Position numbers and translations under genes: made by a program
Assembly (NCBI GenBank): GCA_050952935.1
Contig: JBMNLS010000002.1
Span: forward strand, 646,988-710,987
Origin: Christensenellales bacterium
Lineage (GTDB): Bacteria > Bacillota > Clostridia > Christensenellales > Aristaeellaceae
Length of the DNA stretch: 64,000 nt
Direction of reading: 5' to 3'
Notes under the pieces: generated by a model
The model's input: the letters and a program-made list of their open reading frames with translations, nothing else
Told to the model about the DNA's origin: nothing
The model's database searches: none
Shown: positions 1 through 64,000 of the stretch, in pieces
How the letters are laid out: each line of letters starts with the position of its first letter
How positions within the stretch are numbered: the stretch's first letter is position 1

Positions 1-243
1 GTCAGCCAGACTGTGACCCAAAAGGATGTCCACCTGAAAAACCTGGTGGAACTGGTGGAACTGCTGGAGGCGGAAGGCCTTAGGGAGCGCATCGTGCTCA
101 TCTGCGGGGGCGCACGCATCACCCATGAACTGGCCAAAGAGTTAGGCTTTGACGCGGGCTTTGGCCCGGGGAAATTCGCTGAGGATGTGGCCGCCTTCGC
201 GGTGGAGGAGCTGCTGAGACGAAGGAAAATCCGGGATAATTAA
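1..243 (+). CDS. C-terminal fragment of a cobalamin-binding-domain protein (lysine/ornithine aminomutase beta-subunit-like); 5' end outside window
   Basis: Frame 1 is open from base 1 to TAA 241-243. The tail LVELLEAEGLRERIVLICGGARITHELAKELGFDAGFGPGKFAEDVA resembles the end of B12-binding Rossmann modules as I recall them. Confidence 0.5.
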   Translation, partial: VSQTVTQKDVHLKNLVELVELLEAEGLRERIVLICGGARITHELAKELGFDAGFGPGKFAEDVAAFAVEELLRRRKIRDN

Positions 244-259
244 AAGAAAAGCTAAACTG

Positions 260-287
260 GGGCTGTTGCGCAAGCGACAGCTCTTTT
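260..287 (+). terminator. Rho-independent terminator-like hairpin
   Basis: ggggctgttg/cgacagctc stem (about 9 bp with G-U pairs), 6-nt loop, followed by TTTT. Confidence 0.5.
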
Positions 288-945
288 AAATGATCTTCTT
301 TTTATACAGAATGCGCGCCACCGCCATGGTGATCGCGGCGCTAAACGGAATCAGTAGGCTGATGGCGCTGGAGAGGCTGGGCTTAATCAGGAACAGGATC
401 AGCATCAAAATCATGGGCGTGAGGGCGATGCGCCAGTTTTTTGATAAAAAGACAATGGCCAGGCCGCCAAAAAGAGCGGGAAGCACATTGGCAAAGGCAG
501 GGGCCAGGGTGGGGGATTCCAGGATGGGGCGCAGGGTGTTAAGCAACAGCATGCCGATGATCAGGATCAGCGTGGTTACAATGGAGGAGGCGGCGATGGC
601 GATGGTGGAGATAACCTCGCCTTTCTCGCTGTTGGGCTCCACCCCGGCTATTTGCATGGCGCGCAGCGCCGCCGGTACCTTCATGGCGGTGAGGTTGCCG
701 GTCACAAAGCCCAGATAAGCCCCGCCTGAGCCCAGCATGGGCCCGAATGTGAAGGCCTCAATGGCGCCCACCGTCCAGTATACCGGAGCAACGGCAAGAA
801 GCCCCTGAAAAACCAGGGCATAATCGGGCTGCACCTTAAAATACAAAGCGGCAAAGAAGGGATAGCTCATGAACATCAGGATGGCCAACACCAGGGAAAC
901 GCGCCCCCAGGCATGGATTTTTTCTTCGTAAAGGGATGGTTTCAT
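286..945 (-). CDS. Polytopic membrane protein, unknown family (operon partner of 947-1672)
   Basis: Highly hydrophobic ORF. ATG at 945 sits 4-5 nt after GGAGGA, and the upstream gene stops at 947. Confidence 0.6.
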   Translation of the reverse strand: MKPSLYEEKIHAWGRVSLVLAILMFMSYPFFAALYFKVQPDYALVFQGLLAVAPVYWTVGAIEAFTFGPMLGSGGAYLGFVTGNLTAMKVPAALRAMQIAGVEPNSEKGEVISTIAIAASSIVTTLILIIGMLLLNTLRPILESPTLAPAFANVLPALFGGLAIVFLSKNWRIALTPMILMLILFLIKPSLSSAISLLIPFSAAITMAVARILYKKKII

Positions 946-946
946 T

Positions 947-1672
947 CTATCCTCCAATCCAGTTGGTCAGCGGGATGGCAAAGGCCATGGCGCTTAGCAT
1001 GCTGATGGGCATGGCGTAGTTTTCCAGCCATGTCCAGCCCAGTTTTTTGATCGCCAGGCCACACAGGGCCATGATGAAGGCGGAAAAGATCATGACAATA
1101 ACCGGGATGAAGCCTGATAGTCCAGTATGCACATCGGCAAAGACCATGCCCAGGAAAGTGGCGATCATGCCCACAAAAAGGGAATCCATCAGGATGGCGC
1201 TCCAGCGGGCGTCTTTTTCTTTCATGCGCTGGAGGCGGGCCTGCATCTTCTTTTGAAAAAACAGGATGATGAGAATGCCGGACAAAATGCCAAGCGTCAT
1301 CACCCAGGCGATGGAGACATACACCGCCGGGTCTGCCACCGGCTGATCCATTGGCATGGACAGGATTTTTGCCACTGAGGCGGCAGCGGGCAACTCATAG
1401 GTGAGGGCGCCCAGCACTGACAGCCTGAGCCACGGCAGGGGGATGCCCAGAAAACGGGACAGGCTGATAAGCCCCAGCAGGATGCCGATTGCCGGGGCCA
1501 CGCTGAAAATGGCGCTGCCGGTCAGCGTTCCCCGCAGGGTTTGCTTTGTGATGCCCAGCTCCCTTGCCCGCCACCAGGCTTTCACCAGAAAGAAGACGGA
1601 CTGGCCCAAAACATAGAGGATTATCAGCCCCGCCAGCAGAAACAGAAAGGAATCATTGATGGAAAACGGCAT
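947..1672 (-). CDS. Polytopic membrane protein, unknown family
   Basis: Hydrophobic 241-aa ORF; AGGAGG RBS before ATG at 1672; tightly packed in a minus-strand operon. Confidence 0.6.
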   Translation of the reverse strand: MPFSINDSFLFLLAGLIILYVLGQSVFFLVKAWWRARELGITKQTLRGTLTGSAIFSVAPAIGILLGLISLSRFLGIPLPWLRLSVLGALTYELPAAASVAKILSMPMDQPVADPAVYVSIAWVMTLGILSGILIILFFQKKMQARLQRMKEKDARWSAILMDSLFVGMIATFLGMVFADVHTGLSGFIPVIVMIFSAFIMALCGLAIKKLGWTWLENYAMPISMLSAMAFAIPLTNWIGG

Positions 1673-1687
1673 AATGTCCTCCTTGAA

Positions 1688-3007
1688 TCAGGATAGGGTT
1701 TGGATGAAACAGGTGTAAAAAGCGATCATGGCCTGAAGGTTTTCAAGGCTTAAATATTCGCCCCTGCCATGCATCAGCGTTAGCTCATGCTCGCTCACCC
1801 GAACTGGCAGGAATCGGTAGCTGTTCTGGGCCACCTGATCGTAATGCCGACAGTCAGTCCCTCCGGTCATCAGATAGGGGGTGATGACAGCATCGGGAAA
1901 AACCTGCGCAATGGCGCGCTTTAGGTGATGCATGCCAGCGCTGTCAAGCGCAGAGGCCCGGGTGGGCTCGTCCCGGAGAATCGTCTCCATCTGAAAGGGG
2001 ATCCCCAGGCTGCGCAGGCGCTCCAGCACCGCCTCTGAGCTGTCCCCTTGCAGGGTGCGGATGTTGGCAGTGCAGGAGGCGGTTTTAGGCAGCACATTGT
2101 GAGAGCTGCCCCCGGAGGCCTGGGTGAAGGCCACGGTGGTACGCGCCATGGCAGCGGTCTGACGGTTTTTAAGCAGCGTTTTGATGATCAGCGGGGCGAA
2201 AAGCTCCGGATGGCCAAGCACAAACCCCTGGATGCCGGGCTTATGTGGGGCGATGGCTTTCAGCATTCCTTTAACGGTGTCTGTCAGCCTGGGTTTGGCT
2301 GGGCGGGCTTCGGCCATGCTGACAAAGCGGGCCATGGCGCCCACGGCAGTGGTCGCGGGCGGGGTTGAAGCATGGCCTTCTGCCCCCTCAAAGGTGAACC
2401 TGAAGCTGGCGTGCCCCTTTTCAGCCACGCCGACCACTGCGATGGGCTTTTCAATGCCCATCATAGCGCCGTCCGCCACGGCCCCGCCCTCATCCAGCAC
2501 ATGATCAAACAGCAGGTCCTTGGCTTTGAAATAGGCGGCGATATGCTGTGCGCCGTGGGCGCCGCCCACCTCCTCATCAAAGCCAAAAGCTAGGTAGATA
2601 TCAAAGGGCGGCAGAAACGCAGCTTCAATCAAGCGGGTGACCGCTTCCATGATGGCAATCAGGGATCCTTTGTCATCAAAGCTGCCCCGGCCATAGATCC
2701 TGCCCTCCACGATGCGGCCAGAAAATGGGGGATAAGGCCAGCCTTCGTCGATGGCGGGTACCACATCATAGTGGGCGGTGAGCAGAATGCGCCGGCTGCT
2801 TTCCTTTCCCGGCCAGCGGAACACCAAACCATGCTGGTTGACGACTGTTTTTTCGAGCTTCTGGTGGATAAGGGGGTAGGCTTTCTCCAGAAAGTGTTCA
2901 AAGGCTGAAAAGATCGTTAGATCCATCAGCTTGATGTCCTGGTGGGATACGGTAGCAAAGGCAATAGCCTGGCTTAGACGCTCTGCGGCCTGGTTGATAT
3001 CGCTCAT
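1688..3007 (-). CDS. M20 family metallopeptidase/amidohydrolase (carboxypeptidase/deacylase-like)
   Basis: M20 motifs LTAHYDVVP, GRGSFDDKG and GFDEEVGG. Start chosen at MSDINQ (3007) behind an AAAGGA RBS; the longer ORF reaches 3043. Confidence 0.8.
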   Translation of the reverse strand: MSDINQAAERLSQAIAFATVSHQDIKLMDLTIFSAFEHFLEKAYPLIHQKLEKTVVNQHGLVFRWPGKESSRRILLTAHYDVVPAIDEGWPYPPFSGRIVEGRIYGRGSFDDKGSLIAIMEAVTRLIEAAFLPPFDIYLAFGFDEEVGGAHGAQHIAAYFKAKDLLFDHVLDEGGAVADGAMMGIEKPIAVVGVAEKGHASFRFTFEGAEGHASTPPATTAVGAMARFVSMAEARPAKPRLTDTVKGMLKAIAPHKPGIQGFVLGHPELFAPLIIKTLLKNRQTAAMARTTVAFTQASGGSSHNVLPKTASCTANIRTLQGDSSEAVLERLRSLGIPFQMETILRDEPTRASALDSAGMHHLKRAIAQVFPDAVITPYLMTGGTDCRHYDQVAQNSYRFLPVRVSEHELTLMHGRGEYLSLENLQAMIAFYTCFIQTLS

Positions 3008-3029
3008 GACATGTTCCTTTTTTGTATTC

Positions 3030-4460
3030 TTAGAAGGGGCCAAGGCCCATCAGGTGAGCCGCCAAAAGCCATACCAGGCTGAGCAGCACCAGCAGGCCTT
3101 GCAGCGGCAGCGTCCAGCGGAGCCATTTGGGATAGCTGACGACGCTCAGCCCCAGCGCGATCATGAGGGCGGCGTTGGTGGGGTAGAGCAGGTTGCTGAA
3201 TCCATCGCCAAATAAATAGGCTTGAACCGCTACCTGGCGGTGGATGCCCAGGATATCTGTCAGTGGAAGCAGAATCGGCAGCATGAGAAAGGCCTTGGCG
3301 GAGCCTGAGCTGATGAAGAAATTCATCGCGAGCACCATGGCGTACAGCAGGAAAAGCCCGGCGATGGGGGATAGCCCCTGGAAGCGGCTGGCAGCCTGGT
3401 GAAGGAGATAGTCCATCACCAGGGAACGGGTCATGATCAGCTTGATGCTCATGGCCATCAAAATCAGCAGCACCGCCGGGGCAACGTCCGCCATGCCGCG
3501 CAAAAATGATTTGCCCGCGCCGCGAAAGCCCATCACCCCGCTTTTGACGACACTGAAGAAAGACAAGAGCACAAACAGGATGGCGATGAGGGGGAAAAGC
3601 AGGGAGGAAAGGGTGGGGATAAAAAAACTGGCAATCAAAAGGAGGGGCAGCAGCGCCAGCCCAATGCTGAAATAGACCAGGCCCCGGTCAAGGCGGGGAT
3701 CTTGGGCCAATGTTTCGGATGCTGCAAGGACCTGATCCTCCTGATAGACAGGGGAGAGGGCGGGGTTTTTCTCTATGCGTTTCACATATCGCAGCAGGAA
3801 AAGCTGCAGGATGGCATAGACGCTGATAAAAACCAGCGCCCGGAAGCCCAGCGCTGACCAGGCGGGAAGCTCCGCCAGCTGCTGTGCCACGCCTACGGTG
3901 AAGGGGTTGATGGTGGCGGCGCTAAAGCCAAGCCCTGAGGACAGGAGGCTGATGCCAAGGCCCGTCATGGAGTCCCATCCCATGCGCAGGGCCAGGGCAA
4001 TGCAAAAGGGCGCCATGATGATCAGCTCTTCAAAGATGCCAAAGACAGAGCCAAACAACATGAAAAACAGGCTGATCAGCATCAGCAGCAGATACCTTGC
4101 CCCCTGAAAGCGCTTGGTGATGCGCGCCATCAGCTGGGACACCATGCCGCAATCCAGCAGGACGGTGAAGCTGCCGCCAATCAGCAGCAGGAAAACAAGG
4201 ATGACGCTGACAACGCTGGCATCATCGGAGAGAAAAACCTCAATAGGGGCGGTGAGCGTGCGCCAGAGGGGAATCGGAGGCTTGTCCACCAGACGAAAGG
4301 TGCCAGGCAGGATTTTTTCGCGGCCGTCTTCCACCGCCCGCTCAAATGCGCCAGAGGGCAAGGCGTAGGACAGCACAGTGGCCAAAACCATCAGCCCCAG
4401 CAAGACGCTGAGGGACAGCATAAAAGAGCGTTTGCTGATTTTAATTGATTGCTGTTGCAT
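3030..4460 (-). CDS. YfcC/C4-dicarboxylate-anaerobic-carrier-type membrane transporter
   Basis: 476-aa polytopic protein whose N-terminus (ISKRSFMLS...LPSGAFER...) is typical of YfcC-family proteins; GGAGGA RBS. Confidence 0.65.
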   Translation of the reverse strand: MQQQSIKISKRSFMLSLSVLLGLMVLATVLSYALPSGAFERAVEDGREKILPGTFRLVDKPPIPLWRTLTAPIEVFLSDDASVVSVILVFLLLIGGSFTVLLDCGMVSQLMARITKRFQGARYLLLMLISLFFMLFGSVFGIFEELIIMAPFCIALALRMGWDSMTGLGISLLSSGLGFSAATINPFTVGVAQQLAELPAWSALGFRALVFISVYAILQLFLLRYVKRIEKNPALSPVYQEDQVLAASETLAQDPRLDRGLVYFSIGLALLPLLLIASFFIPTLSSLLFPLIAILFVLLSFFSVVKSGVMGFRGAGKSFLRGMADVAPAVLLILMAMSIKLIMTRSLVMDYLLHQAASRFQGLSPIAGLFLLYAMVLAMNFFISSGSAKAFLMLPILLPLTDILGIHRQVAVQAYLFGDGFSNLLYPTNAALMIALGLSVVSYPKWLRWTLPLQGLLVLLSLVWLLAAHLMGLGPF

Positions 4461-4473
4461 CGCTTTCCTCCTG

Positions 4474-5502
4474 CTATAACATTTCTATAGCATGGATCAG
4501 TTCCTGAAGATCCCCGTCGCTGGTGGCCCAGCTGGTGCAAAAGCGCACTGCCCACACTCCGGGTTCCATCTCCTGTATGCGGGAGAAGGCAAAATCCCTG
4601 GCAAGCGCTGTGATTTGCGCCTCATTCAGGATGGGGAACTGCTGGTTGCTGGGGGAATCGCACAGGAAGGGGATGCCCTTTGTGGTAAAAGCCAATTTAA
4701 TGCGCATAGCTTTTTCATTGGCCTGCCTGGCCAGGATGAGGTAAAGGCCATCTTTGAGAATCGCTTCAAACTGCAGCCCCATCAGGAAGCCCTTGGCCAG
4801 CATGCCGCCCCGCTGTTTGATGTGATAGCGGAAATCCTTTTGAAGGGCGGGGCTGGTGATCACCAGGGCCTCGCCGAACAGCAGGCCCTGCTTGGTGCCG
4901 CCGATGGTAAAAGCGTTGCAGCAGGATGCGATATCGGCAAAAGACATTCCCCCCGCTGCCATGGCATAGCCCAGCCGCGCGCCGTCCAGGTAAAGGGGAA
5001 GGTTCAGCTCCCGGCAGCAGGCGGACAGGGCTTTCAATTCCTTGATGGTGTATACGCTGCCCAGCTCCGTGGTGTTGGAGAGATAGACCATGCCGGGCTG
5101 AGGCGTGTGCTCCCGGGTGGGGTCAGCCCAGTGGCCCGCCACAAAGGTACGGATTTGCTCCGGCGTGATCTTGCCGTCTGTTTGCGGCAGGGCCAGCACC
5201 TTATGGCCGGTGGCCTCAATGGCGCCGGTCTCATGGGCATTGATATGCCCCGTATCAGCGCAGATGACCCCCTGGTGGGGGCGTAGCGCCGAGGCGATGA
5301 GGGTGAGGTTGGCCTGAGTGCCGCCGGAGAGATAATGAACAGCCGCGTCAGGCGCCCGGCACAATGCCCTGATCATATCAGCAGCCCTTTGGCAGGCCTT
5401 ATCCTCGCTGTAGCCGGGGAAGGTCTGCCCCTGGGCCTGGGCGATGGCCTCTATCACCGCCGGAGCGGCTGTTTGGTCATAGTCGTTCATGAAAGAGATC
5501 AT
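4474..5502 (-). CDS. Threonine aldolase / beta-eliminating lyase family PLP enzyme
   Basis: 342 aa with SGGTQANL and the GGTKQG PLP-lysine motif; GGAGGAGG RBS 10 nt upstream. Confidence 0.75.
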   Translation of the reverse strand: MISFMNDYDQTAAPAVIEAIAQAQGQTFPGYSEDKACQRAADMIRALCRAPDAAVHYLSGGTQANLTLIASALRPHQGVICADTGHINAHETGAIEATGHKVLALPQTDGKITPEQIRTFVAGHWADPTREHTPQPGMVYLSNTTELGSVYTIKELKALSACCRELNLPLYLDGARLGYAMAAGGMSFADIASCCNAFTIGGTKQGLLFGEALVITSPALQKDFRYHIKQRGGMLAKGFLMGLQFEAILKDGLYLILARQANEKAMRIKLAFTTKGIPFLCDSPSNQQFPILNEAQITALARDFAFSRIQEMEPGVWAVRFCTSWATSDGDLQELIHAIEML

Positions 5503-5671
5503 AGCGCGGTTTCCTCCTCCAAATCATCAGGGTTTGTCAGGCTATTAATCGAAAACCAAAAACGGGATAATACCTCCACAGTTGAAGCCCTGGAAAGCAA
5601 GCAAAATCAATGCTTTTAAGGCTTGTATTTTTTGCTTATCGCGTTGCATTTGTGTTCACTTTCCCTGCCTT

Positions 5672-5701
5672 TATTGTGCTAGATATCATTATAGCACAAT
5701 A
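5672..5701. promoter_or_regulatory. Perfect 10-bp inverted repeat (candidate operator) in a divergent intergenic region
   Basis: tattgtgcta (5672-5681) and tagcacaata (5692-5701), separated by 10 nt. Confidence 0.35.
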
Positions 5702-5833
5702 GAACAGGAGGCTGCGATATGTGTCTTAAAAAAGATCGTGTCAATGCCCGGCGCTTTGCACATTTACCCAGCATATGTTAATATATAAACAGTGTTGTTA
5801 AACTGACGATGCAATGTATTTGAGGAGGACAAT

Positions 5834-6421
5834 ATGCACAAATCCGGAGAGTTGAGTATGAACATAATCGAAGCTATTTCGACCCGCAGAAGCGTTCGTG
5901 TCTATACCGACGAAATGATAGAGCGTGAAAAACTGGACGAGCTCATCAAACTGGGCACCTTGGCCGCGTCGGGTAGCAACATGCAGCCTTGGGGTTTTGT
6001 GATCATGCAGGGCAAAGAAGAGATTGAAAAACACGATGAGCCTGCCAAAGCGGCTCTGCTCGCTTATCTTGACAAAGATTCGCGTTTTGAGCGTTACCGC
6101 AAGCATGCGGAAAATCCGGATTACAGGATATTTCACAACGCATCCAATATGATACTGATCTATGGCGATGGCAGCCGTCCCTTTTATATAAACGATTGCA
6201 CGCTTGCGGCTTCCAATATCATGCTCGCCGCTCACGGAATGGGAATGGGGACATGCTGGATCGGTCTTGCCCATGGCTATTTTAACTCGCCCGAGTTTAA
6301 GGCATCACAGTCTGTGGCGGAGGGATATGAATTGGTCTGCGCGATGACGATCGGCTATCCGGCAGAACCCGTAACAAAACCAGCAATACGGAAAGACCCG
6401 ATTATCTTCAACCGCAGCTGA
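5834..6421 (+). CDS. Nitroreductase family protein
   Basis: IEAISTRRSVRVYTDE N-terminal motif and SNMQPW; GAGGAGGA RBS just upstream. Confidence 0.85.
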   Translation: MHKSGELSMNIIEAISTRRSVRVYTDEMIEREKLDELIKLGTLAASGSNMQPWGFVIMQGKEEIEKHDEPAKAALLAYLDKDSRFERYRKHAENPDYRIFHNASNMILIYGDGSRPFYINDCTLAASNIMLAAHGMGMGTCWIGLAHGYFNSPEFKASQSVAEGYELVCAMTIGYPAEPVTKPAIRKDPIIFNRS

Positions 6422-6441
6422 CGCTTCATTGCGTTGTGGTT

Positions 6442-7500
6442 TTAAGATATTTCATCATGACTTGTTAAGTCTTCAGCCTTTAGCAGCATCAGCTCATCCC
6501 GGGTGACAGTTTCCTGACCCGCCAGGCGGTTGGCCTGGCGGGAAATGGCCTGTTCAAACAGGTTGCGCACGCCCCGGGCATTGCCAAAGCCGATGTTGTC
6601 CTCGCTTTCTTCCGCAAGGATCTTGGCCAGATCATTCCGGGCAGATTCCTCCAGCCGGTAGCCCGCCTTCTGGCAGCGCATGTCAAAGATGGCAAGCATC
6701 TCTTCCACCGTGTAGTCCGGGAAATAGAGAAAGCGGTTGAACCGGCTTTCAAGGCCGGGGTTGGAATGAACAAAATCATTCATCAAATCCACATAGCCCG
6801 CCACGATCACCACCAGGTCATCCCGATGGTCTTCCATGGCTTTTAAGAGCGTTTCCACCGCCTCCTGGCCATAGTCCTGGGGGCCCCGGGTGGTGAGGGC
6901 ATAGGCCTCGTCAATAAACAGCACGCCGCCCATGGCTTTTTGAACGACTTCCCCAGTTTTGATGGCTGTCTGCCCCACATAGCCCGCCACCAGGCCGCCC
7001 CGGTCAACCTCCACCAAGTGTCCCTTTGAGAGGATGCCCAGGCTGTGGTAGATGCGGCTCATGAGCCTGGCAATCATGGTTTTGCCGGTGCCTGGGTTGC
7101 CGGAAAACACCATATGGAGGGACAATTCCTCCGTGGGCAGGCCATGCTCCTGCCTGAGTTTATTCACCTTCACCAGGTTGATGAGGCTTTCCACCTCCGC
7201 CTTCACCACGGTGAGGCCAATGTAGGCATGCAGCTCTTCTTTCAGCTTTTCAATGTCTTCCGGCGGGGGCGTTTCCTCTTTCTGGGGCTCGGTTTCCTCC
7301 TGGTTTTTTTTGTCAGGCTGGCCAAACACATCCGGCACCGGCGGGAAGCCCGGCGGTGGGGTGGACTCTTCAATGGGGTTAGAAACAGGGGCCGGGTTTC
7401 TGCCCCATAAATCCTGACCTACATCCCGTAAATTCTTCTCCGTCATCTGCCTGATGATCTCATTTTGCAGCCGGATAATCTCCTCTTTGCGGTCAGCCAT
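6442..7500 (-). CDS. AAA+ ATPase, SpoVK/CbbX-like, with a Pro/Glu-rich N-terminal region
   Basis: Walker A GNPGTGKT, Walker B LFIDEAY, and the SpoVK-type context ARLMSRIYHSLGIL. Confidence 0.8.
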   Translation of the reverse strand: MADRKEEIIRLQNEIIRQMTEKNLRDVGQDLWGRNPAPVSNPIEESTPPPGFPPVPDVFGQPDKKNQEETEPQKEETPPPEDIEKLKEELHAYIGLTVVKAEVESLINLVKVNKLRQEHGLPTEELSLHMVFSGNPGTGKTMIARLMSRIYHSLGILSKGHLVEVDRGGLVAGYVGQTAIKTGEVVQKAMGGVLFIDEAYALTTRGPQDYGQEAVETLLKAMEDHRDDLVVIVAGYVDLMNDFVHSNPGLESRFNRFLYFPDYTVEEMLAIFDMRCQKAGYRLEESARNDLAKILAEESEDNIGFGNARGVRNLFEQAISRQANRLAGQETVTRDELMLLKAEDLTSHDEIS

Positions 7501-7657
7501 TTCGATGTTCTCCCTTTACACATTATCTGCTTGGCATTATAACACAGATAGCAAAAAGCCTACATCATATTTAAGGGAGGGCGGCCTGCTTCTCCGGCCT
7601 TGAAAGCGGGCGCGGGAAAGGCTATGATGGTATTATCAAATCAGGGAGGATCATCGG

Positions 7658-7996
7658 ATGAAAAAGGTGCTGTTTTATGGCATGACCGGCGAGAAGAGCT
7701 GCTTTATGCATGTGCTGCTCAATGCCGTGGATCTTCATGGCGCGGGCCATGAGGTCAAGGTGGTGTTTGAGGGGGCGTCTGTCAAGCTGCCGGCTGTGTT
7801 TGAAGGTGAGAAGAATTCCATTTATCTTCAGGCAAAGGAGGCGGGACTGCTGGCAGGCATCTGCTTGGCCTGCTCCAAAACCCTGGGCGTGTTTGAGGCG
7901 AATCAGGCCCTGGGCCTTCCCATGCTGGGGGAGATGAAGGGACATACCGGGGTGAAGCCCTTCCTGGAAGCGGGCTATGAGGTGATCAGCATCTAA
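7658..7996 (+). CDS. DsrE/DsrF-like small protein
   Basis: 112-aa ORF with GGGAGG RBS. The alpha/beta pattern and ICLACS motif resemble DsrE-family proteins; recollection only. Confidence 0.45.
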   Translation: MKKVLFYGMTGEKSCFMHVLLNAVDLHGAGHEVKVVFEGASVKLPAVFEGEKNSIYLQAKEAGLLAGICLACSKTLGVFEANQALGLPMLGEMKGHTGVKPFLEAGYEVISI

Positions 7997-8001
7997 AATC
8001 T

Positions 8002-9287
8002 ATGCGGCATAAACTATCAGCGCTGCTGCGGCGCAATCAGCTTTTGGCGGCGTTATTTGACCTGCGGGGCAATGCCCGCTATTGCCTGTTGTTTGAGCCC
8101 ATGTGGGGCATCCCTAACACGCTCTATCTGCCGCTTGTGTCCAAATATATGGAGGCGCTGGGCTTGGGGGCGCTTGAGATCGGCATTGTGCTCTCGGTGA
8201 ACCTGCTCAGCCAAATGGTGGCGGCGGCCCTTAGCGGCGCTGTGACTGACAGGCTTGGCCGCAGGCGCACCACCATGCTGGTGGATTTTATCGCCTGGTC
8301 GCTGCCCTGTCTGCTTTGGACGATGGCCCAGGGTTTTGTCTGGTTCCTGGTGGCGGCGCTGTTTAACGGCCTGTGGCGGGTGACGGAGAACTCCTGGAGC
8401 CTGCTGATGGTGGAGGATGTGCCCAAGGACAAGCTGGTCAGCATCTATGCTCTGTCTACTGTGGCGGGGCTGCTGGCCGGCTTTGTATCGCCGCTGACCA
8501 GCGTTTTAGTGGGGCGTTTTTCGCTGGTTGCCACCATGCGGGGGCTGTATCTGTTTTCCTTTCTGTCCATGACCGGGAAGGCCGTGATGCTTTATCACTT
8601 CACCCGGGAAACCCTTCAGGGGCAAAAGCGCATGGCGGAGCTTAAGCCTTATCCATTCTCCCGTGCCTTTCGGGGCAGCTTTCGGGTGCTGGGGCAGATG
8701 CTGAAAAACCGCCCGCTGATGCTGGTGTTGGGCATTATGTCCTGCGTGATGGTGACCAGAAGCGCCACGGAAAACTTCTGGCCGCTGTTGGTGACAGGTG
8801 GTCTGGGTATTCAAGAAGGGGCGTTGCCGCTGCTGTCCACCCTTAAATCGCTGGTGATGCTTGCCTGTTTTTTCCTGCTGAGCCACCGCATCAGGCCTGC
8901 CTTGTATTTAAGACCGATGAGAGTGGGGCTGACGATATTGCTGGGGCTTTATTTGATGCTGCTGGCGCTGCCCCAAAAACTGGCCTGGGTGGTTGTGCCG
9001 GGCGTGCTGGCAGAGGCATTGGCGCTGAGCATTCTGATGCCGCTGTTTTGTTTTCTTCCCTGCAGATGTTGCTGCTTGATCCGGGGGAGCGGGCGAAGAT
9101 GTTTGGCTTGTCGCTGTCCTTCTGCCTGCTGGTGACATCCCCCTTCGGTACCCTCAACGGCCTTCTTTCCCGGCTGCACCTGGCGCTGCCCATGGGCGTG
9201 TGCGCTCTGCTGGTGGGCCTGGCCCTTTGGCTGCTGCATGTGCTTAAAAAGTGCCTTTCGCCTGAAACGCTGAACCCGCAATCATAA
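8002..9287 (+). pseudogene. MFS transporter interrupted by a frameshift near 9046-9051
   Basis: ORF 8002-9135 is MFS-like until about residue 348, then reads a Cys/Arg-rich nonsense tail. ORF 9048-9287 in another frame continues with a plausible TM sequence (SLSFCLLVTSPFGTLNGLLS...). Confidence 0.7.
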
Positions 9288-9294
9288 AACAAAC

Positions 9295-9332
9295 AAGGCT
9301 TGGAAGCTTTCGTCAGAAAAGCGCCAAGCCTT
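9295..9332. terminator. Bidirectional hairpin between convergent genes
   Basis: aaggcttgg...ccaagcctt outer stem plus gcttt/aaagc inner stem. Confidence 0.55.
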
Positions 9333-9351
9333 ATTACTGATCACGGAATAT

Positions 9352-10341
9352 TTAGAATCCCGCCGCTTCGTCAATCGCCCGCAGCTCCTCCTGGGTAAAG
9401 GGGGCGGCCTGCTGGGCTTTGACGCTGTCCTCAATCTGGGAGAGACGGCTGGCGCCCACAATGACTGAAGCGGTGACCGGGTCCTTATGCAGCCAGCTGA
9501 GGGACATCTGGGCCAGGGTTTGTCCCCGGGTCTGGGCGATGGCATTAAGGCGGGTGATTTTAGATAGCATGGTCTGGTCAATTTGTTCCGGGTTGAGGAA
9601 TACGCTGTTGCCGGCGGCCCGGGAATCCGCCGGGATGCCGTTCAGATAGCGATCGGTGAGGAGGCCCTGGGCCAGGGGCGAGAAGGGAATGGCCCCTACG
9701 CCTTTTTCTGCCAGCACCTGATAGAGCCCCTCTTCCGGCTTCCGGTCCAGGATGTTGTAGCGGGGCTGGTGGATGAGGCAGTGGATGCCCATGTCCTGAA
9801 GGAGGTCAATGGCCTGGGCGGCGCGTTCGGGCCCGTAATTGGAGATGCCCACATACAGCGCCTTGCCCTGGCGCACGGCCTGGGCCAGGGCGCCCATGGT
9901 TTCCTCCAAGGGCGTCTCCGGGTCTGGCCGGTGGGCATAGAAAATATCCACATATTCAAGCCCCATGCGCTTGAGGCTTTGATCCAGGCTGGCCAGCATC
10001 TGCTTGCGGCTGCCCCATTCGCCATAAGGCCCTTCCCACATCAGGTAGCCTGATTTGGTAGAGATGATCAGCTCATCCCGGTAGGGGGCCAGGTCTTCCT
10101 TCATGATGCGGCCAAAGGTGATCTCGGCGCTGCCGGGGGTGGGGCCATAGTTGTTGGCCAGGTCAAAATGGGTGATGCCCAGGTCAAAAGCGCCCAGCAC
10201 CATTTCCCGGGAACGATCGTGGGGAAACTGGCTGCCGAAATTGTGCCACAGCCCCAGGGACACATAGGGCAGCTTCAGCCCGCTTCTGCCCACGCGTTTG
10301 TACTGCATCTCCCCATAGCGATTCTTATTGGCTTGATACAT
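9352..10341 (-). CDS. Aldo/keto reductase (YghZ/Gpr, Kv-beta-like subfamily)
   Basis: MQYKRVGRSGLKLPYVSLGLWHNFG N-terminus and AKR motifs throughout. Confidence 0.85.
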   Translation of the reverse strand: MYQANKNRYGEMQYKRVGRSGLKLPYVSLGLWHNFGSQFPHDRSREMVLGAFDLGITHFDLANNYGPTPGSAEITFGRIMKEDLAPYRDELIISTKSGYLMWEGPYGEWGSRKQMLASLDQSLKRMGLEYVDIFYAHRPDPETPLEETMGALAQAVRQGKALYVGISNYGPERAAQAIDLLQDMGIHCLIHQPRYNILDRKPEEGLYQVLAEKGVGAIPFSPLAQGLLTDRYLNGIPADSRAAGNSVFLNPEQIDQTMLSKITRLNAIAQTRGQTLAQMSLSWLHKDPVTASVIVGASRLSQIEDSVKAQQAAPFTQEELRAIDEAAGF

Positions 10342-10459
10342 TTTTCTTACCTCCTTGATTCTTAAAACATGTGATAGACTTTCACTTCATGGCCATTATA
10401 CCCGTTTTGGGGTATAATTCGGTTATAAAACCTGCGCTTGGACGCGGCAAGGAGCAAAG

Positions 10460-11212
10460 ATGAAACTAGTTTCCTGGAATGTCAATGGTTTTCGCGCGGT
10501 GCTGGGCAAGGGCTTTGATGAGGCGTTTATTGCCCAGGACGCTGATATCTTCTGCCTGCAGGAGACGAAGATGAAGGAGGGCCAGGCCAGCTATGACCCG
10601 CCGGGTTACTCTATCTTCTGGCATTCCGCCCACAGGCCGGGCTACTCCGGCACGGCGGTGTTTACCCGTCAGGAGCCCGATCAGGTTCTCTATGGCATTG
10701 ATGATGATCACCTGGATGAGGGGCGTGTGATGACCCTGGCGTATGACCGCTTCTTTTTGGTCAACGCCTATGTGCCCAACGCCCAGCCTGAGCTGAAGCG
10801 TCTGCCCTATCGAATGGCGTTTGAGGATGCCATGCGGGGCTATCTGAATCGCTTGTCGACGCAGAAGCCGGTGATATATTGCGGCGACCTGAATGTGGCC
10901 CATCAGGAAATCGACTTGAAAAACCCCGCTTCCAATCGGTTCAACCCCGGTTTTTCCGATCAGGAGCGGGGGAAAATGACGGAGCTTTTGGCATCGGGCT
11001 TTACCGATACCTTCCGCTACCTCTATCCTGACAAGCGGGACGCCTATTCCTGGTGGAGCTATCGCTTCAATGCCCGGGCCAACAATGCGGGCTGGCGCAT
11101 AGACTATTTTCTGGTGTCCAGCGGGCTGAATGACAAAATAAGGGAAGCCACCATCCAAAGCCAGGTTTATGGTTCCGATCACTGCCCGGTGACGCTGACC
11201 ATCGATATTTAA
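10460..11212 (+). CDS. xth: Exodeoxyribonuclease III
   Basis: MKLVSWNVNGFRAV, CLQETK and GSDHCPV motifs. Confidence 0.9.
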   Translation: MKLVSWNVNGFRAVLGKGFDEAFIAQDADIFCLQETKMKEGQASYDPPGYSIFWHSAHRPGYSGTAVFTRQEPDQVLYGIDDDHLDEGRVMTLAYDRFFLVNAYVPNAQPELKRLPYRMAFEDAMRGYLNRLSTQKPVIYCGDLNVAHQEIDLKNPASNRFNPGFSDQERGKMTELLASGFTDTFRYLYPDKRDAYSWWSYRFNARANNAGWRIDYFLVSSGLNDKIREATIQSQVYGSDHCPVTLTIDI

Positions 11213-11337
11213 GGCCGGATTATTTTGCATAATACGGCAGAATATGATATGCTCTAATGCATGTCCCGATGAGATGGGGAAGGGAACAGCAGGGCAGCGC
11301 CCGGGTTCCCGCGAAAATAGTGTATGAGGTGGAAAAC

Positions 11338-11979
11338 ATGACCAAAACCAAGGATTCTTTGAAAATAAAGATTGTGCCCCGTGAGCCGATGAGCAAGGGC
11401 GGCATCAAGAACCTGCGCAGGGAAGGCTTTTTGCCCGCGTCTATCTCCGCCCGGGGAGAGGAATCTGTGTCCTTCAGCATCAAGCAGGATGAGCTGATGA
11501 AGTCCCTGGCTCAGAATGGCCGCATGTCCGTGTTCAAGCTGACAATGGGCCGCAAGGTGTATAACGCCATGCTCAAAGAGGTGCAGTATGCCCCGGTGAC
11601 CCGTGAGTGCCTCCATGTTACCTTCCAGCATATTTCCCTGGATGAGGAGACCAAGGCCGATGTGACCATCCGGCCCCTGGGAAGGGAAGATGTGCTGTAC
11701 AAAAAGCTCGAGTTCCTTCAGCATCTGGATACTTTGCCGGTGGTGGGCCTGCCCAACGATATTCCCAACGCCATAGAGATTGATGTGTCCCAGATGGAAG
11801 CCGGGGATAACCTGATGGTGGCTGATTTGACGCTTCCGGAGGGCATCACCACGGACATGGAGCCTGACCGGGTGGTTTTCACGGTCAGCCATCCCCGTGC
11901 CCAGGCTGAGGAGGAGACCGCTGAGGAGGGCGCTGATGAAGCTGAGGCTGCTACTGCCGAGGACGCAGACGAAGCCTGA
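11338..11979 (+). CDS. rplY: 50S ribosomal protein L25 / general stress protein Ctc
   Basis: GGIKNLRREGFLPASI motif and an acidic C-terminal tail. Start chosen at MTKTKD behind a GAGGTGG RBS; the ORF track start 11257 is unlikely. Confidence 0.8.
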   Translation: MTKTKDSLKIKIVPREPMSKGGIKNLRREGFLPASISARGEESVSFSIKQDELMKSLAQNGRMSVFKLTMGRKVYNAMLKEVQYAPVTRECLHVTFQHISLDEETKADVTIRPLGREDVLYKKLEFLQHLDTLPVVGLPNDIPNAIEIDVSQMEAGDNLMVADLTLPEGITTDMEPDRVVFTVSHPRAQAEEETAEEGADEAEAATAEDADEA

Positions 11980-12000
11980 TAAAAACAGAATTAATACAAG

Positions 12001-12028
12001 CGAAGCCACTGGGTAACCGGTGGCTTCG
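12001..12028 (+). terminator. Rho-independent terminator after rplY
   Basis: cgaagccac...gtggcttcg 9-bp stem followed by a T-rich tail. Confidence 0.6.
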
Positions 12029-12169
12029 GTCGATTTTCTCCCCTATATTCAGAAGCGCTGCCGGGAAGAAGTGCCGGAACTGAGGGATATGGGCGGCAGG
12101 CACTATGTGGCTTGCCACCAGGTGTGATAGAATAGTGATGTAATTAAATATCCATGAAAGGAAAACGAT

Positions 12170-13537
12170 ATGCTGACAAATCTGGATTATTTTTCTTGTC
12201 CACTGCCTGAGGATGTGGCGCGGCTGGTGGCCGCGGGGGATTATGTTAGGGCAGAGAAGGTGATTGCCCTGAGAATGGCAAGCCCCAAAGTGCCTCAAAT
12301 GGTGAAGGAACGGTTGGGGCTGGAGCTGCGAATGATTGGAGAGCTACCATTCTGCTATCCTTATACCGAGGACGAGATGTTTGCTCTCTTAAAGGAAAAA
12401 GTCAAGGATATTACCCTGGACGAGATGAATGCCCTGCGGGATGACGGCACCCTTGACTGGATATACCGGGATGGCAAGGTGTATTATAAGTCAGATGCCT
12501 ACGACAGCCTCATCAAAACCCGGGTGGACATGAACGAGCGCTTCCTTGACAAGAAAGAGTTGGCCAAGAAGTATGAAAACTTCAGGATGCTGGATGAAGC
12601 CATTGCTGATATGAAGAAAAACGGCGGCAGCCATTACCGCTTCCGCCTGAAGACCACCCTGTCCATCAATCCCAAGGCCCAGCGGCCTGGAGAGATGATT
12701 CGGGTGCATATGACCCTGCCTCTTCAGGGTGGGCAAAGCACCCCCGGGGAAATTATCACAAGCCCCGCCGCCAAGCATATCGCGGCGGTTGATCACCCCC
12801 AGCGCACCGCCTATTTTGAGGAGGTTTATCAGCCGGGAATGACCTTCACATCGGAGTTCACCTATGATATCAGGGCCCCCTACGCAGATCCGAAGCCGGA
12901 AGAAGTGTCGGCAGAGCAGCCCGACTTTGATACCGGGGAGGCCTTGCCCCAAATCCAGTTCACCCCCTTTATCAAGGCCCTAGTGAAGGAACTGGTGGGG
13001 GAAGAGACCAACCCCCTGGTGAAGGCGCGGCGTTTTTATGACTACATCACCACCCAGTGCTGTTACCGCTATGTGCCCCCTTATTTCACCAAGACCAACA
13101 TCCCCGAGTACTTTGGCATCGGCCAAAGGGGGGACTGCGGTATGCACGCGCTGCTGTTTATCACGTTGTGTCGCTGCGCGGGCATCCCGGCCCAGTGGCA
13201 GGCGGGGCTGTATACCCGACCCGGGTCAGTCGGCTGCCATGACTGGGCCAGGTTCTACATCGCGCCCTATGGCTGGCTGTACTGCGATGCCTCCTTTGGC
13301 GGCGCTGCCTATCGGGAGGGACACCTTGAGCGCTGGAACTTTTTCTTTGCCAACCTGGAGCCCTTCCGCATGGTGGCAAACAGTGATATCCAGCAGGATT
13401 TTGACCCGCCCTTTCCCTTCCTGCGCGCGGATCCTTATGACAACCAGGATGGCGAGGTGTGCTATGCGGACAGGGGATTGCGGCGTGGCGAGTTTCATGT
13501 AAAACGGGAGATGCTCTCCTGGGAAAAGATTGTGTGA
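12170..13537 (+). CDS. Transglutaminase-like cysteine protease-fold protein
   Basis: GDCGMHALLFITLCRCAGIPAQW ... CHDWARFY ... YCDASFG gives a Cys-His-Asp triad context. Confidence 0.75.
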   Translation: MLTNLDYFSCPLPEDVARLVAAGDYVRAEKVIALRMASPKVPQMVKERLGLELRMIGELPFCYPYTEDEMFALLKEKVKDITLDEMNALRDDGTLDWIYRDGKVYYKSDAYDSLIKTRVDMNERFLDKKELAKKYENFRMLDEAIADMKKNGGSHYRFRLKTTLSINPKAQRPGEMIRVHMTLPLQGGQSTPGEIITSPAAKHIAAVDHPQRTAYFEEVYQPGMTFTSEFTYDIRAPYADPKPEEVSAEQPDFDTGEALPQIQFTPFIKALVKELVGEETNPLVKARRFYDYITTQCCYRYVPPYFTKTNIPEYFGIGQRGDCGMHALLFITLCRCAGIPAQWQAGLYTRPGSVGCHDWARFYIAPYGWLYCDASFGGAAYREGHLERWNFFFANLEPFRMVANSDIQQDFDPPFPFLRADPYDNQDGEVCYADRGLRRGEFHVKREMLSWEKIV

Positions 13538-13547
13538 GGGAAAAAAC

Positions 13548-14609
13548 ATGACCGAAAACATAAAAAAGCTGGAAGCCTTGGCTCAGGCCAAGCCCCGTGC
13601 CAACCTGGGCTTTTACCCAACGCCCTTTTATAAGCTGGAGAATCTGTCCAAGGAGTTAAAAATAGAGCTGTATATCAAGCGGGATGATTTTTCCGGCATG
13701 AGCCTGTTTGGCGGCAACAAAATCAGGAAGCTGGAATATCTGATGGGTGACGCTGTGGCCAAGGGCTGTGACACCGTCATCACCTACGGCGCCACCCAGT
13801 CCAATCACGCCATGCAGACAGCCACGGCATGCAGGCGGCTGGGGTTGAATCCTGTCTTGTATCTGAATGCCTATGTGGAGCCGGATGACAATGACATCCG
13901 CTCCAACATGCTTTTGGACCGTATCCTGGGCGCTGAAATCCATGTGATCAAAAGCGCTCCCGGTGAGACGGAAGCCCAGACGGAGGCGCGCTGCTTTGAA
14001 ATGGGCAAAGCCCATGCAAAGAAGCTCGAGCAGGAAGGACACCGCTGCTATGACGTGCCGCTGGGCGGCGCGAGCCCGGTTGGTTCTGCCGCCTTTGCCG
14101 GGGGTTATGGGGAGATGATCGCCCAAAGCCTCAAGTTTGGCATTCTGCCTGAATATGTCTTTAGCGCGACTGGCACCGGGGGCACCTTGGGCGGCATGAT
14201 GGCGGGGCACCATATTTTGGGGGATAAAGCGCAATTGGTGGGTGTTGCTGTGAGCAAAAAATCGCCTGAATATGAATCCCACTGCGCGGAACTATGCAAC
14301 GCCTCTTTGGCCTGGCTGGGAAGCCCGGTGAGGGTAAAGGCTGATGATTTTACCATTGACCGGGATCATGTTGGGCTTGGCTATGAGCGGCCAACGGAAG
14401 AGGCCTCCGATGCCATCCAGCTGCTGGCCAGAACAGAAGGGTTGATGCTTGATCCGGTTTATACCGGCAAAGCTTTTGCGGGGCTTTTGGGCTGGGTGCG
14501 CTCCGGCAAGATCAAGCCGGGCAGCACGGTGGTGTTCTGGCACACCGGCGGCGCCACGGCGCTGTTTGCGGAGCGGGAGATCATCGGTTCCGTGGCTCAG
14601 GAAAAGTGA
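13548..14609 (+). CDS. D-cysteine desulfhydrase / ACC deaminase family PLP enzyme
   Basis: GGNKIRKLEYL motif. Start chosen at MTENIKK, leaving a 10-nt gap after the upstream stop codon (13535-13537); the ORF-track start 13530 would overlap it by 8 nt. Confidence 0.8.
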   Translation: MTENIKKLEALAQAKPRANLGFYPTPFYKLENLSKELKIELYIKRDDFSGMSLFGGNKIRKLEYLMGDAVAKGCDTVITYGATQSNHAMQTATACRRLGLNPVLYLNAYVEPDDNDIRSNMLLDRILGAEIHVIKSAPGETEAQTEARCFEMGKAHAKKLEQEGHRCYDVPLGGASPVGSAAFAGGYGEMIAQSLKFGILPEYVFSATGTGGTLGGMMAGHHILGDKAQLVGVAVSKKSPEYESHCAELCNASLAWLGSPVRVKADDFTIDRDHVGLGYERPTEEASDAIQLLARTEGLMLDPVYTGKAFAGLLGWVRSGKIKPGSTVVFWHTGGATALFAEREIIGSVAQEK

Positions 14610-14636
14610 GCGTTTATAACCTAACCTTATAAGCAC

Positions 14637-14663
14637 AAAAAAGTGTCCGCCGGACACTTTTTT
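14637..14663. terminator. Bidirectional terminator
   Basis: aaaaaagtgtc / gacactttttt stem with A- and T-runs on both sides, between convergent genes. Confidence 0.7.
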
Positions 14664-14683
14664 GCTTAGGAAGATATGAGTTG

Positions 14684-15199
14684 TTATTCGCCCAGCTCGG
14701 ATTCCAGAATATCGTTCTGATCCTGGAGCATGGACTGGAAGCGGCGCTTGAACTTTTGCGCTTCTTCTTTCAATGCCTCGATTTCAAGGCGCAGCTTATC
14801 CTTCTGCTTTTCAAGGTCTTCGATTTCAGGGTCGGGCAGGCTGTCCTCAGCCTCTTTGATCAGGCTTTCAGCGCGCTTTTTGGCGTCCGCGATGGTTTCA
14901 TCACAGATTTTCTGGGTTTTGTCCAGCAGCTGCTTGGCGGCTTCCAAGTCGCTGGGCGCTTCCGGCTCCTTAAGGCCGACAGGGGAGAGGGGAGCGACCG
15001 GGGGCGCCGCAGCAGGCATAAAGGGCATGGGGGACTGCTGCGCCTGCTTGAGCTGATCGCGCAATTGCTGAATGGTCTGGTTCATGCTTTCCATCTCATC
15101 GCAGATGGCATCCAGGAACTCATCCACCTCCAGCGGATCGTAGCCGCGAACCTTGGTTTTAAATTCCTTTTCCTCAATCATCGTGATGGTGATCGCCAT
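14684..15199 (-). CDS. divIVA: DivIVA domain protein
   Basis: KEFKTKVRGYDPLEVDEFLD motif followed by coiled coil. ATG at 15199 is correctly spaced from the GGGAGA RBS. Confidence 0.85.
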   Translation of the reverse strand: MAITITMIEEKEFKTKVRGYDPLEVDEFLDAICDEMESMNQTIQQLRDQLKQAQQSPMPFMPAAAPPVAPLSPVGLKEPEAPSDLEAAKQLLDKTQKICDETIADAKKRAESLIKEAEDSLPDPEIEDLEKQKDKLRLEIEALKEEAQKFKRRFQSMLQDQNDILESELGE

Positions 15200-15226
15200 G
15201 GTCATTCTCCCTTCAACACATTTTGG

Positions 15227-16165
15227 TTATTGTGCGTAGCGGCTGCTTTCGTAGCCCGCGTTATCATAATTCTGAGGAGGGGCATAAGGGGGGCTTTGCT
15301 GGGCGAAGGTTGGGGGCTGATAGCTGCCCGTCTGCGGGTTTTGATAGTAATTTGGCTGCTGCACAGGGGCATACTGTGGCTGTGTTGCGCCATAAACGGC
15401 AGCCTGTGCGGGCCTGGGCTGGGCATTGGCGCTGGCGGTGACCGGATCGGTATAGACCATCATGCCGCTGGGCGCCAGAATATAAAAGCCCACTTTAAGG
15501 GACAGCCTGGTCATGGTGCCGCCAAGGGCAAAGCAGGCGCCGTTGAGCATGTCCACATAGCGGCGCACCTCAGCCTTGTCCACCAGCTGATCCATCACCA
15601 CCAGGGTGCACTGCCCTTTGCGCAGGCAGGTCATGGCCTGGCGGCAACCATTGATGTTGGTGATGTTGACCACATAGGCGTCCATCTGCCGGGGTTCCGC
15701 AGCCTCAGGGATGGGAGCGCCGGGGAAAGGCACCACATTGCTCTCAGGCTGTGGCTCCATCGCCTGCTGAAGCTGGGCCTGCTGAGGTGAAGCAAACCCG
15801 CGGGCGGGCTGCTGCTGAGGCGGGGGATAGGCCTGCTGGGGCGGCGCTTGATACTGATAAGGCGGTGGTGCGTAAGGGTCAGCCTGGGGCGGCTGGTAAA
15901 CCGTTTGCTGCGGCTGATAGGCGTAGGGATTGGATTGGTAGCCAGGCTGGGCATAGGGGGGCTGCTGCTCCTGGTAGGGGGGAGCATAGCCGCCCTGCTG
16001 CTGATAGGCATTGGGATAAACACCCTGCTGGGGAGCCTGTTCATTAGCAGCCTGGGCAGCCTGCCGGGCTTCCTGCTCGGCGGTGCCGTAAAAAAAGCTG
16101 TTGTCCCTGCTGAATACAGATCTGAATTTGTCCCCTGCACGGCCCAACACGCTGCGAAAATCCAT
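15227..16165 (-). CDS. sepF: Cell division protein SepF with long Q/P/Y-rich extensions
   Basis: Core VVNITNINGCRQAMTCLRKGQCTLVVMDQLVDKAEVRRYVDMLNGACFALGGTMTRL matches SepF (DUF552), flanked by low-complexity PQY repeats. Confidence 0.75.
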   Translation of the reverse strand: MDFRSVLGRAGDKFRSVFSRDNSFFYGTAEQEARQAAQAANEQAPQQGVYPNAYQQQGGYAPPYQEQQPPYAQPGYQSNPYAYQPQQTVYQPPQADPYAPPPYQYQAPPQQAYPPPQQQPARGFASPQQAQLQQAMEPQPESNVVPFPGAPIPEAAEPRQMDAYVVNITNINGCRQAMTCLRKGQCTLVVMDQLVDKAEVRRYVDMLNGACFALGGTMTRLSLKVGFYILAPSGMMVYTDPVTASANAQPRPAQAAVYGATQPQYAPVQQPNYYQNPQTGSYQPPTFAQQSPPYAPPQNYDNAGYESSRYAQ

Positions 16166-16279
16166 CCAATATCCTCCTTAGGCTTGCTGTCCGGTGCGAA
16201 GCTTCCTAAAAGCATACCATGTTTCGCCTATTATAGCGAAACTCACCTGGCTGTGCAAGCATTTATGCGATTTAGGGGG

Positions 16280-17836
16280 CTAAAAGAGCCTCACGGTAAG
16301 CCCTTCATACAGGTGGCCGGCATTTACCGGTACCACATGGGCCTGGGTGGCGTCCTGGCTGATGACTTCCACCGGCACCAGATAAGGCCCCTCCAGGTAC
16401 TGAACCACCACGCCGATGACCCCCTCCTGATTGATGAGGGCGGAGGAAGGCACGGAATAGGTGATGACGGACTTGGACAGCTGCACCCGGGCGGAGCGGA
16501 TATAGAGGATCGGCTCAATGGGCGTATCCGCCTTCAGACGAACCAGAAGATCACCGCCGGATTTGGTGATGGAAGCGATGGTGACTGGTACCTTGGTGTT
16601 CTCAAAGCTCTCAATGAGCATCTGATATTCATCACCCACCACCGGGTTCCAGCTGGTGTCATCCGCCAGCATCAGGGCGCCCCAGTCGTACTGGCGTACC
16701 AGACGGTAAATGTCCATGGCGTTTTTGGGGCGCTGATAGCTTTCGGGCACTTTGCCGGCAAACATATCCAGCACCGCCTGGGGGGTGTAAAGATCCACAT
16801 TGGCAGGGCTTAGCGCCGCTTCAAGCCCGTCAGTATAGAAGCTGACGATGCCATTGTCAGAGGCGGCGAACTGCTTGGTCCAGGTCTCAATGCGCTGGAG
16901 CTGGTTGTTTTCGTTATCATAAAGGCGGGTCAGCTTGGTATCTTCCACATACTTTTGTTTCAGATAGCTATGGCGCTGGGAGATGGCCTCTTTAAGCAGC
17001 AGCTCCTGGTTCAAAAGGTTGCCCTGGGCGCCGCGAACCAGCGCCTGGGCTTCCTGCGCCCGTTCAGAGACGGTGGTTTCCAGACGCTGCAGCTGGGTGT
17101 CCGGCACATTGGCTGTGCTTAACAGCACCTGATGATAATCTTTAATCTGGGTGCGGTAGGTTTTAAGCAGCGTCAGCTCCTTGGGTGAAAAACCGGCGGT
17201 GTACACCGTGCAGATGGGGTCGCCCCGGTTGACGGCAGCGCCTTCTTCAGCCGTGTATTTGACGCTTGACACATTTTCCTGCTGGAAGACGGACTCATTG
17301 CGCACCAGGAGGGCATTGCCCGAATAGATGGCGCCTTGCTCTGAAATGGTGACCTTGGCGACGCGCTGCTGCTGATCGGTAAACATCTGGCTGACGGCAG
17401 TGGCAATCAGTACCACCACCAAAAGCCCCAGGCCGACATACAGCCAGGTGAGGGCGCTGCGGCGTTTGGGCGGCGCCTGGTAGACCATCCGGTCATCCGG
17501 CGACTCAAATCCGGGCGGCGGAGGCGGAGCCTCCCCCTGGGGAGGGCCCTGATACACAGGTCCCTGATAGGGGGGCGGAGCGATGCCCGGGCCAGGCACA
17601 GGGTTTTGAGGCATTGACCGATTGGGGTATGCGGGCGTGAAAAAACCGTCCGGATCTGGCGGCGCTGAATAGCCGCCCGGCTGGGGCTGCTGGACAGCCT
17701 GCTCCTGCGGCCAATCACTCTGAAGCTGTTCAGGCGGATAGCCCTCCTGAGGCGGCTTTTGGGCATAAGCCCACTGGGGATCCTGCCCGCTTTGGGGCGG
17801 ATGGCCATCTTGTGCTTGCCAGGGCTGTTGGGACAT
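16280..17836 (-). CDS. HlyD-like membrane-fusion-fold protein with a Pro/Gln-rich cytoplasmic N-terminus
   Basis: About 125 aa of P/Q-rich sequence, one TM helix (LTWLYVGLGLLVVVLIATAV), then a lipoyl-like barrel plus coiled coil typical of the HlyD family. Confidence 0.55.
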   Translation of the reverse strand: MSQQPWQAQDGHPPQSGQDPQWAYAQKPPQEGYPPEQLQSDWPQEQAVQQPQPGGYSAPPDPDGFFTPAYPNRSMPQNPVPGPGIAPPPYQGPVYQGPPQGEAPPPPPGFESPDDRMVYQAPPKRRSALTWLYVGLGLLVVVLIATAVSQMFTDQQQRVAKVTISEQGAIYSGNALLVRNESVFQQENVSSVKYTAEEGAAVNRGDPICTVYTAGFSPKELTLLKTYRTQIKDYHQVLLSTANVPDTQLQRLETTVSERAQEAQALVRGAQGNLLNQELLLKEAISQRHSYLKQKYVEDTKLTRLYDNENNQLQRIETWTKQFAASDNGIVSFYTDGLEAALSPANVDLYTPQAVLDMFAGKVPESYQRPKNAMDIYRLVRQYDWGALMLADDTSWNPVVGDEYQMLIESFENTKVPVTIASITKSGGDLLVRLKADTPIEPILYIRSARVQLSKSVITYSVPSSALINQEGVIGVVVQYLEGPYLVPVEVISQDATQAHVVPVNAGHLYEGLTVRLF

Positions 17837-17948
17837 GGTTCCTCCGATTTCCGCTTAATCGCTGTACAGGATACCGCGAACGGCGGGGATTGTAAAGTGA
17901 AGGAACGACTTTCGAATGATGTAGAAACTCGAGATTATGCGCAGGATA

Positions 17949-17977
17949 TTGACAAACGGGAAAAGCAAAGATATTAT
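17949..17977 (+). promoter_or_regulatory. Sigma-A-type promoter
   Basis: TTGACA (17949-54), 17 nt spacer, TATTAT (17972-77). Confidence 0.6.
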
Positions 17978-17984
17978 TTGGACA

Positions 17985-18195
17985 AACGCTGATGAGGAAG
18001 AGTAGGAAGGGAGCCCCTCAGAGAGAAAGACAGCCGGTGAAAGTCTTTTGGGAAGTGAGCTTCTGAAAACCACCTCGGAGTGTTCGGCTGAATGGGGTAG
18101 GCCGGGACGTCTGGCCGCGTTAAGGCTGATTTGTCCACATGGTGGAATAGCGAGTGCGCTCGTTCGTAATGGATGGGTGCTTTTTTGTAGGAGGG
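17985..18195 (+). promoter_or_regulatory. T-box-like leader, candidate Thr (ACC) specifier
   Basis: TGATGA..AGTA GA-motif (17990-18004), AGAGAG (18020-25), GAAA-ACC-A (ACC at 18069-71), CGTTA F-box-like (18118-22), GGTGGAATAGCGAG T-box-like (18141-54), T6 run (18181-86) just before the RBS. Confidence 0.45.
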
Positions 18196-18198
18196 ATA

Positions 18199-19521
18199 AT
18201 GATGGAACGAATCGTCTGCAAATTCGGTGGAAGCTCGCTCGCAGGAGCACGGGAGTTTCAAAGGGTAAAAGAGATTGTAGAAGCAGACCCGAAGCGCAGG
18301 GTGGTGGTTGTATCCGCGCCTGGCAAGTCATCGGAAGAGCCTTTTAAGGTGACGGATATGCTTCTCATGTGCGCTCAGCTTGCCTCAGCGGGTTTTCGCT
18401 ATGATGAGATTTTTGAGCAGATTGCGGGGAGGTTTCGAAGGCTTGCCCAGGAATTGGGAGTTTCGCTAAATATTGAAGAGCTTATTGAAGAAGTGAATCA
18501 TCACATTGCTTCTGGTGCAAGCGCTGCCAGCTGTGCAAGCAGAGGTGAATATCTCTGTGCCCGCTTGATGGCCGATTATCTGGGATGGCCTTTTGTGGAT
18601 GCCGCCGAGCTCTTTCTCTTTTCCTCTGAAGGCGAGCTTGATGATGAGGAGACCTACAGGCGCATTGGAGAAATCATGTCATCCCTGGATAGAGCGGTTG
18701 TGCCGGGATTTTATGGAACGCTTCCTGACGGCACGCTGACGACATTTCGAAGGGGAGGTTCAGACATCTCCGGCTCACTGTTGGCAGCAGGGCTTGAAGC
18801 GACGTTGTATGAAAACTGGACTGATGTGCCTGGGCTTCTGATGGCGGATCCGAAAGTCGTTAAGAACCCGAAACCGATGCGCCATATGACATACCCGGAG
18901 CTTAGAGAGCTCAGCTATATGGGCGCAAAAGTGCTCCAGGAAGATGCGGTGTTTCCGCTGGCGAAAATAGGGATTCCCCTGCAGATACGGTCGACCCTTC
19001 TGCCGGAAGACCCCGGAACGCTGATTGCGGATAACGGGGTGCATGGCGGGGTTGTAACAGGGATCGTCGTCAAGAAGGATTTTCGGGTATTCGCTCTTGA
19101 GAAGACCAAGATGCGGGAAGACAGGGGATTTCTGCGGAAGCTTCTGAGTGTTTTTGAAAGCAACAGAGTGGCGGTGGAGGGCACGGCTTCGGGGATCGAC
19201 TCTGTCAGCGTCATTGTTTCCGAAGAACAGCTTCCCGGAAAGTCGGATAAAATCATGGAAGAAATCCGCATGTACTGTCACCCACAGAAATTGACGACGC
19301 ATCCGAACCTTGCGCTGGTGGTTGTGGTGGGAAATGGCATGATCCGCACAAAAGGCGTGGCGGCAAAGCTTTTTACCTCTCTTGCACAGGCAGATATCAA
19401 TATCCGTATGATTTCGCAGGGTTCCAGTGAATTGAGCATCTTGGTAGGCGTGGAAAATGAAGACGCCAACAGGGCGGTTGCCGCTTTGTATGAGACATTT
19501 AAGGGGGCTGAAAATGAATAA
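18199..19521 (+). CDS. Aspartate kinase
   Basis: IVCKFGGSSL N-terminus and C-terminal ACT domains; AGGAGGG RBS before ATGATG at 18199. Confidence 0.85.
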   Translation: MMERIVCKFGGSSLAGAREFQRVKEIVEADPKRRVVVVSAPGKSSEEPFKVTDMLLMCAQLASAGFRYDEIFEQIAGRFRRLAQELGVSLNIEELIEEVNHHIASGASAASCASRGEYLCARLMADYLGWPFVDAAELFLFSSEGELDDEETYRRIGEIMSSLDRAVVPGFYGTLPDGTLTTFRRGGSDISGSLLAAGLEATLYENWTDVPGLLMADPKVVKNPKPMRHMTYPELRELSYMGAKVLQEDAVFPLAKIGIPLQIRSTLLPEDPGTLIADNGVHGGVVTGIVVKKDFRVFALEKTKMREDRGFLRKLLSVFESNRVAVEGTASGIDSVSVIVSEEQLPGKSDKIMEEIRMYCHPQKLTTHPNLALVVVVGNGMIRTKGVAAKLFTSLAQADINIRMISQGSSELSILVGVENEDANRAVAALYETFKGAENE

Positions 19522-20497
19522 CAAATATCGCGTGGCTGTTGTGGGCGCCAGCGGACTGGTCGGCTCAACCATCATGAAAGTGCTTGAAGAAAGGGCATTT
19601 CCCGTTGAAACGATGACCCTTTTTGCTTCCAAGCGCTCTGCCGGTTCTGTTCGCATATTTGCCGGAAAAGAAGTGGTGGTGCGCGAACTTACGGAAGAGA
19701 GTTTTCAGGAGCGTTTCGACATCGTCTTTTTTGCAGCGGGAGGCGATGTCAGCAGGCGCTTTGTTCCCATGGCTGTGGAAAGCGGAGCGGTGGTAATCGA
19801 TAATTCCAGTGTGTTCCGCATGGATGATGAAGTGCCGCTTGTGGTGCCGGAAGTCAATCCGGAGGCGATAGGGGAGAGTCGTTTGATCGCGAACCCCAAC
19901 TGTTCGACGATCCAGTGCATGCCGGTTCTCAAAGCCATTAAAGATGCATACGGACTCAAAAGAGTTGTTTATAATTCATATCAGGCGGTGTCGGGGAGCG
20001 GACTTGCGGGGCTGAGAGATCTTGATGAAGGCCTGCAGGAGTTCTATCCCAGAAAGATAAAGGGGAATGTGATTCCCCACATCGATTCTTTTTTGGACAG
20101 CGGCTATACAAAAGAAGAGATGAAAATGATTAGGGAGACACAGAAGATTCTGAATGATGAGGCGCTGGGCGTCACGGCAACCACCGTGCGTGTTCCGGTG
20201 CGGTTTGCCCACTGTGTCAGCATCAATGCAGAACTCGGGCATCCTTTCTCAATGGAAGAGCTGCGGGAAGTTCTGGCAAAGTATCCGGGCATTGTCGTGA
20301 TGGACGATCCTTCCCATCAGCTTTATCCGATTCCGGAAGACGCGGAGGGAAAAGATGAAATATTTGTTGGGCGCATCAGGCGAGACGGCAGTCTGCCTTC
20401 TGCTGTTAATCTCTGGGTCGTCGCCGACAATGTGAGAAAAGGCGCCGCTACCAACGCGGTGCAGATTGCAGAAGCAATCATTAGGAGAAGACAATAA
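19514..20497 (+). CDS. asd: Aspartate-semialdehyde dehydrogenase
   Basis: YRVAVVGASGLVGS and NPNCSTI active-site Cys motif; start at MNNKY overlaps the aspartate kinase stop. Confidence 0.9.
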   Translation: MNNKYRVAVVGASGLVGSTIMKVLEERAFPVETMTLFASKRSAGSVRIFAGKEVVVRELTEESFQERFDIVFFAAGGDVSRRFVPMAVESGAVVIDNSSVFRMDDEVPLVVPEVNPEAIGESRLIANPNCSTIQCMPVLKAIKDAYGLKRVVYNSYQAVSGSGLAGLRDLDEGLQEFYPRKIKGNVIPHIDSFLDSGYTKEEMKMIRETQKILNDEALGVTATTVRVPVRFAHCVSINAELGHPFSMEELREVLAKYPGIVVMDDPSHQLYPIPEDAEGKDEIFVGRIRRDGSLPSAVNLWVVADNVRKGAATNAVQIAEAIIRRRQ

Positions 20498-21663
20498 TGA
20501 TCAACATTGCCCTTGCCGGATATGGAACAGTGGGCCAGGGCGTCATGGATATCTTTCAAAAAAGGAAAGAGTCCATTCAAAGACGCCTCGGGAAAAAGAT
20601 CGATATCCGCTATGTTCTTGTGCGCAACAGCGGAAAAACAAGAGACATTGATTTTTATGGCGCCGAAGTGGTCTGCGATATTAAAAAAATACTTGATGAC
20701 GAGGGCGTGCAGATTCTAATGGAAGCCACGGGGGATATCTCCGTTGGCTATACGCTGATAAAAGAAGCGCTGAAAAAAAAGAAACATGTTATCACCGCCA
20801 ATAAATCGGTGCTCAGTTTGCATCTTGAAGAGCTCAGCGCTTTGGCGCAGGAGCAGGGGGTGTATCTTCTCTATGAGGCAAGTGTCGGGGGAGGAACTCC
20901 GCTCATTAAACCGCTTCAGGAATTGAGCCTGCATGGGGAGATCCGTTCGCTGCGCGGCATTTTGAGCGGGAGCTGCAACTATGTGCTCACAAAGATGCGA
21001 AAAGAGCAGATATCATATGATGATGTGGTCAAGGAAGCTAAACAACTCGGCTATTTGGAAGCCGATCCGGTTGATGATATCGGCGGTTTTGATACAAGGA
21101 GAAAGCTGCGTATACTCGCCACCCTTGCTTTTCAGGGGAAAATAGAAGAAAAAGATATATTGTTAGAGGGAATTACCGAACTTAAACAGGAGGATATCTC
21201 CCGTCTTTCTCAGCGGGGATACGCTGTGAGGCTTGTCGCCCAGGCATTTAATGATAAGCAACGTATTCAGGCAGCGGTGCATCCGCTGGCCCTCCCGCTC
21301 AACAGTTTCCTGGGATCCATGGACGGAGCTGAAAATGGGGTGGAGTTTTTCGGGAATCATTTTGTGAAGGTCAGCTTTCAGGGCTCCGGCGCCGGACGCT
21401 ATCCGACGGCTCATGCCATGCTTTCAGATCTTGAGGATATTCTCTTTTCACTGAGGCGAAAAAAAAGTCCCTTGGGGGGAGCCAATTTCCTGGTCGCTCC
21501 TTATCAGAGGCATGCCCGCTATTATATCCGGAGCACAGCGCCGATGGACATTGAAATTGAAGAGCAGTTGGAAGAAAATGTGTGGATAACGGCCCCGGTG
21601 GCCCACCATGTGCTTAAAGCTGCCCTGCCGAGCGATGTAGCCGCGATCGCCATAGGTGAATAA
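20497..21663 (+). CDS. hom: Homoserine dehydrogenase
   Basis: INIALAGYGTVGQGV NAD-binding motif, LGYLEADP motif, ATGA overlap with asd. Confidence 0.85.
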   Translation: MINIALAGYGTVGQGVMDIFQKRKESIQRRLGKKIDIRYVLVRNSGKTRDIDFYGAEVVCDIKKILDDEGVQILMEATGDISVGYTLIKEALKKKKHVITANKSVLSLHLEELSALAQEQGVYLLYEASVGGGTPLIKPLQELSLHGEIRSLRGILSGSCNYVLTKMRKEQISYDDVVKEAKQLGYLEADPVDDIGGFDTRRKLRILATLAFQGKIEEKDILLEGITELKQEDISRLSQRGYAVRLVAQAFNDKQRIQAAVHPLALPLNSFLGSMDGAENGVEFFGNHFVKVSFQGSGAGRYPTAHAMLSDLEDILFSLRRKKSPLGGANFLVAPYQRHARYYIRSTAPMDIEIEEQLEENVWITAPVAHHVLKAALPSDVAAIAIGE

Positions 21664-21704
21664 GCACAAGCAGGAAAGGCCATACAATCGAATTATAAAA
21701 AAGA

Positions 21705-21732
21705 GGGCTGCTCGTTTTATCGCGAGCAGCCC
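21705..21732. terminator. Bidirectional terminator between hom and tkt
   Basis: gggctgctcg / cgagcagccc 10-bp stem flanked by A- and T-runs. Confidence 0.7.
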
Positions 21733-21763
21733 TGAAAAAAGATGAATGAATTTGTTTTGCCTA

Positions 21764-23740
21764 TTATCCGAGCATTTCCTCCACCAGTTTGACAATGTTG
21801 TCAGCGGTAAAGCCATACTCACGGAACAGGATATCCGCCGGGGCAGAGGCGCCGAAGTGATCAAGCCCCAGGACGCGGCCATCCAGGCCAACAAAACGGT
21901 ACCAAGGCATGGTAGCGCCTGCCTCAACTGCCAGGCGGGCCCGCACCTGGGGTGGCAGCACCTGATCCTGATAAGACTTGGGCTGAGCCAGGAAATCCTC
22001 CATGCAGGGCATGGAAACCACGGAGGCGTCGATGTTCTTTTGCTTGAGCAATTCCCTTGCCTCCACCAGCAGGCTCACCTCGGAGCCAGAGCCCAGGAGG
22101 ATGAGATCGGGCTGCGTCTTGTCCGCTGGAATCAGCACATAGCCGCCCTTTTCGCTGCCGCTGGCGGTTTTTGTGTACTGAGGCAGGTTTTGCCGGGTGA
22201 GGATCAGGCTGGTGGGGCCATGGCTTGTCAGCGCGGAGAGCCAGGCATGGGCCGTCTCGTTGGCATCGCAAGGCCGGACAACGCGCATGCCGGGTGTGGC
22301 CCGCAGCGCCGCAAGGTGCTCAATGGGCTGGTGGGTTTCGCCATCCTCACCCACGCCGATGGAATCATGGGTGAGCACATAGATAACAGGCAAACGCATG
22401 ATGGCGGAGAGGCGCATGGAGGCCTTCATATAATCCGAGAACACGAAGAAGGTGGCACAGAACACCCGAAGCCCACCATGGAGGGCAATACCGTTTGCGA
22501 TGGCAGCCATAGCATGCTCCCTGACGCCAAAGCGCAGGTTGCGCCCCAGGCGGTTTTCAGCGCTGAAGTCGCCGCCATCCTTGATGTAAGATTTGTTGGA
22601 GGACGCCAGGTCGGCAGAGCCGCCCACCAGGTTGGGCACGAGGCTTGCCAGCTTGCCGATCATGTCACCGGAGCTGGAACGGGTGGCCTCCGCCTTTTCT
22701 TTCTGGGCCAGAAGATCTTTATTCTTCAACAGCTCGTCCAGATTCAGCGCGCTGTGCCACTGCTTCCACTGGGCAGCCAGATCCGGGTGTACGGTTTCAT
22801 AGGCTTTAAACAGCGCCTCCCATTTTTCCCTGGCTTTCCTGCCCTGGGCGAGGCATTCTGCCGCATGGGCATAGACCGCCTCATCCACGTGGAAGGCATC
22901 ACCTGACAAACCAAAGGCTGCCTTGGTTTTGGCCAGTTCCTCTGTGCCCAGGGGTTCACCGTGGGCGCTGGCTTTTCCCTGTTTGGCAGCGCTTCCAAAG
23001 CCGATGATGGTGGGGCAGATGATGAGCGTGGGCTGCTCGCTTCCCTTTGACTGTTCCAGGGCTGCCAGCACCTGGCTGTAATCGTTGCCGTCCTTCACAT
23101 GGATGACATTCCAGCCATAGGCTTCATAGCGCTTGCCCACATCCTCCCGGAAGGACAGGTCGGTATCGCCTTCGATGCTGATCTCGTTATCATCATACAG
23201 CACCGTCAGCTTGTTCAGTTTCAGCGTCCCTGCCAGGGAGGCAGCCTCACTGGCGATGCCTTCCATCATACAGCCGTCACCGGCAATCACATAGGTGTGA
23301 TGATCTACCAGGGGAAAATCCGGCTGATTGAACTTGGCGGCCAGCATGCTCTCAGCAATCGCGAATCCCACAGCGTTGGCGATACCCTGGCCCAAGGGCC
23401 CGGTGGTGGTTTCCACCCCTGGGATGCCATACTCCGGATGGCCCGGAGTTTTGGATTGCCACTGGCGGAACTGCTTGATTTGATCCATGGACATGTCTTC
23501 ATAGCCCCCCAGATGGAGCAGGGAATATAAGAGCGCACTGGCATGGCCGCTTGAGAGCACAAAGCGATCCCGGTTGGCCCAGCCAGGCTTTGAGGGGTCA
23601 TGCTTCATGGTTTTCAGCCACAGCGCATAGGCCATGGGCGCCATGCCCATGGGCGCGCCCGGGTGCCCACTGTTGGCTTTCTGAACCATTTCTGCTGAGA
23701 GAATTCGCAGCGTGTTGATGGTTTTTTCCTGAATGTTCAT
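21764..23740 (-). CDS. tkt: Transketolase
   Basis: SGHPGAPMGMAP and GDGCMMEG motifs; 658 aa, full length. Confidence 0.95.
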   Translation of the reverse strand: MNIQEKTINTLRILSAEMVQKANSGHPGAPMGMAPMAYALWLKTMKHDPSKPGWANRDRFVLSSGHASALLYSLLHLGGYEDMSMDQIKQFRQWQSKTPGHPEYGIPGVETTTGPLGQGIANAVGFAIAESMLAAKFNQPDFPLVDHHTYVIAGDGCMMEGIASEAASLAGTLKLNKLTVLYDDNEISIEGDTDLSFREDVGKRYEAYGWNVIHVKDGNDYSQVLAALEQSKGSEQPTLIICPTIIGFGSAAKQGKASAHGEPLGTEELAKTKAAFGLSGDAFHVDEAVYAHAAECLAQGRKAREKWEALFKAYETVHPDLAAQWKQWHSALNLDELLKNKDLLAQKEKAEATRSSSGDMIGKLASLVPNLVGGSADLASSNKSYIKDGGDFSAENRLGRNLRFGVREHAMAAIANGIALHGGLRVFCATFFVFSDYMKASMRLSAIMRLPVIYVLTHDSIGVGEDGETHQPIEHLAALRATPGMRVVRPCDANETAHAWLSALTSHGPTSLILTRQNLPQYTKTASGSEKGGYVLIPADKTQPDLILLGSGSEVSLLVEARELLKQKNIDASVVSMPCMEDFLAQPKSYQDQVLPPQVRARLAVEAGATMPWYRFVGLDGRVLGLDHFGASAPADILFREYGFTADNIVKLVEEMLG

Positions 23741-24014
23741 AGATTCCTCCCTTTATACTGCATGTTGCGTTGATGCCTGTCCTATACTTGCCGCCGGCAC
23801 AGCACCGGGAGGCAGACATGGCTTCAAATTCGTCCATAATCATACCATAAAACAACAGGAAATGACAGGAAATAAAACAACGTCTCTTAGCGCTGTACTG
23901 TTGTAACGAAAAAACATCCTGGATAGAGTGTGACTGGCGCCCGGTTGGCAGCAATAACATACAACATGTAGGGGAATAGCCGGTTGAATAAGCATAACAA
24001 ATGGTGCGGTCAGC

Positions 24015-24042
24015 TTGACACGCTGACAGCTCATCTTATAAT
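24015..24042 (+). promoter_or_regulatory. Near-consensus sigma-A promoter
   Basis: TTGACA (24015-20), 16 nt spacer, TATAAT (24037-42); about 190-nt leader to the next ATG. Confidence 0.6.
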
Positions 24043-24235
24043 GATTTTGGACAGTGTAGCATCCGGAGGAATGGCAACGATCGTCACCATGATGAAGCGA
24101 GATGGACGCCTTGTTCTCTTCGTCCAGGGAAAACAGAGCATGTTTTAATAAATGTATTTTCTGCTCCTTAGAGCCCTGGGGGCGTGAAGGAAATTGATAT
24201 TTGCACAAGCTGACAGGCAGAAATGGGGGAGCGGT

Positions 24236-25378
24236 ATGGATTACAGGCGATTAGGCAAAACAGACATGAAGGTCAGCGAGGTAGCGCTGGGCTGCGAAGG
24301 GATGATCGGCGCAACATCCCAACTGGTGGATGCGCTGGTGAAGACGGCGCTGGACAGCGGCATGAACTTTCTGGACAACTTCTGTGCCGAGCCAGACGTC
24401 CGTGAAAATTTGGGTGTGTCACTGAAGGGGCGCAGGCAGGATATGTATATCCAGGGGCACATTGGTTCCTGCTGGCGCGACGGGCAGTATCTGCGCTCCC
24501 GTGAAGAGCATCTCGTCAAGCCCGCTTTTGAGGATTTGTTGACCCGCCTGGGCACCGACTATCTGGATGTCGGCATGATCCACTATGTGGACAACGACCC
24601 GGACTATGACACCGTGTTCAACGGCTGGTTCATCGACTATGTGCTGGCGCTCAAAAAAAGCGGCCGCATCCGCTACACCGGCCTCAGCTCCCATAACCCG
24701 GTTACGGCGCTGCGTGCGGTGAAGACGGGGCTAATTGACATACTTCTGTTCAGCGTCAACCCCTGTTATGATCTGCAGCCGCCCTGGGAAGATTTTGACG
24801 AGGTCTGGAAGCCGGAAAACTATCAGACCGTGCTGACCTTGGATCCTGTACGCGAGGAGTTGTACCGCACCTGCGAAGCCCAGGGGGTGGGCATTGTGGT
24901 GATGAAGGCTTTTGGCGGCGGCGACCTGCTGGACGCCCGGTGGTCACCGTTTGGGGTTGCCATGCAGCCTGAACACTGCCTGCACTATGCTCTGACACGG
25001 CCGGCAGTTGGCTGTGTGGTAGCCGGGTTCCGAAGCGAAGAGGAGGTGCTAGTTTCCGCCCGTTATTCGGATCTTAGCGATGAGGAGCGCGATTTCGCCC
25101 CCTTCCTGGCGAATGTACCGCACAACTACAAAGGGAAGTGCATATATTGCGGCCACTGCGCGCCATGCAGCGCGGGCATCAACATCGCCATGGTCAACAA
25201 ATTCCATGACTTGACACGCACACAGGAAACTGTGCCAGCCTCCGTTCGGGATCATTACCGCCTGCTGGAGCACCATGCCGGGGAATGCATTGCCTGTGTC
25301 CAGTGTGAGGAAAACTGCCCCTTTGACGTTCCCATCATAGAAAAGATGAGCCAGGCTGCGAAGGTGTTTGGATATTAA
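24236..25378 (+). CDS. Aldo/keto reductase fused to a C-terminal 4Fe-4S ferredoxin-type domain
   Basis: MDYRRLGKTDMKVSEVALG AKR N-terminus; C-terminal CIYCGHCAPC and CIACVQCEENCP cluster motifs. Confidence 0.8.
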   Translation: MDYRRLGKTDMKVSEVALGCEGMIGATSQLVDALVKTALDSGMNFLDNFCAEPDVRENLGVSLKGRRQDMYIQGHIGSCWRDGQYLRSREEHLVKPAFEDLLTRLGTDYLDVGMIHYVDNDPDYDTVFNGWFIDYVLALKKSGRIRYTGLSSHNPVTALRAVKTGLIDILLFSVNPCYDLQPPWEDFDEVWKPENYQTVLTLDPVREELYRTCEAQGVGIVVMKAFGGGDLLDARWSPFGVAMQPEHCLHYALTRPAVGCVVAGFRSEEEVLVSARYSDLSDEERDFAPFLANVPHNYKGKCIYCGHCAPCSAGINIAMVNKFHDLTRTQETVPASVRDHYRLLEHHAGECIACVQCEENCPFDVPIIEKMSQAAKVFGY

Positions 25379-25674
25379 TTTTCAATGAAATCACAATACC
25401 GATTGTTGTTAATTGGTGTTCACTTGGACTGTATCTGAAAACCTGACAAACCTGACACATGTTCCGATTACTTTTAGCTTGACATCTATGTGCATTTGGC
25501 AAAGCAAATGAGAGAGGCACTCCTGCAATTTAGCATTTTTTCTGTAGAGGAATTTCTGATAATATGATATATAAGAGCCAAGATGAGTACAATGTGTTTC
25601 GTTGTATACTGTTGACACATATGAAAGATGAAGCAAATTAACTCAATACTATTTCGTTAAGGAGATTTTTGTTT

Positions 25675-26859
25675 ATGGTTAACATTGCAGATGAATTCAA
25701 TCAAATAGAATTAAAAACATTTAATTGCAAATCAGGAGAACGATACTTCGAACCCATTCGAAACATATTTCTTAGCATCACACCTGAAGAAACAGTTAGG
25801 CAGAAGATGTTAGTATTTCTTCAGAACAGAATGGGAGTCATGCCAAGCAGGATTTTTCCCGAGGACCATCTTGTTCATTATGCTGTTAATGATGCGAAGG
25901 GAAGAATTGATATTTCGTTGCTCAAAGAAGACAACACACCTCTTGCTGTGGTTGAGTGCAAGGAGCCAAAGATATTAATTCAAGCATTGCAGGTATATAA
26001 ACAAGCTGCAGATTATGCCTTCGCTGTCAATGCTGAGTACATTATTCTTGTGAATGGTGTAATGATACAGTTTTATAAGAAAGTGGACAATTCCTTTGTC
26101 CCGATTGATGGAATTATTTCATACAGTGAAATGGTCCAGGGAAAAGGAGTCACACTGGAAGATACAGAATTTCAACGTCTCAATTATGCACAGTACTACG
26201 ACCTTACGTTTTTGAGGAACCAGAAAAGGTATGATGATAAAATCGGAGCGGATACATCAGATGCGCTTATACCAGCAATCATTAATTTTGATGAATGTCT
26301 TTTTGATTACAGTCATCAGTTACACGGTCAACTGACCGATCAACTAGAGGTCATTGATGATCTTGGAGTAGGATGCCTAAATTATAATGACGCTTCGGGT
26401 GGAGGATTTGGGACAGGAGATTACCGGTTATTTCTGCTGAATGATCTTGAATGTAAGAAACAGTTCATGGCCGGCCTTGCGTTAATGCCGACAGGAAAAA
26501 CTGTAAATGATCCTAAATATGGCACTCGTGATGGATTGACCGTGTTAGCGGTTAGTATTAACGATGGAGACTTCAATGTAAAATCTTTACAAATAAATCT
26601 GAATAAGTTTTTAACTGTATCTGGAACAAAGATGAGTTTAGTTCATAATGGTGTAGTCACACGCAAGGGAGCAAGTAAGAAGGCTGTGCTGGAATACATC
26701 GGAAAGAAGAATCCCGGGTTAGTAAAAAATGGAAAGGTTGACTTGGGTAGCGCAGATATTTCAAGCAATTTGTTCATTGATAGTGATGATGTGAAGGATA
26801 TGATTGGCAGGATTATATCCTACGCAATGTATAGAAATGAGTATAAAAAAAGTCTATGA
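25675..26859 (+). CDS. Orphan protein: HsdR-N-like PD-(D/E)xK nuclease domain plus an uncharacterised C-terminal ~230 aa
   Basis: ITPEETVRQKM...GRIDISLLKEDNTPLAVVECKEP fits the D...E-x-K restriction-endonuclease-fold motif; AAGGAG RBS 10 nt before ATG 25675; AT-rich context. Confidence 0.55.
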   Translation: MVNIADEFNQIELKTFNCKSGERYFEPIRNIFLSITPEETVRQKMLVFLQNRMGVMPSRIFPEDHLVHYAVNDAKGRIDISLLKEDNTPLAVVECKEPKILIQALQVYKQAADYAFAVNAEYIILVNGVMIQFYKKVDNSFVPIDGIISYSEMVQGKGVTLEDTEFQRLNYAQYYDLTFLRNQKRYDDKIGADTSDALIPAIINFDECLFDYSHQLHGQLTDQLEVIDDLGVGCLNYNDASGGGFGTGDYRLFLLNDLECKKQFMAGLALMPTGKTVNDPKYGTRDGLTVLAVSINDGDFNVKSLQINLNKFLTVSGTKMSLVHNGVVTRKGASKKAVLEYIGKKNPGLVKNGKVDLGSADISSNLFIDSDDVKDMIGRIISYAMYRNEYKKSL

Positions 26860-26882
26860 TAGAGTTTAGAATATAGATTGGC

Positions 26883-26891
26883 TTCGGCTAT
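26883..26891. repeat. Target-site duplication (left copy) of the IS
   Basis: ttcggctat, identical to 28502-28510. Confidence 0.75.
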
Positions 26892-28501
26892 CTTGAGTTT
26901 CCGTATTCTGATTATACTTTTTGATTGAGCTGCAGGTGGTTCAGGGGTTTTGAGGAAGTCACTGTCAAATCATGTCTTTTTTGTCAATATTCTGGCATAT
27001 TTATGACGGAAAATGAGGAACCTTTCCTGTTTTTCATAGTAGAATTGATTTGTAACAAAAACTCGACTAAACAAATCCAGGGAGGCTCCTCATGCGTTAT
27101 TCTACCACAGATACCTATCAACTCAAAAGGGAAATCATCACCTTCGCCAGGCGTCTGAGTGAAGGCCTCCCACGGGATTGGGAAAAGTTTACCGCTGATA
27201 TGCTTTTCGGCATCCTCGCGTCCAGCAGCTGCATTCTTTCCCGCTTTGCCGATGTGCTCAAAGAAGATATCTTGAAAAAGAACACCGTTGAACGCTTGGC
27301 ACGAAAGCTGTTAGAAGATATGCCCCCCGAACTCACCCATCATTACCTGTCCTTTGCCCGGAACATCGCGCAGGACACGGGGCCTGTCTTTGTGGATGAT
27401 ACGGACATCACCAAGCCCTATGGCAAAGCCTTTGAGGATATGGGAACGGTCAGAGATGGCTCTTCGGCAGATAAAAAGCTGAAGAATGGGTATTATGTGA
27501 CTGAAATGACTGCCCTGAGCCATCGTACCCGTCAGCCTATCAGCCTCTATTCCCATATCCATTCCTCTCACTCAAAAAACTATACCTCTGTCAACGACAT
27601 CACCTTCCGGGCATTGAAAGAAGTTTTCCCTTATTTCCCCAAAGCAACCTATGTCTTTGACCGGGGTTATGATATGAACAAGCTATATCTTTTCATGTAC
27701 GAGCATGAAAAGAGCTTCATCGTTCGTGTCACCAGCAACAGAAATCTGTTCTGTAAAAACAAGTGGTTCAAGTCGACCACGCTCAGGGACAAATACAAAG
27801 GCAAGTTTAAGTGCCCGGTCTTATATGGCGGCAAAAAGACTGAATGCTGGGTCACCTGTGTCAATGTCAAGATCACCGCGAGCTGCAAATGGCTCAAGTT
27901 AGTATTGGTATATGGGCTGTCAGATACCCCCATGATGCTGTTGACCAACCGCCCGGTCAGAAACAGGGAGGACGCGCTGCAGGTTGTCCGGATGTATTTC
28001 ATGCGGTGGCGGATAGAGGAACATTTCCGCTTCAAGAAGACGACCCTGGGGTTTGAGGATATGCGGGTGCGCAAGCTGAAGGCAATGAATCACTTGAGTC
28101 AGTTTGTGAGCATGGCCATTGGCTTTTTGTGCGCACAGGCAGACAAAAGAAACACCTCCAGGCTCAGGCGCGCCGTGACGCGCGAGGCAAATGGACAGAA
28201 GCAGGAGCACAAAATATCCTTTCTGCTTTATAGAATGGGGTTGGGTATCCAGCGCATTCTGGCCAGGGCACAAACAGGCATCCGTGCCTGGTTCCGCATA
28301 GGCCGGCCCAAATACAGGCAGTTATCCTTCCCTTTGCTATGTTGAAATACAACAACTGAATAGGCGCGCGCAAGGGCTTGTTTACCTTCCCTTTTTTTGG
28401 AAAATTCGCTCTGTAAAATGAAATACCGCATCCTCTACCATGCAGAGGCTCAAGAATCTCTGCTCATTGCACCAGAAGATTGCAAAATACGGAAACTCAA
28501 A
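26892..28501 (+). mobile_element. IS4-superfamily insertion sequence, apparently intact
   Basis: Terminal inverted repeats ttgagtttccgtatt (26893-26907) and aatacggaaactcaa (28486-28500), single DDE transposase, 9-bp flanking direct repeat. Confidence 0.8.
27092..28345 (+). CDS. DDE transposase, IS4 family
   Basis: FVFDRGYD (second D region) and YFMRWRIEEHFRFKK, which is the Y(2)R(3)E(6)K signature. Confidence 0.8.
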   Translation: MRYSTTDTYQLKREIITFARRLSEGLPRDWEKFTADMLFGILASSSCILSRFADVLKEDILKKNTVERLARKLLEDMPPELTHHYLSFARNIAQDTGPVFVDDTDITKPYGKAFEDMGTVRDGSSADKKLKNGYYVTEMTALSHRTRQPISLYSHIHSSHSKNYTSVNDITFRALKEVFPYFPKATYVFDRGYDMNKLYLFMYEHEKSFIVRVTSNRNLFCKNKWFKSTTLRDKYKGKFKCPVLYGGKKTECWVTCVNVKITASCKWLKLVLVYGLSDTPMMLLTNRPVRNREDALQVVRMYFMRWRIEEHFRFKKTTLGFEDMRVRKLKAMNHLSQFVSMAIGFLCAQADKRNTSRLRRAVTREANGQKQEHKISFLLYRMGLGIQRILARAQTGIRAWFRIGRPKYRQLSFPLLC

Positions 28502-28510
28502 TTCGGCTAT
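28502..28510. repeat. Target-site duplication (right copy) of the IS
   Basis: ttcggctat. Confidence 0.75.
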
Positions 28511-28680
28511 TTGTAGGAAAGGAAGAGAGAATGTTATAAAATTATCATTTTAGTAATGATAATTGTGTTAATTTAAGGCGAATAAATTTGATGGCGGGTT
28601 TGGCAGGATTCCCAAAACGATATTTTTTGTCAGTAATGTTGTTAGTAGAACGTCATTTTCTGCCACTTCTCGCCGCAAAC

Positions 28681-28716
28681 AGAAAAGTGAGAGCCGTTGA
28701 AAACTCTCACTTTTCT
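28681..28716 (-). terminator. Hairpin abutting the displaced tRNA-Pro 3' fragment (probable native tRNA terminator)
   Basis: agaaaagtgagag / ctctcacttttct perfect 13-bp stem, immediately downstream (minus strand) of the partial tRNA copy. Confidence 0.6.
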
Positions 28717-28762
28717 TGGTCGAGGTGACAGGATTTGAACCTGCGACCTTTTGGTCCCGAAC
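28717..28762 (-). repeat. attL-type direct repeat: displaced 3' 46 nt of tRNA-Pro
   Basis: 46/46 identity with 50943-50988. Confidence 0.9.
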
Positions 28763-29342
28763 GCAAACTGGCGTGTTTTATGAGGTTTTATATAGCTTAA
28801 TGATCGTCAATCTAGGCGAATAAAGAGCCATCACTTGCACGTCGGCATCAATTTGGAGTAATCAAGATGAACATGGAAGGAGGCTAAACGGAGGTCGCTA
28901 ATGAAACTCATGTCAACGCTCCGAAACGTCCTTGAACACCTTGGCATCTTGTGTTACTACGATGTGTCCAAGCCTTAGAAGGAACGTTTGTGCCGATGAA
29001 CGATCTTTATTAACTCACCAACTTATACAAAGATTGGGGACAGACCAATAGAACTTGAAAGTCTTGTTAAAATAGTCTGATATGGGGGAAGAGCCATATC
29101 GCATATCTGAACATGAGACACCTAAAAGCACTGGACGACAGCGAAACGGCCGTCAGCTAACAGTCACATCAATGGCCTCCCGAAATTTGCGCATAATTCT
29201 TGACAGTACCCTTTCTGGTCGATACATGCTGTGATCCTCCGAATAAAGTGCAAGGGTTTTGGATGATTTCAGGGGTTTTCCTTGCACCAATGATACCAGT
29301 AAACAGACGGAATGTCTTGATTTAGTTGGGGTTTCTTCTTGT

Positions 29343-30323
29343 TCAGGGGACACTATGTAGACTCATTCTTCGACATTCGGAAGGCATCATATTGAATTTA
29401 TTCCAAAATACTCGATAAAAATAACTGATATTTGAATACCCGACAAGTTGAGCTATTTCATCGACTGGCACATTTGAGTTGCTGATTAACATCAATGCTT
29501 TTTCCATACGGGCATTTTGTACAAGATTAATAAAACTCTTGCCGGTTTTTTTCTTTAGTAGTGTACTAAAATAGTTGGGATGATATCCGAATTCCATAGC
29601 AGTTTGGCGTAAAGTTACTCTTTCACAGTTACCTTCAATGTAAGAAAGAATCTTAGCAATTTCATGGTTTTGTTGGTGACTTATTTCCATAATTTCGCAG
29701 TTACGCGTTAATAAAGAAATTAACGTTACAAACAAACCATCTAGTACACGTTCATAAAAACTCTCCATTGCTGTATACTCCAGAAGGATAATGTTAATAA
29801 TATATTTTAAACTGATATTTTTTTTGGCTTTGACAATCATATACTGTCCACGATTATTTAGACTGAAGGGATTGATGAAAAATTTTAGCATGTCGGTGTT
29901 TTTGGGTATATGTGGGAGGTAGGATTTTAGACAAAGCTCCTTCTTTAGTGCGAAATAAATAATACAGGTTTCATCGGTGTTTTTGGGTAGGCCATGACGA
30001 GAAATGCAATGCTTGACACCTGGTTGAACTAGAAGCGTGTCTCCTTCGTTAAGTAATATTAATTGACCATCAATGTTTTCATAGACGTTACCTTTGTAAA
30101 AATACTGTAGGACAAAAAAATCTCTGATACGTGGTATTTCGGAAATAATGGATCCATCGTATGCCCACATCACAACATCAAGCATTTGGTGAGGAGGGAC
30201 CGGAGGAGGCATTTTAATACTAATAAAATGGTTTTTCTTTTCCATTTCATTTCTTGACACACGTTGAAGATATTCCGTGTCTTTTTTCAGCTGAATAATA
30301 GCAGAACTAATTTCATATTTCAT
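29343..30323 (-). CDS. AraC family transcriptional regulator (cupin sensor + HTH)
   Basis: C-terminal AraC HTH (...NISYFYRVFWNKFNMMPSECRR) and N-terminal cupin-like beta region. Confidence 0.85.
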   Translation of the reverse strand: MKYEISSAIIQLKKDTEYLQRVSRNEMEKKNHFISIKMPPPVPPHQMLDVVMWAYDGSIISEIPRIRDFFVLQYFYKGNVYENIDGQLILLNEGDTLLVQPGVKHCISRHGLPKNTDETCIIYFALKKELCLKSYLPHIPKNTDMLKFFINPFSLNNRGQYMIVKAKKNISLKYIINIILLEYTAMESFYERVLDGLFVTLISLLTRNCEIMEISHQQNHEIAKILSYIEGNCERVTLRQTAMEFGYHPNYFSTLLKKKTGKSFINLVQNARMEKALMLISNSNVPVDEIAQLVGYSNISYFYRVFWNKFNMMPSECRRMSLHSVP

Positions 30324-30441
30324 TTCTCACTCTTTTCAATGGACAAAATTGGACGTCAGCTTAGAATTCCAAAACAAGGTTGCTGGCAGCATGTTCAGAT
30401 GCATTTGGATTAGTTAATTCGTTTATATGTCTAGTCTAATG

Positions 30442-31944
30442 TTATAAGGTCACACTATTTTGATCATTATTTTGTATTTTGAGAAACCGATGGTAGGCAT
30501 CATCCCATTTTTTTGTTGAACTGGGCTCATATTCTGTAAGCACAAAAGAATTTCTTACAATTTCACGCATTTGAAAAATGTCAGAGATCTCACCTAAAGC
30601 TAAGCATTGCATTAAAAGATTTCCCACGCAGGCACCTTCAATAGGGCCGGTGGTGACAGGTCGACCTATACAATCTGCAATCATTTGGTTTAGCATTTCA
30701 TTTCGAATTCCGCCACCAACAATATAAAGACGGTCTATGTTTTTCCCACTAAATATTTCTAAACGCTCAATTGCCCAGCGATACTTTAAAGCGAGGCTTT
30801 CATAAACACATCGAGCGATTGCACCTTCGTTATCAGGAATTGGTTGATTAGTTCGTTTACAATAATTTTGGATTTGTAAAGGCATATTAACCACATTGAA
30901 GAAATCACTGTGGGAAGGATCAATAAATGATTGTAATGCTGGGGTATTCATCACGAGGTTTGTAATGTCAGTATAGGACAAATCTTTTCCATTTTTTTTC
31001 CATTCCTTTCTTGCCTCTTGAATTATCCATAATCCAGTTATGTTCACCAATGGACGGTAGCCACCTTGCACAGTCCCCTCGTTAGAAAAGTTTGAATCAT
31101 ACATATCGTTGGTGAAGATTGGGGCTTCGGTTTCAATGCCAAGAATTGACCATGTACCGGAAGAACAAAATGCATAATTATCATTTGTTTTTGCCGGAAT
31201 GGAGGCAACAGCTGAAGCAGTATCATGTGAACCAACCAATGCATAAGGGACACGATTAACATAAGCCTCTGCTGCAATAGTTGATAGCAGCTCACCACAT
31301 AATGTTCCGGAAGGGAGGATTGGCATTAAAATACGTTCATTTATGTTAAACATTGAGAGCATTTTTCGATCCCAATCGTTGAGTGTTGGATTATACATCG
31401 CAGTCGTAGTTGAAATTGTGTATTCGCTGTGCTTTTCACCAGTACAGAAAAAAGATAGTAGATCTGGAATCATCAGCATTGCATGAGCATTTTCGATTGC
31501 TGGATCTCCTTCACGTAAACGACGATGAAGTTGATAAAGTGTATTGATGGAATAACTTGAATTTCCTGAACGAAAAAAGATATCTCTACCTGACAAAATT
31601 TTGTGCGATTCCCTCATGTCCAAATCGGTTGTATGCCTAGCACATCGGGCATTAGAAAGAAGATGTCCATTTTTATCAATGAGACCGTAATCATTACCCC
31701 AACCATCTATGCCAAAACATGCAAGTTCACCTTTGTATAGTGCACTATACTTAGCGAAAGCCGTTTTGATATTCGAAAATATGTGCAGAATATCCCAGTA
31801 AATCATTTCTCCCATTTGAACATAGTTGTTTTCAAAACGATGAACTTCTTCAAGTTTAATTTTCTTACCATCAAAACATCCTAAGAATGCCCGTCCATTG
31901 CTTGAACCTAAATCAAATGCTATTAAATTTAATGGATTTTTCAT
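30442..31944 (-). CDS. FGGY-family carbohydrate kinase, rhamnulokinase-like
   Basis: LIAFDLGSSNGRAF N-terminal phosphate-1 motif, YIVGGGIRNEMLNQ C-terminal motif, 500 aa. Confidence 0.8.
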   Translation of the reverse strand: MKNPLNLIAFDLGSSNGRAFLGCFDGKKIKLEEVHRFENNYVQMGEMIYWDILHIFSNIKTAFAKYSALYKGELACFGIDGWGNDYGLIDKNGHLLSNARCARHTTDLDMRESHKILSGRDIFFRSGNSSYSINTLYQLHRRLREGDPAIENAHAMLMIPDLLSFFCTGEKHSEYTISTTTAMYNPTLNDWDRKMLSMFNINERILMPILPSGTLCGELLSTIAAEAYVNRVPYALVGSHDTASAVASIPAKTNDNYAFCSSGTWSILGIETEAPIFTNDMYDSNFSNEGTVQGGYRPLVNITGLWIIQEARKEWKKNGKDLSYTDITNLVMNTPALQSFIDPSHSDFFNVVNMPLQIQNYCKRTNQPIPDNEGAIARCVYESLALKYRWAIERLEIFSGKNIDRLYIVGGGIRNEMLNQMIADCIGRPVTTGPIEGACVGNLLMQCLALGEISDIFQMREIVRNSFVLTEYEPSSTKKWDDAYHRFLKIQNNDQNSVTL

Positions 31945-32163
31945 AATAGATTAAATCTCCTTTCTTCAATTCATATAATCTCTTTAGCGATAGAATAGCA
32001 TTTTTCTAGAATTTTGCAAGTGAAACTTATTTTTGGACAGTAAAATGATTAATTTTCGTCAATGAAAATCTACTTACTATATTTTAATATTTATTATGTA
32101 AACATAGAGGAAAAACATTCGTCAACTATCCTGGCTATGCTATAAAATGTAATAAGGGAGGGT

Positions 32164-33228
32164 ATGGAAATAGTGTTATATTCGAGAAGACTTGAGAGAG
32201 AAACACCAACCAGGTTCTTTGTTAACAATCCAACTCCATCTGAAGCAAAAGCTGCTTTGGATATTGGAAATGTTATTGGAGTTGTCACAAATGGAAATTA
32301 TTTAAAGCGAATGTTGACTATTCCAGAAACCAAAGACTACACGATTGCTTTTATAGATAAGCTTATTCGGGATGGAATAGATGATGATGAACTAATCGTT
32401 GCATTAGCTACACAGAATGCTGTAAATGCGTGTGCAAAGATATGGCTTCCCATATTTGAATGCACCAATGGAGAAAAAGGATGGGTAGCAATTCAGGGGA
32501 ATCCAAACCATGACACAGATTATGATTTTATTGTTTCAGAAGCAAATCGTTTCTATACTGTGAGTCCCAATGTTCGTGTCAAATTTCCTGCGACAAAAGA
32601 GGCAATAAAAGCACTCGAGAGCATGACGGCATTAGGAAAAGCGACATTAGCGACTTGTGGCTTTTCGGTACAATACACTATAGAAGCCATTGAAGCTTAT
32701 CAACGAGGATGTAAACTATCAAAGAGACAAGTACCGAGGCTATATGTAACATTATTAGCTGGTCATATAGACGAATATCTTGCAAAGTATGTTAAAGCCA
32801 ATAATATTTCTATCTCCCCAGGTGTTCTATCAAGGGCGGGTGTTGAAATTGCAAAGACGGTCTATAAGCTCTGGTATGATAGGTACCGAAACACGAATAG
32901 CCGAATAGTGAGTAGCTGTAGAGAATTGTATCATTTTACGGAAATGGTTCCAGGAGATATGTCAGTAACTGTGAACCACAATTTTATCAAGGAACTCAAC
33001 AATCTTAATCCCAATATTGACAATCGAATCTCCATGAGAGAGCCTGATTCTGTGTTCGAAGAACTTAAAGATACATTTCCTGTATTTGATTTTTCAACCT
33101 CTGAGAAAAGCACAAAATATGGTTGCTGGTCAATGTTACCAACGGCTCTGTACTTTCGTAATTATGTACGGTCGGGATGGGACTTTTCGACATCAATAGT
33201 TCGAGAAAGACGTTTGATGTTTCAGTAA
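32164..33228 (+). CDS. Transaldolase-family protein (long form)
   Basis: FFVNNPTPSEA...VTNGNY and VRVKFPATKEAIKALE (candidate Schiff-base Lys context). Confidence 0.65.
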   Translation: MEIVLYSRRLERETPTRFFVNNPTPSEAKAALDIGNVIGVVTNGNYLKRMLTIPETKDYTIAFIDKLIRDGIDDDELIVALATQNAVNACAKIWLPIFECTNGEKGWVAIQGNPNHDTDYDFIVSEANRFYTVSPNVRVKFPATKEAIKALESMTALGKATLATCGFSVQYTIEAIEAYQRGCKLSKRQVPRLYVTLLAGHIDEYLAKYVKANNISISPGVLSRAGVEIAKTVYKLWYDRYRNTNSRIVSSCRELYHFTEMVPGDMSVTVNHNFIKELNNLNPNIDNRISMREPDSVFEELKDTFPVFDFSTSEKSTKYGCWSMLPTALYFRNYVRSGWDFSTSIVRERRLMFQ

Positions 33229-33301
33229 ATTCAAAAAAGAAAACTACATCCATAGAAACAAATAAAATGGATGAGTTAATAAAAGGAGGAGGACAAACCA
33301 A

Positions 33302-34249
33302 ATGAAAAAGAACATTTTTCGTAACTTTCCCTTTCTGGTAATTCTGGTACTAATGTTGACAGTCACCGTAGCTTTTGCCGAAGGAAGAACAATCGGAACC
33401 GTTATTTTAGATGGGACTAATCCACACTGCACTCTCTTCGAAAAAGGATTTCGTAGTATAGTGGAAGATAAATATGGCGATAAAGCTGTTGTTTTGGACG
33501 CTCTTGGCGATCCCGAAACTCTCATCAATAGCATTAGTGATTTAATGTCACAACAAGTTGATGGTATTGTGCTAGAAGCTTGTGATGCTGAAGCGCCAAT
33601 TGCAATCCTTAAAGAAGTCAAAAACTTAATGGGGATCCCTGTAGCGGCAGCAGATATGTATTTAGCGACCACTGAAGAAGAAGGCTTGGTAATCAGCCAA
33701 ACAGTTTCACAGAACTATGAAGCAGGAGTCGCGGTTGCTGAAGACCTTCTTAAAAGAGTTGGCACCAAGGATACTAATGTTTGTATTTTGGAAATGAAGC
33801 AAAACAGCTCTGGTATGATGCGTATTCAGGGTTTCCTTGATACAATAAAAGGTCATGATAATATAATTATTATCGAACAATCACAACCCAGCGAAGATTC
33901 TGTTGAAGCAAAACTAGCACTCGCTGAAATCTGGGTGCAGAAACACGAGAACATTGATGCAGTATTCTGTTATCATGATGTTGCTTCGCTTACCGTTGTC
34001 CAGGCTTTAAAAGCAGCTGGAAGGCTTGACGGTGTGCTGATTTATGGTGTTGACGGATCTCCGGATGCCATGCTTGCTATTAAGAAAGGAGAGATGACTG
34101 GTACTAGTAAGCAACAGCCTGATCAGATGGCTATACATTCCGCAGAGGATGTGTACACAGTACTTAATGGCGGTACTATCGAACATGAATGGGAGGTTTA
34201 CATACCTACTGTGTTTGTCGATGCAAGCAATGTAGATCAATATCTGTAA
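33302..34249 (+). CDS. Sugar ABC transporter substrate-binding protein (RbsB/LacI-type fold)
   Basis: Signal peptide plus periplasmic-binding-protein pattern; operon with a ribose-type ATPase and permease. Confidence 0.75.
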   Translation: MKKNIFRNFPFLVILVLMLTVTVAFAEGRTIGTVILDGTNPHCTLFEKGFRSIVEDKYGDKAVVLDALGDPETLINSISDLMSQQVDGIVLEACDAEAPIAILKEVKNLMGIPVAAADMYLATTEEEGLVISQTVSQNYEAGVAVAEDLLKRVGTKDTNVCILEMKQNSSGMMRIQGFLDTIKGHDNIIIIEQSQPSEDSVEAKLALAEIWVQKHENIDAVFCYHDVASLTVVQALKAAGRLDGVLIYGVDGSPDAMLAIKKGEMTGTSKQQPDQMAIHSAEDVYTVLNGGTIEHEWEVYIPTVFVDASNVDQYL

Positions 34250-34357
34250 AAAATGATTTGTTGAGTATTTACTTAATGTATAAATCAGAGTAAGACAAGA
34301 CGATTTTTGCTGGGCGAGAAGCAAGTTGTGCTTATCGCCTGGCAATTGGTAGGAATT

Positions 34358-35872
34358 ATGAATGATGCGATTTTATTGATGAATTCCATTGTAAAGAAGT
34401 TTCCTGGCGTGAACGCTTTACGAAATGTGGATTTTGAGTTACGAAAGGGTGAAGTCCATGCACTATTAGGCGAGAATGGCGCAGGAAAATCAACACTCAT
34501 GAAATGTTTAAGCGGTATACACACTATAGATAGTGGCAGCATTTCACTTGATGGAAAAAAAATCGAAATCAAATCTGTGCAAGATGCGATACGAAATAAT
34601 ATCAGTATTATTCATCAAGAACTTGTATTATGTGAAGAATTAACCATAGCGGAAAACATATTTATGGGCCGAGAACCAATAGGGAAATGTCGATTAACAA
34701 ACAAGAGAAAGCTATATAATGAAGCCCAAAAAATAATTGATCGAATTGATAGTAGTTTGAATGTTTATCGAAAAGTAAATTCGTTGTCAACTGCGCAAAA
34801 ACAAATGGTAGAAATTGCGAAAGCTTTAAGCATGAATGTAAGGATTCTGATCATGGATGAACCGACTGCAATGCTTTCACAACGTGAAGTTAATGCTCTA
34901 TTTTTGCTAATTCGTTCTCTGAGAGATGAAGGGATATCAATTGTTTATATTTCTCATAGAATGGAAGAAATATTTCACATATCTGATCGTATTACTGTAT
35001 TAAGAGATGGTATGTTGATTAAAACTTTGGAAACATCAAAAACTAACAATCAAGAATTAATAGACTTGATGGTCGGTCGAAAGCTTGAAGAATATTATGT
35101 TCGCACAGACCACAATATTGGCGGAACAATATTTGAGGCAAAAAACATTAATAGGTATGATGGGCGTGTGGTAAATGCTAACTTTCATCTAAGAAAGGGT
35201 GAAGTATTAGGCTTTGCCGGTCTAGTTGGATCGGGAAGAACCGAACTGATGCGTGCAATATTTGGTATTGATAGATTTGTTTCTGGAGAGATCTTGATCA
35301 ATGATAAACCAGTCGTTATTAGAACTGTTGAAGACGCAATAAACCTTGGTATTGGAATGGTTCCTGAGGACAGAAAGCTAGAGGGGCTTTTTCTACATCG
35401 TGAGGTTATGTTCAATATCACTTTAGGTGTTTTAGGTAGATTTATATCACTTTTCCGGATAGATCATCACAAAGAAGATATGATCGCTGATCAATATATT
35501 GACATGCTATCCATTAAGGTAAGTTCCAGAAATCAAGTTGTAGAAACTTTATCTGGAGGGAATCAACAGAAAGTGGTGCTTTCAAAATGGCTTGTTATGT
35601 CTCCCAATATATTAATTTTAGATGAACCAACTCGTGGTATCGATGTTGGTGCAAAAGCAGAGGTTTATGCAATTATTGATGATCTCGCTAAAAAAGGTAT
35701 TAGTATTATCTTGGTCTCTTCAGAAATGATGGAACTCATTAATATATGTGACCGCATTTATGTAATGTGTAATGGACATATTAGTACTTGTCTTCATCGC
35801 AATGAGATGAAGCAGGAAACAATTCTAAAGCATGCGCTAGGAGTGAATGAGTATGCAAGATGTGAAAAATAA
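34358..35872 (+). CDS. Sugar ABC transporter ATP-binding protein, duplicated ABC domains (RbsA-like)
   Basis: GENGAGKST Walker A, two LSGG-type signatures (LSTAQKQ, LSGGNQQK). Start chosen at MNDAILLM. Confidence 0.9.
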   Translation: MNDAILLMNSIVKKFPGVNALRNVDFELRKGEVHALLGENGAGKSTLMKCLSGIHTIDSGSISLDGKKIEIKSVQDAIRNNISIIHQELVLCEELTIAENIFMGREPIGKCRLTNKRKLYNEAQKIIDRIDSSLNVYRKVNSLSTAQKQMVEIAKALSMNVRILIMDEPTAMLSQREVNALFLLIRSLRDEGISIVYISHRMEEIFHISDRITVLRDGMLIKTLETSKTNNQELIDLMVGRKLEEYYVRTDHNIGGTIFEAKNINRYDGRVVNANFHLRKGEVLGFAGLVGSGRTELMRAIFGIDRFVSGEILINDKPVVIRTVEDAINLGIGMVPEDRKLEGLFLHREVMFNITLGVLGRFISLFRIDHHKEDMIADQYIDMLSIKVSSRNQVVETLSGGNQQKVVLSKWLVMSPNILILDEPTRGIDVGAKAEVYAIIDDLAKKGISIILVSSEMMELINICDRIYVMCNGHISTCLHRNEMKQETILKHALGVNEYARCEK

Positions 35873-36857
35873 AAGTGAATTTGATACATTCAAAACACGA
35901 TTTATTACCGCTTTAAAGACCAATTCAAGCGTTTTTATTGCTTTCGCTATTGTTTTTATTCTTGCTTCGTCTATTTCACCTAAGTTTCTTACTTTCACAA
36001 ATCAGATGATTGTTTTAAGAATGATTTCAGCGACAACTTTGACTGCATTTGGAATGTCGTTCGTAGTGCTTACAGGAGGTATTGATCTATCTGTTGGTTC
36101 ATATATGTCACTTGCAGGTTGTTTGACAACCATTTTGATTTCGTGGTATGAGTTTAATACTATTATTGCAATATTTCTTGCTGTTTGTGTTGGGTTAGTT
36201 TTTGGTGCACTAAATGGTCTAATAATCACCAAAATGCATATGCCTCCGTTTATCGTGACTTTAGCAACGATGAATATAATGCGTGGTATTTCCTATACAA
36301 TCACAGGAGGTAAACCAGTTTCAATAAAATCAGATCCGCTTTTTGAAAGAGTAGGTGCAGGTTTCATTGGGAAGGTTCCCATAGCAGTCGTTTATATAAT
36401 TGTCGTTTTTTGTGTTCTGTGGATGCTATTAAATCGATCTCGTTTTGGACGACATGTGTACGCTGTTGGAGGTAATATTAAAGCGGCCTCATACTCTGGA
36501 ATCAATACGAATAGAATAATTTTTTATTCGTATATTCTAACTGGAATTCTCGCTGCTTTCGGAGGAGTCATTCTTGTTTCACGCTTAAATTCCGGTCAAC
36601 CAACAATTGGTGAAGGAGCTGAATTGGATGCTATTGCTGCTTGCATAGTTGGTGGAATGAGTCTATCAGGTGGTGTCGGCACATTGACAGGCACATTTAT
36701 AGGTGCCATTCTAATGGGAGTCATTAGCAACATGCTAAACTTGGTAGGGGTTAATTCTTTTGTTCAACTAATTATCAAGGGAATAATAATTGTTTTCTCT
36801 GTTTACATTAATACACTTCGCAGTTATGCTACCAGGACAAGAAAAATTGATAATTAA
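35853..36857 (+). CDS. Sugar ABC transporter permease (RbsC-like)
   Basis: Polytopic; GGIDLSVG motif; overlaps the ATPase stop. Confidence 0.85.
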   Translation: MQDVKNKSEFDTFKTRFITALKTNSSVFIAFAIVFILASSISPKFLTFTNQMIVLRMISATTLTAFGMSFVVLTGGIDLSVGSYMSLAGCLTTILISWYEFNTIIAIFLAVCVGLVFGALNGLIITKMHMPPFIVTLATMNIMRGISYTITGGKPVSIKSDPLFERVGAGFIGKVPIAVVYIIVVFCVLWMLLNRSRFGRHVYAVGGNIKAASYSGINTNRIIFYSYILTGILAAFGGVILVSRLNSGQPTIGEGAELDAIAACIVGGMSLSGGVGTLTGTFIGAILMGVISNMLNLVGVNSFVQLIIKGIIIVFSVYINTLRSYATRTRKIDN

Positions 36858-36912
36858 GATTTATAATATGCTACAATAAGTAAGAAGATATATAATAAAG
36901 GAGGAACTGGTA

Positions 36913-37380
36913 ATGAAAGAAAACATATCTCATATAGGACATTATGGTATCACAGTAAGCAACTTAGAAAGAACACGAGATTTTTATGAAAATGTGCTTG
37001 GATTTGAATATGAAGGAAAACTTACTATGGACGATGGGTCGGATATTCTAGACATTCCTGCTTATGAAGAGGTAACTGGTGTGCCAGGTGTTAAGTTTAG
37101 AATCATGAACATGAAGGGCTATGGAATTAATCTTGAGTTTTTGCAGTACATATATCCCGAAGAGATTGAGATTGAAATACAGCCATATATTCGTGGCACA
37201 TCGCATTTAGCCCTTGTGGTCAAGGATCCAGAAAAAGCTTATGCAGAATTAAAGAATAAAGGTGTATGGGTTTCTTCTGATCGCGCTGCTTGCATTGATA
37301 GAGGAACACATAAAGGAGTTTATGCCAATTACTTTAGAGATCCTGATGGATTTATCCTTGAATTTGTCAAACCGAACTAA
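36913..37380 (+). CDS. VOC/glyoxalase-family protein
   Basis: ISHIGHYGITVSNLERTRDFYENVLGF and DPDGFILEF motifs. Confidence 0.8.
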   Translation: MKENISHIGHYGITVSNLERTRDFYENVLGFEYEGKLTMDDGSDILDIPAYEEVTGVPGVKFRIMNMKGYGINLEFLQYIYPEEIEIEIQPYIRGTSHLALVVKDPEKAYAELKNKGVWVSSDRAACIDRGTHKGVYANYFRDPDGFILEFVKPN

Positions 37381-37407
37381 TACATAATACAAGTCTGAAC
37401 TGTTGAT

Positions 37408-37436
37408 AGAGTCTCAGCTGATGCAGCTGGGACTCT
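37408..37436 (+). terminator. Terminator hairpin after the sugar locus
   Basis: agagtctcagctg-atg-cagctgggactct, a 13-bp stem (one G-U), then a short T-run. Confidence 0.6.
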
Positions 37437-37462
37437 TTGCCTATTAGCGGAACGAAGAACAA

Positions 37463-37502
37463 GGTACTGTCAAGAATTTTACGCATAATTCTTGACAGTA
37501 CC
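37463..37502. repeat. Perfect 16-bp inverted repeat; one arm recurs at 29190-29210
   Basis: ggtactgtcaagaatt-ttacgcat-aattcttgacagtacc; followed by a tandem gacagtacc duplication (37494-37511). Confidence 0.8.
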
Positions 37503-37635
37503 GACAGTACCTCCGATCTCATCAATAAGTTTTCAAAGCACACTCTTTTCCCATCTTGCCGTCTGATTTCCCTCCATCTGTAATTTTATCCACTGACAGA
37601 AGTTTACACAATCTATTCAACATTTTCGCATAATA

Positions 37636-38772
37636 TTATTCTTCCACAGGGATTGTTATCAATGTGTTTGGAAAATTAGTTAGTTTCTCGATTTCATTTT
37701 CTCTAATAAGAACCATATCCTCATATCTTACACCAATATTATTCTTGGGATCTCTAAGAAAAACATCAATGCAGAATACCATATTTTCTTTCAAAATATA
37801 CTCTGAACCCATTTCAATCCATGGATTTTCACATTCAACTAATCCAACGCTATGACAAGGTCCATAAACAAGCATATGCAAATTCCCCTGTTTTTCTATT
37901 TCATGCCGGTGAGCTTCTGCAACAAGTCTAGCGGGTTTACCATAGTTATCATTAATTGCGTTCTCGACTATTGTTTTGGCCTTGATACAACTATCAATAA
38001 TATGTTTTTGTGCTTGTGTTGGTTCACCCATAATTACTGCTCGACCAATTGCAGAAGCATAGCCCTCATAGCGAGCACCAAGCTGAATCTGTACAATAGA
38101 ACCTTTTCGAATTATCATTTTCGATGATGACGAAATTGCATATTCGGTATCCGTATCACAAGTTATCCACGCAGGGAATGCCTCACCCTCTGCGCCTTCC
38201 ATATACATTTTTTCAAGTGCAAATCCCTTCAACTCTTCGCAGGTCATTCCTACCTTAATATTCTTGAGCACATGCTCAAAAGCTGCTCTAGAAATGCGAG
38301 CAGCTTCCTTGAGACAACTAATTTCTGCGATAGATTTTTCAGCTCTTAAACTATCTACAATATCATCTGCTGGAATGATTTCAGCATGTGGTGCAACCAC
38401 ACCTAGTGATGACCTTATTTCGTCTGAAACCTCACGTGGAATAAACACCCAACCGACAATGCCTAATTTCTTAATTGGTTTTACTTGATTATATTGATTT
38501 AGAAGTTGAGAAAAACTATGAAAAGTATTATCTTCGTATTTGGGAGCAGAGGACTCACGAAAAGCGATCATTCTTTTTACAGACCTAAGCTTACTATGAG
38601 CCAATGCTCTTTCATAGCTTTCTGGTCCAACTAGAAGCGAAGCAGATTCTTGACAAGGTATCGCAATGCCTGCGGTCTCAAACACTGGTTGGAAATCCGA
38701 GAAATATCTTACATACTGAGGTTCAGCATTGTGGCCAAAAGCAATTAATACATCAATCTCATTAATTGCCAT
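37636..38772 (-). CDS. M24-fold (creatinase/prolidase-like) hydrolase, atypical metal-ligand positions
   Basis: Creatinase_N-like N-domain plus a pita-bread C-domain (GPCHSVGLVECENP). The expected Asp ligands appear replaced (IVQIQLGARYEGYASAIGRAV). Confidence 0.65.
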   Translation of the reverse strand: MAINEIDVLIAFGHNAEPQYVRYFSDFQPVFETAGIAIPCQESASLLVGPESYERALAHSKLRSVKRMIAFRESSAPKYEDNTFHSFSQLLNQYNQVKPIKKLGIVGWVFIPREVSDEIRSSLGVVAPHAEIIPADDIVDSLRAEKSIAEISCLKEAARISRAAFEHVLKNIKVGMTCEELKGFALEKMYMEGAEGEAFPAWITCDTDTEYAISSSSKMIIRKGSIVQIQLGARYEGYASAIGRAVIMGEPTQAQKHIIDSCIKAKTIVENAINDNYGKPARLVAEAHRHEIEKQGNLHMLVYGPCHSVGLVECENPWIEMGSEYILKENMVFCIDVFLRDPKNNIGVRYEDMVLIRENEIEKLTNFPNTLITIPVEE

Positions 38773-39674
38773 CCGTTAACAGCATTTTCTTCATTCAAAC
38801 TACAAATCTTTGCATACATCTCTTCTGTTGTTTTCATTCTGTTTTGAAAATTTGTGCTTTCTCGAACCTGATGATCTGCTTCAGCGAGTCCAATCAACTT
38901 TGCGGTGTATGGATGAACAGGAAAGTGAACAATATCGTTAGTTTTTCCAGATTCCACAATACGTCCGTCGTTTAGCACATATATACGATCACACAAATGA
39001 TATAGTAAACCTATATCTCTTGACGCAATTAGAGTTGAGAGTTTATTTTCGCTAATTAACCCCTTGATTAAATTAAAAACTTGGATCTGAATTGTTACAT
39101 CTAGCCCTCCCGTTGGCTCATCTGCTAAGAGCAAGGAAGGTTCACATATTAGAGCAATTGTAATTAAAACTCTTTGAGCCATACCACCGCTAAGCTCGTT
39201 AGGAAAACTATTGTATCGTTTTTCCGGATCTGGAATACCAACAAGTCCTAATAGTTCTATAACACGAGAATGTGCCTGATCATTGGTTACTCGGAAATGT
39301 GACATATAGATTCTTTTGATTTGATTACCAATCGTATCAATTGGGTCGAGTCGCCAATGGGGATTTGGTTTTATGCTCGCAACTTGTCTTCCTAAATACT
39401 CTTTTCTTAGAGTTTCTAAATCTATCTCTAAAAGATTAATTCCGTTAAGAATTACTTCACCTTTCGAAATCATTAAGGGTTCGCTCAATGAATTTATTAT
39501 TGCACTCAACAAAACGGACTTACCAGATCCAGAACCTCCAATTATACCAACACATTCAGTCTCATCAATTGTGATGTTTATATTATCTAGCAGTGGTTTG
39601 TCGAGATTACTGTCTGTTCCAGCCAGCATTACAGTTAAGCCTTTCACCTCTAATATAAGCTTTTGATGCTCCAT
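38745..39674 (-). CDS. Opp/Dpp-type ABC transporter ATP-binding protein (the only ATPase in the locus)
   Basis: GGSGSGKS Walker A, LSGGMAQR signature, LLLADEPT Walker B, HPYT C-terminal motif. Confidence 0.85.
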   Translation of the reverse strand: MEHQKLILEVKGLTVMLAGTDSNLDKPLLDNINITIDETECVGIIGGSGSGKSVLLSAIINSLSEPLMISKGEVILNGINLLEIDLETLRKEYLGRQVASIKPNPHWRLDPIDTIGNQIKRIYMSHFRVTNDQAHSRVIELLGLVGIPDPEKRYNSFPNELSGGMAQRVLITIALICEPSLLLADEPTGGLDVTIQIQVFNLIKGLISENKLSTLIASRDIGLLYHLCDRIYVLNDGRIVESGKTNDIVHFPVHPYTAKLIGLAEADHQVRESTNFQNRMKTTEEMYAKICSLNEENAVNGWQLMRLMY

Positions 39675-39682
39675 TTATATCA

Positions 39683-40549
39683 TTACCTCCAGTTTCGCGG
39701 ATCTATTGATTGAGCGATACCTTCACCAAGCATCGACAAACCAAAAACCAACAATCCTAGCATCATGCCAGGGAATACGACGGGCCACCATTTTCCAATG
39801 ATCATCCCCCGAGCCCCAATAGAGATCATAAGTCCCAGCTCAGGTTGAGGCATACTTACTCCGGCACCAACAAAGCTAAGACCCGCTGCCAATAATATTG
39901 ATGATGCAATGCATGTTGATATTTGTGTTATAGCAGGTGAAATCGCATTTGGCATTATGTGTTTAAAAAGAATAGCGCTGTTGCGCTGACCAATCACTCG
40001 TTCCTGTAACACAAACAAACTGTCTCTGATCCTGAGTACCTCTGTACGAACAAGTCTAGCGAAAACTGGAACCCATATAAAACCCAATACGTAGATAACA
40101 TTGTTAACGTTTTTTCCAGTAATTGCAACAACTGCAAGACCTAATATAAATACTGGGAAAGCTTGAATCACATCAAGGATTCTTATTATTAATAAACTAA
40201 TGTAGCTGTTAATTCCTTTTCCTGATTCATAATATCCAATGTAAAGGCCTAATGGAATCCCTATGACTACTCCTAGTGCGGTAGCCAAGATACCAATGAA
40301 AAGATCAATCCGTGGCGCATAAAGCAAACGCGTAAAAACATCCATCCCCATAGAATCTGTTCCCATTAAATGTAGACCGTCTGGAGGATGATTATACTCG
40401 CCTGTGAAAACCTCAGTTGGAGAGTATGGTGATAATTGAGGCGCAAAAATGGTTAAGATTATTAGTGGAAACAAAATACCTATTCCGATTATCAGATTGA
40501 TATTAAGATATTTGCCAATAGAACTATAAGTTTTCCTTTTATTAATCAT
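39683..40549 (-). CDS. Opp/Dpp-type ABC permease (DppC-like)
   Basis: Polytopic, BPD-transporter pattern, operon context. Confidence 0.8.
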   Translation of the reverse strand: MINKRKTYSSIGKYLNINLIIGIGILFPLIILTIFAPQLSPYSPTEVFTGEYNHPPDGLHLMGTDSMGMDVFTRLLYAPRIDLFIGILATALGVVIGIPLGLYIGYYESGKGINSYISLLIIRILDVIQAFPVFILGLAVVAITGKNVNNVIYVLGFIWVPVFARLVRTEVLRIRDSLFVLQERVIGQRNSAILFKHIMPNAISPAITQISTCIASSILLAAGLSFVGAGVSMPQPELGLMISIGARGMIIGKWWPVVFPGMMLGLLVFGLSMLGEGIAQSIDPRNWR

Positions 40550-41574
40550 ATCTCTATCCTCGGATCAATTGAATAATAGATAATGTCTAATATTAGATAC
40601 ACTAAGAATGAGATAATCGCTGACACAAGCACAATCATTTGCATCGGAGTATAATCAGAATGGGTGATTGATTGGACAGCGTATTGCCCAAGACCACCCC
40701 AGCTAAATATGTTTTCGACTAAAACACTCCCACCAAGCATAAAAATATATATGTAGCCTATAAGTGTAAGAACTGGTGGAAGAGAATTCCTAAAGATCAT
40801 ACTTTCAACGTACTTAGAATCAAGACCATTGTCTTGAGCATATTTTACATACTCATCTTTTTGAACACGCAGCATCGTTGCTTGGGCCATTTTTAGTATA
40901 GGAGCAGCATTCACAATCACTAACGCAAGCACAGGCGCAACAAGATGTGCGCAAGCGTTACCAAACAATTCCCATTCTCCTTGAAGCAGCGCATCAATTG
41001 TGTAAAATCCAGTAATGTGTGCTGGAGGTAGAAACTTAATATCAAGACGTCCAATTGGTGCGGGTATTACTTTAGCAAGTGCATAGAGAAGATATACAAT
41101 TACAAGAGATAACCAAAAATCCGGGAAAGCTCCGCCCAAAAATCCATATCCTCTGAGAATCTTGTTAATAACTTTATTTCCGCGGATAACCGTGACTTTC
41201 GCTATATATAACGAAAAAACAATGATAAAAAACATCGAAATTGTGACAAGTTCTAATGTAGCAGGAAGACGCTGGCTAATATCAAGCAATACAGGGTTTG
41301 ATGTAAACCATGAGTTTCCCATGTTGCCTGTAACGAGATCACGTATGAAATAAAAGTACTGAAGATACATTGGCTTGTTTAAACCCATTCGTTCCGAGAG
41401 GGCAGCGACAGCCTCTTCTGAAGCTCCTTGTCCTAGAAGTATATATGCTGGATTTCCAGGAATTAATCTAACAAGTAGGAATACTACAATTGTTACTCCA
41501 ATTAGTTGTGGAAAAAGGAATAGAAGGCGTCTTCCGATGAATTTGAATGTTTTTTGAAATCTAAACCTGCTCAT
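40546..41574 (-). CDS. Opp/Dpp-type ABC permease (DppB-like)
   Basis: MSRFRFQKTFKFIGRRLLFLFPQLIGVTIVVFLLVRLIPG is a typical DppB N-terminus. Confidence 0.85.
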   Translation of the reverse strand: MSRFRFQKTFKFIGRRLLFLFPQLIGVTIVVFLLVRLIPGNPAYILLGQGASEEAVAALSERMGLNKPMYLQYFYFIRDLVTGNMGNSWFTSNPVLLDISQRLPATLELVTISMFFIIVFSLYIAKVTVIRGNKVINKILRGYGFLGGAFPDFWLSLVIVYLLYALAKVIPAPIGRLDIKFLPPAHITGFYTIDALLQGEWELFGNACAHLVAPVLALVIVNAAPILKMAQATMLRVQKDEYVKYAQDNGLDSKYVESMIFRNSLPPVLTLIGYIYIFMLGGSVLVENIFSWGGLGQYAVQSITHSDYTPMQMIVLVSAIISFLVYLILDIIYYSIDPRIEI

Positions 41575-41623
41575 ATTGTTCCTCTTAGTTATTAGCTGTA
41601 AAATTAGGATCTTTGAGGAGGTA

Positions 41624-41662
41624 GTCCTGGAAGGAAGGATGTTTTCTCAATCCTTCCAGGAC
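41624..41662 (-). other. Intercistronic 12-bp hairpin between the SBP gene and the first permease gene
   Basis: gtcctggaagga ... tccttccaggac. Confidence 0.6.
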
Positions 41663-41683
41663 CTACTGCATACAATTACTGTT

Positions 41684-43294
41684 TTACTTATTAATGTCTA
41701 GTAAATCCCAATAAAAGTCATTAACTGTATCATAAACTAAACGACCACCTACATAATCGCGCTTGGCAATTTGCAGGTTTGTTGATACTACTGGCACAGC
41801 ACAAACCTCATCGACTAGTATTTTCTGTATTTCTTCATGATAAGCGACACGCTCACCGTAATCTAGTATTCCCGCACCAATATTGAGCATTTCAGCCACA
41901 GTAGGATTGTCATACTTGCCAAAATTGTTTGATCCGCCTGGTTTAAAATACAAACTGCATCCAAAATTAATATCTGGTTGCACTGGCAAGCCTGTTTCCA
42001 TGCAAATTTGAAGTTCCTTGGCGTATTTCTGTTCAGTTAAGGTTGCCAACATTGTGCTTTTCAATTTAAGCGTAATGCCTATTTTTTCCAGACTCGCTTG
42101 ATATGCTACACAAATTGCTTCATCCATGGGATTTGAATTATCATAACCAATTTCGCAAGTAAAACCGTCAGGATAACCAGCGTCAGTTATAAGCTGTTTC
42201 GCTTTTTCTAAATCATACTCATAAGGCCAGTAGTCTGAAGATCCTGGTATCATTGCTGGAACTTGACTCCTCATCGGAGTACCATAACCCTTATATACAT
42301 CACGTGCGATTTCTTCTGCAGGAAGAGCATAAATCATTGCCTGACGAACAACTGGATCATCGAATATCTCATCTTCACAATCCAAGAAAATCCATGTTGA
42401 ATTTGCAGTAAGAATGTTCCAGACATCAACGCCATCTACGGTTTTTAAATAATTAAGTTCATCTGGATCTAAATTGAGTGCCATATCAATTGTTCCCGCT
42501 TCTAACATGGCCACACGATTCGAAGATTCCGGTATTTCTCGAAGCATAATAATATCAATATCTGGCTTTCCTGCCCACCAATCTTCACGCGCCTTCCATG
42601 TCATATACTGCCCTGCTCGCCATTCAAGCAACTCATATGGAGAAAAGCCACAATTGTTACGAGAAACCCATTCGGTCGCATAAGGGTCGTTTTCCGTAGC
42701 ATGTTGTTTGGCAGCGGTTGAATCTATAAAACTTGTCCAGCTATGGCAATTGATTAGTGCAATAAGTCCATTTGGAGAGTCAAGATGAATCTCATAATTG
42801 TATTCGTCTATGATATTAAGATTCTCTGGTCCAGTAATACCGGCGGTTCCCCATAAGAACGCTTGAAATCCATTTAAAGCTTTTGCACGTTCAAGTGTAT
42901 ATAGAACATCTTGTGTGGTTAATTCATTACCCCATTGACTAGTGACACCCTTCCGTAAACGAAAAGTCGCAGATTTGGCATCATCCTGTACATGAAATGA
43001 TTCAATGAGTCTTCCTTCAACAGCATCGGCGGTTTGAATAGTAAAATCGGGGTAAAAGACATTATTAGCAGCAAGACTTTCATCGAATGGATAGGGTTGT
43101 TCTTTCCAACGCAGCCCTTTGTCACGCATTAAAGAAATGATCTGTCCACCAGTTAATGTGGGTTGTTCAAAATCCAGAGAATTTAGCAGGGTGGGAACTC
43201 CTACAATTAGCGTTTTTTCTTCAGCCAAAACAAAAGGTACAAACAAGGAACTAATTAGTATGGTCGCAGCGAGGAATCCAACTAGCTTTTTCAT
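41684..43294 (-). CDS. ABC transporter substrate-binding protein, family 5 (peptide/nickel/opine type)
   Basis: 536 aa, signal peptide, SBP_bac_5-like pattern, operon context. Confidence 0.8.
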   Translation of the reverse strand: MKKLVGFLAATILISSLFVPFVLAEEKTLIVGVPTLLNSLDFEQPTLTGGQIISLMRDKGLRWKEQPYPFDESLAANNVFYPDFTIQTADAVEGRLIESFHVQDDAKSATFRLRKGVTSQWGNELTTQDVLYTLERAKALNGFQAFLWGTAGITGPENLNIIDEYNYEIHLDSPNGLIALINCHSWTSFIDSTAAKQHATENDPYATEWVSRNNCGFSPYELLEWRAGQYMTWKAREDWWAGKPDIDIIMLREIPESSNRVAMLEAGTIDMALNLDPDELNYLKTVDGVDVWNILTANSTWIFLDCEDEIFDDPVVRQAMIYALPAEEIARDVYKGYGTPMRSQVPAMIPGSSDYWPYEYDLEKAKQLITDAGYPDGFTCEIGYDNSNPMDEAICVAYQASLEKIGITLKLKSTMLATLTEQKYAKELQICMETGLPVQPDINFGCSLYFKPGGSNNFGKYDNPTVAEMLNIGAGILDYGERVAYHEEIQKILVDEVCAVPVVSTNLQIAKRDYVGGRLVYDTVNDFYWDLLDINK

Positions 43295-43400
43295 CTTATT
43301 CTTCCTTTCTATTATTCATTATCGCTCTCCGCGATATAATCTCATATTAGCGAAAACATAAATGCAAAATAGGCTTCAAACTTGAAGGGAATGTTAAACG

Positions 43401-44129
43401 CTAGTTTTTCAATTTCAATAAACGACTTATATTTCCGCCCATTATCTTCTTTCTGTCAGAAACTGATGAAACGGTAACCTCAATTTTTTTGATTTGCACT
43501 TCGAAATCCCAATAGGGACTATCGGTCCCCATCAAAACTCTTTCTGCACCAAGCTTTTGCACACTTTCAACAATTCCACCTGAAATCCCTGATTCGTGTG
43601 CAAGGTAGATATTTGGACAGGATTCTGCTACAGAAACAGCTTCAGGAGTATTTTGCATAAAACCAGAGTGCGCCATTATAATATTTACTTTTGGAAACAT
43701 TTCCGCTATTGGGATGAAAGTATGGGGAATGGCTACCAATTCGTCTCCTGAATATGCGATAATTGGAATATCCAAATCCTGAGCAACTTGAAAGATGGGG
43801 GCAATTGCACCAGTTCCAGTCATCTTGAAACTGTGGGCATTTGCATGAATTTTTATCCCCTTGAATCCATACTTTTCTATTTCGTTGCGTGCTACCTTAT
43901 CATAGTCACGAACTACCCAAGGAGCGGCCATATAGAAGCCTATTAAGCGATCTGGGTGTTGTTTTACAGCGGTGTAGGTATAGTGATTATCAAAATTTTC
44001 ATATCGGAATGGAAATACTACAGCCTTGTCTATCCCAGCTTTATCCATTTTTCGCAACAGGTCATCAGCTGTTTGGCGATCTTTGGTCCCCCATGGCTCG
44101 CCTATGTGATTATGACAATCAATAATCAT
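43401..44129 (-). CDS. Amidohydrolase-2-type metal-dependent TIM-barrel hydrolase
   Basis: MIIDCHNHIG N-terminal HxH motif and a late ...GTDSPYWD Asp motif. Confidence 0.7.
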   Translation of the reverse strand: MIIDCHNHIGEPWGTKDRQTADDLLRKMDKAGIDKAVVFPFRYENFDNHYTYTAVKQHPDRLIGFYMAAPWVVRDYDKVARNEIEKYGFKGIKIHANAHSFKMTGTGAIAPIFQVAQDLDIPIIAYSGDELVAIPHTFIPIAEMFPKVNIIMAHSGFMQNTPEAVSVAESCPNIYLAHESGISGGIVESVQKLGAERVLMGTDSPYWDFEVQIKKIEVTVSSVSDRKKIMGGNISRLLKLKN

Positions 44130-44145
44130 ACTTGCGCTCCTTCAA

Positions 44146-44883
44146 TTACTTTATTCCGAGGATGTTTAAGATGTTTTCTCCAAGAATTTTATTTCGTTTT
44201 TCATTATCTTCAACACCAACACGTATTTTTTCTAACTCAACTCGTTCATCCATATACGGACTATCACTTCCCCATATAATTCGCTCAGTTTCAATTGTTG
44301 ACAGAGCATCGCGTAGTTGCTGCGAAGTTGCGGCAGTCTGGTCGAGGATAATGTTTTTGTTACGTTGAGCAACTCGAATCGCTTCATCAGCAAGATTTCT
44401 AAACCCGGAATGTGAGATTGTAAGCTTTAAATTCGGGTAGTACTTTAGAATTTCTTCACATTGAAGTGGAGTTGAGGAAACATCGTCACCTGTGTGAACC
44501 ATGAGCATTAGTTCTTCGTCTTCACATGTACTAAAACACTCATGCAATAATTCAAAAGAATTGATATTAAAGCCTTCTGATGGCGCTCTAAGCTTTATTC
44601 CACGAGCACCCCAATCTTTCCATAAACGGATTTCATCTTTAATGTTTTTATGTCGCCAAGGATTAAACATAACATAAGCAATTAATCTATCCGAATGCTC
44701 ACGTGCACAACGACAATGCCATTCAATATCGTAATTGAAAATCATTGGTAGAATAATTGACATATCTACACAGTCACGGTCCATATCTCGCAACAACGCA
44801 TCTGGCGTATATCGTACGTCCAGGTGACAAGAAGGCCCCCAAGCAACTCCAAAATGAACATGAGCGTTAACTATTTTGCTCAT
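44146..44883 (-). CDS. Amidohydrolase-2-type metal-dependent TIM-barrel hydrolase (paralog)
   Basis: IVNAHVHFG HxH motif and GSDSPYMD. Start at MSKIV follows a GGAGG RBS. Confidence 0.7.
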   Translation of the reverse strand: MSKIVNAHVHFGVAWGPSCHLDVRYTPDALLRDMDRDCVDMSIILPMIFNYDIEWHCRCAREHSDRLIAYVMFNPWRHKNIKDEIRLWKDWGARGIKLRAPSEGFNINSFELLHECFSTCEDEELMLMVHTGDDVSSTPLQCEEILKYYPNLKLTISHSGFRNLADEAIRVAQRNKNIILDQTAATSQQLRDALSTIETERIIWGSDSPYMDERVELEKIRVGVEDNEKRNKILGENILNILGIK

Positions 44884-45505
44884 CACAACCTCCTGTAATG
44901 CTTGTAGTTGTAGTTTTGGGATGCGCATAAAAGTATGGCGGTGTTGTTACACACATCATCTTTGCGATTTTGTCTTTAGAAATGTTGATAAACACATGAT
45001 TTTTTGAACAATCATTTAAATAATAGCAATCACCTTCGTTCATTATAAAACTATTTCCATCAACAATCATCTTAAACGTCCCAGAAACAACATAGAACAC
45101 CTCCTGTCCATTGTGAGAATATGGTTGTGGTTCTTTCTTATTGTTAGTAGCGCAAAGAGAATGTATGCATACTTCCATGATGTTATTTGAGTTAAAAGCA
45201 GATAAAAATTCTATCTCTAGATTGTTCTCACCAATATTTGTTAATCGATGCCTTTCATTTACTCGAACAAGCTTATATTGCTCATCATTGTTGTTATCTT
45301 CTCCAAGCAATCTGCTAAGTGTTACATCAAGTGCATCGGATATTTTCTTGAGTGTTGTCAAGGAAGGAATATTCTTTCCATTCTCTATTTGAGACAAGAA
45401 GCTAATGGATACACCTACTTTGCTCGATAGATCTTTCAGTGACATTTTTCTGGCTTTACGGATTGTTTTAATGTTGCTACCAAGATTTGTCGTAATAGTT
45501 ACCAT
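44867..45505 (-). CDS. XRE-family HTH + cupin domain transcriptional regulator
   Basis: LKDLSSKVGVSISFLSQIENGK HTH followed by a C-terminal cupin beta-barrel pattern. Confidence 0.85.
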   Translation of the reverse strand: MVTITTNLGSNIKTIRKARKMSLKDLSSKVGVSISFLSQIENGKNIPSLTTLKKISDALDVTLSRLLGEDNNNDEQYKLVRVNERHRLTNIGENNLEIEFLSAFNSNNIMEVCIHSLCATNNKKEPQPYSHNGQEVFYVVSGTFKMIVDGNSFIMNEGDCYYLNDCSKNHVFINISKDKIAKMMCVTTPPYFYAHPKTTTTSITGGCDEQNS

Positions 45506-46240
45506 TTTTTTCTCAAACTTTCAAATAAAATTGATGACAAATTAAAACTCATTCTACAATAAACACGTAAACATAAGTTTACTAATAATAAAAATAGAAC
45601 AGCCTCTTAACTTAAGATTAAATTTAGACTAAAAAGTAGTCGTTGTCAATATTTCTTTTGTTTTTGGTTTGTACTAGTTTGTAGGGATAGTGGGTGAGAA
45701 AGAGAAAAAAAGAGAAGAGAAAGAGTCATATTCGGATGGAATGTTATTATTCCACAATATTCTTGAAAGAACTCTTTCTCTATAAGCAAGTATTACTCAG
45801 GACATGAAGTGCCGACAAGTCTTGATAAACTTTACTTTCAAGTACGATGTTAGCAGGATATCCAGGAAACACAACAGAACACGATCTTACATCTTTTTCC
45901 AGTTGAACCATTATGATAGCACACAGGAATGCCTTATTTGTCGTTCTCGGAGACCATACAGTCATCTCAACCAACACACCAAGGAAGAAATTGCCTTGCT
46001 ACGGAACATGTATAGTGGGAAGAACAGAAAAGAGTCAATCAACATGAACGAAAAGCAGTAAAGCAAAGTTATTTGGTGTTATGTATTTTCTACCTGGTTA
46101 AGTAGCCACAGTACGGCCTGCTCTATAGCGCTCGTATGACCTGTATTGTTTTTTCAATGCAATTTTGCCTATACTTCCGTATTAGGTTACATGATTGCAT
46201 AAAAGGGTGATACAGATTACAGAAAGCACGTCGGTTCGAT

Positions 46241-46786
46241 TTATAATACCTTGATCATAAAAAGCTCTTTCAACATGGTTCCATCCTTCAGGCAAATAGC
46301 ATTTGGCAGTTCTCCCACTTCAATGAAACCCATTTTTTCATACAGTTTTCTTCCCCGCTCATTGCCTTCAATGTAAGTCAGCTCAAGTTGACAAATTCCC
46401 TTTTTTCTGGCAATCGAAATCATCTCTTGAAACATTACAGTACCAATTCCAATGCCCCAGTATTTTTTGATGATAGCAAGAGCTATACCGCCACGATGAG
46501 ATGTTTTGATACGTTTGCGAAAACTGATTTCGCAATTGCCGACAATTTTGTTATTGACAATGCAAACAATCATCAAGTTGCTCTGAGAAGAGTTGATACC
46601 ATTGAGGAATTGAGCCACTTGCTCAACGGTTTCATCACATTCTTCCGGATAACGAAGTATGAAGTTGGTCTCCGATGCACAGGTTTTCACGAAATCCATC
46701 ATTTCAGCTGCATCATGAACCACTGGGCTTCTGAAAAGAGCCTCTTGTTCGTTTTTAAGATATACTTTTTTTGGAGCGAAAATCAT
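46241..46786 (-). CDS. GNAT family N-acetyltransferase
   Basis: [25 protein letters not shown]... matches the acetyl-CoA motif A (Q/RxxGxG/A). Start at MIFAPKK follows a GAGGT RBS. Confidence 0.8.
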
Positions 46787-47107
46787 ACGCAACCTCACAT
46801 AACCATGCAATCATTTTAGAATCAACATACACACACAAATCATTTTCAACACCAAGCTATATTTTCCTCTGAACTACCCATTAATTCTGGACTGGAAAGT
46901 ACTTTTATAATCCAAATATTAGCGGTTCTCATGTGCTACCTCCGCAAAAGGCCTTGGTTTGCCTGTAACCACCGCTGTAGCGTCCTAGAAGCCCCATAGA
47001 CAGCTTATAGATTGTTTTGCGGGAAAACCCCTTCGGCTTCGAATTCAAGAGCGCTGTAGAGCCTTTAAAGAGTCAATTTAAGAATCAATATGAAACATAT
47101 CCTTTGG

Positions 47108-48292
47108 CTATATTGCCAATGCTTCATCAAGTTTGTCAGCAGCTTCCGTATCTCGGGATTTCAGAGCATGGGCATAGACGTTTAGAGTTGTTGAGGTATC
47201 AGCATGACCTAGTCGCTGGGAAACGGTTCTAATGTCCACTCCTTCAGCAATCATCATTGTCGCGTTGTAATGACGCAGTGAATGTAAAGAAACCTTAGGC
47301 AATCCATTTGTAATGAGAAAATTCTTGAACCATCCTGATATTGTATCCGGGTACATGGGCGATCCATTCCAAGCAGTAAAGAGTCTGTCAGAATCAATCC
47401 ATTGATCACCAAGCTCTGATCTGATCTTATTTTGCCAACAGCGATATTCTTGAAGCATTTCACATGCATTTCTGCTCAGCGTAAACTTTCGCCTACCTGA
47501 TATGGTCTTCGGATCCTTCGTTATGATTGTTTTGTTCCCAACATATTGCGAAGTCCTGACAATTTTCATTTGGCGAGTCTCAAAATCTATATCTTTCCAT
47601 TCCAGCCCCATTAATTCTCCACGTCGCAATCCGGTATATAGGAGTAACATTATCATCGTACGATACTGAATTGGGGAGTCGTTCAGAAGAACTATCATTT
47701 GCCTGATCTGCGATTCATTAAGTATTTTGGTTTCCTTATGTTCCAATTTTGGTGGATCAGCCTGATTGGCGACATTATTTTCAACTAGCTGCCATTTTAC
47801 AGCATAGGACAGAATATTAGAAATGAGTCGATGGTGCTCCAAGATTGTTTTGGAAGACAAGGTAGCACCTTTTATTGGTTTACCTCGAAAATCATGTTTG
47901 ATTCCTTCTTCCTTCAGATTGCTATAGAAGCTGTTCAGATGTAGCGGTTTGATGTTTTTTAGCTTCTTGTGACCAATTGCCTTATTAATTCTTTTTAGGA
48001 GATATTCATAGCTGGTTACAGTTTTCGGAGCTAACTTCTGCTTTGCGTATTCATTCATCCATTTTTGCGACAACATTTCAAAGCTCATATTGCCATCATA
48101 ATAATTACCACTTTTTACCTCCTGTTCAAACAGGACCTTTTGTCGCTCCAGTTCTTTTTCTATTTGTCTTTGTGTCATTCCCTCAGGTGGTGTCCACGTC
48201 ATAGATTTATCAATCCGCTGTGCTTTACTGTTTAACCCACAAAATACCCTGATTTGATAACTGCCGTTCTTACGTTTTCTTACAGATGCCAT
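47108..48292 (-). CDS. int: Tyrosine recombinase / site-specific integrase
   Basis: N-terminal SAM-like domain (RKRKNGSYQIRVF...), catalytic-domain motifs TGLRRGEL, HSLRHYNAT and LGHADTSTTLNVYAH (R-H-R-Y set). Confidence 0.9.
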   Translation of the reverse strand: MASVRKRKNGSYQIRVFCGLNSKAQRIDKSMTWTPPEGMTQRQIEKELERQKVLFEQEVKSGNYYDGNMSFEMLSQKWMNEYAKQKLAPKTVTSYEYLLKRINKAIGHKKLKNIKPLHLNSFYSNLKEEGIKHDFRGKPIKGATLSSKTILEHHRLISNILSYAVKWQLVENNVANQADPPKLEHKETKILNESQIRQMIVLLNDSPIQYRTMIMLLLYTGLRRGELMGLEWKDIDFETRQMKIVRTSQYVGNKTIITKDPKTISGRRKFTLSRNACEMLQEYRCWQNKIRSELGDQWIDSDRLFTAWNGSPMYPDTISGWFKNFLITNGLPKVSLHSLRHYNATMMIAEGVDIRTVSQRLGHADTSTTLNVYAHALKSRDTEAADKLDEALAI

Positions 48293-48520
48293 TGTGTCCT
48301 CCTTAACCATTTGTGTAGTAAAGTTTTGATAGTTAACTCCCCCTAACTAATTTATTGACTTCTTTTTGCTTCTTTAGTCAATTTAGAAGAGTTTGATAGT
48401 TTTTTATTGCTTTTCATGATGTTTTCCTTCTCCATCAATATAGAAGAGGGCTTGCCAGGACTCCAAGCAAGCCCCCTAACTATATGAATTTCCATTTGTA
48501 AAGAAATTCCTCCTAATCCA

Positions 48521-48760
48521 TTAGGCAATTCTCCTAATGATCCCAATAGTCTCAGTTTCATCTGAATCAGGATGATTGTTACCCGTCTGTAGGTATTGAA
48601 GTAGTTGGTCATAATCGATGAGCGTCTTTCGACCTATCCGAACTGCCGGAATATCACCGGTTTTAACGATTCTACGCAAAGCACAAAGGGTGATGGCTGT
48701 TTCAGGGTCATCCTGCTTCAACTGTTTGAATGCTTCCTGGATTATTCGCAGTCTTGCCAT
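48521..48760 (-). CDS. xis: Excisionase-family / MerR-like HTH DNA-binding protein
   Basis: ITLCALRRIVKTGDIPAVRIGRKTLIDYDQLLQYL is a typical excisionase HTH; lies directly upstream of int. Confidence 0.7.
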   Translation of the reverse strand: MARLRIIQEAFKQLKQDDPETAITLCALRRIVKTGDIPAVRIGRKTLIDYDQLLQYLQTGNNHPDSDETETIGIIRRIA

Positions 48761-49035
48761 TGGTCATTTCCTCCTTCCGAACTGATACATTCAAGATAAT
48801 CATCAAGAGTTTGTAGTCGGGTACCAAATCTCTCGGATTCATGTAAATAATACTCTTCGTCAATGTGAATCTCCTCAAGCGGGAAGCACCGGGAACTTAT
48901 GTATTTGGTTCCTACTGCGATCCCGACTACTTTATTATCACTGAATGTGAAGTGAATGATGCAGCCTTTGTATACCTGTCCGGTCACATTACACATACTC
49001 GTAACGTTTTCCTTACCAATAATTTTAATAATCAT
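48742..49035 (-). CDS. Small protein of unknown function, paralog of 49052-49297
   Basis: MIIKIIGKENVTSMCNVTGQVYKGCIIHFTFSDNKVVGIAVGTKY aligns by eye with the neighbouring ORF; overlaps the xis start. Confidence 0.55.
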   Translation of the reverse strand: MIIKIIGKENVTSMCNVTGQVYKGCIIHFTFSDNKVVGIAVGTKYISSRCFPLEEIHIDEEYYLHESERFGTRLQTLDDYLECISSEGGNDQWQDCE

Positions 49036-49051
49036 AATATCATTCCTTTCA

Positions 49052-49297
49052 TTAATTCGCGTTTTCAATGGGTGCAAGCTTTATCACAAAGTTATTGAAC
49101 TCTTCAAGCTCATATTGGTTTCCAACAATTATCTGGTTTGGTGAGCGATAATTGGCACCAACCCATTTTGTTGCTACTGCTTTACCTTCGACACTCTTAT
49201 CTTCATAGGTGAAGTGAATGACGCAATCGGTAACCCTTTGCCCTGTTTTCTTGTTCAGCCTAGAAGTAAGACGTTTACCAATAATTTGAATTTTCAT
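49052..49297 (-). CDS. Small protein of unknown function, paralog of 48742-49035
   Basis: MKIQIIGKRLTSRLNKKTGQRVTDCVIHFTYEDKSVEGKAVATKW; TAATG overlap with the rep stop. Confidence 0.55.
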   Translation of the reverse strand: MKIQIIGKRLTSRLNKKTGQRVTDCVIHFTYEDKSVEGKAVATKWVGANYRSPNQIIVGNQYELEEFNNFVIKLAPIENAN

Positions 49298-50268
49298 TAT
49301 TTTTTCTCCTTATAATTTGTATTATCGTCAGAGATTCCAACCACAGATGGCAGAATTTCACTTGATTTTGTTCGATTGCTGTTGAACTGTTGGTATAGCA
49401 CAGCATTGAGTTCCTGAATGTTTCCCAGCTCATCTTCAGTCACAATTTGCTTTGTAGAAGTGTAGACTTCCCTGGAATTACCTACCAGCTTCATAGCCTC
49501 ACCATAGGGCATTTTCTTTGCCTTGGGCCTGATTATGCCTTTTGAGCAGGAATAGAATCTGAAGTTGGGTGGGTAGAATTTGAACCGAGCACCCTTGACT
49601 ATTGCCTTCCATCCATTAGGATTTTGTTCTGGACATTCTGCATTTTCGAAGGCATCATAGTCAGTGAACATTGCAGAAAAGTAAGCACCGATATTATCTG
49701 AAGATGGCATCTCGCTTACATGGATCAATCCTAATCCCCATAGATCACGCAAATGATCGTAGTCAACATACAGTAACTTACCATTCATCAGCTTTACCAG
49801 GAGATGGATGTGCCAGCGGCCAGCATTTTGTGGTTCAAGGATCCTGATATACTCACAGCCTGGATAGTGATATGTAAATCTTGACCAGAATCGTGAGAAA
49901 TCCTTAGCTACTTTGGTGTAGTCTTGTTCGTTATAGTTGTAAGTTAGTGTGATGTGCAGTTCTGATTGATGGTCACCAATAAAATTTGCATTGATAACTC
50001 TACGAAGGTCAGAGAATGTCTTTCGTAGTCCTTGATGGTTATTAAGCCTTTTTGAAGACTTTTTGTATGTGATAATCTCACCGGTTTTAAGATTGACACA
50101 CCTATCCTTATCCAGACGCCTGTAATTTGAGATAACAGGAGATGGAGGTATTTTAACTGTAATAATCTCGTTGATATTACCTGATGAGATAACCTTACAC
50201 ATATGGTTACTAGAAACAGTAAAAGTTTTACCCTTTAGGTTCTTAATAGTTACATTCTTCTTTTCCAT
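49297..50268 (-). CDS. HUH-type rolling-circle replication initiator-like protein
   Basis: Motif I-like LHITLTY, HUH motif WHIHLLV, Tyr-containing NIGAYFSAMFTDY; AAGGAG RBS before ATG 50268. Confidence 0.6.
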   Translation of the reverse strand: MEKKNVTIKNLKGKTFTVSSNHMCKVISSGNINEIITVKIPPSPVISNYRRLDKDRCVNLKTGEIITYKKSSKRLNNHQGLRKTFSDLRRVINANFIGDHQSELHITLTYNYNEQDYTKVAKDFSRFWSRFTYHYPGCEYIRILEPQNAGRWHIHLLVKLMNGKLLYVDYDHLRDLWGLGLIHVSEMPSSDNIGAYFSAMFTDYDAFENAECPEQNPNGWKAIVKGARFKFYPPNFRFYSCSKGIIRPKAKKMPYGEAMKLVGNSREVYTSTKQIVTEDELGNIQELNAVLYQQFNSNRTKSSEILPSVVGISDDNTNYKEKK

Positions 50269-50852
50269 TAAACTCACTCCTTAGAAATTTCTGTTATTAA
50301 AGTTCTCTCCGTTCATATTGGATGATGCCGAAATAATCTTTCGAAAATTAAAGCGGCAATAATCAAGAATAATAAGAAGGAATAACTTTTTTGATGGTTA
50401 TGTCTCATCCTGATTTTGTATGCAGGTTTGTTGAGACTCGATACAGTTTCGGCGATGCTTCACATAGTGAGACGGGCTTTTTAAATTTCCTTCTGTTCAA
50501 CCCTCTCTTTAGTGACTTGCTGTTTCTAAACTTCCATGTTACTACCTCCTAATGTTTTGTCTTTCAGCTGCTAGACACTAGTAATAACGATTTTGCTCTC
50601 AAAAAACAGCCGTTTTTTTAATGTTTTTTGGTAATAAATTTTTTAGGCATAGGAAATATGTTGATATGACTGGATATTTGATAGTTGTTGAATATTAGAT
50701 ATGATAAAAAATTCGGTCGTTGTAAACGTAGAAAACCTAGTGGCAAGTTGATTCTTTAAAAAATCAAGATTGCTTCTTCTGACCAATTGGTAATGGCTGA
50801 ATATGTCCTAGAACATTGTATTATCATCAATTTTCACTCATTTTCACCTAAT

Positions 50853-50874
50853 CGGAGGCCCAACGGAGGCCCAA
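50853..50874 (+). repeat. Tandem 11-bp repeat cggaggcccaa x2 in the tRNA-proximal arm
   Basis: Read directly; a related motif occurs at 28879-28903. Confidence 0.8.
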
Positions 50875-50942
50875 ATGTTCAATTGACGTAAAAAAGAGAT
50901 AAATAAAAAAGCCCCTAAACGCGGTGATTAAAGGCTTTCTGA

Positions 50943-50988
50943 TGGTCGAGGTGACAGGATTTGAACCTGCGACCTTTTGGTCCCGAAC
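50943..50988 (-). repeat. attR-type direct repeat (inside the intact tRNA-Pro)
   Basis: 46/46 identity with 28717-28762. Confidence 0.9.
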
Positions 50989-51019
50989 CAAACGCGCTAC
51001 CAAACTGCGCTACACCTCG
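50943..51019 (-). tRNA. tRNA-Pro (anticodon CGG)
   Basis: Hand-folded cloverleaf: acceptor CGAGGTG/CACCTCG, D stem GCGC/GCGC, anticodon stem TTTGG/CCAAA with loop TTCGGGA, T arm GCAGG-TTCAAAT-CCTGT, encoded CCA. Confidence 0.9.
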
Positions 51020-51020
51020 A

Positions 51021-51096
51021 TGGAGCCAATAAAGGGACTCGAACCCTTGACCTGCGGTTTACGAAACCGCTGCTCTACCAGCTGAGCTATATTGGC
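51021..51096 (-). tRNA. tRNA-Thr (anticodon CGT)
   Basis: Acceptor GCCAATA/TATTGGC, anticodon loop TTCGTAA, T arm AAGGG-TTCGAGT-CCCTT, discriminator T, encoded CCA. Confidence 0.9.
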
Positions 51097-51117
51097 ATAC
51101 CCTAACGGGCAAGGCGT

Positions 51118-51146
51118 ATTGTAGCACAGCAAGGGGGAAGCGTCAA
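51118..51146 (-). promoter_or_regulatory. Promoter of the tRNA-Thr/tRNA-Pro pair
   Basis: Minus strand TTGACG, 17 nt spacer, TACAAT, about 20 nt before the tRNA-Thr 5' end. Confidence 0.6.
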
Positions 51147-51227
51147 ACAAAAACGGCATAGAAATCCATGTGGCGCCTTTTAATCCGGAACAGGCTGATT
51201 TGATGGGTGTTTTCCTGTCACGCTTCA

Positions 51228-51256
51228 TTGACAATGAGGCGCTGGGTTTGTATGAT
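51228..51256 (+). promoter_or_regulatory. Sigma-A-type promoter for the cyclophilin gene
   Basis: TTGACA, 17 nt spacer, TATGAT. Confidence 0.55.
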
Positions 51257-51289
51257 TTGGCTATCATTATTAATGTTTGGAGGCATCAC

Positions 51290-51814
51290 ATGACACAAGG
51301 CGTTCATCCCACTTTTGTGATCACCATGGAAGACGGGCGGGAGATGGCGGGCGAGCTGTATCCGGAATATGCCCCGCAAAGCGTGGCCAATTTCATCGCG
51401 CTGGCCAACCAAGGCTTTTACGATGGGCTGATTTTCCACCGGGTGATTCCCGGCTTCATGATCCAGGGCGGTTGCCCCACGGGCACCGGCATGGGCGGCC
51501 CCAGCTACCGCATCAAGGGTGAGTTTTCCCAAAACGGCATCAACAATCCGCTGAGGCACAGCCGCGGGGTGCTCAGCATGGCGCGCAGCATGCACAAGGA
51601 TTCCGCCGGCTCCCAGTTTTTTATCATGGTGGCGGATGCTCCCCATCTGGACGGCGCTTACGGGGCCTTTGGCAAAGTCACCAGCGGGCTTGATAAGGCG
51701 GATGATATTGTGTCTGCCAAGCGTGACCGCAACGATAAGCCCCTCACTCCCCAAACCATCAAAACCATCCGGGTTGATGCTCTGGGCCAGGACTGGCCGT
51801 TTGAGAGGATGTGA
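51290..51814 (+). CDS. ppiB: Peptidyl-prolyl cis-trans isomerase, cyclophilin type
   Basis: YDGLIFHRVIPGFMIQGG and SAGSQFFI motifs. Start at MTQGVH follows a GGAGG RBS. Confidence 0.9.
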   Translation: MTQGVHPTFVITMEDGREMAGELYPEYAPQSVANFIALANQGFYDGLIFHRVIPGFMIQGGCPTGTGMGGPSYRIKGEFSQNGINNPLRHSRGVLSMARSMHKDSAGSQFFIMVADAPHLDGAYGAFGKVTSGLDKADDIVSAKRDRNDKPLTPQTIKTIRVDALGQDWPFERM

Positions 51815-51819
51815 TAGGG

Positions 51820-52086
51820 ATGGAGAAGGAACCCATTGTGGTGAACATTGACGGCAAGCGGTATATTTTGCCCGCCCAGGAAGACAGGGAGCATATCCAG
51901 CGAATCGCTGACCTGACTGACCGGCGCATCCGGGAAACCAGGGTTGCCAACCCTGCCCTCAGCCGGGAAGAGGCGGCGGTATCGGCGGCGCTTTCCATTG
52001 CCGATGAGCTGGTCAGGGCCAACCATGAGCTGCTCCGCTTGCGCAAACAACGGGGCAAGCAGCCAGGCGCCAGTGAAAAAAACTGA
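51820..52086 (+). CDS. zapA: Cell division protein ZapA
   Basis: Small coiled-coil protein VVNIDGKRYILPAQEDREHIQRIADL... typical of ZapA. Confidence 0.65.
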   Translation: MEKEPIVVNIDGKRYILPAQEDREHIQRIADLTDRRIRETRVANPALSREEAAVSAALSIADELVRANHELLRLRKQRGKQPGASEKN

Positions 52087-54409
52087 GCTGCTGGCACCGG
52101 CCGGCAACCTTGAAAGCCTGCGGGCCGCCATCGCGGCGGGCGCAGACGCGGTTTATGTGGGCGCTTCAGCTTTTTCTGCGCGCGCCCAGGCCGGCTTTGA
52201 CGGGGCGGCGCTGGAAGAAGCCATTGCGCTTGCGCACCTGCACGGCAGGCGGGTATATGTGGCTGTCAACACCCTGATCAAGCAGCGGGAATGGCCCGAG
52301 CTGCTGGAGTTGTTAAAACAGCTGGACAAACTCAGGCCCGATGCCATTTTAGTGCAGGATGTGGGGGTGCTCAGGCAAATCAAGGAATCGTTGCCCCAGA
52401 TGCAGCTTCATGCCAGCACCCAGATGGCGGTTCACAATGCGCTGGGAGCCCAATGGCTGCTGAAAGCAGGCATCAGCCGGGTGGTGGTGGCCAGGGAATG
52501 CAGCCTGGATGAGATACGCCGGATAGCGGACACAGGCATTGAGGCGGAGGTCTTTGTCCATGGCGCGCTGTGTGTCAGCGTCAGCGGTCAATGCCTGCTC
52601 TCCTCCCAGATTGGGGGGCGCAGCGGCAACAGGGGACGCTGCGCTCAGCCATGCAGACTGCCCTATCGCTACAAAGATCAGGATGGCGCGCTGCTCTCCA
52701 TGCGGGATTTGAACACCTTGGAGGGGATCCCTCAGATGCTTGCAGCCGGGGTCAGCAGTTTTAAGATCGAGGGCAGATTGAAGCGGCCAGAGTATATCAC
52801 CGAGGTTGTATCCATCTATCGCCATGCGCTGGATCTGGCCTTGGCGGGTAAGCCTTTGGAAAACACCGCACAATATCAGGAACGCCTGGCGCAGGTTTTT
52901 AACCGGGGCAATTTTTCCAAAGGGCATCTTTTTGGCGCTCAGGATGCTTCGCTCATTGGCCGGGAACGGGTATCCCACGAAGGGCTTCCCATTGGCCGCA
53001 TCATAAAAGCCAGGCGGCATAAGGACATTGTGCTGGCGGAATGTACCCTCATAAAGCAGCTGAACAATGGCGATGGCCTGCAAATCAGGGATCAAAACGA
53101 TCAGGAAATTATCTATTCGGGCAGGGATGTGCCGGCGGGGGAAGTCGCGACCCTCAGGCTCAGGGAAATGCCCCGGGGCGGTGAAGCAGTTTATCGCCTG
53201 GCGGATGAGGCGCAGCTGTCAAGCGCCCGGGCCCGGGCGGGCATCATGCCGGCCATATCTTTTGATGCGGAATTGGCGCTGACGGAAGGGCGGCCTGCCA
53301 GGCTCAGGCTGACGACGGATGAGGGCATATCGGCCGCGGTCACAGGCGATGTCCCCGCTCCGGCAAAAAACCAGCCATTGAATGAAGTCACGGTAGCGTC
53401 CTATATCGGGAAAACCGGCGGCACCCCCTTTTCACTAAAACGGCTTATGGTTACAAGCACAGCGCCACTTTTTATGCCGGCTGCCAGCCTTAACCAGCTT
53501 CGCCGGGACGGGTTAACAGCCTTGGAGGAAGCGATTCTGCAAGGCTATCAAACCCTTCCGGCCAGGCCCTGGGCGCTGAAAGAGACCGAGGACGATGCTG
53601 ATCAGGCGCAGGAACCCAGGCTGTACGCTGTTGTGCGCGATGCTGAGACATACCAGGCTTTGAAACAAGCCCGTCTGTGCAGGCTGATTTACGCCCCCAG
53701 TGACTTCCGCCTGGGGAAGCTAAGGGAAACCCTGGCGCTGCTTGATCGGGAGGACATCGTTGCCCTGCCGCCGCAAATGCGGGATGAAGCCATGGGTGAG
53801 GCCTTTGATTTGATCGACAGGGCGGGGCATGTGATGATGCTAAGCAACATCAGCCAGCTTGCGCTGCCCCACAGGCGGGCATTTATCGCGGGTGACGGGA
53901 TCCCAGTTTGGAACAACCGGGCTGCCTTTGTGTTAAGACAGCAGGGTGCCAGGGCGATCTGCCTTTCCAGGGAGCTGGCGGAAGGGGAGATAATTGATCT
54001 TGATAAAATCATGGCCGAATGGATTTTGCCCGTGTATGGACGGTCCCGGGTGATGCTGCTCAACCACTGCCCCGAGCGTGTGAGGCGCGGTTTAACCGCA
54101 AACCGCGCAGGATGCGGGCTGTGTGACCGGGGGGAAGGGCTTCGCGGGCAGGCGCTGGCCGACCGTTATCAGGCGGCATATCCGCTTCATCCGGTTCATT
54201 TTCCGGAGGGTTGCCTGATCGAGATGTATCACCATAGCCCCATCAACCTGCTTGATCGGGCGCCCAGAATGTCCTGGCTGATGGATTTTGTCAATGAAAT
54301 GCCTGAGGAGGCGCTGAACGTTGCTCAAATCTATCATGATCTGATGGTGGGGAAATCGCCTCTTATTACCCCGCCCGCATTAGGCCGCTTTGCTGAAGGC
54401 GTCTTGTAA
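52073..54409 (+). CDS. U32 family peptidase (collagenase-like)
   Basis: ELLAPAGNLESLRAAIAAGADAVYVG and EVFVHGALCVSVSGQCLLS motifs. Start uncertain (GTG 52073 or ATG 52025); the track start 51944 overlaps zapA and is unlikely. Confidence 0.8.
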   Translation: MKKTELLAPAGNLESLRAAIAAGADAVYVGASAFSARAQAGFDGAALEEAIALAHLHGRRVYVAVNTLIKQREWPELLELLKQLDKLRPDAILVQDVGVLRQIKESLPQMQLHASTQMAVHNALGAQWLLKAGISRVVVARECSLDEIRRIADTGIEAEVFVHGALCVSVSGQCLLSSQIGGRSGNRGRCAQPCRLPYRYKDQDGALLSMRDLNTLEGIPQMLAAGVSSFKIEGRLKRPEYITEVVSIYRHALDLALAGKPLENTAQYQERLAQVFNRGNFSKGHLFGAQDASLIGRERVSHEGLPIGRIIKARRHKDIVLAECTLIKQLNNGDGLQIRDQNDQEIIYSGRDVPAGEVATLRLREMPRGGEAVYRLADEAQLSSARARAGIMPAISFDAELALTEGRPARLRLTTDEGISAAVTGDVPAPAKNQPLNEVTVASYIGKTGGTPFSLKRLMVTSTAPLFMPAASLNQLRRDGLTALEEAILQGYQTLPARPWALKETEDDADQAQEPRLYAVVRDAETYQALKQARLCRLIYAPSDFRLGKLRETLALLDREDIVALPPQMRDEAMGEAFDLIDRAGHVMMLSNISQLALPHRRAFIAGDGIPVWNNRAAFVLRQQGARAICLSRELAEGEIIDLDKIMAEWILPVYGRSRVMLLNHCPERVRRGLTANRAGCGLCDRGEGLRGQALADRYQAAYPLHPVHFPEGCLIEMYHHSPINLLDRAPRMSWLMDFVNEMPEEALNVAQIYHDLMVGKSPLITPPALGRFAEGVL

Positions 54410-54433
54410 TTATCCTTAAATTGGAGCATATAT

Positions 54434-56782
54434 ATGAACGAGAAATCCCTGCGCACACTGGAATTTAACAAAATCAAGGATCTGCTGGCCAGCTATGCCA
54501 TCACCGCCCTTGGGGAGGCGCGCTGTCAAAGCCTTTTGCCGGTTGCCAGGCTGGCCGATGTGGAGCGCATGCAGACAGAGACGGAGGAAGCCCTCAGGGT
54601 GCTGACCTACCGGGGGGATCACCCTCTGATCCCGTTTAAGGATGTGAGCGGCCAAATCAGCCTGTCTGAAAAAGGGGCCACCCTTTCTATCCGGGCGCTA
54701 CTGGATGTGGCGGAGCTGCTGCGGGCCGCGAACGCGGGGCACAAGGCTTTGGCCGATGACGAGCTGGAGCGCAGCCCGCGCCTGAGCGCGCTGGCGGCCA
54801 GGCTGGTTCCCCTGCGCAGCCTTGAAAGGGAGATTACAAATGCCATCATCTCCGAGGAAGAAATATCGGATAACGCCAGCGCCCAGCTGGCGGACATCCG
54901 CCGCCATATCCGCCTGTGCAATGACCGGGTGCGGGATAAGCTCCAGTCCATGGTGCACAGCGCCAGCTATGCCAAATACCTTCAGGATGCGATTATCACC
55001 GTGCGCTCGGGGCGCTATGTGCTGCCGGTGCGCCAGGAATACCGCCAGATGGTGCCAGGTCTGGTGCATGATCAGTCATCCTCAGGCGCCACGCTTTATA
55101 TTGAGCCCATGGCGGTTGTGGAAGCGGGCAATGAGCTGAAGGAGTGGGAAATCAAAGAGCGTCTTGAGATTGAACGGATTCTGGCTCATCTGTCATCCCA
55201 GGTGGCTGAAAATGCCGATGCGCTGTATGAAAACCTTGATATCCTCACGGAAATCGACTTCCGCTTCGCGAAGGCGGCCTATGCCAGGGAAATCAGCGCC
55301 ATCAAACCGAAGCTGAATGACCGGGGCTTCATCCGTTTTGTGCAGGTGCGCCATCCGCTGATCCCCAGGGATGTGGTGGTGCCCTGTGATTTATACTTGG
55401 GGGATGATTTTACCACACTGATTATCACCGGACCCAACACCGGCGGCAAAACTGTGACGCTGAAAACGGTGGGCCTTATCAGCCTGATGGCATTGTCCGG
55501 GCTTCATGTGCCCGGTAAGTTGGGCACTGAGGTGGCCGTGTTTGAGCAGGTGTTTGCCGATATTGGCGATGAACAGAGCATTGAGCAGTCCCTGTCCACC
55601 TTTTCCTCCCATATGACCAACATTGTTTCCATCCTGTTGGAGGCGGACAGGCGTGATCTGGTGCTGTTTGACGAGCTGGGCGCCGGCACCGACCCCACAG
55701 AGGGCGCGGCCCTGGCCCAGGCCATTCTTGAGCAGATGCGCGCCCACCAAATCCGCACCATCGCAACGACGCATTACAGCGAGCTGAAAGCCTACGCCCT
55801 TTCCACCCCCGGTGTTCAAAACGCCAGCGTTGAATTTGATGTCAGCACCCTGAGCCCCACCTACCGGCTGCTGATAGGCGTGCCCGGGAAATCCAACGCT
55901 TTTGAGATTTCCAAGCGCCTGGGGCTGCCGCAGCGCCTGATTGAGTCCGCTCAAACACTTCTCAGCCATGAGGCGGTGAAGTTTGAGGATATCATCGCCA
56001 ATGCCGAAGCCCACCGGCAGGCGGCGGAAAAGGAGCGCCGGCTGGCAGAGGAGGCCCAGGAAGAAATCCAGCAGCTGCGCAGGGAGGCGGAGAAAAAATA
56101 TCAGGAAATTGCCCAGGAACGGCAGAATGCCCGGCAAAAGGCCCGGGATGAGGCCAAACGCATCCTGGAAAAAGCCAAGCGGGAGAGCGCCACTGTGCTG
56201 GATGAGCTGAGGGCGCTGAAAACCAGCGATCCCAACGCCGTCAACCGCCTGCGCCGCCGCATGCGCGATGCTGAGAATGAGCTGACCGAGTCCTTCCCCG
56301 GCCTTGAGATCGGCGAATCCCTCAACCCCGATGAGATGAGCGTGGGCATGCCGGTGCTGCTTGGCATGAACAATGCCCCTGCCACCCTTCTTTCCCTGCC
56401 GGACGCCAAAAATGAGGTGCAGGTGCAGGCGGGGGCTGTTAAGATGCGGGTATCTGTTGATCAATTGCTTCCTGCCCCCCAGAAACGGGAAAAAAAGAAA
56501 ACCGTGGTGAGCACCAGCACAGCCGCCGCCACCCGCAGCGTGAAAATGGAATGCGATGTGCGGGGGATGGCGCTGGACGAGGCCATTGTCGAGGTGGACA
56601 ATTATCTGGACAGCGCCGTGCTGGCGGGATATCACGAGGTATCCATCATCCATGGAAAAGGCATGGGTACACTGCGCAGCGGGCTTAACGACCATCTGAA
56701 GCGCCATCCTCTCCTTGCAGGCCACCGGGCGGGCCGCTATGGGGAAGGGGAGGCGGGGGTCACGGTGGTTACGCTCAAATAG
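54434..56782 (+). CDS. mutS2: Endonuclease MutS2
   Basis: ITGPNTGGKT Walker A, long coiled coil, C-terminal Smr domain (VSIIHGKGMGTLR). Confidence 0.9.
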   Translation: MNEKSLRTLEFNKIKDLLASYAITALGEARCQSLLPVARLADVERMQTETEEALRVLTYRGDHPLIPFKDVSGQISLSEKGATLSIRALLDVAELLRAANAGHKALADDELERSPRLSALAARLVPLRSLEREITNAIISEEEISDNASAQLADIRRHIRLCNDRVRDKLQSMVHSASYAKYLQDAIITVRSGRYVLPVRQEYRQMVPGLVHDQSSSGATLYIEPMAVVEAGNELKEWEIKERLEIERILAHLSSQVAENADALYENLDILTEIDFRFAKAAYAREISAIKPKLNDRGFIRFVQVRHPLIPRDVVVPCDLYLGDDFTTLIITGPNTGGKTVTLKTVGLISLMALSGLHVPGKLGTEVAVFEQVFADIGDEQSIEQSLSTFSSHMTNIVSILLEADRRDLVLFDELGAGTDPTEGAALAQAILEQMRAHQIRTIATTHYSELKAYALSTPGVQNASVEFDVSTLSPTYRLLIGVPGKSNAFEISKRLGLPQRLIESAQTLLSHEAVKFEDIIANAEAHRQAAEKERRLAEEAQEEIQQLRREAEKKYQEIAQERQNARQKARDEAKRILEKAKRESATVLDELRALKTSDPNAVNRLRRRMRDAENELTESFPGLEIGESLNPDEMSVGMPVLLGMNNAPATLLSLPDAKNEVQVQAGAVKMRVSVDQLLPAPQKREKKKTVVSTSTAAATRSVKMECDVRGMALDEAIVEVDNYLDSAVLAGYHEVSIIHGKGMGTLRSGLNDHLKRHPLLAGHRAGRYGEGEAGVTVVTLK

Positions 56783-56872
56783 AGTTTACAAATCATTCAG
56801 CCCTTGGTCTGAAAAGAGACAAACTCTCAAAATATGATAAGATGATTTAAACGAGAATGCGGGGTGAAAAGC

Positions 56873-57565
56873 ATGAAACAATTGATTATGGTGGTGGATG
56901 ACGACTTGAACATCGCCAAGCTGATCAAGCTGTACCTGGAAAAAGACGGCTATGAGGTCATCCATAGCGCCCGGGGGGATGACGCGCTGGCGCAGCTGAA
57001 AAAAATATCGCCAGCTCTGATTTTGCTGGATATCATGCTGCCCGGCATGGACGGCTGGCAGGTGTGCAAGGCCATCCGGTTGCAAAGCAAGGTGCCCATC
57101 ATCATGCTAAGCGCCAAGGACGAAACGATAGACAAGGTTTTGGGCCTGGAACTGGGCGCTGACGACTATATTACCAAGCCCTTTGAGCCCAAGGAGCTTC
57201 TGGCCCGGGTGAAGGCCGTGCTGCGGCGCGGAGCGCCTGAGGAGGACAGCATGGGCGACAGCCTCAGCTTCCCCGGGCTATCCATTAACAAGGCCAGCTA
57301 TGAGGTGCTCTACGAAGGGAACCCGGTGCAAATGCCCCCCAAGGAGCTGGAATTGCTGTTTTTCCTGGCCAAGCACCAGAACCTGGTCTTTACCCGGGAA
57401 CAGCTGCTGGAAAAGGTGTGGGGGTTTGACTATTTTGGCGACAGCCGCACGGTGGATGTGCATGTGAAGCGGCTGCGGGAAAAACTGCCTGGCAGTGAGA
57501 AATATGGCTGGTTTATCCGCACCATCTGGTCGGTGGGCTATAAGTTTGAGGTTAAACAGGTTTGA
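56873..57565 (+). CDS. OmpR-family response regulator
   Basis: Receiver domain (VVDDD...LLDIMLPGMDG) plus winged-helix trans_reg_C (VDVHVKRLREKL...IRTIWSVGYKF). Confidence 0.9.
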   Translation: MKQLIMVVDDDLNIAKLIKLYLEKDGYEVIHSARGDDALAQLKKISPALILLDIMLPGMDGWQVCKAIRLQSKVPIIMLSAKDETIDKVLGLELGADDYITKPFEPKELLARVKAVLRRGAPEEDSMGDSLSFPGLSINKASYEVLYEGNPVQMPPKELELLFFLAKHQNLVFTREQLLEKVWGFDYFGDSRTVDVHVKRLREKLPGSEKYGWFIRTIWSVGYKFEVKQV

Positions 57566-59031
57566 GCCGGGGCATCTTTGGAAAGCTCATGGCGCTGTTT
57601 GCCGCCGTGATCCTCATCTGTGTGCTGTTGATGCTGGGGGTTTTTGGCATCAGCGCCAGGGATGCCCAGATTGCCGGACGGGTGCAGGCGTTGAAGACCC
57701 AGGCCTATGACATCGCTTATTTAGCTTCCATTCCTCAGCCCCAGAGCATCAGCGCCCTGCTGACGCTGGGCGGCACCTCCACCCGGCAGCTGATGGAACG
57801 AAAGCTGCGGGATGTTTATCAGGAATATGGGGCTTATGCCCTGGTGGTTGACCGCACTGGGCAGATGACTTCCTATTTTTCCTCTGTGCTGAATGAAAAC
57901 ACGGAATTGTCCACCACCTTTGAGCCCAAAACCATTATAGACACGCTGATCCAGGTGCTGAATGGACAGGAGGTGGTGCGCCAGACAGAAGGGGCCCAGG
58001 GCACCATGTTCACCGTGGCCGTGCCCTGGAAACAGGGCGAGCGGGTGCTAGGGGCTGTCTATATCCAAACTGCGGCCCAAACCGTGCGCGAATCCTATGA
58101 GGGAATATGGCTTAATGCCGCTCTCGCCTCCCTTTTTGCGGCTGTGGTGGCGGCGGTGATCGCCTACTTTTTTACCCGGCGCTTGGTGCGCCCGCTTCAG
58201 GAAATCGCTCAGCACGCGGGCACCATGGCCCGTGGCCTACCGGTGCCCCAAATTTCTGAATCAGGGGTGAGGGAGTTAAATGAGCTGGCCGTGTCCTTTA
58301 ACCACATGTCAAAGCAGATTCAGGATACTGAGCGCATCCGCCGGGATTTTATCGCCAACCTTTCCCACGAGCTGCGCTCTCCCATGACCAACATTCAGGG
58401 CTTCATCCAGGGGATGATAGACGGCACCATCAGCCCGGAAGAGGCAAAGCCTTATCTGGACATTGTGCTGAGCGAAACCAAGCGGTTAAATGCCCTGATC
58501 GCGGGATTGTTTCGCCTTTCCCAGGCTGAAAGCCCGGAATCCCCCCTGGTGATGAGCCATTTTGACATCTGCGAACTCGTGCGCCTGGTGGTCATCACCA
58601 AACTTCCGCAGATTGAGGGCAAAGGCATTGAAGTCCTGACCGATTTTGAGGAAGAGAACCTCTATGTCAAGGCCGCCCGGGATTCAATTGAGCAGGTGCT
58701 GATCAACCTTCTGGACAACGCCATCAAGTTCACCCCCAGCGGCGGGGAAATCCGCGTGGTCATCCGCAGGCAAAACACAAACCAGATAGCCGTTACGGTA
58801 TATGACAACGGCATTGGCGTGCTTCCTGAGGAAAGGGACCGTTTGTTTGAGCGCTTTTATAAATCGGATCAGGCCCATGCCTCAGGGGATGGCAGCGGCC
58901 TGGGCCTGGCCATCTCCAAATCGATCATGGAGCGGCACGGGCAGAGCATCCGCCTGATTGACAGCGTCCGTGGCGCTGCCTTTGAGTTTACCCTGGCGGC
59001 AGGGGAGGGCCCCAAGCGCAATGCGGATTAA
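57562..59031 (+). CDS. Sensor histidine kinase (TM-HAMP-HisKA-HATPase)
   Basis: H-box FIANLSHELRSP, N-box LLDNAIKFT, G-boxes DNGIGV and GSGLGLAI; overlaps the response regulator stop. Confidence 0.9.
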   Translation: MSRGIFGKLMALFAAVILICVLLMLGVFGISARDAQIAGRVQALKTQAYDIAYLASIPQPQSISALLTLGGTSTRQLMERKLRDVYQEYGAYALVVDRTGQMTSYFSSVLNENTELSTTFEPKTIIDTLIQVLNGQEVVRQTEGAQGTMFTVAVPWKQGERVLGAVYIQTAAQTVRESYEGIWLNAALASLFAAVVAAVIAYFFTRRLVRPLQEIAQHAGTMARGLPVPQISESGVRELNELAVSFNHMSKQIQDTERIRRDFIANLSHELRSPMTNIQGFIQGMIDGTISPEEAKPYLDIVLSETKRLNALIAGLFRLSQAESPESPLVMSHFDICELVRLVVITKLPQIEGKGIEVLTDFEEENLYVKAARDSIEQVLINLLDNAIKFTPSGGEIRVVIRRQNTNQIAVTVYDNGIGVLPEERDRLFERFYKSDQAHASGDGSGLGLAISKSIMERHGQSIRLIDSVRGAAFEFTLAAGEGPKRNAD

Positions 59032-59875
59032 GGCCAGAGCAAAAATCAACTGGGCCCTCAATGTGCTGGGCAAGCGGACGGACGGCTATCATGATCTGGA
59101 TATGCTCAACCAGCGCCTGGCGCTGGCGGACGACATCAGGTTCACCGTGGCGGATGAAATATCTCTGTCCGTTACAGGGGCTGGAGACAGAAGTGTCCCT
59201 GACGATCAGAGCAACCTGGTATGGCGGGCGGCGGCGGCCCTTCAGGCGCGATGCGCCCATCCTGTTGGTGTCCACATCAGCCTTCACAAGCGCATCCCAT
59301 CAGGCGCTGGCCTTGGCGGGGGCAGCGCTGACGCCGCAGCGGTGCTGATGGGCCTTAACTATCTGTGGGATATGGGCTTATCCCTTCAGGCGCTGCGGGA
59401 TATTGGCCTGTCGCTGGGGGCGGATGTTCCCTACTGCCTGGCCGGAGGCTTTGCCCGGGTGGGCGGCATTGGGGAGGTCATCCAGCCTATTTCCCACGCG
59501 CCACTGGCTCACCTGGTCATGATCCAGCCCAAAACCTCTCTGTCTACCAAAGCGGTTTTTGCTCAATTGCATACGCACCCTGCGGCAGCGGCGGCCGATA
59601 TTCCCCGTGCCGCCCATCAGCTTATCAGCCGTGACTTTATGAATTTAAGCCTTTATGCCGTCAACCAGCTGCAAGGCGCCGCCCAGACACTGTGCCCTGA
59701 AATGGCTGTAGCTTTGGATGATCTAAAATCCGCCGGCGCATTGTTTGCCGGCATGTCAGGCGCGGGCTCGGTGGTGTTTGGCGCTTTTGACAGCGCCGCA
59801 CAAGCGAAAAAAGCGCATGACGCGCTTAAAACCAAATGGGAAACCTGTCTTCAGACCCGGACGATATCAGGATAA
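59021..59875 (+). CDS. ispE: 4-diphosphocytidyl-2-C-methyl-D-erythritol kinase
   Basis: KINWALNVLGKRTDGYHDL and IPSGAGLGGGSADAAA GHMP-kinase motifs. Confidence 0.85.
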   Translation: MRIKARAKINWALNVLGKRTDGYHDLDMLNQRLALADDIRFTVADEISLSVTGAGDRSVPDDQSNLVWRAAAALQARCAHPVGVHISLHKRIPSGAGLGGGSADAAAVLMGLNYLWDMGLSLQALRDIGLSLGADVPYCLAGGFARVGGIGEVIQPISHAPLAHLVMIQPKTSLSTKAVFAQLHTHPAAAAADIPRAAHQLISRDFMNLSLYAVNQLQGAAQTLCPEMAVALDDLKSAGALFAGMSGAGSVVFGAFDSAAQAKKAHDALKTKWETCLQTRTISG

Positions 59876-59881
59876 GCGCTG

Positions 59882-60364
59882 CTACTGCGCCAGGATCGCC
59901 TGCAATGCCGTCAGGTGGGTGAGCGTGGTGGTGCGTATTTCCAGCGTGCTGGATGTGGCGGTTTGTATGGTCGTCTCATATACATCAATATCGTGATACA
60001 GGGCTGCAATGGCCTCAGTGGGCACAATGCGCCCGCCTTCACCGAAGACGGAGATGGCGATGCTGTTCATCTGGTCGATGTTGTAGATATATTGCCTAAC
60101 CAGCGCCAGCTTGCTGCCGGTGTTGGATTGGACGCCGCCGGTGAGCCTGCTCACCTGGTCGATGGCATCAATCAGCGCGCTGTTGATTCTGCGCTCCAGC
60201 TGCTCTTTGACGCGGTTGATGGTAAAGGCCTGGTTACCTCCCCAAATGCCAAGCCCTATCACGCCCAGAAGCAAAACCAAGGTCACCCCTAGCAGCAATC
60301 GGCGCTGGAATCGGGTGCCATACTGGGCCATGGTGGGCTTTTTCTGATAACGGTAGCTGTTCAT
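59882..60364 (-). CDS. Membrane-anchored hypothetical protein
   Basis: One N-terminal TM helix (LLLGVTLVLLLGVIGLGIW); GAGGTG RBS before MNSYRY. Confidence 0.5.
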   Translation of the reverse strand: MNSYRYQKKPTMAQYGTRFQRRLLLGVTLVLLLGVIGLGIWGGNQAFTINRVKEQLERRINSALIDAIDQVSRLTGGVQSNTGSKLALVRQYIYNIDQMNSIAISVFGEGGRIVPTEAIAALYHDIDVYETTIQTATSSTLEIRTTTLTHLTALQAILAQ

Positions 60365-60572
60365 GTCACCTCGTTGCGTGATGCTTATTCGTAAACATAT
60401 TTTACCATGTTTTCCCGGTATGGACAATCCGTCGTAATAGTGGACGATTACCGTTTTCGATCTTGATTATTGTTTCCAGATTCTGATTCGTAAAAATCCC
60501 CATAAGAACACTCGTACCTGCAAAGTGAAGACCCTCTATATCCTGTGCTTTTTTACATATGTTGTTTTATAT

Positions 60573-62441
60573 TTATAACCTGTCTAACTCCTGCATCATG
60601 GCGCGGCGGTTTTTATACTGTTCTTTCCATCTGTTTGCCAGTTCCTGTACCACCGCATCGCCGCCCGGATACCTGCGAATGCGGCGCAGCTCACACACGA
60701 TGCTCTGGTATGTCCCCCGGTCTGACACCCTGGCTGCCATACGACATACCTCTTTTGTATACTTTTCAAGCAGTTGTTCCGCATAGAGCGGCTTAAGCTG
60801 CTCTTCATACGCTTTTAGCATGTTCACCCCGTCTGATTGCAGCACCACCTCAAGCAGGCGTTCATTCAACCCTTCGGCGCTTAACACCGCCGCCTGGTAT
60901 GAAGGATATTTCCATGCCTTGAGTGACAGCAGTCGCTCACGCTTCGCCAGCCAATCCTCATCGCTGTAATACTGTTTTAATTCATGATAATGCTCCATAT
61001 CACCGCCTCTGGATGCAGCCATTTCCCACAGTAACCGCTCGTAATCCTGTTCCCTGCCCTCTTGCAGATACAATTCCTTTAATTGGTTGAGCATCGTATA
61101 GCCTGCGATGTCATCAGGGCGTTGACGCTCGGCCTCCATCAGATTAATCGCTACATCATACTGCCGTTTTTTTATTGCACGGTCTATGCGGTAAGAGCGC
61201 ACATTGGATATATCCCAATAAGTTTGGTAGAATGATTCCAACTCCTGCTTCGATGCGCCCATTTCATGGAGGGTGTTTAACAAACGCCTAACCCAAACCC
61301 ACATATCAAAGCTATCTCTCCTTTTCTCCCTGTCCAACAATTCAATATGACTATGACACAAATCTTTTTTACGGGCGTCATACTTCCTGGCGGGAAAAGC
61401 GGTAAACAGAAGGTTTTCAACTGCACTTTGAGCTTCGCCGGTAAGCAATCCCCGGGACACCGCTTGCAGGCTTTTTGCAAAAAGTTGCTCCTCTTCATCA
61501 GAATCCGTACAGGATGCCACCAGCCGGGTCAGCGCTTCACCGCATTCTTCCAGTAGCCAGTAGCAATACCCTTCTTCAGCATCACTATAGCCAAGTTCCC
61601 TGTTAAGCCGCTGCATCAGGCCCATCATCACATCCAGCGCCAGCCCTTGACGCCCTTTTTCAATCAAGGTGTCAAGGGTGTTGTTGACAAAATTCATTAT
61701 ATCATCGGCAAAATCCGATGAATCATCAATGTATGAAAAATCCCCGGAAAATTGCGTATAAGCATCGAAAATGCGTTCATATTCCCGCTTGTAAGCGTCC
61801 AAACCGCGCACTTTGGACGGTGGCATCAGGGCATCCCGGAAACGCATTTGCAGCTTGATGTTTTCCAGCAAAGCCTTATATAGATACATGCGCACAAAAG
61901 CATCATCTGCCTGGGCGATCAGGGTTGCCAGCTCTGCCATTTCGACATTTTGTGGCACCTGAACAAGGGTATCATTAGGCGCTGTCTGCTGAATATCACG
62001 GGAATCTTTCCTCACAGCCTTGTCATGCGTTCGGAAAAAATCTTCCGCATACCTGTCCGCCCAGCCTTCATCATCCTTATCTGTCACATTATCAGAGTGC
62101 GCAGTGGTTTCCTCCCAGGCGTCCGGTTCATCATCCCAGTAACCGACACCGCTTCCGGACAAATCGTCCAAATCTGCATCCTCCTCTTGCACGCCAAAAG
62201 CAGCATATAAAACTGCCGCCATGTGCTTACAGTTTTCACCGCTCTGCGCGTGCGGGCAGGTACACCATAAATCCTCAACGCTCTTCTGGTCGCCATGGAA
62301 ACTGACATCATAGGTTTTCGTCCCCTTTACCTGCGCGGTATAGCGATCAGCGTTTGAGCGCAGATGCTGTACGCGTCCTTCCTGAAAGTATATCAATCCA
62401 CGGTACAAGATATGATCATGAAAATGTTTGCGCCAAGTCAT
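60573..62441 (-). CDS. SWIM zinc-finger protein with an acidic linker and a long helical C-terminal region
   Basis: CTCPHAQSGENCKHMAAVLY is a CxC...CxH SWIM motif; the rest is helical and repeat-like. Confidence 0.7.
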   Translation of the reverse strand: MTWRKHFHDHILYRGLIYFQEGRVQHLRSNADRYTAQVKGTKTYDVSFHGDQKSVEDLWCTCPHAQSGENCKHMAAVLYAAFGVQEEDADLDDLSGSGVGYWDDEPDAWEETTAHSDNVTDKDDEGWADRYAEDFFRTHDKAVRKDSRDIQQTAPNDTLVQVPQNVEMAELATLIAQADDAFVRMYLYKALLENIKLQMRFRDALMPPSKVRGLDAYKREYERIFDAYTQFSGDFSYIDDSSDFADDIMNFVNNTLDTLIEKGRQGLALDVMMGLMQRLNRELGYSDAEEGYCYWLLEECGEALTRLVASCTDSDEEEQLFAKSLQAVSRGLLTGEAQSAVENLLFTAFPARKYDARKKDLCHSHIELLDREKRRDSFDMWVWVRRLLNTLHEMGASKQELESFYQTYWDISNVRSYRIDRAIKKRQYDVAINLMEAERQRPDDIAGYTMLNQLKELYLQEGREQDYERLLWEMAASRGGDMEHYHELKQYYSDEDWLAKRERLLSLKAWKYPSYQAAVLSAEGLNERLLEVVLQSDGVNMLKAYEEQLKPLYAEQLLEKYTKEVCRMAARVSDRGTYQSIVCELRRIRRYPGGDAVVQELANRWKEQYKNRRAMMQELDRL

Positions 62442-62698
62442 GATGATGCCCCTTTCCAACACGTCCTAAAATGAATTTTGTATCTGTCAGTATGATTTGT
62501 CAAGATAGCTTCAATGCGCCCAAACTCATTTGATTCTGCCTTGCCCTGCCCTGATTCTGACAAGGCATTAGGGCATTGATGTGCGAAAATCCGGAAAACC
62601 GCGGGTACGAAAACCCAAGAACGGCAGCTTTCACAGTTTATTCACGCGGTGGACAAAGGCTCATGCTATAATATGCATATATCATGGAGGTGCGGCTT

Positions 62699-63640
62699 TT
62701 GATTCAGGCGGAACACATGACCAGGCGTTATGGCAGCTTTGAGGCGGTCAAGGACCTTTCTTTCACTGTGCAGGTGGGTGAGGTGGTGGGGCTGCTGGGG
62801 CAAAACGGCGCTGGCAAAACCACGGCGCTGCATGTGCTCTCAGGCTATCTGGCGCCCAGCGAGGGCCGTGTGCGGATCAATGGCATCGATATATCGGCAA
62901 AGCCCCGGGAAGCAAAGCGGCACCTGGGCTATCTGCCGGAGACCATCCCGCTGTATCCTGAGATGACTCCCCTGGAATACCTGCGGTTTTGCTGTGATAT
63001 TAAAGAAGTGCACCCCGGCGACCGGGAAGCCCACATTCAGGAGATCATGGCGCTGACGGATATCGTCCCGGTGAAGGATCAACTGTCGGGCACCCTGAGC
63101 AAGGGATACCGTCAGCGTCTGGGGCTGGCCCAGGCGCTGTGCGGAAGGCCTGAGGCGCTCCTGATGGATGAGCCCACCGCCGGCTTTGACCCGGTGCAGT
63201 CCCATGCTTTTAGAAAGCTCGTCAGGAAGCTGGCCAAAGACCACGCCATCATCCTGTCCTCCCATCTTCTAAGCGAGGTGCAGGAGGTGTGCGACCGGGT
63301 GCTGGTTATCTCCTCCGGCCGCCTGGCGCTTGACTACACCCTCAATCAGGAGACGAAGCATGCGCCCCGTTTCCGCCTGGTGGTGGACGCTCCGCCCGCC
63401 CTGGTTCTCTCTCCCATCCGGCAGCTGCCGGGGGTGCGCCGCGTTGAGGTGCTTGGCCGCGGCCAGAAAACCACATCGCTGATCGCAGAGACAGAGCCGG
63501 GGAACGGCTTTCAGCACGCCCTGTTCAGGCTGTTAAGCGGTCTGTCAGCGCCGATTCTTGAGCTTAGCCCGATGGATGACTCGCTGGAGGAAGTGTTTTT
63601 GCGGGTTTCAAGCGCACGCAGCGGGGAGGAGCCGTTATGA
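62699..63640 (+). CDS. ABC-2-type exporter ATP-binding protein
   Basis: GQNGAGKTT Walker A, LSKGYRQR signature, LLMDEPT Walker B. TTG 62699 is well spaced from GGAGGTG; the track ATG 62684 overlaps the RBS. Confidence 0.85.
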   Translation: MIQAEHMTRRYGSFEAVKDLSFTVQVGEVVGLLGQNGAGKTTALHVLSGYLAPSEGRVRINGIDISAKPREAKRHLGYLPETIPLYPEMTPLEYLRFCCDIKEVHPGDREAHIQEIMALTDIVPVKDQLSGTLSKGYRQRLGLAQALCGRPEALLMDEPTAGFDPVQSHAFRKLVRKLAKDHAIILSSHLLSEVQEVCDRVLVISSGRLALDYTLNQETKHAPRFRLVVDAPPALVLSPIRQLPGVRRVEVLGRGQKTTSLIAETEPGNGFQHALFRLLSGLSAPILELSPMDDSLEEVFLRVSSARSGEEPL

Positions 63641-64000
63641 GCGCCCTGTTCCGCCGGGAGCTGAAGGGGTATTTTTACACCCCCACCGGATATTTGTTTC
63701 TGATCATCGCCCTGTCCTTAAGCGGGCTGCTGTTTTACCTGAACAACCTGATTCCCCGCACCTCCGAGCTGACACCGCTTCTGTCCATGCTCAGCTATGT
63801 CTGGATGCTGCTTTCCCCGGTGCTGGTGGTTAGATTATTGGCCGGTGAAAGACAGCAGATGACCGATCAACTGCTAATCACCTCACCGCTGTCATCCGCA
63901 GGCATCGTGCTGGCGAAGTTCCTGGCGGCGGCTCTTGTGATGCTGATGTATGTTGCCCTCACCTTTGTTTACCCGCTGATTGTGGCTGCCTATGCCAGGG
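63637..64000 (+). CDS. ABC-2-type exporter permease, 3' end outside window
   Basis: ATGA overlap with the ATPase stop. Hand translation MSALFRRELKGYFYTPTGYLFLIIALSLSG... is hydrophobic and typical of ABC-2 permeases. Confidence 0.7.
   Translation, partial: MSALFRRELKGYFYTPTGYLFLIIALSLSGLLFYLNNLIPRTSELTPLLSMLSYVWMLLSPVLVVRLLAGERQQMTDQLLITSPLSSAGIVLAKFLAAALVMLMYVALTFVYPLIVAAYAR

Follow-up and report, generated by a model that had tools for sequence, protein, structure and literature searches.

The R subunit of type I restriction enzymes such as EcoR124I begins with a nuclease domain of the HSDR_N / HSDR_N_2 type. Among its signatures is QxxxY, a RecB-family motif that was defined in EcoR124I HsdR and matters for cleavage there (PMC2475608). 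Comparable heads are found in type IIB, IIG and IIL enzymes (BsaXI, DrdV and MmeI-like proteins), where they are joined to a methyltransferase and a target-recognition domain, and in the mad2 component of MADS (PADLOC PDLC04134). PvuRts1I/AbaSI, MspJI and Mrr are two-domain modification-dependent (type IV) enzymes, in which a nuclease is combined with a reader domain. In a different group of defence systems, DRT type 1/UG1 and UG5, nitrilase domains are essential (PMC9226505).

Here we analyse a gene located in a stretch of 64,000 nucleotides of DNA from a Christensenellales bacterium (the window). Its product, P0001, belongs to the same Pfam family as the type I HsdR N-domain and has the D, ExK and QxxxY residues of that domain. 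Unlike type I HsdR, it is 394 aa long, lacks the SF2 helicase/translocase motor, has no linked hsdM and hsdS genes and ends in an unrelated C-domain; it cannot act as an R subunit. The best structural matches of the P0001 N-domain are type IIB/IIG/IIL enzymes, and the local PADLOC matches to MTase_I/MTase_II-type N-termini cover the same region of the protein as the match to BsaXI and DrdV. However, P0001 has neither the methyltransferase nor the target-recognition domain of those enzymes, and a cognate methyltransferase is neither fused nor adjacent. With type IV enzymes it shares a single polypeptide made of a PD-(D/E)xK-type nuclease and a second domain, the lack of a cognate methyltransferase, an accessory distribution and relatives placed beside GmrSD and Mrr, but the second domain is not an SRA, EVE/PUA, winged-helix, SBD, NEco, Mrr-N or DUF262 domain, nor is it basic. 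The HSDR_N_2 head is also common to mad2 (E=1.5e-6 over aa 38-153), and a few members of the family have MADS genes (mad3, mad5, mad8) in their vicinity; in contrast, only positions 5-117 of the 492 in the mad2 profile are matched, the remainder of mad2 bears no relation to the P0001 C-domain and the window locus has no MADS genes. The likeness to DRT type 1/UG1 and UG5 (PMC9226505) concerns not the window gene but the partner found in its clade, which carries a CN-hydrolase with an intact triad in a defence-type protein; unlike the DRT proteins, this partner has no reverse transcriptase, has ScoMcrA_N-like and Vsr/DUF559-like domains, and is absent from the window's genome.

Results

The gene (25675..26859, + strand) is complete, ends in a stop codon and encodes a two-domain protein whose translation, taken from the ORF list, aligns end to end with its homologues. 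An AAGGAG ribosome-binding site, read from the sequence at 25660..25665 (+), lies 8 nt 5′ of the ATG, and this start is consistent with the N-termini of the homologues in the alignment. The 394-aa ORF described in the initial annotation is intact, and it has every residue that is conserved in the family. Pfam matches in P0001 were PF13588 (HSDR_N_2) and PF04313 only. The former covers aa 37-145 (E=8.3e-17; 61.7 bits against a gathering cut-off of 25) and marks the PD-(D/E)xK nuclease core, assigned from Pfam, Foldseek and residue conservation, at 25783..26109 (+). Its motifs are E38-E39-x-x-R42-Q43, E63, R77-x-D79, E94-C-K96 and Q110-x-x-x-Y114. The codons of the catalytic triad, scored as invariant in the homologue alignment, lie within 25909..25962 (+), with D79 at 25909-25911, E94 at 25954-25956 and K96 at 25960-25962; the QxxxY motif typical of RecB-family nucleases is encoded by 26002..26016 (+). 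In the collection of 356 full-length members, E63 and D79 are kept in all, and E94, K96, Q110 and Y114 in 355. The model of the whole protein was confident (pLDDT 92.8) and shows a restriction-endonuclease fold, and the best Foldseek matches of the N-domain were the endonuclease domains of BsaXI (8w2p, E=4.5e-5) and DrdV (7lo5). The HsdR-N-like endonuclease domain that had been read from the sequence is borne out by the PF13588 match and by a near-perfectly conserved active site, which also answers the question of whether the D/E/K residues are retained in homologues. The N-terminal domain is a bona fide HSDR_N_2 nuclease domain, with predicted cleavage activity.

The remainder of the protein is of a different kind. 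The secondary structure of the model indicates an acidic and mostly helical inter-domain region at aa 146-214 (26110..26316, +), with a family-wide median net charge of -8. It is followed by a beta-rich core with a long terminal helix, delimited by the model and by conservation at aa 215-394 (26317..26856, +), which is approximately neutral and contains the glycine-rich hairpin SGGGFGTGDYR. Residues D229, Y250, R251, H324, G358, Y383 and R387 of this core are near-invariant (out of 356 sequences, D229 in 348, R251 in 350, H324 and R387 in 352, Y383 in 353 and G358 in 354). Together with the confident model of aa 146-394 (pLDDT 94.3, pTM 0.89), these near-invariant polar residues suggest that the C-domain is functional. 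The initial annotation had been unable to recognise this part of the protein, and it stayed without a match by sequence as well as by fold. The C-terminal ~250 aa matched nothing in Pfam, NCBIfam, PADLOC, PHROGs or PDB sequences, a PDB profile search with the C-domain gave 0 hits, and Foldseek with the isolated domain returned nothing significant in PDB (best E 0.37) or BFVD (best E 0.16), with TM below 0.3; there is no support for placing the domain in any established fold, be it of a reader, a sensor or an enzyme. Kinase N-lobes and RanBP1/PH-like folds appeared as weak, non-significant matches of ~55 residues, and comparison with the nuclease domain by hhalign, which would have revealed a hidden copy of it, gave a probability of 0.4%, so the C-domain is no duplicate of that domain. 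The best 120 of the 396 C-domain profile matches were all ~400-aa proteins also carrying PF13588: the C-domain is always fused to the PF13588 head, and the two form a fixed unit.

No methyltransferase, helicase or specificity gene was found in the flanks, in agreement with the initial annotation. The three N6_Mtase matches of the genome all lie on a contig other than that of the window, and no methyltransferase recurs among 108 neighbour genes of family members. The NCBIfam model of the EcoAI R subunit scored 20 bits (cut-off 550), through the nuclease head only. PADLOC-DB v2 likewise gave no full-length model match to P0001, only local N-domain matches to the MTase_I, MTase_II and mad2 models.

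The gene had been considered an orphan, a description that does not hold. A first search returned 75 full-length homologues, 93 representative clusters at E<=1e-30 emerged from an exhaustive one, and we collected 356 unique full-length sequences, for the most part of gut Firmicutes and Bacteroidota origin. The spread across phyla is patchy and the tree does not follow taxonomy. About 5% of the members carry sensor-type fusions (TPR, Sel1, ankyrin). Curated phage genomes contained 0 full-length matches in 50,697 records and PHROGs contained none, about 20 full-length members were present on IMG/VR viral contigs, and plasmids yielded only 2 full-length matches, one of them a 5.5-Mb replicon. The P0001 family is a host gene family rather than a phage one; it is widespread and unstudied, and its members occupy variable and defence regions in gut bacteria.

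For several close relatives the surroundings are clearly a defence island. P0011, a clade member that stands without the partner described below, is located between GmrSD/T5orf172/Eco57I (type IIG) and type I HsdM/HsdS genes; P0014 adjoins Mrr_cat and HsdS; P0005 has WYL and AbiEii nearby; and P0022 lies about 5.5 kb from BrxL (BREX). About 12-17 of the 108 immediate neighbours match PADLOC models, a count to be read beside distant control genes that also include defence genes, with a control output dominated by redundant type I S-subunit models. Across the family the immediate neighbours are highly diverse, with 92 Pfam families among 108 genes, and some of them are plain housekeeping genes. 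Some members are placed between core genes, such as P0012 (tRNA methyltransferase / transporter) and P0059 (smpB / pyr genes), and some distant ones inside prophage tail modules, beside the tape-measure gene. One member resides in a serine-recombinase element. Another is carried by a Hymenobacter plasmid that is mobilizable (relaxase MOBB), where its neighbours include an IS5, a toprim protein and VirB4. Flanking IS elements are frequent in the family, and the window gene has one too.

At the window locus, the gene is flanked by transketolase, AKR, IS, AraC and FGGY kinase genes. Its GC content is 38.1% (GC3 35%) versus 56.7% (GC3 70%) in the adjacent AKR gene. Upstream lies AT-rich intergenic DNA (25379..25674, no strand assigned), which we characterized by blastn against the nearest relative, G010, and by relaxed tblastn with the partner protein. 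Synteny with G010 ends at ~25409 by blastn, 30 bp past the AKR gene. The gene is present in 1 of 41 genomes, being absent from 23 species of the same genus and from 17 more distant relatives. These results show that it is foreign, horizontally acquired and accessory, not housekeeping. An IS4-family insertion sequence (26892..28501, +; transposase ORF 27092-28345, identified by a DDE_Tnp_1 match) begins 32 bp past the stop codon, in intergenic DNA and with no gene interrupted. Its inverted repeats of 15 bp occupy 26893-26907 and 28486-28500, and the target site is duplicated over 9 bp (TTCGGCTAT). Further downstream, a displaced 3′ end of tRNA-Pro(CGG), a 46-nt att copy (28717..28762, -), duplicates the 3′ end of the intact tRNA-Pro at 50943-51019. 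The two are identical over 46 nt, exact 40-nt words (the longest tested) matching throughout, and the fragment bounds a 22-kb island at 28763-50942. Without the IS, about 250 bp would separate the end of the gene from the tRNA-Pro fragment. The placement proposed initially, between a core gene (AKR) and a displaced tRNA end and with an IS just downstream, was accurate. No older att copy was found at the borders of the AT-rich segment, the best local alignment being below the shuffle mean, and the segment contains no recombinase and no other element genes. Because the DNA of G010 differs after the AKR gene and has no tRNA-Pro within 9 kb, a clean empty site is not demonstrable in this closest relative.

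Analysis of the relatives revealed a pairing in the clade of P0001 that is a new observation. The nuclease gene of this clade is often linked to a gene for a ~760-aa protein with ScoMcrA_N, Vsr-like (DUF559-like; DUF7255) and CN-hydrolase domains, in which the Glu-Lys-Cys triad is intact (E363, K434 and C472 invariant). P0001 belongs to a clade, supported 100/99, that contains all partner-linked members, and its sister (L002) has the partner 15 bp upstream. Within the clade, 13 lineages could be assessed and 9 of them showed the linkage (P0004, P0005, P0009, P0010, P0014, P0022, L009, L010 and L012), versus 0 of about 60 loci outside it. The partner can be either upstream or downstream of the nuclease, and the gap is often only 13-16 bp but reaches up to 1.4 kb with unrelated genes between. 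In the reciprocal test, the nuclease was present at only 4 of about 53 partner loci. The 4 in-clade and about 60 out-of-clade loci without the partner all retain the conserved residues of the nuclease. The partner itself has no PADLOC match. It gave no tblastn match in the window, relaxed tblastn of the flanks detected no remnant above chance, and none was found elsewhere in the 2.68-Mb genome (92% complete). Destruction of a downstream partner gene by the IS can be dismissed, as the insertion is clean, intergenic and marked by the 9-bp duplication, and neither flank holds a partner remnant. The statement that the gene sits alone in AT-rich DNA is therefore right for this locus and wrong for the clade.

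Discussion

We give about even credence to the idea that P0001 is a DNA endonuclease that acts autonomously, in restriction-like or abortive-infection fashion, under the control of a C-terminal domain of a new kind. The N-terminal 145 aa would be the cutting head, a metal-dependent HsdR/RecB-type PD-(D/E)xK module of the sort used by type I, IIB, IIG and IIL enzymes. Through the acidic helical linker this head would be permanently joined to a family-specific C-domain with a conserved polar pocket and the glycine-rich hairpin, and the C-domain would govern the timing or the target of cleavage. We infer such control because no methyltransferase protects the host DNA. The C-domain could recognise a feature of foreign DNA, in a type IV-like restriction, or it could sense an infection-derived ligand or protein and release the nuclease, in a response of the abortive-infection kind. 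The type IV-like version draws no positive support from the domain, since its core is approximately neutral and the linker acidic, unlike a classical DNA-reader domain. The gene probably arrived by horizontal transfer from low-GC Firmicutes in a variable spot by the tRNA-Pro integration site, and it would act here, if at all, alone, though its clade relatives usually have the ScoMcrA_N / Vsr-like / CN-hydrolase protein as a partner. Heterogeneous neighbours across the family, housekeeping genes among them, and the fact that no PADLOC model covers the full protein count against a defence role. A bolder proposal, which we offer tentatively and regard as possible but rather doubtful, is that the C-domain is an unseen sensor fold in which the hairpin and Asp-Arg-His-Tyr-Arg pocket bind a ligand (a small molecule, a nucleotide or a product of the phage) and thereby free the nuclease; that the ~400-aa proteins represent a new anti-phage system, made of a single protein and widespread in gut Firmicutes and Bacteroidota; and that one clade has been coupled to the nitrilase-fold ScoMcrA_N protein as a new two-gene restriction-like system.

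The presence of a partner in most assessable lineages of the clade, and its absence here, make the single-gene system just one of two live readings. The nuclease could instead be half of a two-gene system, in which the ~760-aa protein would sense or process a DNA feature and the nuclease would execute cleavage; the window copy would then be an orphaned remnant, silent, unregulated or decaying. The well-supported clade, the sister with its closely spaced partner, the exclusive in-clade linkage, the invariant triad and the essential role of nitrilase domains in DRT1/UG1 and UG5 (PMC9226505) speak for this explanation, and the solo window copy could indeed be incomplete, as the partner is absent from the whole genome. 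Nevertheless, we consider it rather unlikely. The scarcity of the nuclease at partner loci weakens a strict two-gene system, and together with the many family members that have no partner it indicates that each protein is able to stand alone; the variable order and spacing fit a loose linkage better than a strict complex. Besides, the window ORF is intact with all its conserved residues, and solo clade members such as P0011 lie in active-looking defence islands.

Mobile elements offer another explanation, to which we assign a low probability: a prophage-, ICE- or plasmid-borne nuclease that serves the element in superinfection exclusion, degradation of competitor DNA, addiction or DNA processing, and that reached the window as an element fragment. 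Members in prophage tail modules, on IMG/VR viral contigs, in the serine-recombinase element and on the Hymenobacter plasmid are consistent with it, as are the frequent flanking IS elements, but full-length members are missing from the curated phage genomes and PHROGs and nearly so from plasmids, and the window locus has no recombinase, bounding att copy or other element genes. A prophage gene that causes exclusion is already acting in defence, and to that extent this explanation overlaps with the autonomous endonuclease that we favour. A housekeeping or repair/recombination nuclease with RecB/Cas4-like end processing and no role in conflict was already disfavoured and appears very improbable. 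QxxxY is common to RecB-family repair nucleases and a few members do lie between core genes, yet the absence of the gene from 40 relatives, its foreign composition, the patchy distribution with a tree against taxonomy and the lack of conserved repair-gene neighbours all argue otherwise. The single-gene defence candidate put forward in the initial annotation gains from the accessory status of the gene and from its relatives in defence islands, and loses from the pairing that prevails in its clade. Because the family is widespread in variable and defence regions, an autonomous endonuclease of this kind is a reasonable candidate, as yet unproven, for an anti-phage nuclease of a new, single-gene type.

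A restriction-type nuclease without a methyltransferase must be restrained by something, and in P0001 this is an undescribed domain. If the gene serves defence, the family would provide a compact system made of one protein, together with a new fold for regulation or recognition, and its pairing in one clade with a CN-hydrolase protein could illuminate the role of nitrilase domains in immunity, as in DRT1/UG5. If it does not, it would still be an unexplained and strongly selected nuclease that moves between phyla.

Results

The 394-codon ORF at 25675-26859 (+) exists as the initial annotation had described it, with an ATG at 25675 that is preceded by AAGGAG and is consistent with the N-termini of the homologues in the alignment. 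The restriction-type assignment of its N-terminal domain also held, as HSDR_N_2 (PF13588, Pfam) spans aa 37-145 with E=8.3e-17. This stretch is matched weakly and locally by HSDR_N and by the NCBIfam type I R-subunit model, and in PADLOC it is matched only locally, by mad2 and by the N-terminal ends of MTase_I/MTase_II models. Over 356 unique full-length family sequences, E39, E63 and D79 are conserved in 356/356 and E38, R42, R77, E94, K96, Q110 and Y114 in 355/356. These residues include the PD-(D/E)xK triad, D79...E94-x-K96, and the RecB-family motif, Q110-x-x-x-Y114; QxxxY was first analysed in EcoR124I, a type I enzyme (PMC2475608). A lack of conservation in the active site had been chosen beforehand as a refuting outcome, and the family passes this test: triad and QxxxY are kept in 355-356 of the 356 sequences. 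When an AlphaFold2 model of the whole protein (48-sequence alignment; pLDDT 92.8, pTM 0.86) was compared with the PDB using Foldseek, the N-domain alone was matched, with the endonuclease domain of BsaXI (type IIB, E=4.5e-5) and that of DrdV (type IIL).

The C-terminal domain had been called unrecognisable, and it stayed so: aa 146-394 gave zero matches in Pfam, NCBIfam, PADLOC, PHROGs and PDB sequences, whether the query was the lone sequence or a profile built from 61 sequences, and Foldseek returned no significant fold neighbour (best E=0.37 in PDB, 0.16 in BFVD). The isolated domain was modelled from the 61-sequence alignment with pLDDT 94.3 and pTM 0.89, and the predicted layout runs from an acidic helical N-terminal part through a long antiparallel beta-meander to a 23-residue terminal helix. 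An origin as a diverged copy of the N-domain was ruled out (hhalign probability 0.4%). Near-invariant residues among the 356 sequences are D229 (348), Y250 (340), R251 (350), H324 (352), G358 (354), Y383 (353) and R387 (352), together with a glycine-rich G242/G243 hairpin; this polar set indicates that the domain is selected for a specific site, beyond mere stability. With a median net charge of -1 its core is close to neutral, and the linker, at -8, is strongly acidic; in charge the domain is thus unlike a typical DNA reader. The hairpin itself, GGGFGTGDYRL (26398-26430, aa 242-252), gave many weak, non-significant Foldseek matches of ~55 residues (E>1) to the nucleotide-binding hairpin of the protein kinase N-lobe, a hint that the modelled loop may bind a phosphate-bearing ligand.

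The description of the protein as an orphan has to be abandoned. A word-indexed search yielded 75 full-length homologues with 28-60% identity, and HMMER, run exhaustively against 1.84 billion cluster representatives, found 93 matches at E<=1e-30 and 373 at E<=1e-10. When the C-domain alone served as profile, 396 proteins were retrieved, of which the best 120 were all ~400 aa long and carried PF13588, which makes the pair of domains a fixed unit. Most members are from gut and rumen Clostridia, with others in Negativicutes, Bacilli, Flavobacteriia/Bacteroidota and one Eggerthellaceae MAG, and the family tree is discordant with taxonomy. About 5% are fused, N- or C-terminally, to long TPR, Sel1 or ankyrin repeat arrays. 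Such arrays are joined to the complete two-domain unit in the family proteins P0111, P0121 and P0141 (TPR), P0175 and P0120 (Sel1) and P0215 (ankyrin), which suggests added protein-sensing modules. In another member, P0083 (636 aa), the full unit is joined to a DnaJ C-terminal/zinc-finger region, a fusion that may be genuine or an artefact of gene calling or assembly with an adjacent dnaJ. A search of the literature turned up generic annotations only, and nothing on the nuclease family or on its pairing with the partner described below.

The placement of the gene in AT-rich DNA with an IS just downstream was borne out. Its GC content is 38.1% (GC3 35%), versus 56.7% (GC3 70%) in the upstream core AKR-ferredoxin gene, and synteny with the closest AKR-carrying relative (86% nucleotide identity) ends at ~25409. 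An IS4-type element with a DDE_Tnp_1 transposase (26892-28501) begins 32 bp past the stop codon; its 15-bp inverted repeats and 9-bp duplication, TTCGGCTAT, indicate a simple insertion into intergenic DNA. Further downstream, a 46-nt copy of the tRNA-Pro(CGG) 3' end (28717-28762, -) duplicates the end of the intact tRNA at 50943-51019 and thereby marks the 22-kb segment at 28763-50942 (37.8% GC) as an island integrated into this tRNA. With island and IS removed in thought, the nuclease gene ends ~250 bp from the tRNA, in convergent orientation. No additional att copy was found flanking the nuclease segment (25410-26891 and 28502-28716; 37% GC), which shares the composition of the island and is situated beyond both the att copy and the terminator hairpin of the native tRNA. 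Segment and island may come from a common donor pool or from an older, decayed integration. The nuclease gene was not found in 23 same-genus species representatives nor in 17 more distant relatives, and it is the sole HSDR_N_2 gene of its genome, whose three N6-methyltransferase matches are confined to a different contig. In two genomes of the same genus, the AKR-ferredoxin matches each carry a single in-frame stop, TAG in G022:C88:3686-4861 (locus L159, 87% identity) and TGA in G017:C15:13938-15113 (L162, 40% identity, possibly a paralogue); each stop could reflect a pseudogene or an error of sequencing.

A maximum-likelihood tree puts the window protein into a clade of ten (support 100/99), and in nine independent lineages of this clade (38-60% identity to the window protein) the nuclease gene adjoins a gene for a ~760-aa partner, which combines a CN-hydrolase domain with a ScoMcrA_N-like head and a Vsr-like (DUF7255/DUF559) region. 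At P0004, P0005, P0009 and P0010 this partner gene is upstream, 13-16 bp away, and at P0014, P0022 and the loci L009, L010 and L012 it is downstream; the window protein, P0011, P0012 and P0059 are solo, and three more loci end at a contig edge. Outside the clade, the partner adjoins the nuclease at 0 of ~60 loci and, reciprocally, the nuclease is present at 4 of ~53 partner-encoding loci. Linked lineages, solo members and reciprocal count together indicate a pairing that is real yet facultative, and limited to the clade of the window protein. We found no partner in the window, no remnant in either flank and no copy elsewhere in the genome; as the assembly is ~92% complete, absence is very likely, short of absolute.

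The partner family (for example L002:5709-7982, L009:5235-7496, L010:7581-9890, L202:2381-4687 and L203:127-2418) numbers ~53 homologues in Clostridia, Negativicutes, Bacteroidales, Treponema, Akkermansia and Methanobrevibacter. They are mostly solo, in neighbourhoods as variable as those of the nuclease family, and have no PADLOC match; the Glu-Lys-Cys triad of the nitrilase superfamily forms invariant columns in their alignment. The partner is itself a candidate defence gene, and it is of interest because C-N hydrolase domains are essential in the DRT1/UG1 and UG5 defence systems, where their role is unknown (PMC9226505). In the P0022 lineage (L003:1770-4689) the partner gene is interrupted by an IS with an rve integrase (3209-4084), its C-terminal piece restarting at 4324-4689, and BrxL and DUF786x genes, possibly BREX-related, lie ~5.5-7 kb beyond it.

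At 60-odd independent loci, the 108 genes immediately next to the nuclease gene represent 92 Pfam families, each seen at most three times. They extend from ribosomal protein S9 and a protein with a PCRF (peptide chain release factor) domain to McrBC, Macro, WYL, AbiEii-type AAA_21, YgjP and proteins of phage tails; no methyltransferase recurred. PADLOC models matched ~12-17 of the 108 at E<=1e-10, a raw count to be read beside control genes ~7 kb away that also include type I S subunits and MADS genes. Closer to the window protein, the solo P0011 (55% identity, no partner) is flanked on one side by GmrSD together with a T5orf172-ResIII gene and a type IIG MTase/Eco57I gene, and on the other by type I HsdM and an HsdS shufflon with integrase. 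Its locus, L200:1-12904, is a dense defence island in which the MTase/Eco57I gene is of MmeI type, a 190-aa unknown lies with the nuclease before HsdM, and two inverted HsdS genes with a phage-type integrase make up the S-subunit shufflon. P0014 adjoins Mrr_cat and an HsdS fragment, WYL/WCX, TnpB and AbiEii lie near P0005, and P0022 is ~5.5 kb from BrxL.

Discussion

These data show a nuclease head of HsdR/RecB type, intact and strongly conserved, fused to a domain of unmatched fold that is conserved to the same degree, in a mobile, accessory, methyltransferase-less gene whose close relatives are frequently set among restriction and abortive-infection genes. By every sequence and fold criterion the window protein belongs to the HSDR_N_2 nuclease domain family. 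It differs from type I R subunits, from which the missing motor and HsdM/S exclude it, and from type II, IIG and IIB enzymes, from which the missing methyltransferase does; because a recognisable reader domain is missing, it is not assignable to known type IV enzymes, and PADLOC systems do not cover it.

The most economical mechanism would be a self-contained DNA endonuclease whose C-domain provides specificity or an on-switch, either by recognising foreign DNA in a type IV-like manner or by activating the enzyme in response to a ligand or protein, in the style of abortive infection; the repeat fusions and the non-basic C-domain make us lean slightly towards sensing over DNA reading. The main rival is that the nuclease of this clade, so often encoded beside the CN-hydrolase protein, depends on it, the window copy being an orphan. 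A strict requirement is argued against by the intact window ORF, by the location of unpartnered clade members inside defence islands and by the independence of the two families elsewhere. The nuclease might instead serve mobile elements, a reading that overlaps with defence: five distant members lie beside prophage tape-measure genes (L022:10001-14628, L042 with the same layout, L044, L056 and L064), one is carried by a mobilizable Hymenobacter plasmid, and IMG/VR contigs hold ~20 full-length members, while 50,697 curated phage genomes gave no full-length match. The five prophage members directly precede the tape-measure gene (PhageMin_Tail) and a DUF6711 gene in tail modules, moron-like. A housekeeping role in repair is disfavoured: P0012 and P0059 are indeed flanked by core genes, as such a role would have it, but the distribution speaks against it.

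The window protein is a plausible candidate for a single-gene defence nuclease, and the clade-specific partner, missing from the window, is newly noticed here. The protein belongs to a large uncharacterised family of two-domain nucleases with a structurally unmatched C-domain.

Follow-up and report, generated by a model that had tools for sequence, protein, structure and literature searches.

A mobile module that probably encodes an undescribed sugar breakdown route in gut Clostridia

Which sugar could be broken down by a gene cluster that encodes a kinase, an importer and a transaldolase-family protein, with no classical isomerase, dehydrogenase or class II aldolase between positions 29343 and 37380 of the window (the whole 64,000-nucleotide stretch of Christensenellales DNA analysed here)? 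A first-pass annotation had described the gene set and its layout correctly: all seven open reading frames (7/7) are intact, their families are confirmed, and the genes for an AraC-type regulator and an FGGY kinase diverge from those for a TAL/FSA-fold protein, a ribose-type ABC importer and a VOC protein. It had proposed the direct uptake of a ketose or ketose-like compound, followed by phosphorylation and a transaldolase- or F6P-aldolase-type split, encoded on a mobile island.

The module and its distribution

The features of the locus and its surroundings are, in window coordinates:

28717..28762, no strand: attL, a 46-nt direct repeat equal to the tRNA-Pro 3' end, left border of the element; 100% identical copy at 50943-50988
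29182..29210, no strand: 29-nt direct repeat, copy 1 (family D2, 93% identity, spacing 8292)
29343..30323, minus: AraC-family regulator, cupin-type ligand domain and HTH_18, 326 aa (family models)
30442..31944, minus: FGGY ketose kinase, RhaB/FucK clade, 500 aa (family models, structure matches, tree)
31945..32163, no strand: divergent control region between the kinase and TAL-like genes (sequence)
32164..33228, plus: TAL/FSA-fold lysine enzyme, 'NN' clade, 354 aa
33302..34249, plus: RbsB/AlsB-like CUT2 solute-binding protein (SBP)
34307..35872, plus: CUT2 ABC ATPase, tandem ABC_tran
35847..36857, plus: RbsC-like permease, single
36913..37380, plus: VOC (glyoxalase-fold) protein, module-specific, 155 aa
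37463..37502, no strand: terminator-like hairpin with a 16-bp stem, right border of the module; it includes the second copy of the 29-nt repeat, at 37474-37502
47108..48310, minus: tyrosine integrase of the island
49297..50277: Rep protein of the island
50943..51019, minus: tRNA-Pro (CGG), the target of integration; attR consists of its first 46 nt in window coordinates

The sugar module, bracketed by the two copies of the 29-nt repeat, rides on a 22.2-kb integrative element of 37% GC located at tRNA-Pro. The proposal of a mobile island holds, given the 46-nt att repeats, the tyrosine integrase, the Rep protein and the deviant GC (36.6% in the module versus 54.8% in the genome), and the module is self-contained and horizontally transferable. 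Elsewhere, the host encodes RhaA, a RhaS-type SBP, a class II aldolase and a kinase of its own, i.e., a canonical rhamnose cluster; the island module therefore does not serve to complete the rhamnose pathway. No canonical transaldolase was found in the host.

The regulator matches the HTH_18 and AraC_binding domain models and has orthologues of 48-64% identity in four other loci (L007, L011, L032 and L035). The motif TTCGTCAA is repeated in the divergent control region, where the copies could serve as putative AraC half-sites. The SBP is a Peripla_BP_4 protein that has a signal peptide and no lipobox cysteine, and scores 96 bits on the RbsB model (cut-off 337). It keeps only 5 of the 10 positions that contact ribose in the E. 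coli ribose-binding protein (RBP), a comparison that yielded no clear ligand. Family alignments of the ABC ATPase begin near residue 18-23, so its true start may lie downstream of the TTG.

The kinase and TAL-like genes are adjacent in seven non-redundant loci that differ in gene order and regulator: the window; L032-34; L035/36, from Hadza gut; L011, from Christensenella intestinihominis; L002/3/6, from Lachnospiraceae; L029-31; and L007/L070. These loci span Christensenellaceae, Lachnospiraceae and gut metagenomes, and in all seven the TAL-like protein is of the H201 type and its partner is a RhaB-clade kinase. Cluster numbers agree as well, with about 14 for the TAL-like protein and about 13-15 for the kinase (at least 54% identity). 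The association goes far beyond chance, and the idea of a conserved functional pair is supported.

Variant loci are informative about the substrate. In L029-31, the TAL-like gene is found with an SDR gene, the kinase gene and two Zn-ADH genes and the VOC gene is absent, as it is from L070, which has a Gfo/Idh/MocA oxidoreductase and, beside its TAL module, a separate trio of FGGY, 100-aa and DeoC-like genes. L001, L008 and L009 consist of a PRD regulator, a Gat-type PTS and the TAL-like gene only; these Gat-type PTS loci belong to a sister TAL-like clade. Two variants also hold an XylB-like second FGGY kinase and a class II ketose-bisphosphate-aldolase-family gene, and a TRAP-linked clade has an AP_endonuc_2 protein at a position comparable to that of VOC. 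Ketose-making enzymes, or a PTS with its direct phosphorylation, thus take the place of VOC or of the ABC importer and kinase, and the TAL-like gene is kept. Altogether, the variant loci support the view that the TAL-like enzyme acts on a ketose phosphate, which is the part of the first interpretation that stands along with the functional pair and the mobile, self-contained module.

The kinase, the VOC protein and the TAL-fold protein

The best model for the kinase is the rhamnulokinase model TIGR02627 (406 bits, below the cut-off of 528). Matched to the structures of E. coli RhaB (2CGJ) and S. pneumoniae FucK (4C23), it reaches 280 bits with each. A FucI/FucU-linked kinase is among its relatives at 51-53% identity. 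In the tree, the TAL-linked kinases form a monophyletic group that is sister to the host's own RhaA-linked kinase; they constitute their own clade next to the true rhamnulo- and fuculokinases. Characterised kinases of the RhaB/FucK clade phosphorylate C1, which adjoins the keto group, while transaldolase and FSA use omega-phosphate substrates. Membership of this clade thus implies that a ketose 1-phosphate would result, and not the omega-phosphate of transaldolase or FSA.

The VOC protein forms only 6 clusters in 5.8 billion proteins, and all the gene contexts that were read lie inside the sugar module. Its residues H10, E75, H98 and E150 are invariant and occupy the expected positions of VOC metal ligands, and the closest fold is Ni-glyoxalase I. 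Orthologues are mostly 76-84% identical (about 60% in two), most of them above the 54-69% of the TAL-like protein and kinase in kinase-linked loci. Being module-specific, equipped with putative metal ligands and placed where sister loci have dehydrogenases, VOC stands out as the candidate for the isomerase or epimerase that seemed to be missing, and the direct uptake of a ketose that had been suggested is not required. To our knowledge, no VOC-fold sugar isomerase has been described.

The TAL-like protein matches the Pfam TAL_FSA family with 70 bits, but all NCBIfam transaldolase and FSA models score far under their cut-offs. Its predicted structure (pLDDT 93) has the transaldolase fold, i.e., the same TIM barrel as TalB and FSA, with a TM of 0.8 to long transaldolases and just 14-18% identity to solved structures; with 354 residues, it is long compared with the 220-aa FSA. 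The lysine context VKFPATKE that had been noticed is present, within VRVKFPATKEA. It places the Schiff-base lysine, K140, in the same strand motif as in TalB and FSA, (V/I)K(F/I)PAT, and this lysine is kept in the subfamily. K140, Q111 and T164 are invariant among 108 family members, the other key residues being N21/N22, L162, L198, H201 and R253. The protein shares a Thr (T156 in TalB, T109 in FSA) and an Asn (N35 and N28, respectively) with both enzymes, and the Gln at the Glu96/Gln59 position is that of FSA. In contrast, Asp17/Asp6 is replaced by Asn, Phe178/Tyr131 by Leu and TalB R181 by His, so that one of the two phosphate-binding arginines is missing; R253 aligns by motif with TalB R228, the distal arginine of the phosphate site. 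Since the proton shuttle of FSA, Tyr131 (PMC13259622), is Leu and the Glu96 of TalB is Gln, neither known mechanism has its acid-base residue here. With N21 at the Asp position and L198 at the Tyr/Phe position, no general base is identified, and the chemistry may not be retro-aldol. The protein belongs to a small subfamily for which neither the label "transaldolase" nor "F6P aldolase" can simply be assumed, and the same holds for the type of split proposed in the first-pass annotation.

A proposed route and its alternatives

No published pathway matching the module was found, in agreement with the earlier remark that this is not a textbook route. The reading that we favour, with a probability of about 0.45, is that of a self-contained mobile catabolic module for a monosaccharide, which proceeds by import, isomerisation or epimerisation by VOC, C1 phosphorylation and lysine-dependent cleavage. 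An AraC-type activator would sense the sugar and the ribose/allose-type ABC importer would take it up. The VOC metalloenzyme would then turn it into a ketose accepted by the kinase, through aldose-ketose isomerisation or epimerisation with a metal-bound enediolate, and the RhaB/FucK-clade kinase would phosphorylate this ketose, most likely on C1. The TAL-fold enzyme would form a Schiff base via K140 and break the carbon chain, yielding an aldehyde handled by housekeeping enzymes and a triose unit, which would be DHAP in the case of a C1 phosphate. VOC and the TAL-fold protein would thereby do, as non-orthologous replacements, the work of the isomerase and class II aldolase in the rhamnose and fucose routes. 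Candidate substrates are a 6-deoxy-hexose or a rare hexose yielding a (3R)-ketose, such as D-allose/D-psicose or L-galactose/L-tagatose. Several points speak against this reading. The TAL-fold protein has no identified general base, no VOC-fold sugar isomerase is known to us, the PTS-only loci contain no isomerase, and the SBP gives no clear ligand. The donor-C1 pocket, small in TalB and FSA, is predicted here to be lined by L162 and T196 and would not obviously accommodate a 1-phosphate, and the retained R253 would suit an omega-phosphate instead.

That last residue fits the original proposal, in which a ketose is imported as such and phosphorylated on its distal primary hydroxyl, and the TAL-fold protein is a true transaldolase or FSA-type aldolase that moves or releases a dihydroxyacetone/hydroxyacetone unit and leaves an aldose phosphate, VOC being an accessory for an aldehyde or dicarbonyl by-product. 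The TAL_FSA fold and lysine motif are present, Q111, T164, N43 and L162 mimic Q59, T109, N28 and L107 of FSA (PMC13259622), the PTS and TAL-like gene alone would make a complete minimal operon, the host is devoid of a canonical transaldolase, and one relative is located between split transketolase genes. We nonetheless consider this proposal doubtful in view of the 1-kinase clade, the loss of both known acid-base residues, the Asn at Asp17/Asp6 and the His at TalB R181; it also leaves a strictly module-specific and highly conserved VOC protein without a role. Such a role could lie downstream, on the aldehyde product, since the PTS-only loci have no isomerase. In that case, the kinase would act on the compound as imported, and VOC would isomerise or detoxify the aldehyde that the TAL-like enzyme sets free, for example by turning glyceraldehyde into dihydroxyacetone, lactaldehyde into acetol or a 2-oxoaldehyde into a hydroxy-acid. 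The glyoxalase I fold and the AP_endonuc_2 protein of the TRAP-linked clade, from a family that includes hydroxypyruvate isomerase, are consistent with this scheme. It appears unlikely, however, as the enzymes found instead of VOC in sister loci are dehydrogenases of the kind that convert polyols to ketoses, glyoxalase I models score far under their cut-offs (30 versus 120 bits), and a detoxifier is not expected among the most conserved proteins of the module.

The remaining alternatives assign the module to known substrates. An ordinary 6-deoxy-hexose, L-rhamnose or L-fucose, would be converted to DHAP and L-lactaldehyde by alternative enzymes of the textbook pathway, with VOC standing for RhaA/FucI, the kinase being RhaB/FucK and the TAL-like protein standing for RhaD/FucA. 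RhaA- and FucI-linked kinases share 50-53% identity with the island kinase, whose Christensenella orthologue is named 'rhamnulokinase' by NCBI, the rhamnulokinase model gives 406 bits for the island kinase and 434 bits for the host RhaA-linked kinase, also under the cut-off, and rha operons typically have AraC-family regulators. Yet the SBP is not RhaS-type (21 bits, cut-off 342, versus 403 bits for the host rhamnose SBP), the complete canonical cluster is already in the host, and the TAL-linked kinases form a separate clade. The polyol-dehydrogenase variants and, less directly, the sister-clade Gat-type PTS loci are unsuited to rhamnose or fucose, and the XylB-like kinase and class II ketose-bisphosphate-aldolase-family gene of two variants point to hexitol or ketohexose metabolism, which makes this substrate improbable. 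An Lsr-like system for autoinducer-2 (AI-2) or another 1-deoxy-dicarbonyl sugar, whose dione would be imported and then handled by the kinase, VOC and lysine enzyme in the roles of LsrK, LsrG and LsrF, seems very improbable. The protein types are the same (CUT2 ABC importer, FGGY kinase, small isomerase and lysine-dependent cleaving enzyme). In addition, VOC enzymes are chelators of vicinal oxygens, L162 and T196 on the C1 side of the pocket could suit a methyl ketone, and the absence of a base for the C4-OH might matter less in diketone cleavage. However, the kinase scores only 56 bits on the LsrK model (cut-off 528), versus 406 on the rhamnulokinase model, the SBP and the permease match Rbs models better than Lsr models, the permease is encoded by one BPD_transp_2 gene only, LsrB is absent from the PDB matches of the SBP at E<=1e-8, AI-2 does not suit the polyol-dehydrogenase and PTS variants, and the trio with a DeoC-like gene in L070 is separate from the TAL module.

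Comparison with known systems

The sulfo-TAL pathway for sulfoquinovose (BmSF-TAL) resembles the module in having a dedicated TAL-family enzyme in a peripheral sugar operon of gut Firmicutes. That pathway comprises a short canonical transaldolase, an SQ isomerase and an SLA reductase/dehydrogenase, and no kinase, whereas the module has a kinase and a long TAL-like protein, whose family profile BmSF-TAL matches only at E = 0.03. The lsr operon (LsrACDB, LsrK, LsrG and LsrF) has the same protein types, namely a CUT2 ABC importer, an FGGY kinase, a small protein of isomerase type and a lysine-dependent cleaving enzyme, but none of the module proteins is orthologous to an lsr protein. Where LsrG has the ABM fold and LsrF a DeoC-like fold, the module has VOC and TAL folds, and there is one permease gene versus two. 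The ABC-dependent D-tagatose/hexitol clusters, TagABCDE of S. meliloti and the tag cluster of E. coli Nissle, likewise combine compactly a CUT2 ABC importer, a sugar kinase and one downstream enzyme for a rare ketohexose (PMC9720028), and two TAL-module variants also have Zn-ADHs and the class II ketose-bisphosphate-aldolase-family gene. These clusters differ in that they lead to tagatose 6-phosphate, which undergoes either epimerisation or, in the form of the bisphosphate, cleavage, and in that they lack TAL-fold and VOC enzymes.

The L-rhamnose and L-fucose pathways (RhaA-RhaB-RhaD and FucI-FucK-FucA) share with the module the kinase clade, an AraC-family regulator and the operon logic of transporter, regulator, kinase and C-C cleaving enzyme. 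The module differs from them in having VOC and a TAL-fold lysine enzyme instead of the RhaA/FucI isomerase and class II aldolase and, with respect to L-rhamnose, an RbsB/AlsB-like SBP. The cassette thus joins a rhamnulokinase-like kinase to two rare uncharacterised enzymes, and probably encodes an undescribed route of sugar breakdown in gut Clostridia.

Gene content of the cassette and of its integrative element

Seven intact ORFs, and no more, lie within 29343-37380, and their families, as judged by Pfam and NCBIfam, are those assigned in the first-pass annotation. They are arranged in two divergent halves:

29343-30323, minus strand: AraC-family regulator
30442-31944, minus strand: FGGY kinase
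219-bp gap between the divergent halves, separating the kinase and TAL_FSA genes
32164-33228, plus strand: TAL_FSA-family (TAL-like) protein
33302-34249, plus strand: Peripla_BP_4 solute-binding protein (SBP)
34307-35872, plus strand: tandem-ABC ATPase
35847-36857, plus strand: single BPD_transp_2 permease
36913-37380, plus strand: Glyoxalase/VOC protein, 155 aa

No isomerase or dehydrogenase is encoded among the seven ORFs of 29343-37380, as had been noted earlier, and a class II aldolase is likewise absent from them. The ATPase ORF is listed from a TTG codon; since its family alignments all begin at residue 18-23, the true start is probably a later codon. A scan for promoters and terminators gave counts no higher than background. 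The labels of the NCBIfam curated models match those given before, yet every one scores under its cut-off.

Scores of module proteins against NCBIfam curated models, in bits
Kinase, rhamnulokinase RhaB model TIGR02627: 406, cut-off 528
Kinase, LsrK model: 56, cut-off 528
TAL-like, transaldolase PRK03343: 75, cut-off 367
TAL-like, tal_mycobact: 58, cut-off 234
TAL-like, FSA model: 29, cut-off 246
SBP, RbsB model: 96, cut-off 337
SBP, AlsB model: 74, cut-off 335
VOC, glyoxalase I TIGR00068: 30, cut-off 120
VOC, SMU1112c/YaeR model: 40, cut-off 140

The proposal that the cassette rides on a mobile island is upheld. The island is bounded by a perfect 46-nt direct repeat (28717-28762 and 50943-50988), which corresponds to the 3′ end of tRNA-Pro(CGG), and it contains the following genes:

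47108-48310: tyrosine integrase
49297-50277: Rep protein

GC content is 36.6% in the module and 37.8% in the island, against 54.8% in the genome. Repeats at a tRNA 3′ end, a tyrosine integrase and a deviant base composition, the hallmarks of a tRNA-targeting integrative element, are thus found together. A 29-nt direct repeat (93% identical) flanks the sugar module at 29182-29210 and 37474-37502, the latter copy forming half of a 16-bp-stem hairpin that separates the VOC gene from the next operon; this repeat could be a cassette junction or a shared terminator/operator. The island also carries a second cargo operon (37636-45505) encoding an XRE-cupin regulator, two Amidohydro_2 proteins, an Opp-type importer and an M24 peptidase-fold protein. 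Beyond attL (25669-28345) lie an orphan HsdR-N-like gene and a DDE transposase.

Active-site features of the TAL-like protein, the VOC protein and the SBP

The TAL-like protein belongs to the TAL_FSA superfamily by its TIM-barrel fold, by its Pfam score (PF00923, 70.4 bits versus a cut-off of 27) and by a Schiff-base lysine, K140, on strand beta-4, which lies in the sequence VRVKFPATKEA, the lysine context already pointed out. Its AF2 model has a pLDDT of 93, and the best PDB folds are the long transaldolases 3r5e and 3clm (TM 0.78-0.80; 14-18% identity). A profile search of 1.84 billion representatives returned 99 clusters at E<1e-30 and 628 at E<1e-10, numbers which indicate that the subfamily is small and distinct. 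Residues were mapped through HMMER alignments to solved transaldolases and through an alignment of 108 full-length clusters at 50% identity, roughly 70 of which make up the 'NN' branch (N21/N22 in the TAL-like protein).

Active-site positions of TalB and FSA and their equivalents in the TAL-like protein
TalB K132, FSA K85: K140; invariant (108/108), aligned with the IK(I/V)PAT lysine of 3r5e and 3clm
TalB E96, FSA Q59: Q111; invariant, aligned with the Glu of SIEVDP/SLEVSP
TalB T156, FSA T109: T164; retained
TalB N35, FSA N28: N43; retained
TalB D17, FSA D6: N21; Asn in 72/108, Asp in 36/108 ('DS' branch)
TalB N154, FSA L107: L162
TalB S176, FSA A129: T196
TalB F178, FSA Y131: L198; Leu, Ile or Met in most of the family
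TalB R181: H201; His in every kinase-linked member, Pro in PTS- and TRAP-linked members
TalB R228: R253; nearly invariant, equated by motif (GGCR versus ASFR) from sequence only

The roles of several TalB residues are established, R181, S226 and R228 making up its phosphate site, and entry titles show that the PDB contains TalB mutants at D17, N35, E96, T156, S176, F178 and R181. The position of L107 in FSA is one that we take to be equivalent from the FSA engineering literature. In FSA, Lys85 and Tyr131 form the catalytic dyad, Asp6 and Asn28 set donor recognition, and the catalytic water is held by Gln59, Thr109 and Tyr131 (PMC13259622). In the TAL-like protein, both E96 and D17, which are catalytic in TalB-type enzymes (EC 2.2.1.2), are replaced, by Q111 and N21 respectively, and the equivalog scores fall under cut-off; the Gln of FSA is present (Q111) and the Tyr131 position is occupied by L198. 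The 36 family members with Asp at the N21 position also retain Arg at the TalB R181 position. The transaldolase or F6P-aldolase type proposed at first is not to be taken for granted, as the TalB Glu, the FSA Tyr and the Asp common to both are missing and the corresponding models score under cut-off. From its predicted active site, the TAL-like protein is no ordinary transaldolase or FSA. The proton shuttle may have been relocated, in which case candidate residues are Y46, which never varies within the close clade, and Y171, found in that clade only.

The host genome contains a second NN-type TAL-like gene (G000 C2:332549-333550; L025 9501-10583), 28% identical, whose reading frame runs into the end of a DRL/SAF-domain oxidoreductase gene, with a GntR/FCD regulator gene ahead of it. 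Among the ORFs scanned, none beside it encodes a kinase or a transporter, which suggests that its function is probably different. PF00923 matches only these two NN-type genes in the host assembly (92% complete), and the host would seem to lack a canonical transaldolase.

The VOC protein is rarer in the database than the TAL-like protein, with just six clusters in the whole database, and each context read is the module itself. It matches Pfam Glyoxalase at 57 bits and its model is of moderate confidence (pLDDT 73), the closest folds being Ni-glyoxalase I (1f9z) and YaeR-like proteins of the generic glyoxalase family. The paired beta-alpha-beta-beta-beta modules and a predicted His/Glu/His/Glu metal site place it in the VOC superfamily; H10, E75, H98 and E150, the ligand positions predicted from the motif, are invariant in 8 orthologues. 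Equivalog scores under cut-off set it apart from glyoxalase I (lactoylglutathione lyase). Of the ten positions that contact ribose in the E. coli RBP structure, the SBP keeps five (N13, D89, R141, D215 and Q235) and differs at four (F15, F16, R90 and N190); the tenth, F164, coincides with a gap in the alignment. Neither the RbsB score nor these contacts agree with an RbsABC system, and the SBP is best described as a putative sugar binder for which ribose is not demonstrable as the ligand.

Neighbourhood conservation and variant loci

A word-indexed search of 5.8 billion proteins returned only 32 relatives of the TAL-like protein. Reading their contigs, the neighbourhood check proposed earlier for the pair, revealed seven non-redundant loci in which a TAL-like orthologue (54-69% identity) adjoins a kinase orthologue (55-72%); the gene combination is conserved and not fortuitous. 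The gene content of the module recurs in three sets of loci with the AraC gene placed differently, including a Hadza gut contig (L032-34, L035/36), and the module is also found in Hadza and other gut metagenomes. Christensenella intestinihominis AF73-05CM02 (L011), an isolate cultured from the human gut, carries the module too, and Lachnospiraceae contigs (L002/3/6) have the pair with a DeoR regulator and an altered gene order. Among VOC-type loci, identity reaches 81-83% for the SBP, 58-69% for the TAL-like protein and 55-68% for the kinase; for the VOC protein, most orthologues fall at 76-84% and two, P0187 and Christensenella L011, at about 60%. Two independent VOC-type loci (L002 2172-3665; L011 164-1663) have an extra divergent tandem-ABC ATPase gene just upstream, 32-33% identical to the module ATPase and missing from the window.

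Other loci vary the set of partners. In L029-31, two Zn-ADHs, an unrelated ABC system (SBP just 24% identical to that of the module), the TAL-like gene, an SDR and the kinase follow one another, and VOC is absent. It is also absent from L007/L070. There, genes for a class II ketose-bisphosphate-aldolase-family protein, an FGGY kinase of XylB-like type and a Gfo/Idh/MocA oxidoreductase come after the TAL-like gene, and the gene for the RhaB-like kinase is divergent. Beside the TAL module of L070 (11792-18151) lie an ABC importer, an FGGY kinase, a 100-aa protein and a DeoC-like protein, whose outline recalls LsrK/LsrG/LsrF. A sister TAL-like clade (about 50% identity, Pro at 201) combines a PRD/EIIA regulator and a Gat-type PTS (EIIA, EIIB, EIIC-GAT) with the TAL-like gene, and a third clade (44%) combines a GntR regulator, an AP_endonuc_2 (xylose-isomerase-like TIM barrel) protein and a TRAP transporter:

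L001 356-6119, L008 986-6457, L009 490-5891: minimal PTS/TAL-like operons, no further enzyme
L004 8351-14502, L012 8852-15003: TRAP-linked loci of the third clade

The lack of a visible kinase in L004 and L012 points to an acid sugar as substrate. Another member of the family, more remote in sequence (L026 7236-13903, genome G054), lies between two pairs of split transketolase genes, near an Asp/Glu-racemase-like gene, a cupin and a GH43/32/130-like gene. Altogether, the partners of the NN branch differ from locus to locus and comprise kinases, PTS, TRAP transporters, transketolases and DRL-type oxidoreductases.

The constant element across the variants is the TAL-fold gene: a PTS, whose product is a sugar already phosphorylated, can stand in for the ABC importer plus kinase, and oxidoreductases of the polyol-to-ketose type can stand in for VOC. 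These substitutions lend support to the kinase-to-transaldolase sequence at the core of the first-pass annotation, and their simplest reading is that a ketose is made, phosphorylated and passed to the TAL-like enzyme. Because the oxidoreductases take its place, the VOC protein appears to be the best candidate for the 'missing' isomerase/epimerase.

Proposed route, alternatives and relation to known systems

The cassette is likely, with a probability of roughly three in four, to be a catabolic module complete in itself, with a ketose as the compound on which first the kinase and then the TAL-fold enzyme act. A more detailed route is plausible, although a little short of an even chance: a sugar would be imported by the ABC system, isomerised or epimerised by VOC and phosphorylated as a ketose at C1 by the kinase, and the ketose phosphate would be cleaved to DHAP and an aldehyde through a K140 Schiff base. 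The main uncertainties concern VOC, which may act before the kinase or after cleavage, and the position of the phosphate. L162 and T196 line the pocket that holds the C1-OH in TalB/FSA, and the distal-site R253 is retained; these features favour an omega-phosphate, whereas C1 is favoured by the clade of the kinase. The substrate may be a 6-deoxy-hexose or a rare hexose giving a (3R)-ketose (D-allose/D-psicose, L-galactose/L-tagatose), the latter fitting the hexitol-type accessory genes of the variant loci.

The kinase brings the rhamnose and fucose pathways into consideration. It scores about 280 bits to both E. coli RhaB (2CGJ), an enzyme of established regiochemistry, and S. pneumoniae FucK (4C23). 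Its database matches run from 72% down to about 54% identity over some 13-15 clusters, beyond which lie hundreds of Clostridia 'rhamnulokinases' at 51-53%, one of which, P0204, is located in a FucI/FucU fucose cluster. A tree that adds 30 kinases drawn from 400 genomes of the host's phylum shows the TAL-linked kinases, seven in all, to be monophyletic; their sister (50% identity) is the host's own kinase, which scores only 434 on TIGR02627. The latter belongs to a cluster on contig 1 with RhaA (607 bits), a RhaS-type SBP (403 bits), a class II aldolase and an SDR. With this rhamnose cluster full and its own kinase included, the island kinase fills no gap there, and its completing the canonical route of the host is ruled out; the refuting case named at the outset, in which core enzymes supply the missing steps for a standard substrate, does not apply in any simple way. 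RhaB-type linkage to RhaA/RhaD is also missing, as neither RhaA nor a class II aldolase occurs in the module or any orthologous locus. The island kinase is placed by its sequence as a close yet separate offshoot of 1-kinases for (3R)-ketoses, and it is improbable that the module merely provides alternative enzymes for rhamnose or fucose. At locus L069 (5207-12595), a fucose cluster (FucI, FucU, LacI) includes a RhaB-like kinase, after which come an SDR and a PHP-domain protein of 392 aa with no class II aldolase in view, which may be another non-orthologous replacement.

Three further routes were considered. The sulfo-TAL pathway is rejected: it lacks a kinase, and its BmSF-TAL, a canonical Tal of the short type, is matched only at E = 0.03. 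D-apiose routes, prompted by RbsB-type SBPs and split transketolases, have no tie to the module; the DRL-type oxidoreductase adjoins the host TAL-like paralogue, not the module locus. As for the Lsr (AI-2) system, the kinase falls far below the LsrK cut-off, the module has no ABM- or DeoC-fold gene, and no LsrB model is found among the SBP matches at E<=0.001.

Returning to the phosphorylative route with TAL-fold cleavage, it is possible, though unlikely when taken as a whole, that two new activities act jointly, a TAL-fold lysine ketose-1-phosphate aldolase/lyase and a VOC-fold sugar isomerase/epimerase, forming a new rare- or deoxy-sugar pathway of gut Clostridia spread from lineage to lineage as an integrative-element cassette. 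If so, the TAL-like enzyme would work without the Asp/Glu/Tyr acid-base residues of every characterised TAL/FSA enzyme, the NN branch would add a new functional class to the class I aldolases, and VOC would be the first sugar isomerase/epimerase on the glyoxalase fold. The TAL_FSA family is a biocatalysis workhorse, and to our knowledge the physiological role of FSA itself is not established; a natural branch that retains the lysine while Asn, Gln and Leu occupy the three positions for acid-base catalysis and donor recognition would reveal other C-C chemistry and donors. Once the sugar is named, a further nutrient niche could be assigned to Christensenellaceae and Lachnospiraceae, both of interest with regard to host health; rare sugars used as sweeteners are among the candidates, as are deoxy-sugars from plants or bacteria. 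If both activities are as proposed, enzymologists and researchers on the gut microbiome would clearly find them of interest, and seven genes self-sufficient enough to move on an integrative element make a compact pathway-discovery target. A full-text literature search, with subscription journals mostly outside its range, found no description of the kinase/TAL-like pair, of the NN-type clade or of the TAL-like and VOC enzymes as a pair, an absence that is no proof.

Compared with ordinary sugar operons, the module has the same architecture, a kinase of a known clade and an ordinary CUT2 ABC system, while two of its three enzymes come from rare families without a characterised member. Compared with the classical routes, the enzyme pair of the module replaces the isomerase and the class II aldolase. 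The novelty would lie in this replacing pair, neither enzyme of which has a characterised relative.

Follow-up and report, generated by a model that had tools for sequence, protein, structure and literature searches.

The eight-gene operon described here, from a Christensenellales bacterium, is the cargo of a recently acquired genomic island, and on balance we regard it as a deletion derivative of a cluster for the uptake and breakdown of a sugar-bearing conjugate. We consider this statement as a whole somewhat probable. The substrate class is put forward more tentatively, at a little short of an even chance, whereas the structural claims taken alone are held with high confidence.

An operon carried on a mobile island

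All eight open reading frames proposed by the first-pass annotation were present on the minus strand at 37636-45505 of the window (the whole 64,000-nucleotide stretch analysed), running from an XRE-cupin regulator to a protein of the M24 fold (Table 1). Their description as a single operon agrees with the tight gene spacing, a promoter-like site and a terminator hairpin. The regulator gene overlaps AHa, the gene of the first of two amidohydrolases, by 17 nt if AHa starts at 44883, which is most likely, since the resulting 245 residues match the orthologues, rather than at 44928. AHa and AHb are 16 nt apart, the two permease genes overlap by 4 nt, the second permease and the ATPase are separated by 8 nt, and the ATPase and M24 genes overlap by 28 nt. 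The promoter-like site is a consensus match in a region where 33 such sites were found and 30 were expected from shuffles. Conservation of the nearby palindrome in orthologous loci is not clear, which makes it weak evidence for an operator. The hairpin includes one copy of a 29-nt repeat, and no Rfam RNA family matched in the operon region. The regulator matches HTH_3 (8.6e-18) and Cupin_2 (5.2e-13) and resembles PuuR among the NCBIfam models, with a score under the cut-off. Its identity to regulators from related loci is 49-53%, and to that of the L051 locus 58%.

The island spans 22.2 kb, is inserted in tRNA-Pro between 46-nt repeats and encodes an integrase and Rep genes. The GC content of the operon is 38%, versus 55% for the genome. 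The tRNA-Pro site is empty in the relative L058 (GCA_050952985.1), whose flanks are 96.5-97.6% identical. The order of the host agrees with a transketolase 98% identical to one labelled Christensenellales. Operon orthologues were found in none of 23 genomes representing other species of the genus, and the other genomes of a 399-genome sample of the class gave only three distant matches. The earlier judgment that this is not a housekeeping Opp system is borne out by its being island cargo missing from those 23 species genomes; several other Opp-like systems are present in the genome.

Table 1. Features of the operon and its island (window coordinates)
Feature	Coordinates	Strand	Remarks
Distal att repeat, 46 nt	28717..28762		Copy of tRNA-Pro 3' end
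Terminator-like hairpin, 16-bp stem	37463..37502	-	Between this operon and convergent cargo locus 1
M24 (creatinase/prolidase-fold) protein, 378 aa, N-terminally truncated	37636..38772	-	Peptidase_M24 1e-33
OppD-like ATPase, 309 aa	38745..39674	-	ABC_tran
Deletion junction	38758..38772	-	oppD Gly-Trp codons fused to the M24 gene at about its codon 25
OppC/DppC-like permease, 288 aa	39683..40549	-	BPD_transp_1; 70% identical to L001 protein
OppB/DppB-like permease, 342 aa	40546..41574	-	BPD_transp_1; 79% identical to L001 protein
Family-5 substrate-binding protein, 536 aa	41684..43294	-	SBP_bac_5 1e-67, 229 bits
AHb, Amidohydro_2 TIM-barrel protein, 242 aa	43401..44129	-	Pfam 3e-26
AHa, Amidohydro_2 TIM-barrel protein, 245 aa	44146..44883	-	Pfam; ORF open back to 44928
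XRE-family HTH and cupin regulator, 212 aa	44867..45505	-	Pfam HTH_3 and Cupin_2
Palindrome GTAAAC-TTAT-GTTTAC	45567..45582		Candidate operator, between promoter-like site and regulator start
Promoter-like site TTGACA-17-TAAATT	45621..45649	-	5' of regulator gene; consensus match only
Tyrosine integrase of island	47108..48310	-	Phage_integrase 2.4e-31
Proximal att repeat, 46 nt	50943..50988		Inside tRNA-Pro(CGG) at 50943-51019

A deletion scar and the encoded proteins

The single ATPase, previously taken as a native feature, instead reflects a deletion of about 1.1 kb, which truncated the M24 gene as well. OppD aligns to its orthologues as far as ...NAVNGW, beyond which they run about 13 residues further; its own last ~13 native residues are replaced by QLMRLMY. 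The M24 ATG (38772-38770) spans the junction of the oppD Gly and Trp codons. Judged from these alignments, the deletion took the end of oppD (its 3' part), all of oppF and the initial ~24 M24 codons, and the overlap of the ATPase and M24 genes is a product of this event rather than a native feature. The oppF gene is present in all four distinct complete Opp-type relatives (L001, L008, L010 and L035/L036) and is not on the island. No kinase gene follows the window M24 gene, as one does in complete relatives. The window M24 protein is the shortest of 40 homologues, the others having 17-41 extra N-terminal residues, and the truncated forms recur on 4-6 contigs, which come from three sources. Given the lost oppF, the truncated M24 protein and the missing kinase, the window copy is probably defective, being either non-functional or working only with the help of host genes. 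Transport could survive if OppD acts as a homodimer or pairs with the OppF of another Opp-like system in the genome.

Both hydrolases are Amidohydro_2 proteins by Pfam (93.3 and 63.8 bits; cut-off 26.4) and carry the motifs IIDCHNHIG and IVNAHVHFG noted earlier. They share 30% identity and are therefore old paralogues; the first-pass annotation had also called them paralogous. Over residues 16-261 of its long ORF, AHa is 82% identical to the orthologue in L001; its HxH, H, H and D motifs are kept in 10 orthologues, and AHb is 73-80% identical to its orthologues. The AlphaFold2 model of AHb (pLDDT 92.6) matched best to 3CJP, an uncharacterised protein, and then to Amidohydro_2 decarboxylases of aromatic acids, along with a hydratase and a C-C hydrolase. 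AHa and AHb keep their metal-binding motifs and probably work together.

The M24 protein is non-canonical. It has Peptidase_M24 and Creatinase_N domains, and its metal-ligand positions read Q, A, H, D, E, versus the canonical D, D, H, E, E. Both aspartate ligands are missing in 40/40 homologues: Gln (or Glu) takes the place of one, and Ser, Ala, Thr or Val that of the other. The His and both Glu residues are invariant. On these substitutions, the M24 enzyme of this family cannot be a standard two-metal peptidase. Its model (pLDDT 94) gave query TM-scores of 0.72-0.83 in matches to prolidase, aminopeptidase P, creatinase and DoeA; at the sequence level, there was no match to creatinase. The closest homologue is the L051 M24 protein (59% identity).

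The binding protein has a signal peptide without a lipobox cysteine, and its nearest solved structures are HbpA, GsiB (YliB), DppA and AgaA. In an alignment of ~25% identity, Asp (in a shortened loop) and Leu occupy the positions of the DppA residues that hold the peptide termini; both segments are conserved in 5 orthologues. By this alignment, the protein appears atypical, without the DppA-type grip on peptide termini. Among NCBIfam models, the transporter components best matched Opp, Dpp, Nik and Gsi, and M24 best matched PepQ, all with scores far under the cut-offs. No characterised equivalent of the operon or the enzyme family emerged from sequence, structure and literature searches.

A modular family of clusters and its candidate substrate

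The operon is a member of a modular family of catabolic clusters, rare and uncharacterised, which was delineated from about 19 distinct related loci. AHa lies directly upstream of AHb in all loci with enough sequence (~19 distinct), and this adjacent pair is the only invariant core. The components are co-conserved in other genomes, as had been suggested for checking, but they recur as modules rather than as one fixed unit. The pair is usually accompanied by an XRE-cupin regulator and a fructokinase-like PfkB kinase (best match PDB 5EY7, 3e-54), often by NagB, and by an importer of the Opp, ribose or CUT1 type. A kinase gene (PfkB or Dak) adjoins the pair in ~13 of 16 sufficiently long loci. 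The NagB of type II loci passes TIGR00502 (279 bits; cut-off 236.9) and L010 has a NagB-like gene; NagB is missing from several loci (L001, L008 and L014). In L008, a ketose 3-epimerase-like gene follows the kinase. Across loci, AHa and AHb are 73-82% identical, and the kinases of the two main architectures only 36%. The order regulator, AHa, AHb, Opp genes, M24, PfkB is found in three independent, tightly spaced loci, and PfkB follows M24 in all three complete XRE-type Opp loci (L001, L008 and L010). In a CUT1-type locus, M24 comes directly after the pair; some loci have ribose-type importers, no M24 and no amino-acid link, and L035 has an Opp-type importer without M24 or kinase. In L051, the regulator and M24 flank an ABC importer of the amino-acid type and a heteromeric oxidoreductase that resembles sarcosine oxidase or proline dehydrogenase; these neighbours may link both to the chemistry of amino acids or secondary amines. 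Spore-forming Clostridia of the gut are among the hosts. Small EthD- and HapK-type proteins, possibly mutarotase-like, were seen in some loci, and RidA occurs among pair-locus genes.

The first-pass annotation proposed a non-standard peptide-like, guanidino or lactam substrate. The compound is still best read as something other than a plain peptide, but a sugar-bearing conjugate fits better, because in other genomes the pair is partnered by sugar kinases, NagB and ABC importers of sugar type. The window operon has no sugar-handling gene, so the sugar assignment comes wholly from relatives. In intact Opp-type members, to which the proposed mechanism refers, the atypical binding protein would capture a conjugate of a sugar or amino sugar with an amino acid or peptide-like part, the best candidates being Amadori or Heyns glycation products and opine-like compounds. 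The ABC transporter would then import the conjugate, the M24 enzyme and the AHa/AHb pair would cleave it, and the kinase, in some cases together with NagB or a ketose epimerase, would send the sugar part into glycolysis. The cupin regulator would sense the compound or its product. The known enzymes for Amadori compounds are SIS-type deglycases and amadoriases, and neither was found in the amidohydrolase-pair loci.

A working system for a sugar-free compound, as first proposed, is an unlikely account. The substrate could be, for example, a dipeptide that is cyclic or built from N-alkyl amino acids, or a creatine-like amidine, with the amidohydrolases opening a ring or amide bond and M24 completing cleavage. 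The grouping of the binding protein with DppA, HbpA and GsiB would suit it, as would an M24 protein without a two-metal site whose fold fits creatinase, ectoine hydrolase and prolidase equally well, the oxidoreductase and amino-acid importer adjoining the closest M24 and regulator, and the lack of a sugar enzyme in the window operon itself. However, the pair in relatives is embedded with fructokinase-like and Dak kinases, NagB, a ketose epimerase-like gene and ribose- or CUT1-type importers, the PfkB gene after M24 points the same way, and the loss of oppF with the truncated M24 gene weakens the claim of a working system. Less likely again is the salvage of an amino sugar derivative, such as an unusual N-acyl-glucosamine or the muramic-acid lactam of spore cortex. 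AHa/AHb would be a deacylase or lactamase like NagA, the kinase and NagB would finish a nag-like route, and the Opp-type version would import a peptide-linked form for M24 to trim. We know of no Amidohydro_2 enzyme that is an amide deacylase, and etherase and glycosidase are both missing. The kinase, amidohydrolase and deaminase do parallel NagK, NagA and NagB, with a NagB above its cut-off in type II loci, a similar gene in L010 and spore formers among the hosts, but NagB is absent from several loci and the kinase fits fructokinase, not known amino-sugar kinases.

Since Amidohydro_2 includes sugar lactonases, there is also a slim chance that AHa/AHb is a sugar-lactone hydrolase or a C-O/C-C enzyme of a sugar-acid pathway, with M24 and the Opp-type importer as unrelated passengers from operon shuffling. 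A Mesorhizobium sugar-ABC operon with a dehydrogenase and kinase, carrying a homologue 40% identical to AHb, would fit this, as would the EthD/HapK-type proteins. Mere passengers are harder to reconcile with the gene order recurring in three independent loci and with M24 following the pair in a CUT1-type locus too; moreover, close loci have no lactone-making dehydrogenase, and NagB and RidA suggest nitrogen chemistry. It is very improbable that the operon simply serves general peptide nutrition, as an ordinary permease for oligopeptides or dipeptides plus an accessory prolidase. The names of the best NCBIfam models suggest it, but their curated cut-offs are far from reached, M24 lacks two metal ligands, the binding protein seems to lack peptide-terminus residues, and the locus is island cargo, missing from relatives, in a genome already holding several Opp-like systems. 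A sugar-bearing conjugate remains our preferred reading.

Comparison with known systems

The frl operon of E. coli and B. subtilis and the fra and gfr loci of Salmonella, for fructoselysine, fructose-asparagine and glucoselysine catabolism (PMC5270733), resemble the cluster family in having a dedicated importer, a PfkB-family kinase, an optional FrlC-like ketose epimerase and a dedicated regulator; in fra, an amide hydrolase acts first. In contrast, their SIS-domain deglycase (FrlB, FraB, GfrE/F type) occurs in no amidohydrolase-pair locus, the Amidohydro_2 pair and non-canonical M24 standing in for the known enzymes. The pair-locus kinase scores 64-70 bits against the FrlD model (cut-off 247), the regulator is XRE-cupin instead of GntR, and the window copy lacks the kinase wholly.

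The window transporter resembles the Dpp/Opp/Gsi/HbpA importers (PepT family) in its family-5 binding protein, OppB- and OppC-like permeases and OppD-like ATPase. It differs in its deleted OppF, in widely missing all curated equivalog cut-offs and, by alignment, in apparently lacking the Arg and Asp with which DppA holds the ends of dipeptides. The M24 protein is modelled with the two-domain creatinase/prolidase fold of prolidase, aminopeptidase P, creatinase and DoeA/EutD, but both aspartates of the two-metal centre of M24B prolidase/aminopeptidase P are replaced in its clade, and the window copy also lacks the first ~24 residues.

AHb shares with 3CJP (CAC3332 of Clostridium acetobutylicum, no assigned function) and Amidohydro_2 enzymes a compact metal-dependent TIM barrel with HxH, His and Asp motifs. 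The characterised comparators (gamma-resorcylate decarboxylase, ACMSD, LigJ and LigY) are only 12-20% identical to AHb and act on aromatic acids, a poor fit with a sugar or amino-acid context. Unlike all of these, the cluster family always has two diverged paralogues side by side.

The opine and Amadori-opine regions of Agrobacterium plasmids are mobile and combine a family-5 or amino-acid-type binding protein with conjugate-degrading enzymes. The likeness is one of general make-up: the hosts of the cluster family are Clostridia, which are anaerobes, and their enzymes are different ones. Like those regions, the island is mobile cargo, here with a binding protein and enzymes proposed to serve a sugar-amino-acid or secondary-amine conjugate, and AgaA, the agropinic acid binding protein, is a structural relative of the window binding protein.

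An island-borne catabolic operon

The feature studied here is a real, uncharacterized catabolic operon, linked to an ABC importer and carried on a mobile island. The first-pass annotation had described eight co-directional minus-strand genes as a single operon, and this description holds, as the ORFs (listed and translated), the Pfam domains, and the tight intergenic spacing all agree. A promoter-like site lies 5' of the regulator gene, and a hairpin with a 16-bp stem is found 134 nt beyond the M24 stop codon. An Rfam scan of the region gave no family matches, and a search for a conserved operator 5' of the regulator genes, in the window and in the related loci, returned nothing convincing. 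One gene boundary was moved: the start of AHa, the first of two adjacent Amidohydro_2 paralogs (AHa and AHb), had been set at 44928 and is probably 44883, since its orthologs are 244 to 245 aa long and their alignment begins at residue 16 of the long ORF. The new start produces a 17-nt overlap with the regulator stop, the same as in the related locus L008.

Features of the operon and its island setting in the window
Feature	Position	Strand	Family or remark
Operon	37636-45505	-	eight genes
XRE-cupin regulator	44867-45505	-	HTH_3 + Cupin_2 (Pfam)
AHa	44146-44928 (as long ORF)	-	Amidohydro_2 (Pfam)
AHb	43401-44129	-	Amidohydro_2 (Pfam)
Family-5 binding protein	41684-43294	-	SBP_bac_5 (Pfam, 229 bits)
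Permease	40546-41574	-	BPD_transp_1 (Pfam)
Permease	39683-40549	-	BPD_transp_1 (Pfam)
ATPase	38745-39674	-	ABC_tran (Pfam)
M24 protein	37636-38772	-	Peptidase_M24 + Creatinase_N (Pfam)
M24 ATG	38772-38770	-	spans oppD Gly and Trp codons
Deletion joint	within 38761-38769		
Tyrosine integrase	47108-48310		inside island
Rep protein	49297-50277		inside island
46-nt direct repeat, copy	28717-28762		
46-nt direct repeat, copy	50943-50988		3' end of tRNA-Pro(CGG)
IS element	26892-28501		DDE transposase
GNAT acetyltransferase	46241-46810	-	between operon and integrase
85-aa ORF	45804-46061		between operon and integrase; no family match
Cargo locus 1	29343-37380		convergent with operon
29-nt direct repeat, copy	29182-29210		
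29-nt direct repeat, copy	37474-37502		forms one half of the terminator hairpin (16-bp stem) lying between the convergent cargo operons

The GC content of the window is about 55 to 59%, except for the stretch from about 25.4 to 50.6 kb (36 to 43%), and that of the operon is 38.3%, against 55% over the whole genome (2.68 Mb). A perfect 46-nt direct repeat, a tyrosine integrase, and the empty site in a close relative identify an integrative genomic island of 22.2 kb in the tRNA-Pro gene. In that relative, labeled Christensenellales bacterium MAG (GCA_050952985.1, L058), the shared flanks are 96.5 to 97.6% identical, the flank transketolase is 98% identical to its counterpart, and the att region runs directly into the tRNA genes, the island being absent. 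Furthermore, none of the 23 genomes of other species of the genus contains an AHb ortholog, and elsewhere in a 399-genome sample of the class only 3 distant matches were found. Because the site is empty in L058 and AHb orthologs are absent from these 23 genomes, the operon is recently acquired island cargo.

The IS element shares 99.8% identity with an inverted L058 copy lying on the opposite side of the tRNA genes, so this element moved recently in the lineage. Cargo locus 1 encodes an AraC regulator, an FGGY kinase, a transaldolase-family protein, a ribose-type ABC importer, and a VOC protein, and has a 29-nt direct repeat (93% identical) on both sides. It may have entered as one unit, an event that possibly displaced the kinase end of the AHa-AHb operon.

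The amidohydrolase pair and its varied partners

AHa and AHb, which share 30% identity, belong to Amidohydro_2 (PF04909) by score (93.3 and 63.8 bits against a gathering cut-off of 26.4), TIM-barrel fold, and metal motif; the HxH, two further His, and the Asp of the GxDxPY segment are kept in all orthologs examined. The best structural and sequence match of AHb (AlphaFold2 model, pLDDT 92.6) is 3CJP, the uncharacterized CAC3332 protein, followed by Amidohydro_2 decarboxylases, LigJ, and LigY at 12 to 20% identity. From these matches, no function is transferable to AHb. The advised structure comparison, run with Foldseek on AHb and the M24 protein, confirmed their folds but could not tell functions apart. 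Neither paralog matches a curated NCBIfam family, and our literature searches on the AHa-AHb cluster, 3CJP/CAC3332, or an amidohydrolase pair found no paper. For the operon, the best NCBIfam models are Opp, Dpp, Nik, Gsi, and PepQ, all scoring far under the curated cut-offs.

Co-occurrence of the gene set in other genomes, which the first-pass annotation had proposed to check, was confirmed for the AHa-AHb pair, with varied partners, across about 19 distinct informative loci. These were collected by encoding-contig look-ups, pattern scans of genomes and metagenomes, and BLAST classification; the scans yielded only 8 loci (genomes) and 12 (metagenomes), and the co-occurrence counts are therefore small. 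AHb homologs form about 30 clusters at 60 to 80% identity, nearly all metagenomic, followed by a broad group at about 40%. AHa lies immediately 5' of AHb in every locus with enough sequence.

Around this pair, the importers and enzymes differ, and five architectures are distinguished, their genes given here in order. Opp-type loci with M24 (type 1: L001, from a Eubacteriales MAG, L008, and L010) encode an XRE-cupin regulator, AHa, AHb, a family-5 binding protein, two permeases, OppD, OppF, M24, and PfkB, plus NagB in L010 and a ketose 3-epimerase-like protein in L008. Ribose-type loci (type II) combine the regulator, AHa, and AHb with PfkB, NagB, in some cases a third Amidohydro_2 and a VOC protein, and then a ribose-type ABC importer; they occur in Anaerotruncus colihominis DSM 17241, Youxingia wuxianensis, Lachnospiraceae, Oscillospiraceae, and several gut metagenomes. 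The CUT1-type locus L026 contains AHa, AHb, M24, a CUT1-type importer, EthD, and Dak1/Dak2, with L037 as a relative without M24. A soda-lake sediment locus (L024) carries AHa, AHb, RidA, a long PfkB, GntR, and two old-yellow-enzyme-type flavoproteins. Finally, L035 and L036 carry LacI, a small HapK-like protein, AHa, AHb, and an Opp-type importer with both ATPases, and neither M24 nor a kinase adjoins these genes there. Additionally, a Spirochaetes MAG (L019:4855-16973) associates the pair with a third Amidohydro_2, a radical SAM protein, an aldehyde:ferredoxin oxidoreductase, a TPP enzyme, and a 3-hydroxyacyl-CoA dehydrogenase; no sugar kinase is present there, and the setting is at odds with the main model.

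A kinase gene adjoins the pair in about 13 of the 16 sufficiently long loci. The best NCBIfam model of the PfkB kinases is fructokinase (211 to 245 bits versus a cut-off of 450), and their match in the PDB is 5EY7 (3e-54). The type II NagB scores above the curated nagB cut-off (TIGR00502). Across architectures, AHa and AHb are 73 to 82% identical, whereas the regulators reach about 50%, the kinases of types 1 and II 36%, and the NagB proteins 40%. Judging from these identities, the AHa-AHb pair is the conserved heart of the cluster family, with the other genes swapped around it.

Gene loss from the window copy

OppD and OppF occur together in all four distinct complete Opp-type relatives, while the window operon has the OppD type alone; the island contains no oppF, and the OppF-like genes of the genome are all in other Opp-like loci. 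The window OppD matches its orthologs up to NAVNGW and then ends in QLMRLMY and a stop, compared with about 13 more residues in the orthologs. The M24 ORF, in turn, starts with MAINEIDVLIAFGH, which aligns with about residues 22 to 35 of the orthologs, and the conserved N-terminal helix is missing. Its product is the shortest of 40 homologs, as the other 39 (39/39) have 17 to 41 extra N-terminal residues. The missing stretch, measured on L008, is about 1.1 kb.

An ATPase tail that is a relic of the M24 N terminus was rejected, since the tail aligns with the OppD C-terminal region up to Gly-Trp. The same two proteins as at the joint (309 and 378 aa) recur in records from NCBI, JGI, and Logan (4 and 6 contigs), and a one-off assembly error is therefore unlikely. 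There is no PfkB or NagB gene 3' of the M24 gene, and PfkB genes in the genome are limited to a ribokinase-like member of an rbs-type operon and one weaker match; the former, which lies beside an ABC importer, was discarded as a displaced partner because it belongs to an ordinary rbsK-rbsD-ABC operon. The idea that cargo locus 1 supplies the other half of a type II cluster was likewise rejected, its proteins being only 27 to 45% identical to those of type II; its transporter and VOC proteins are not orthologous to them.

With one ATPase and the kinase gone, and the M24 gene lacking its own start region, the window copy would be defective, or at best reliant on host functions. The island brought a damaged copy, which plainly illustrates cargo decay and cautions that gene content should not be read as function. 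Jointly, the structural claims made here (operon, island, family, and deletion) are very probably right.

Candidate substrates and relation to known systems

The importer comprises a family-5 binding protein and OppB-like and OppC-like permeases (BPD_transp_1 with BPD_transp_1_N and OppC_N in Pfam). The nearest solved structures of the binding protein are HbpA, GsiB (YliB), DppA, and the agropinic-acid binding protein AgaA. In mature Escherichia coli DppA, Asp408 binds the peptide alpha-ammonium and Arg355 the carboxylate. According to HMMER alignments to DppA and HbpA at about 25% identity, the binding protein has Leu at the ammonium-Asp position and Asp at the carboxylate-Arg position, in a loop four residues shorter than that of HbpA, and thus lacks the DppA-type peptide-terminus residues. 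At this identity, the substitutions are only suggestive, and they would argue against an ordinary dipeptide ligand. The two segments with these positions, YDNSNPMD and ETGLPVQPD, are kept in 5 orthologs.

The M24 protein consists of a pita-bread catalytic domain and Creatinase_N. For its model (pLDDT 94), prolidases, aminopeptidase P, creatinase, and ectoine hydrolase are matches of about equal quality (query TM-scores, 0.72 to 0.83; 0.72 to 0.82 against prolidases and Xaa-Pro aminopeptidases). With creatinase only the fold is shared, as none appears among the sequence matches in the PDB (E <= 0.001) or NCBIfam. Aligned to the Thermotoga Xaa-Pro aminopeptidase 2ZSG, the protein has Gln230 and Ala241 at the two aspartate ligand positions, and the remaining ligand positions hold His307, Asp336 (replacing Glu), and Glu351; the five-ligand two-metal center of M24B enzymes (Asp, Asp, His, Glu, Glu) is therefore incomplete. 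Neither aspartate is present in any of the 40 clade members, which have Gln (37/40) or Glu (3/40) at the first position, Ser, Ala, Thr, or Val at the second, and invariant His and Glu residues. Consequently, the losses are ancient and selected rather than the result of decay.

Two chromosomal M24 paralogs of the host genome (C1:391963-393045 and C2:601396-602451), 33 to 34% identical to the window protein, have also lost both aspartates. The C1 copy directly adjoins a ribose-type ABC transporter gene, and two such proteins are encoded in tandem in L052, within a ribose-type ABC operon frequent among gut metagenomes. This widespread aspartate-less clade, linked to sugar-type importers, seems unstudied. 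The nearest homologs of the window M24 (59%) and regulator (58%) are both in L051 (L051:1761-11188). There, the regulator and M24 genes flank an amino-acid-type ABC importer together with a flavoenzyme of several subunits resembling sarcosine oxidase or proline dehydrogenase, an arrangement that ties the regulator and M24 to N-substituted amino-acid chemistry.

Partners on the sugar side are the fructokinase-like kinases, Dak, the ketose-epimerase-like gene, the possibly mutarotase-like small proteins, and the sugar-type importers; on the nitrogen or amino-acid side, they are NagB, RidA, the M24 protein, the Dpp-like binding protein, and the secondary-amine oxidation link of L051. Taken together, the two groups suggest a small conjugate in which an amino-acid-like part is joined to a sugar or amino sugar. 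A sugar-bearing conjugate is a tentative reading, with chances a little short of even, and its best candidates are Amadori or Heyns glycation products and opine-like compounds. That a new deglycase-like enzyme acts on a substrate which is specifically a glycation product is improbable. Equally doubtful is the proposal that AHa-AHb is a new heteromeric enzyme of the amidohydrolase superfamily, forming with the aspartate-less M24 a new route for glycated amino acids or peptides or opine-like conjugates that replaces SIS-type deglycases. If true, the glycated-conjugate route would serve anaerobic gut and sediment bacteria. If the substrate class is right, the family would give anaerobic gut and digester bacteria an unrecognized way to exploit conjugates of sugars and amino acids (food glycation products, for example), using paired Amidohydro_2 proteins and an M24 clade without the two-metal site, both without an assigned function today. 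The culturable A. colihominis DSM 17241, in which the ribose-type version is intact, makes the substrate question directly testable.

Compared with the nag pathway (NagK, NagA, NagB), the window operon has neither NagB nor NagA (Amidohydro_1); a NagB passing TIGR00502 occurs only in type II loci, and NagA in no locus. The frl, fra, and gfr systems for such conjugates use an importer, a PfkB kinase, and SIS-domain deglycases (PMC5270733). No SIS-domain gene, as would encode a deglycase (FrlB or FraB), is among the called genes of any fetched locus, and membership in these systems therefore fails. Regarding the ketosamine 6-kinase of frl and fra (FrlD or FraD), the window operon is without any kinase, and the PfkB proteins of its relatives score 64 to 70 bits with the FrlD model (cut-off, 247). 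Nevertheless, the logic of an importer plus a PfkB kinase is common to frl, fra, and gfr and to the AHa-AHb family, whose working principle may be similar.
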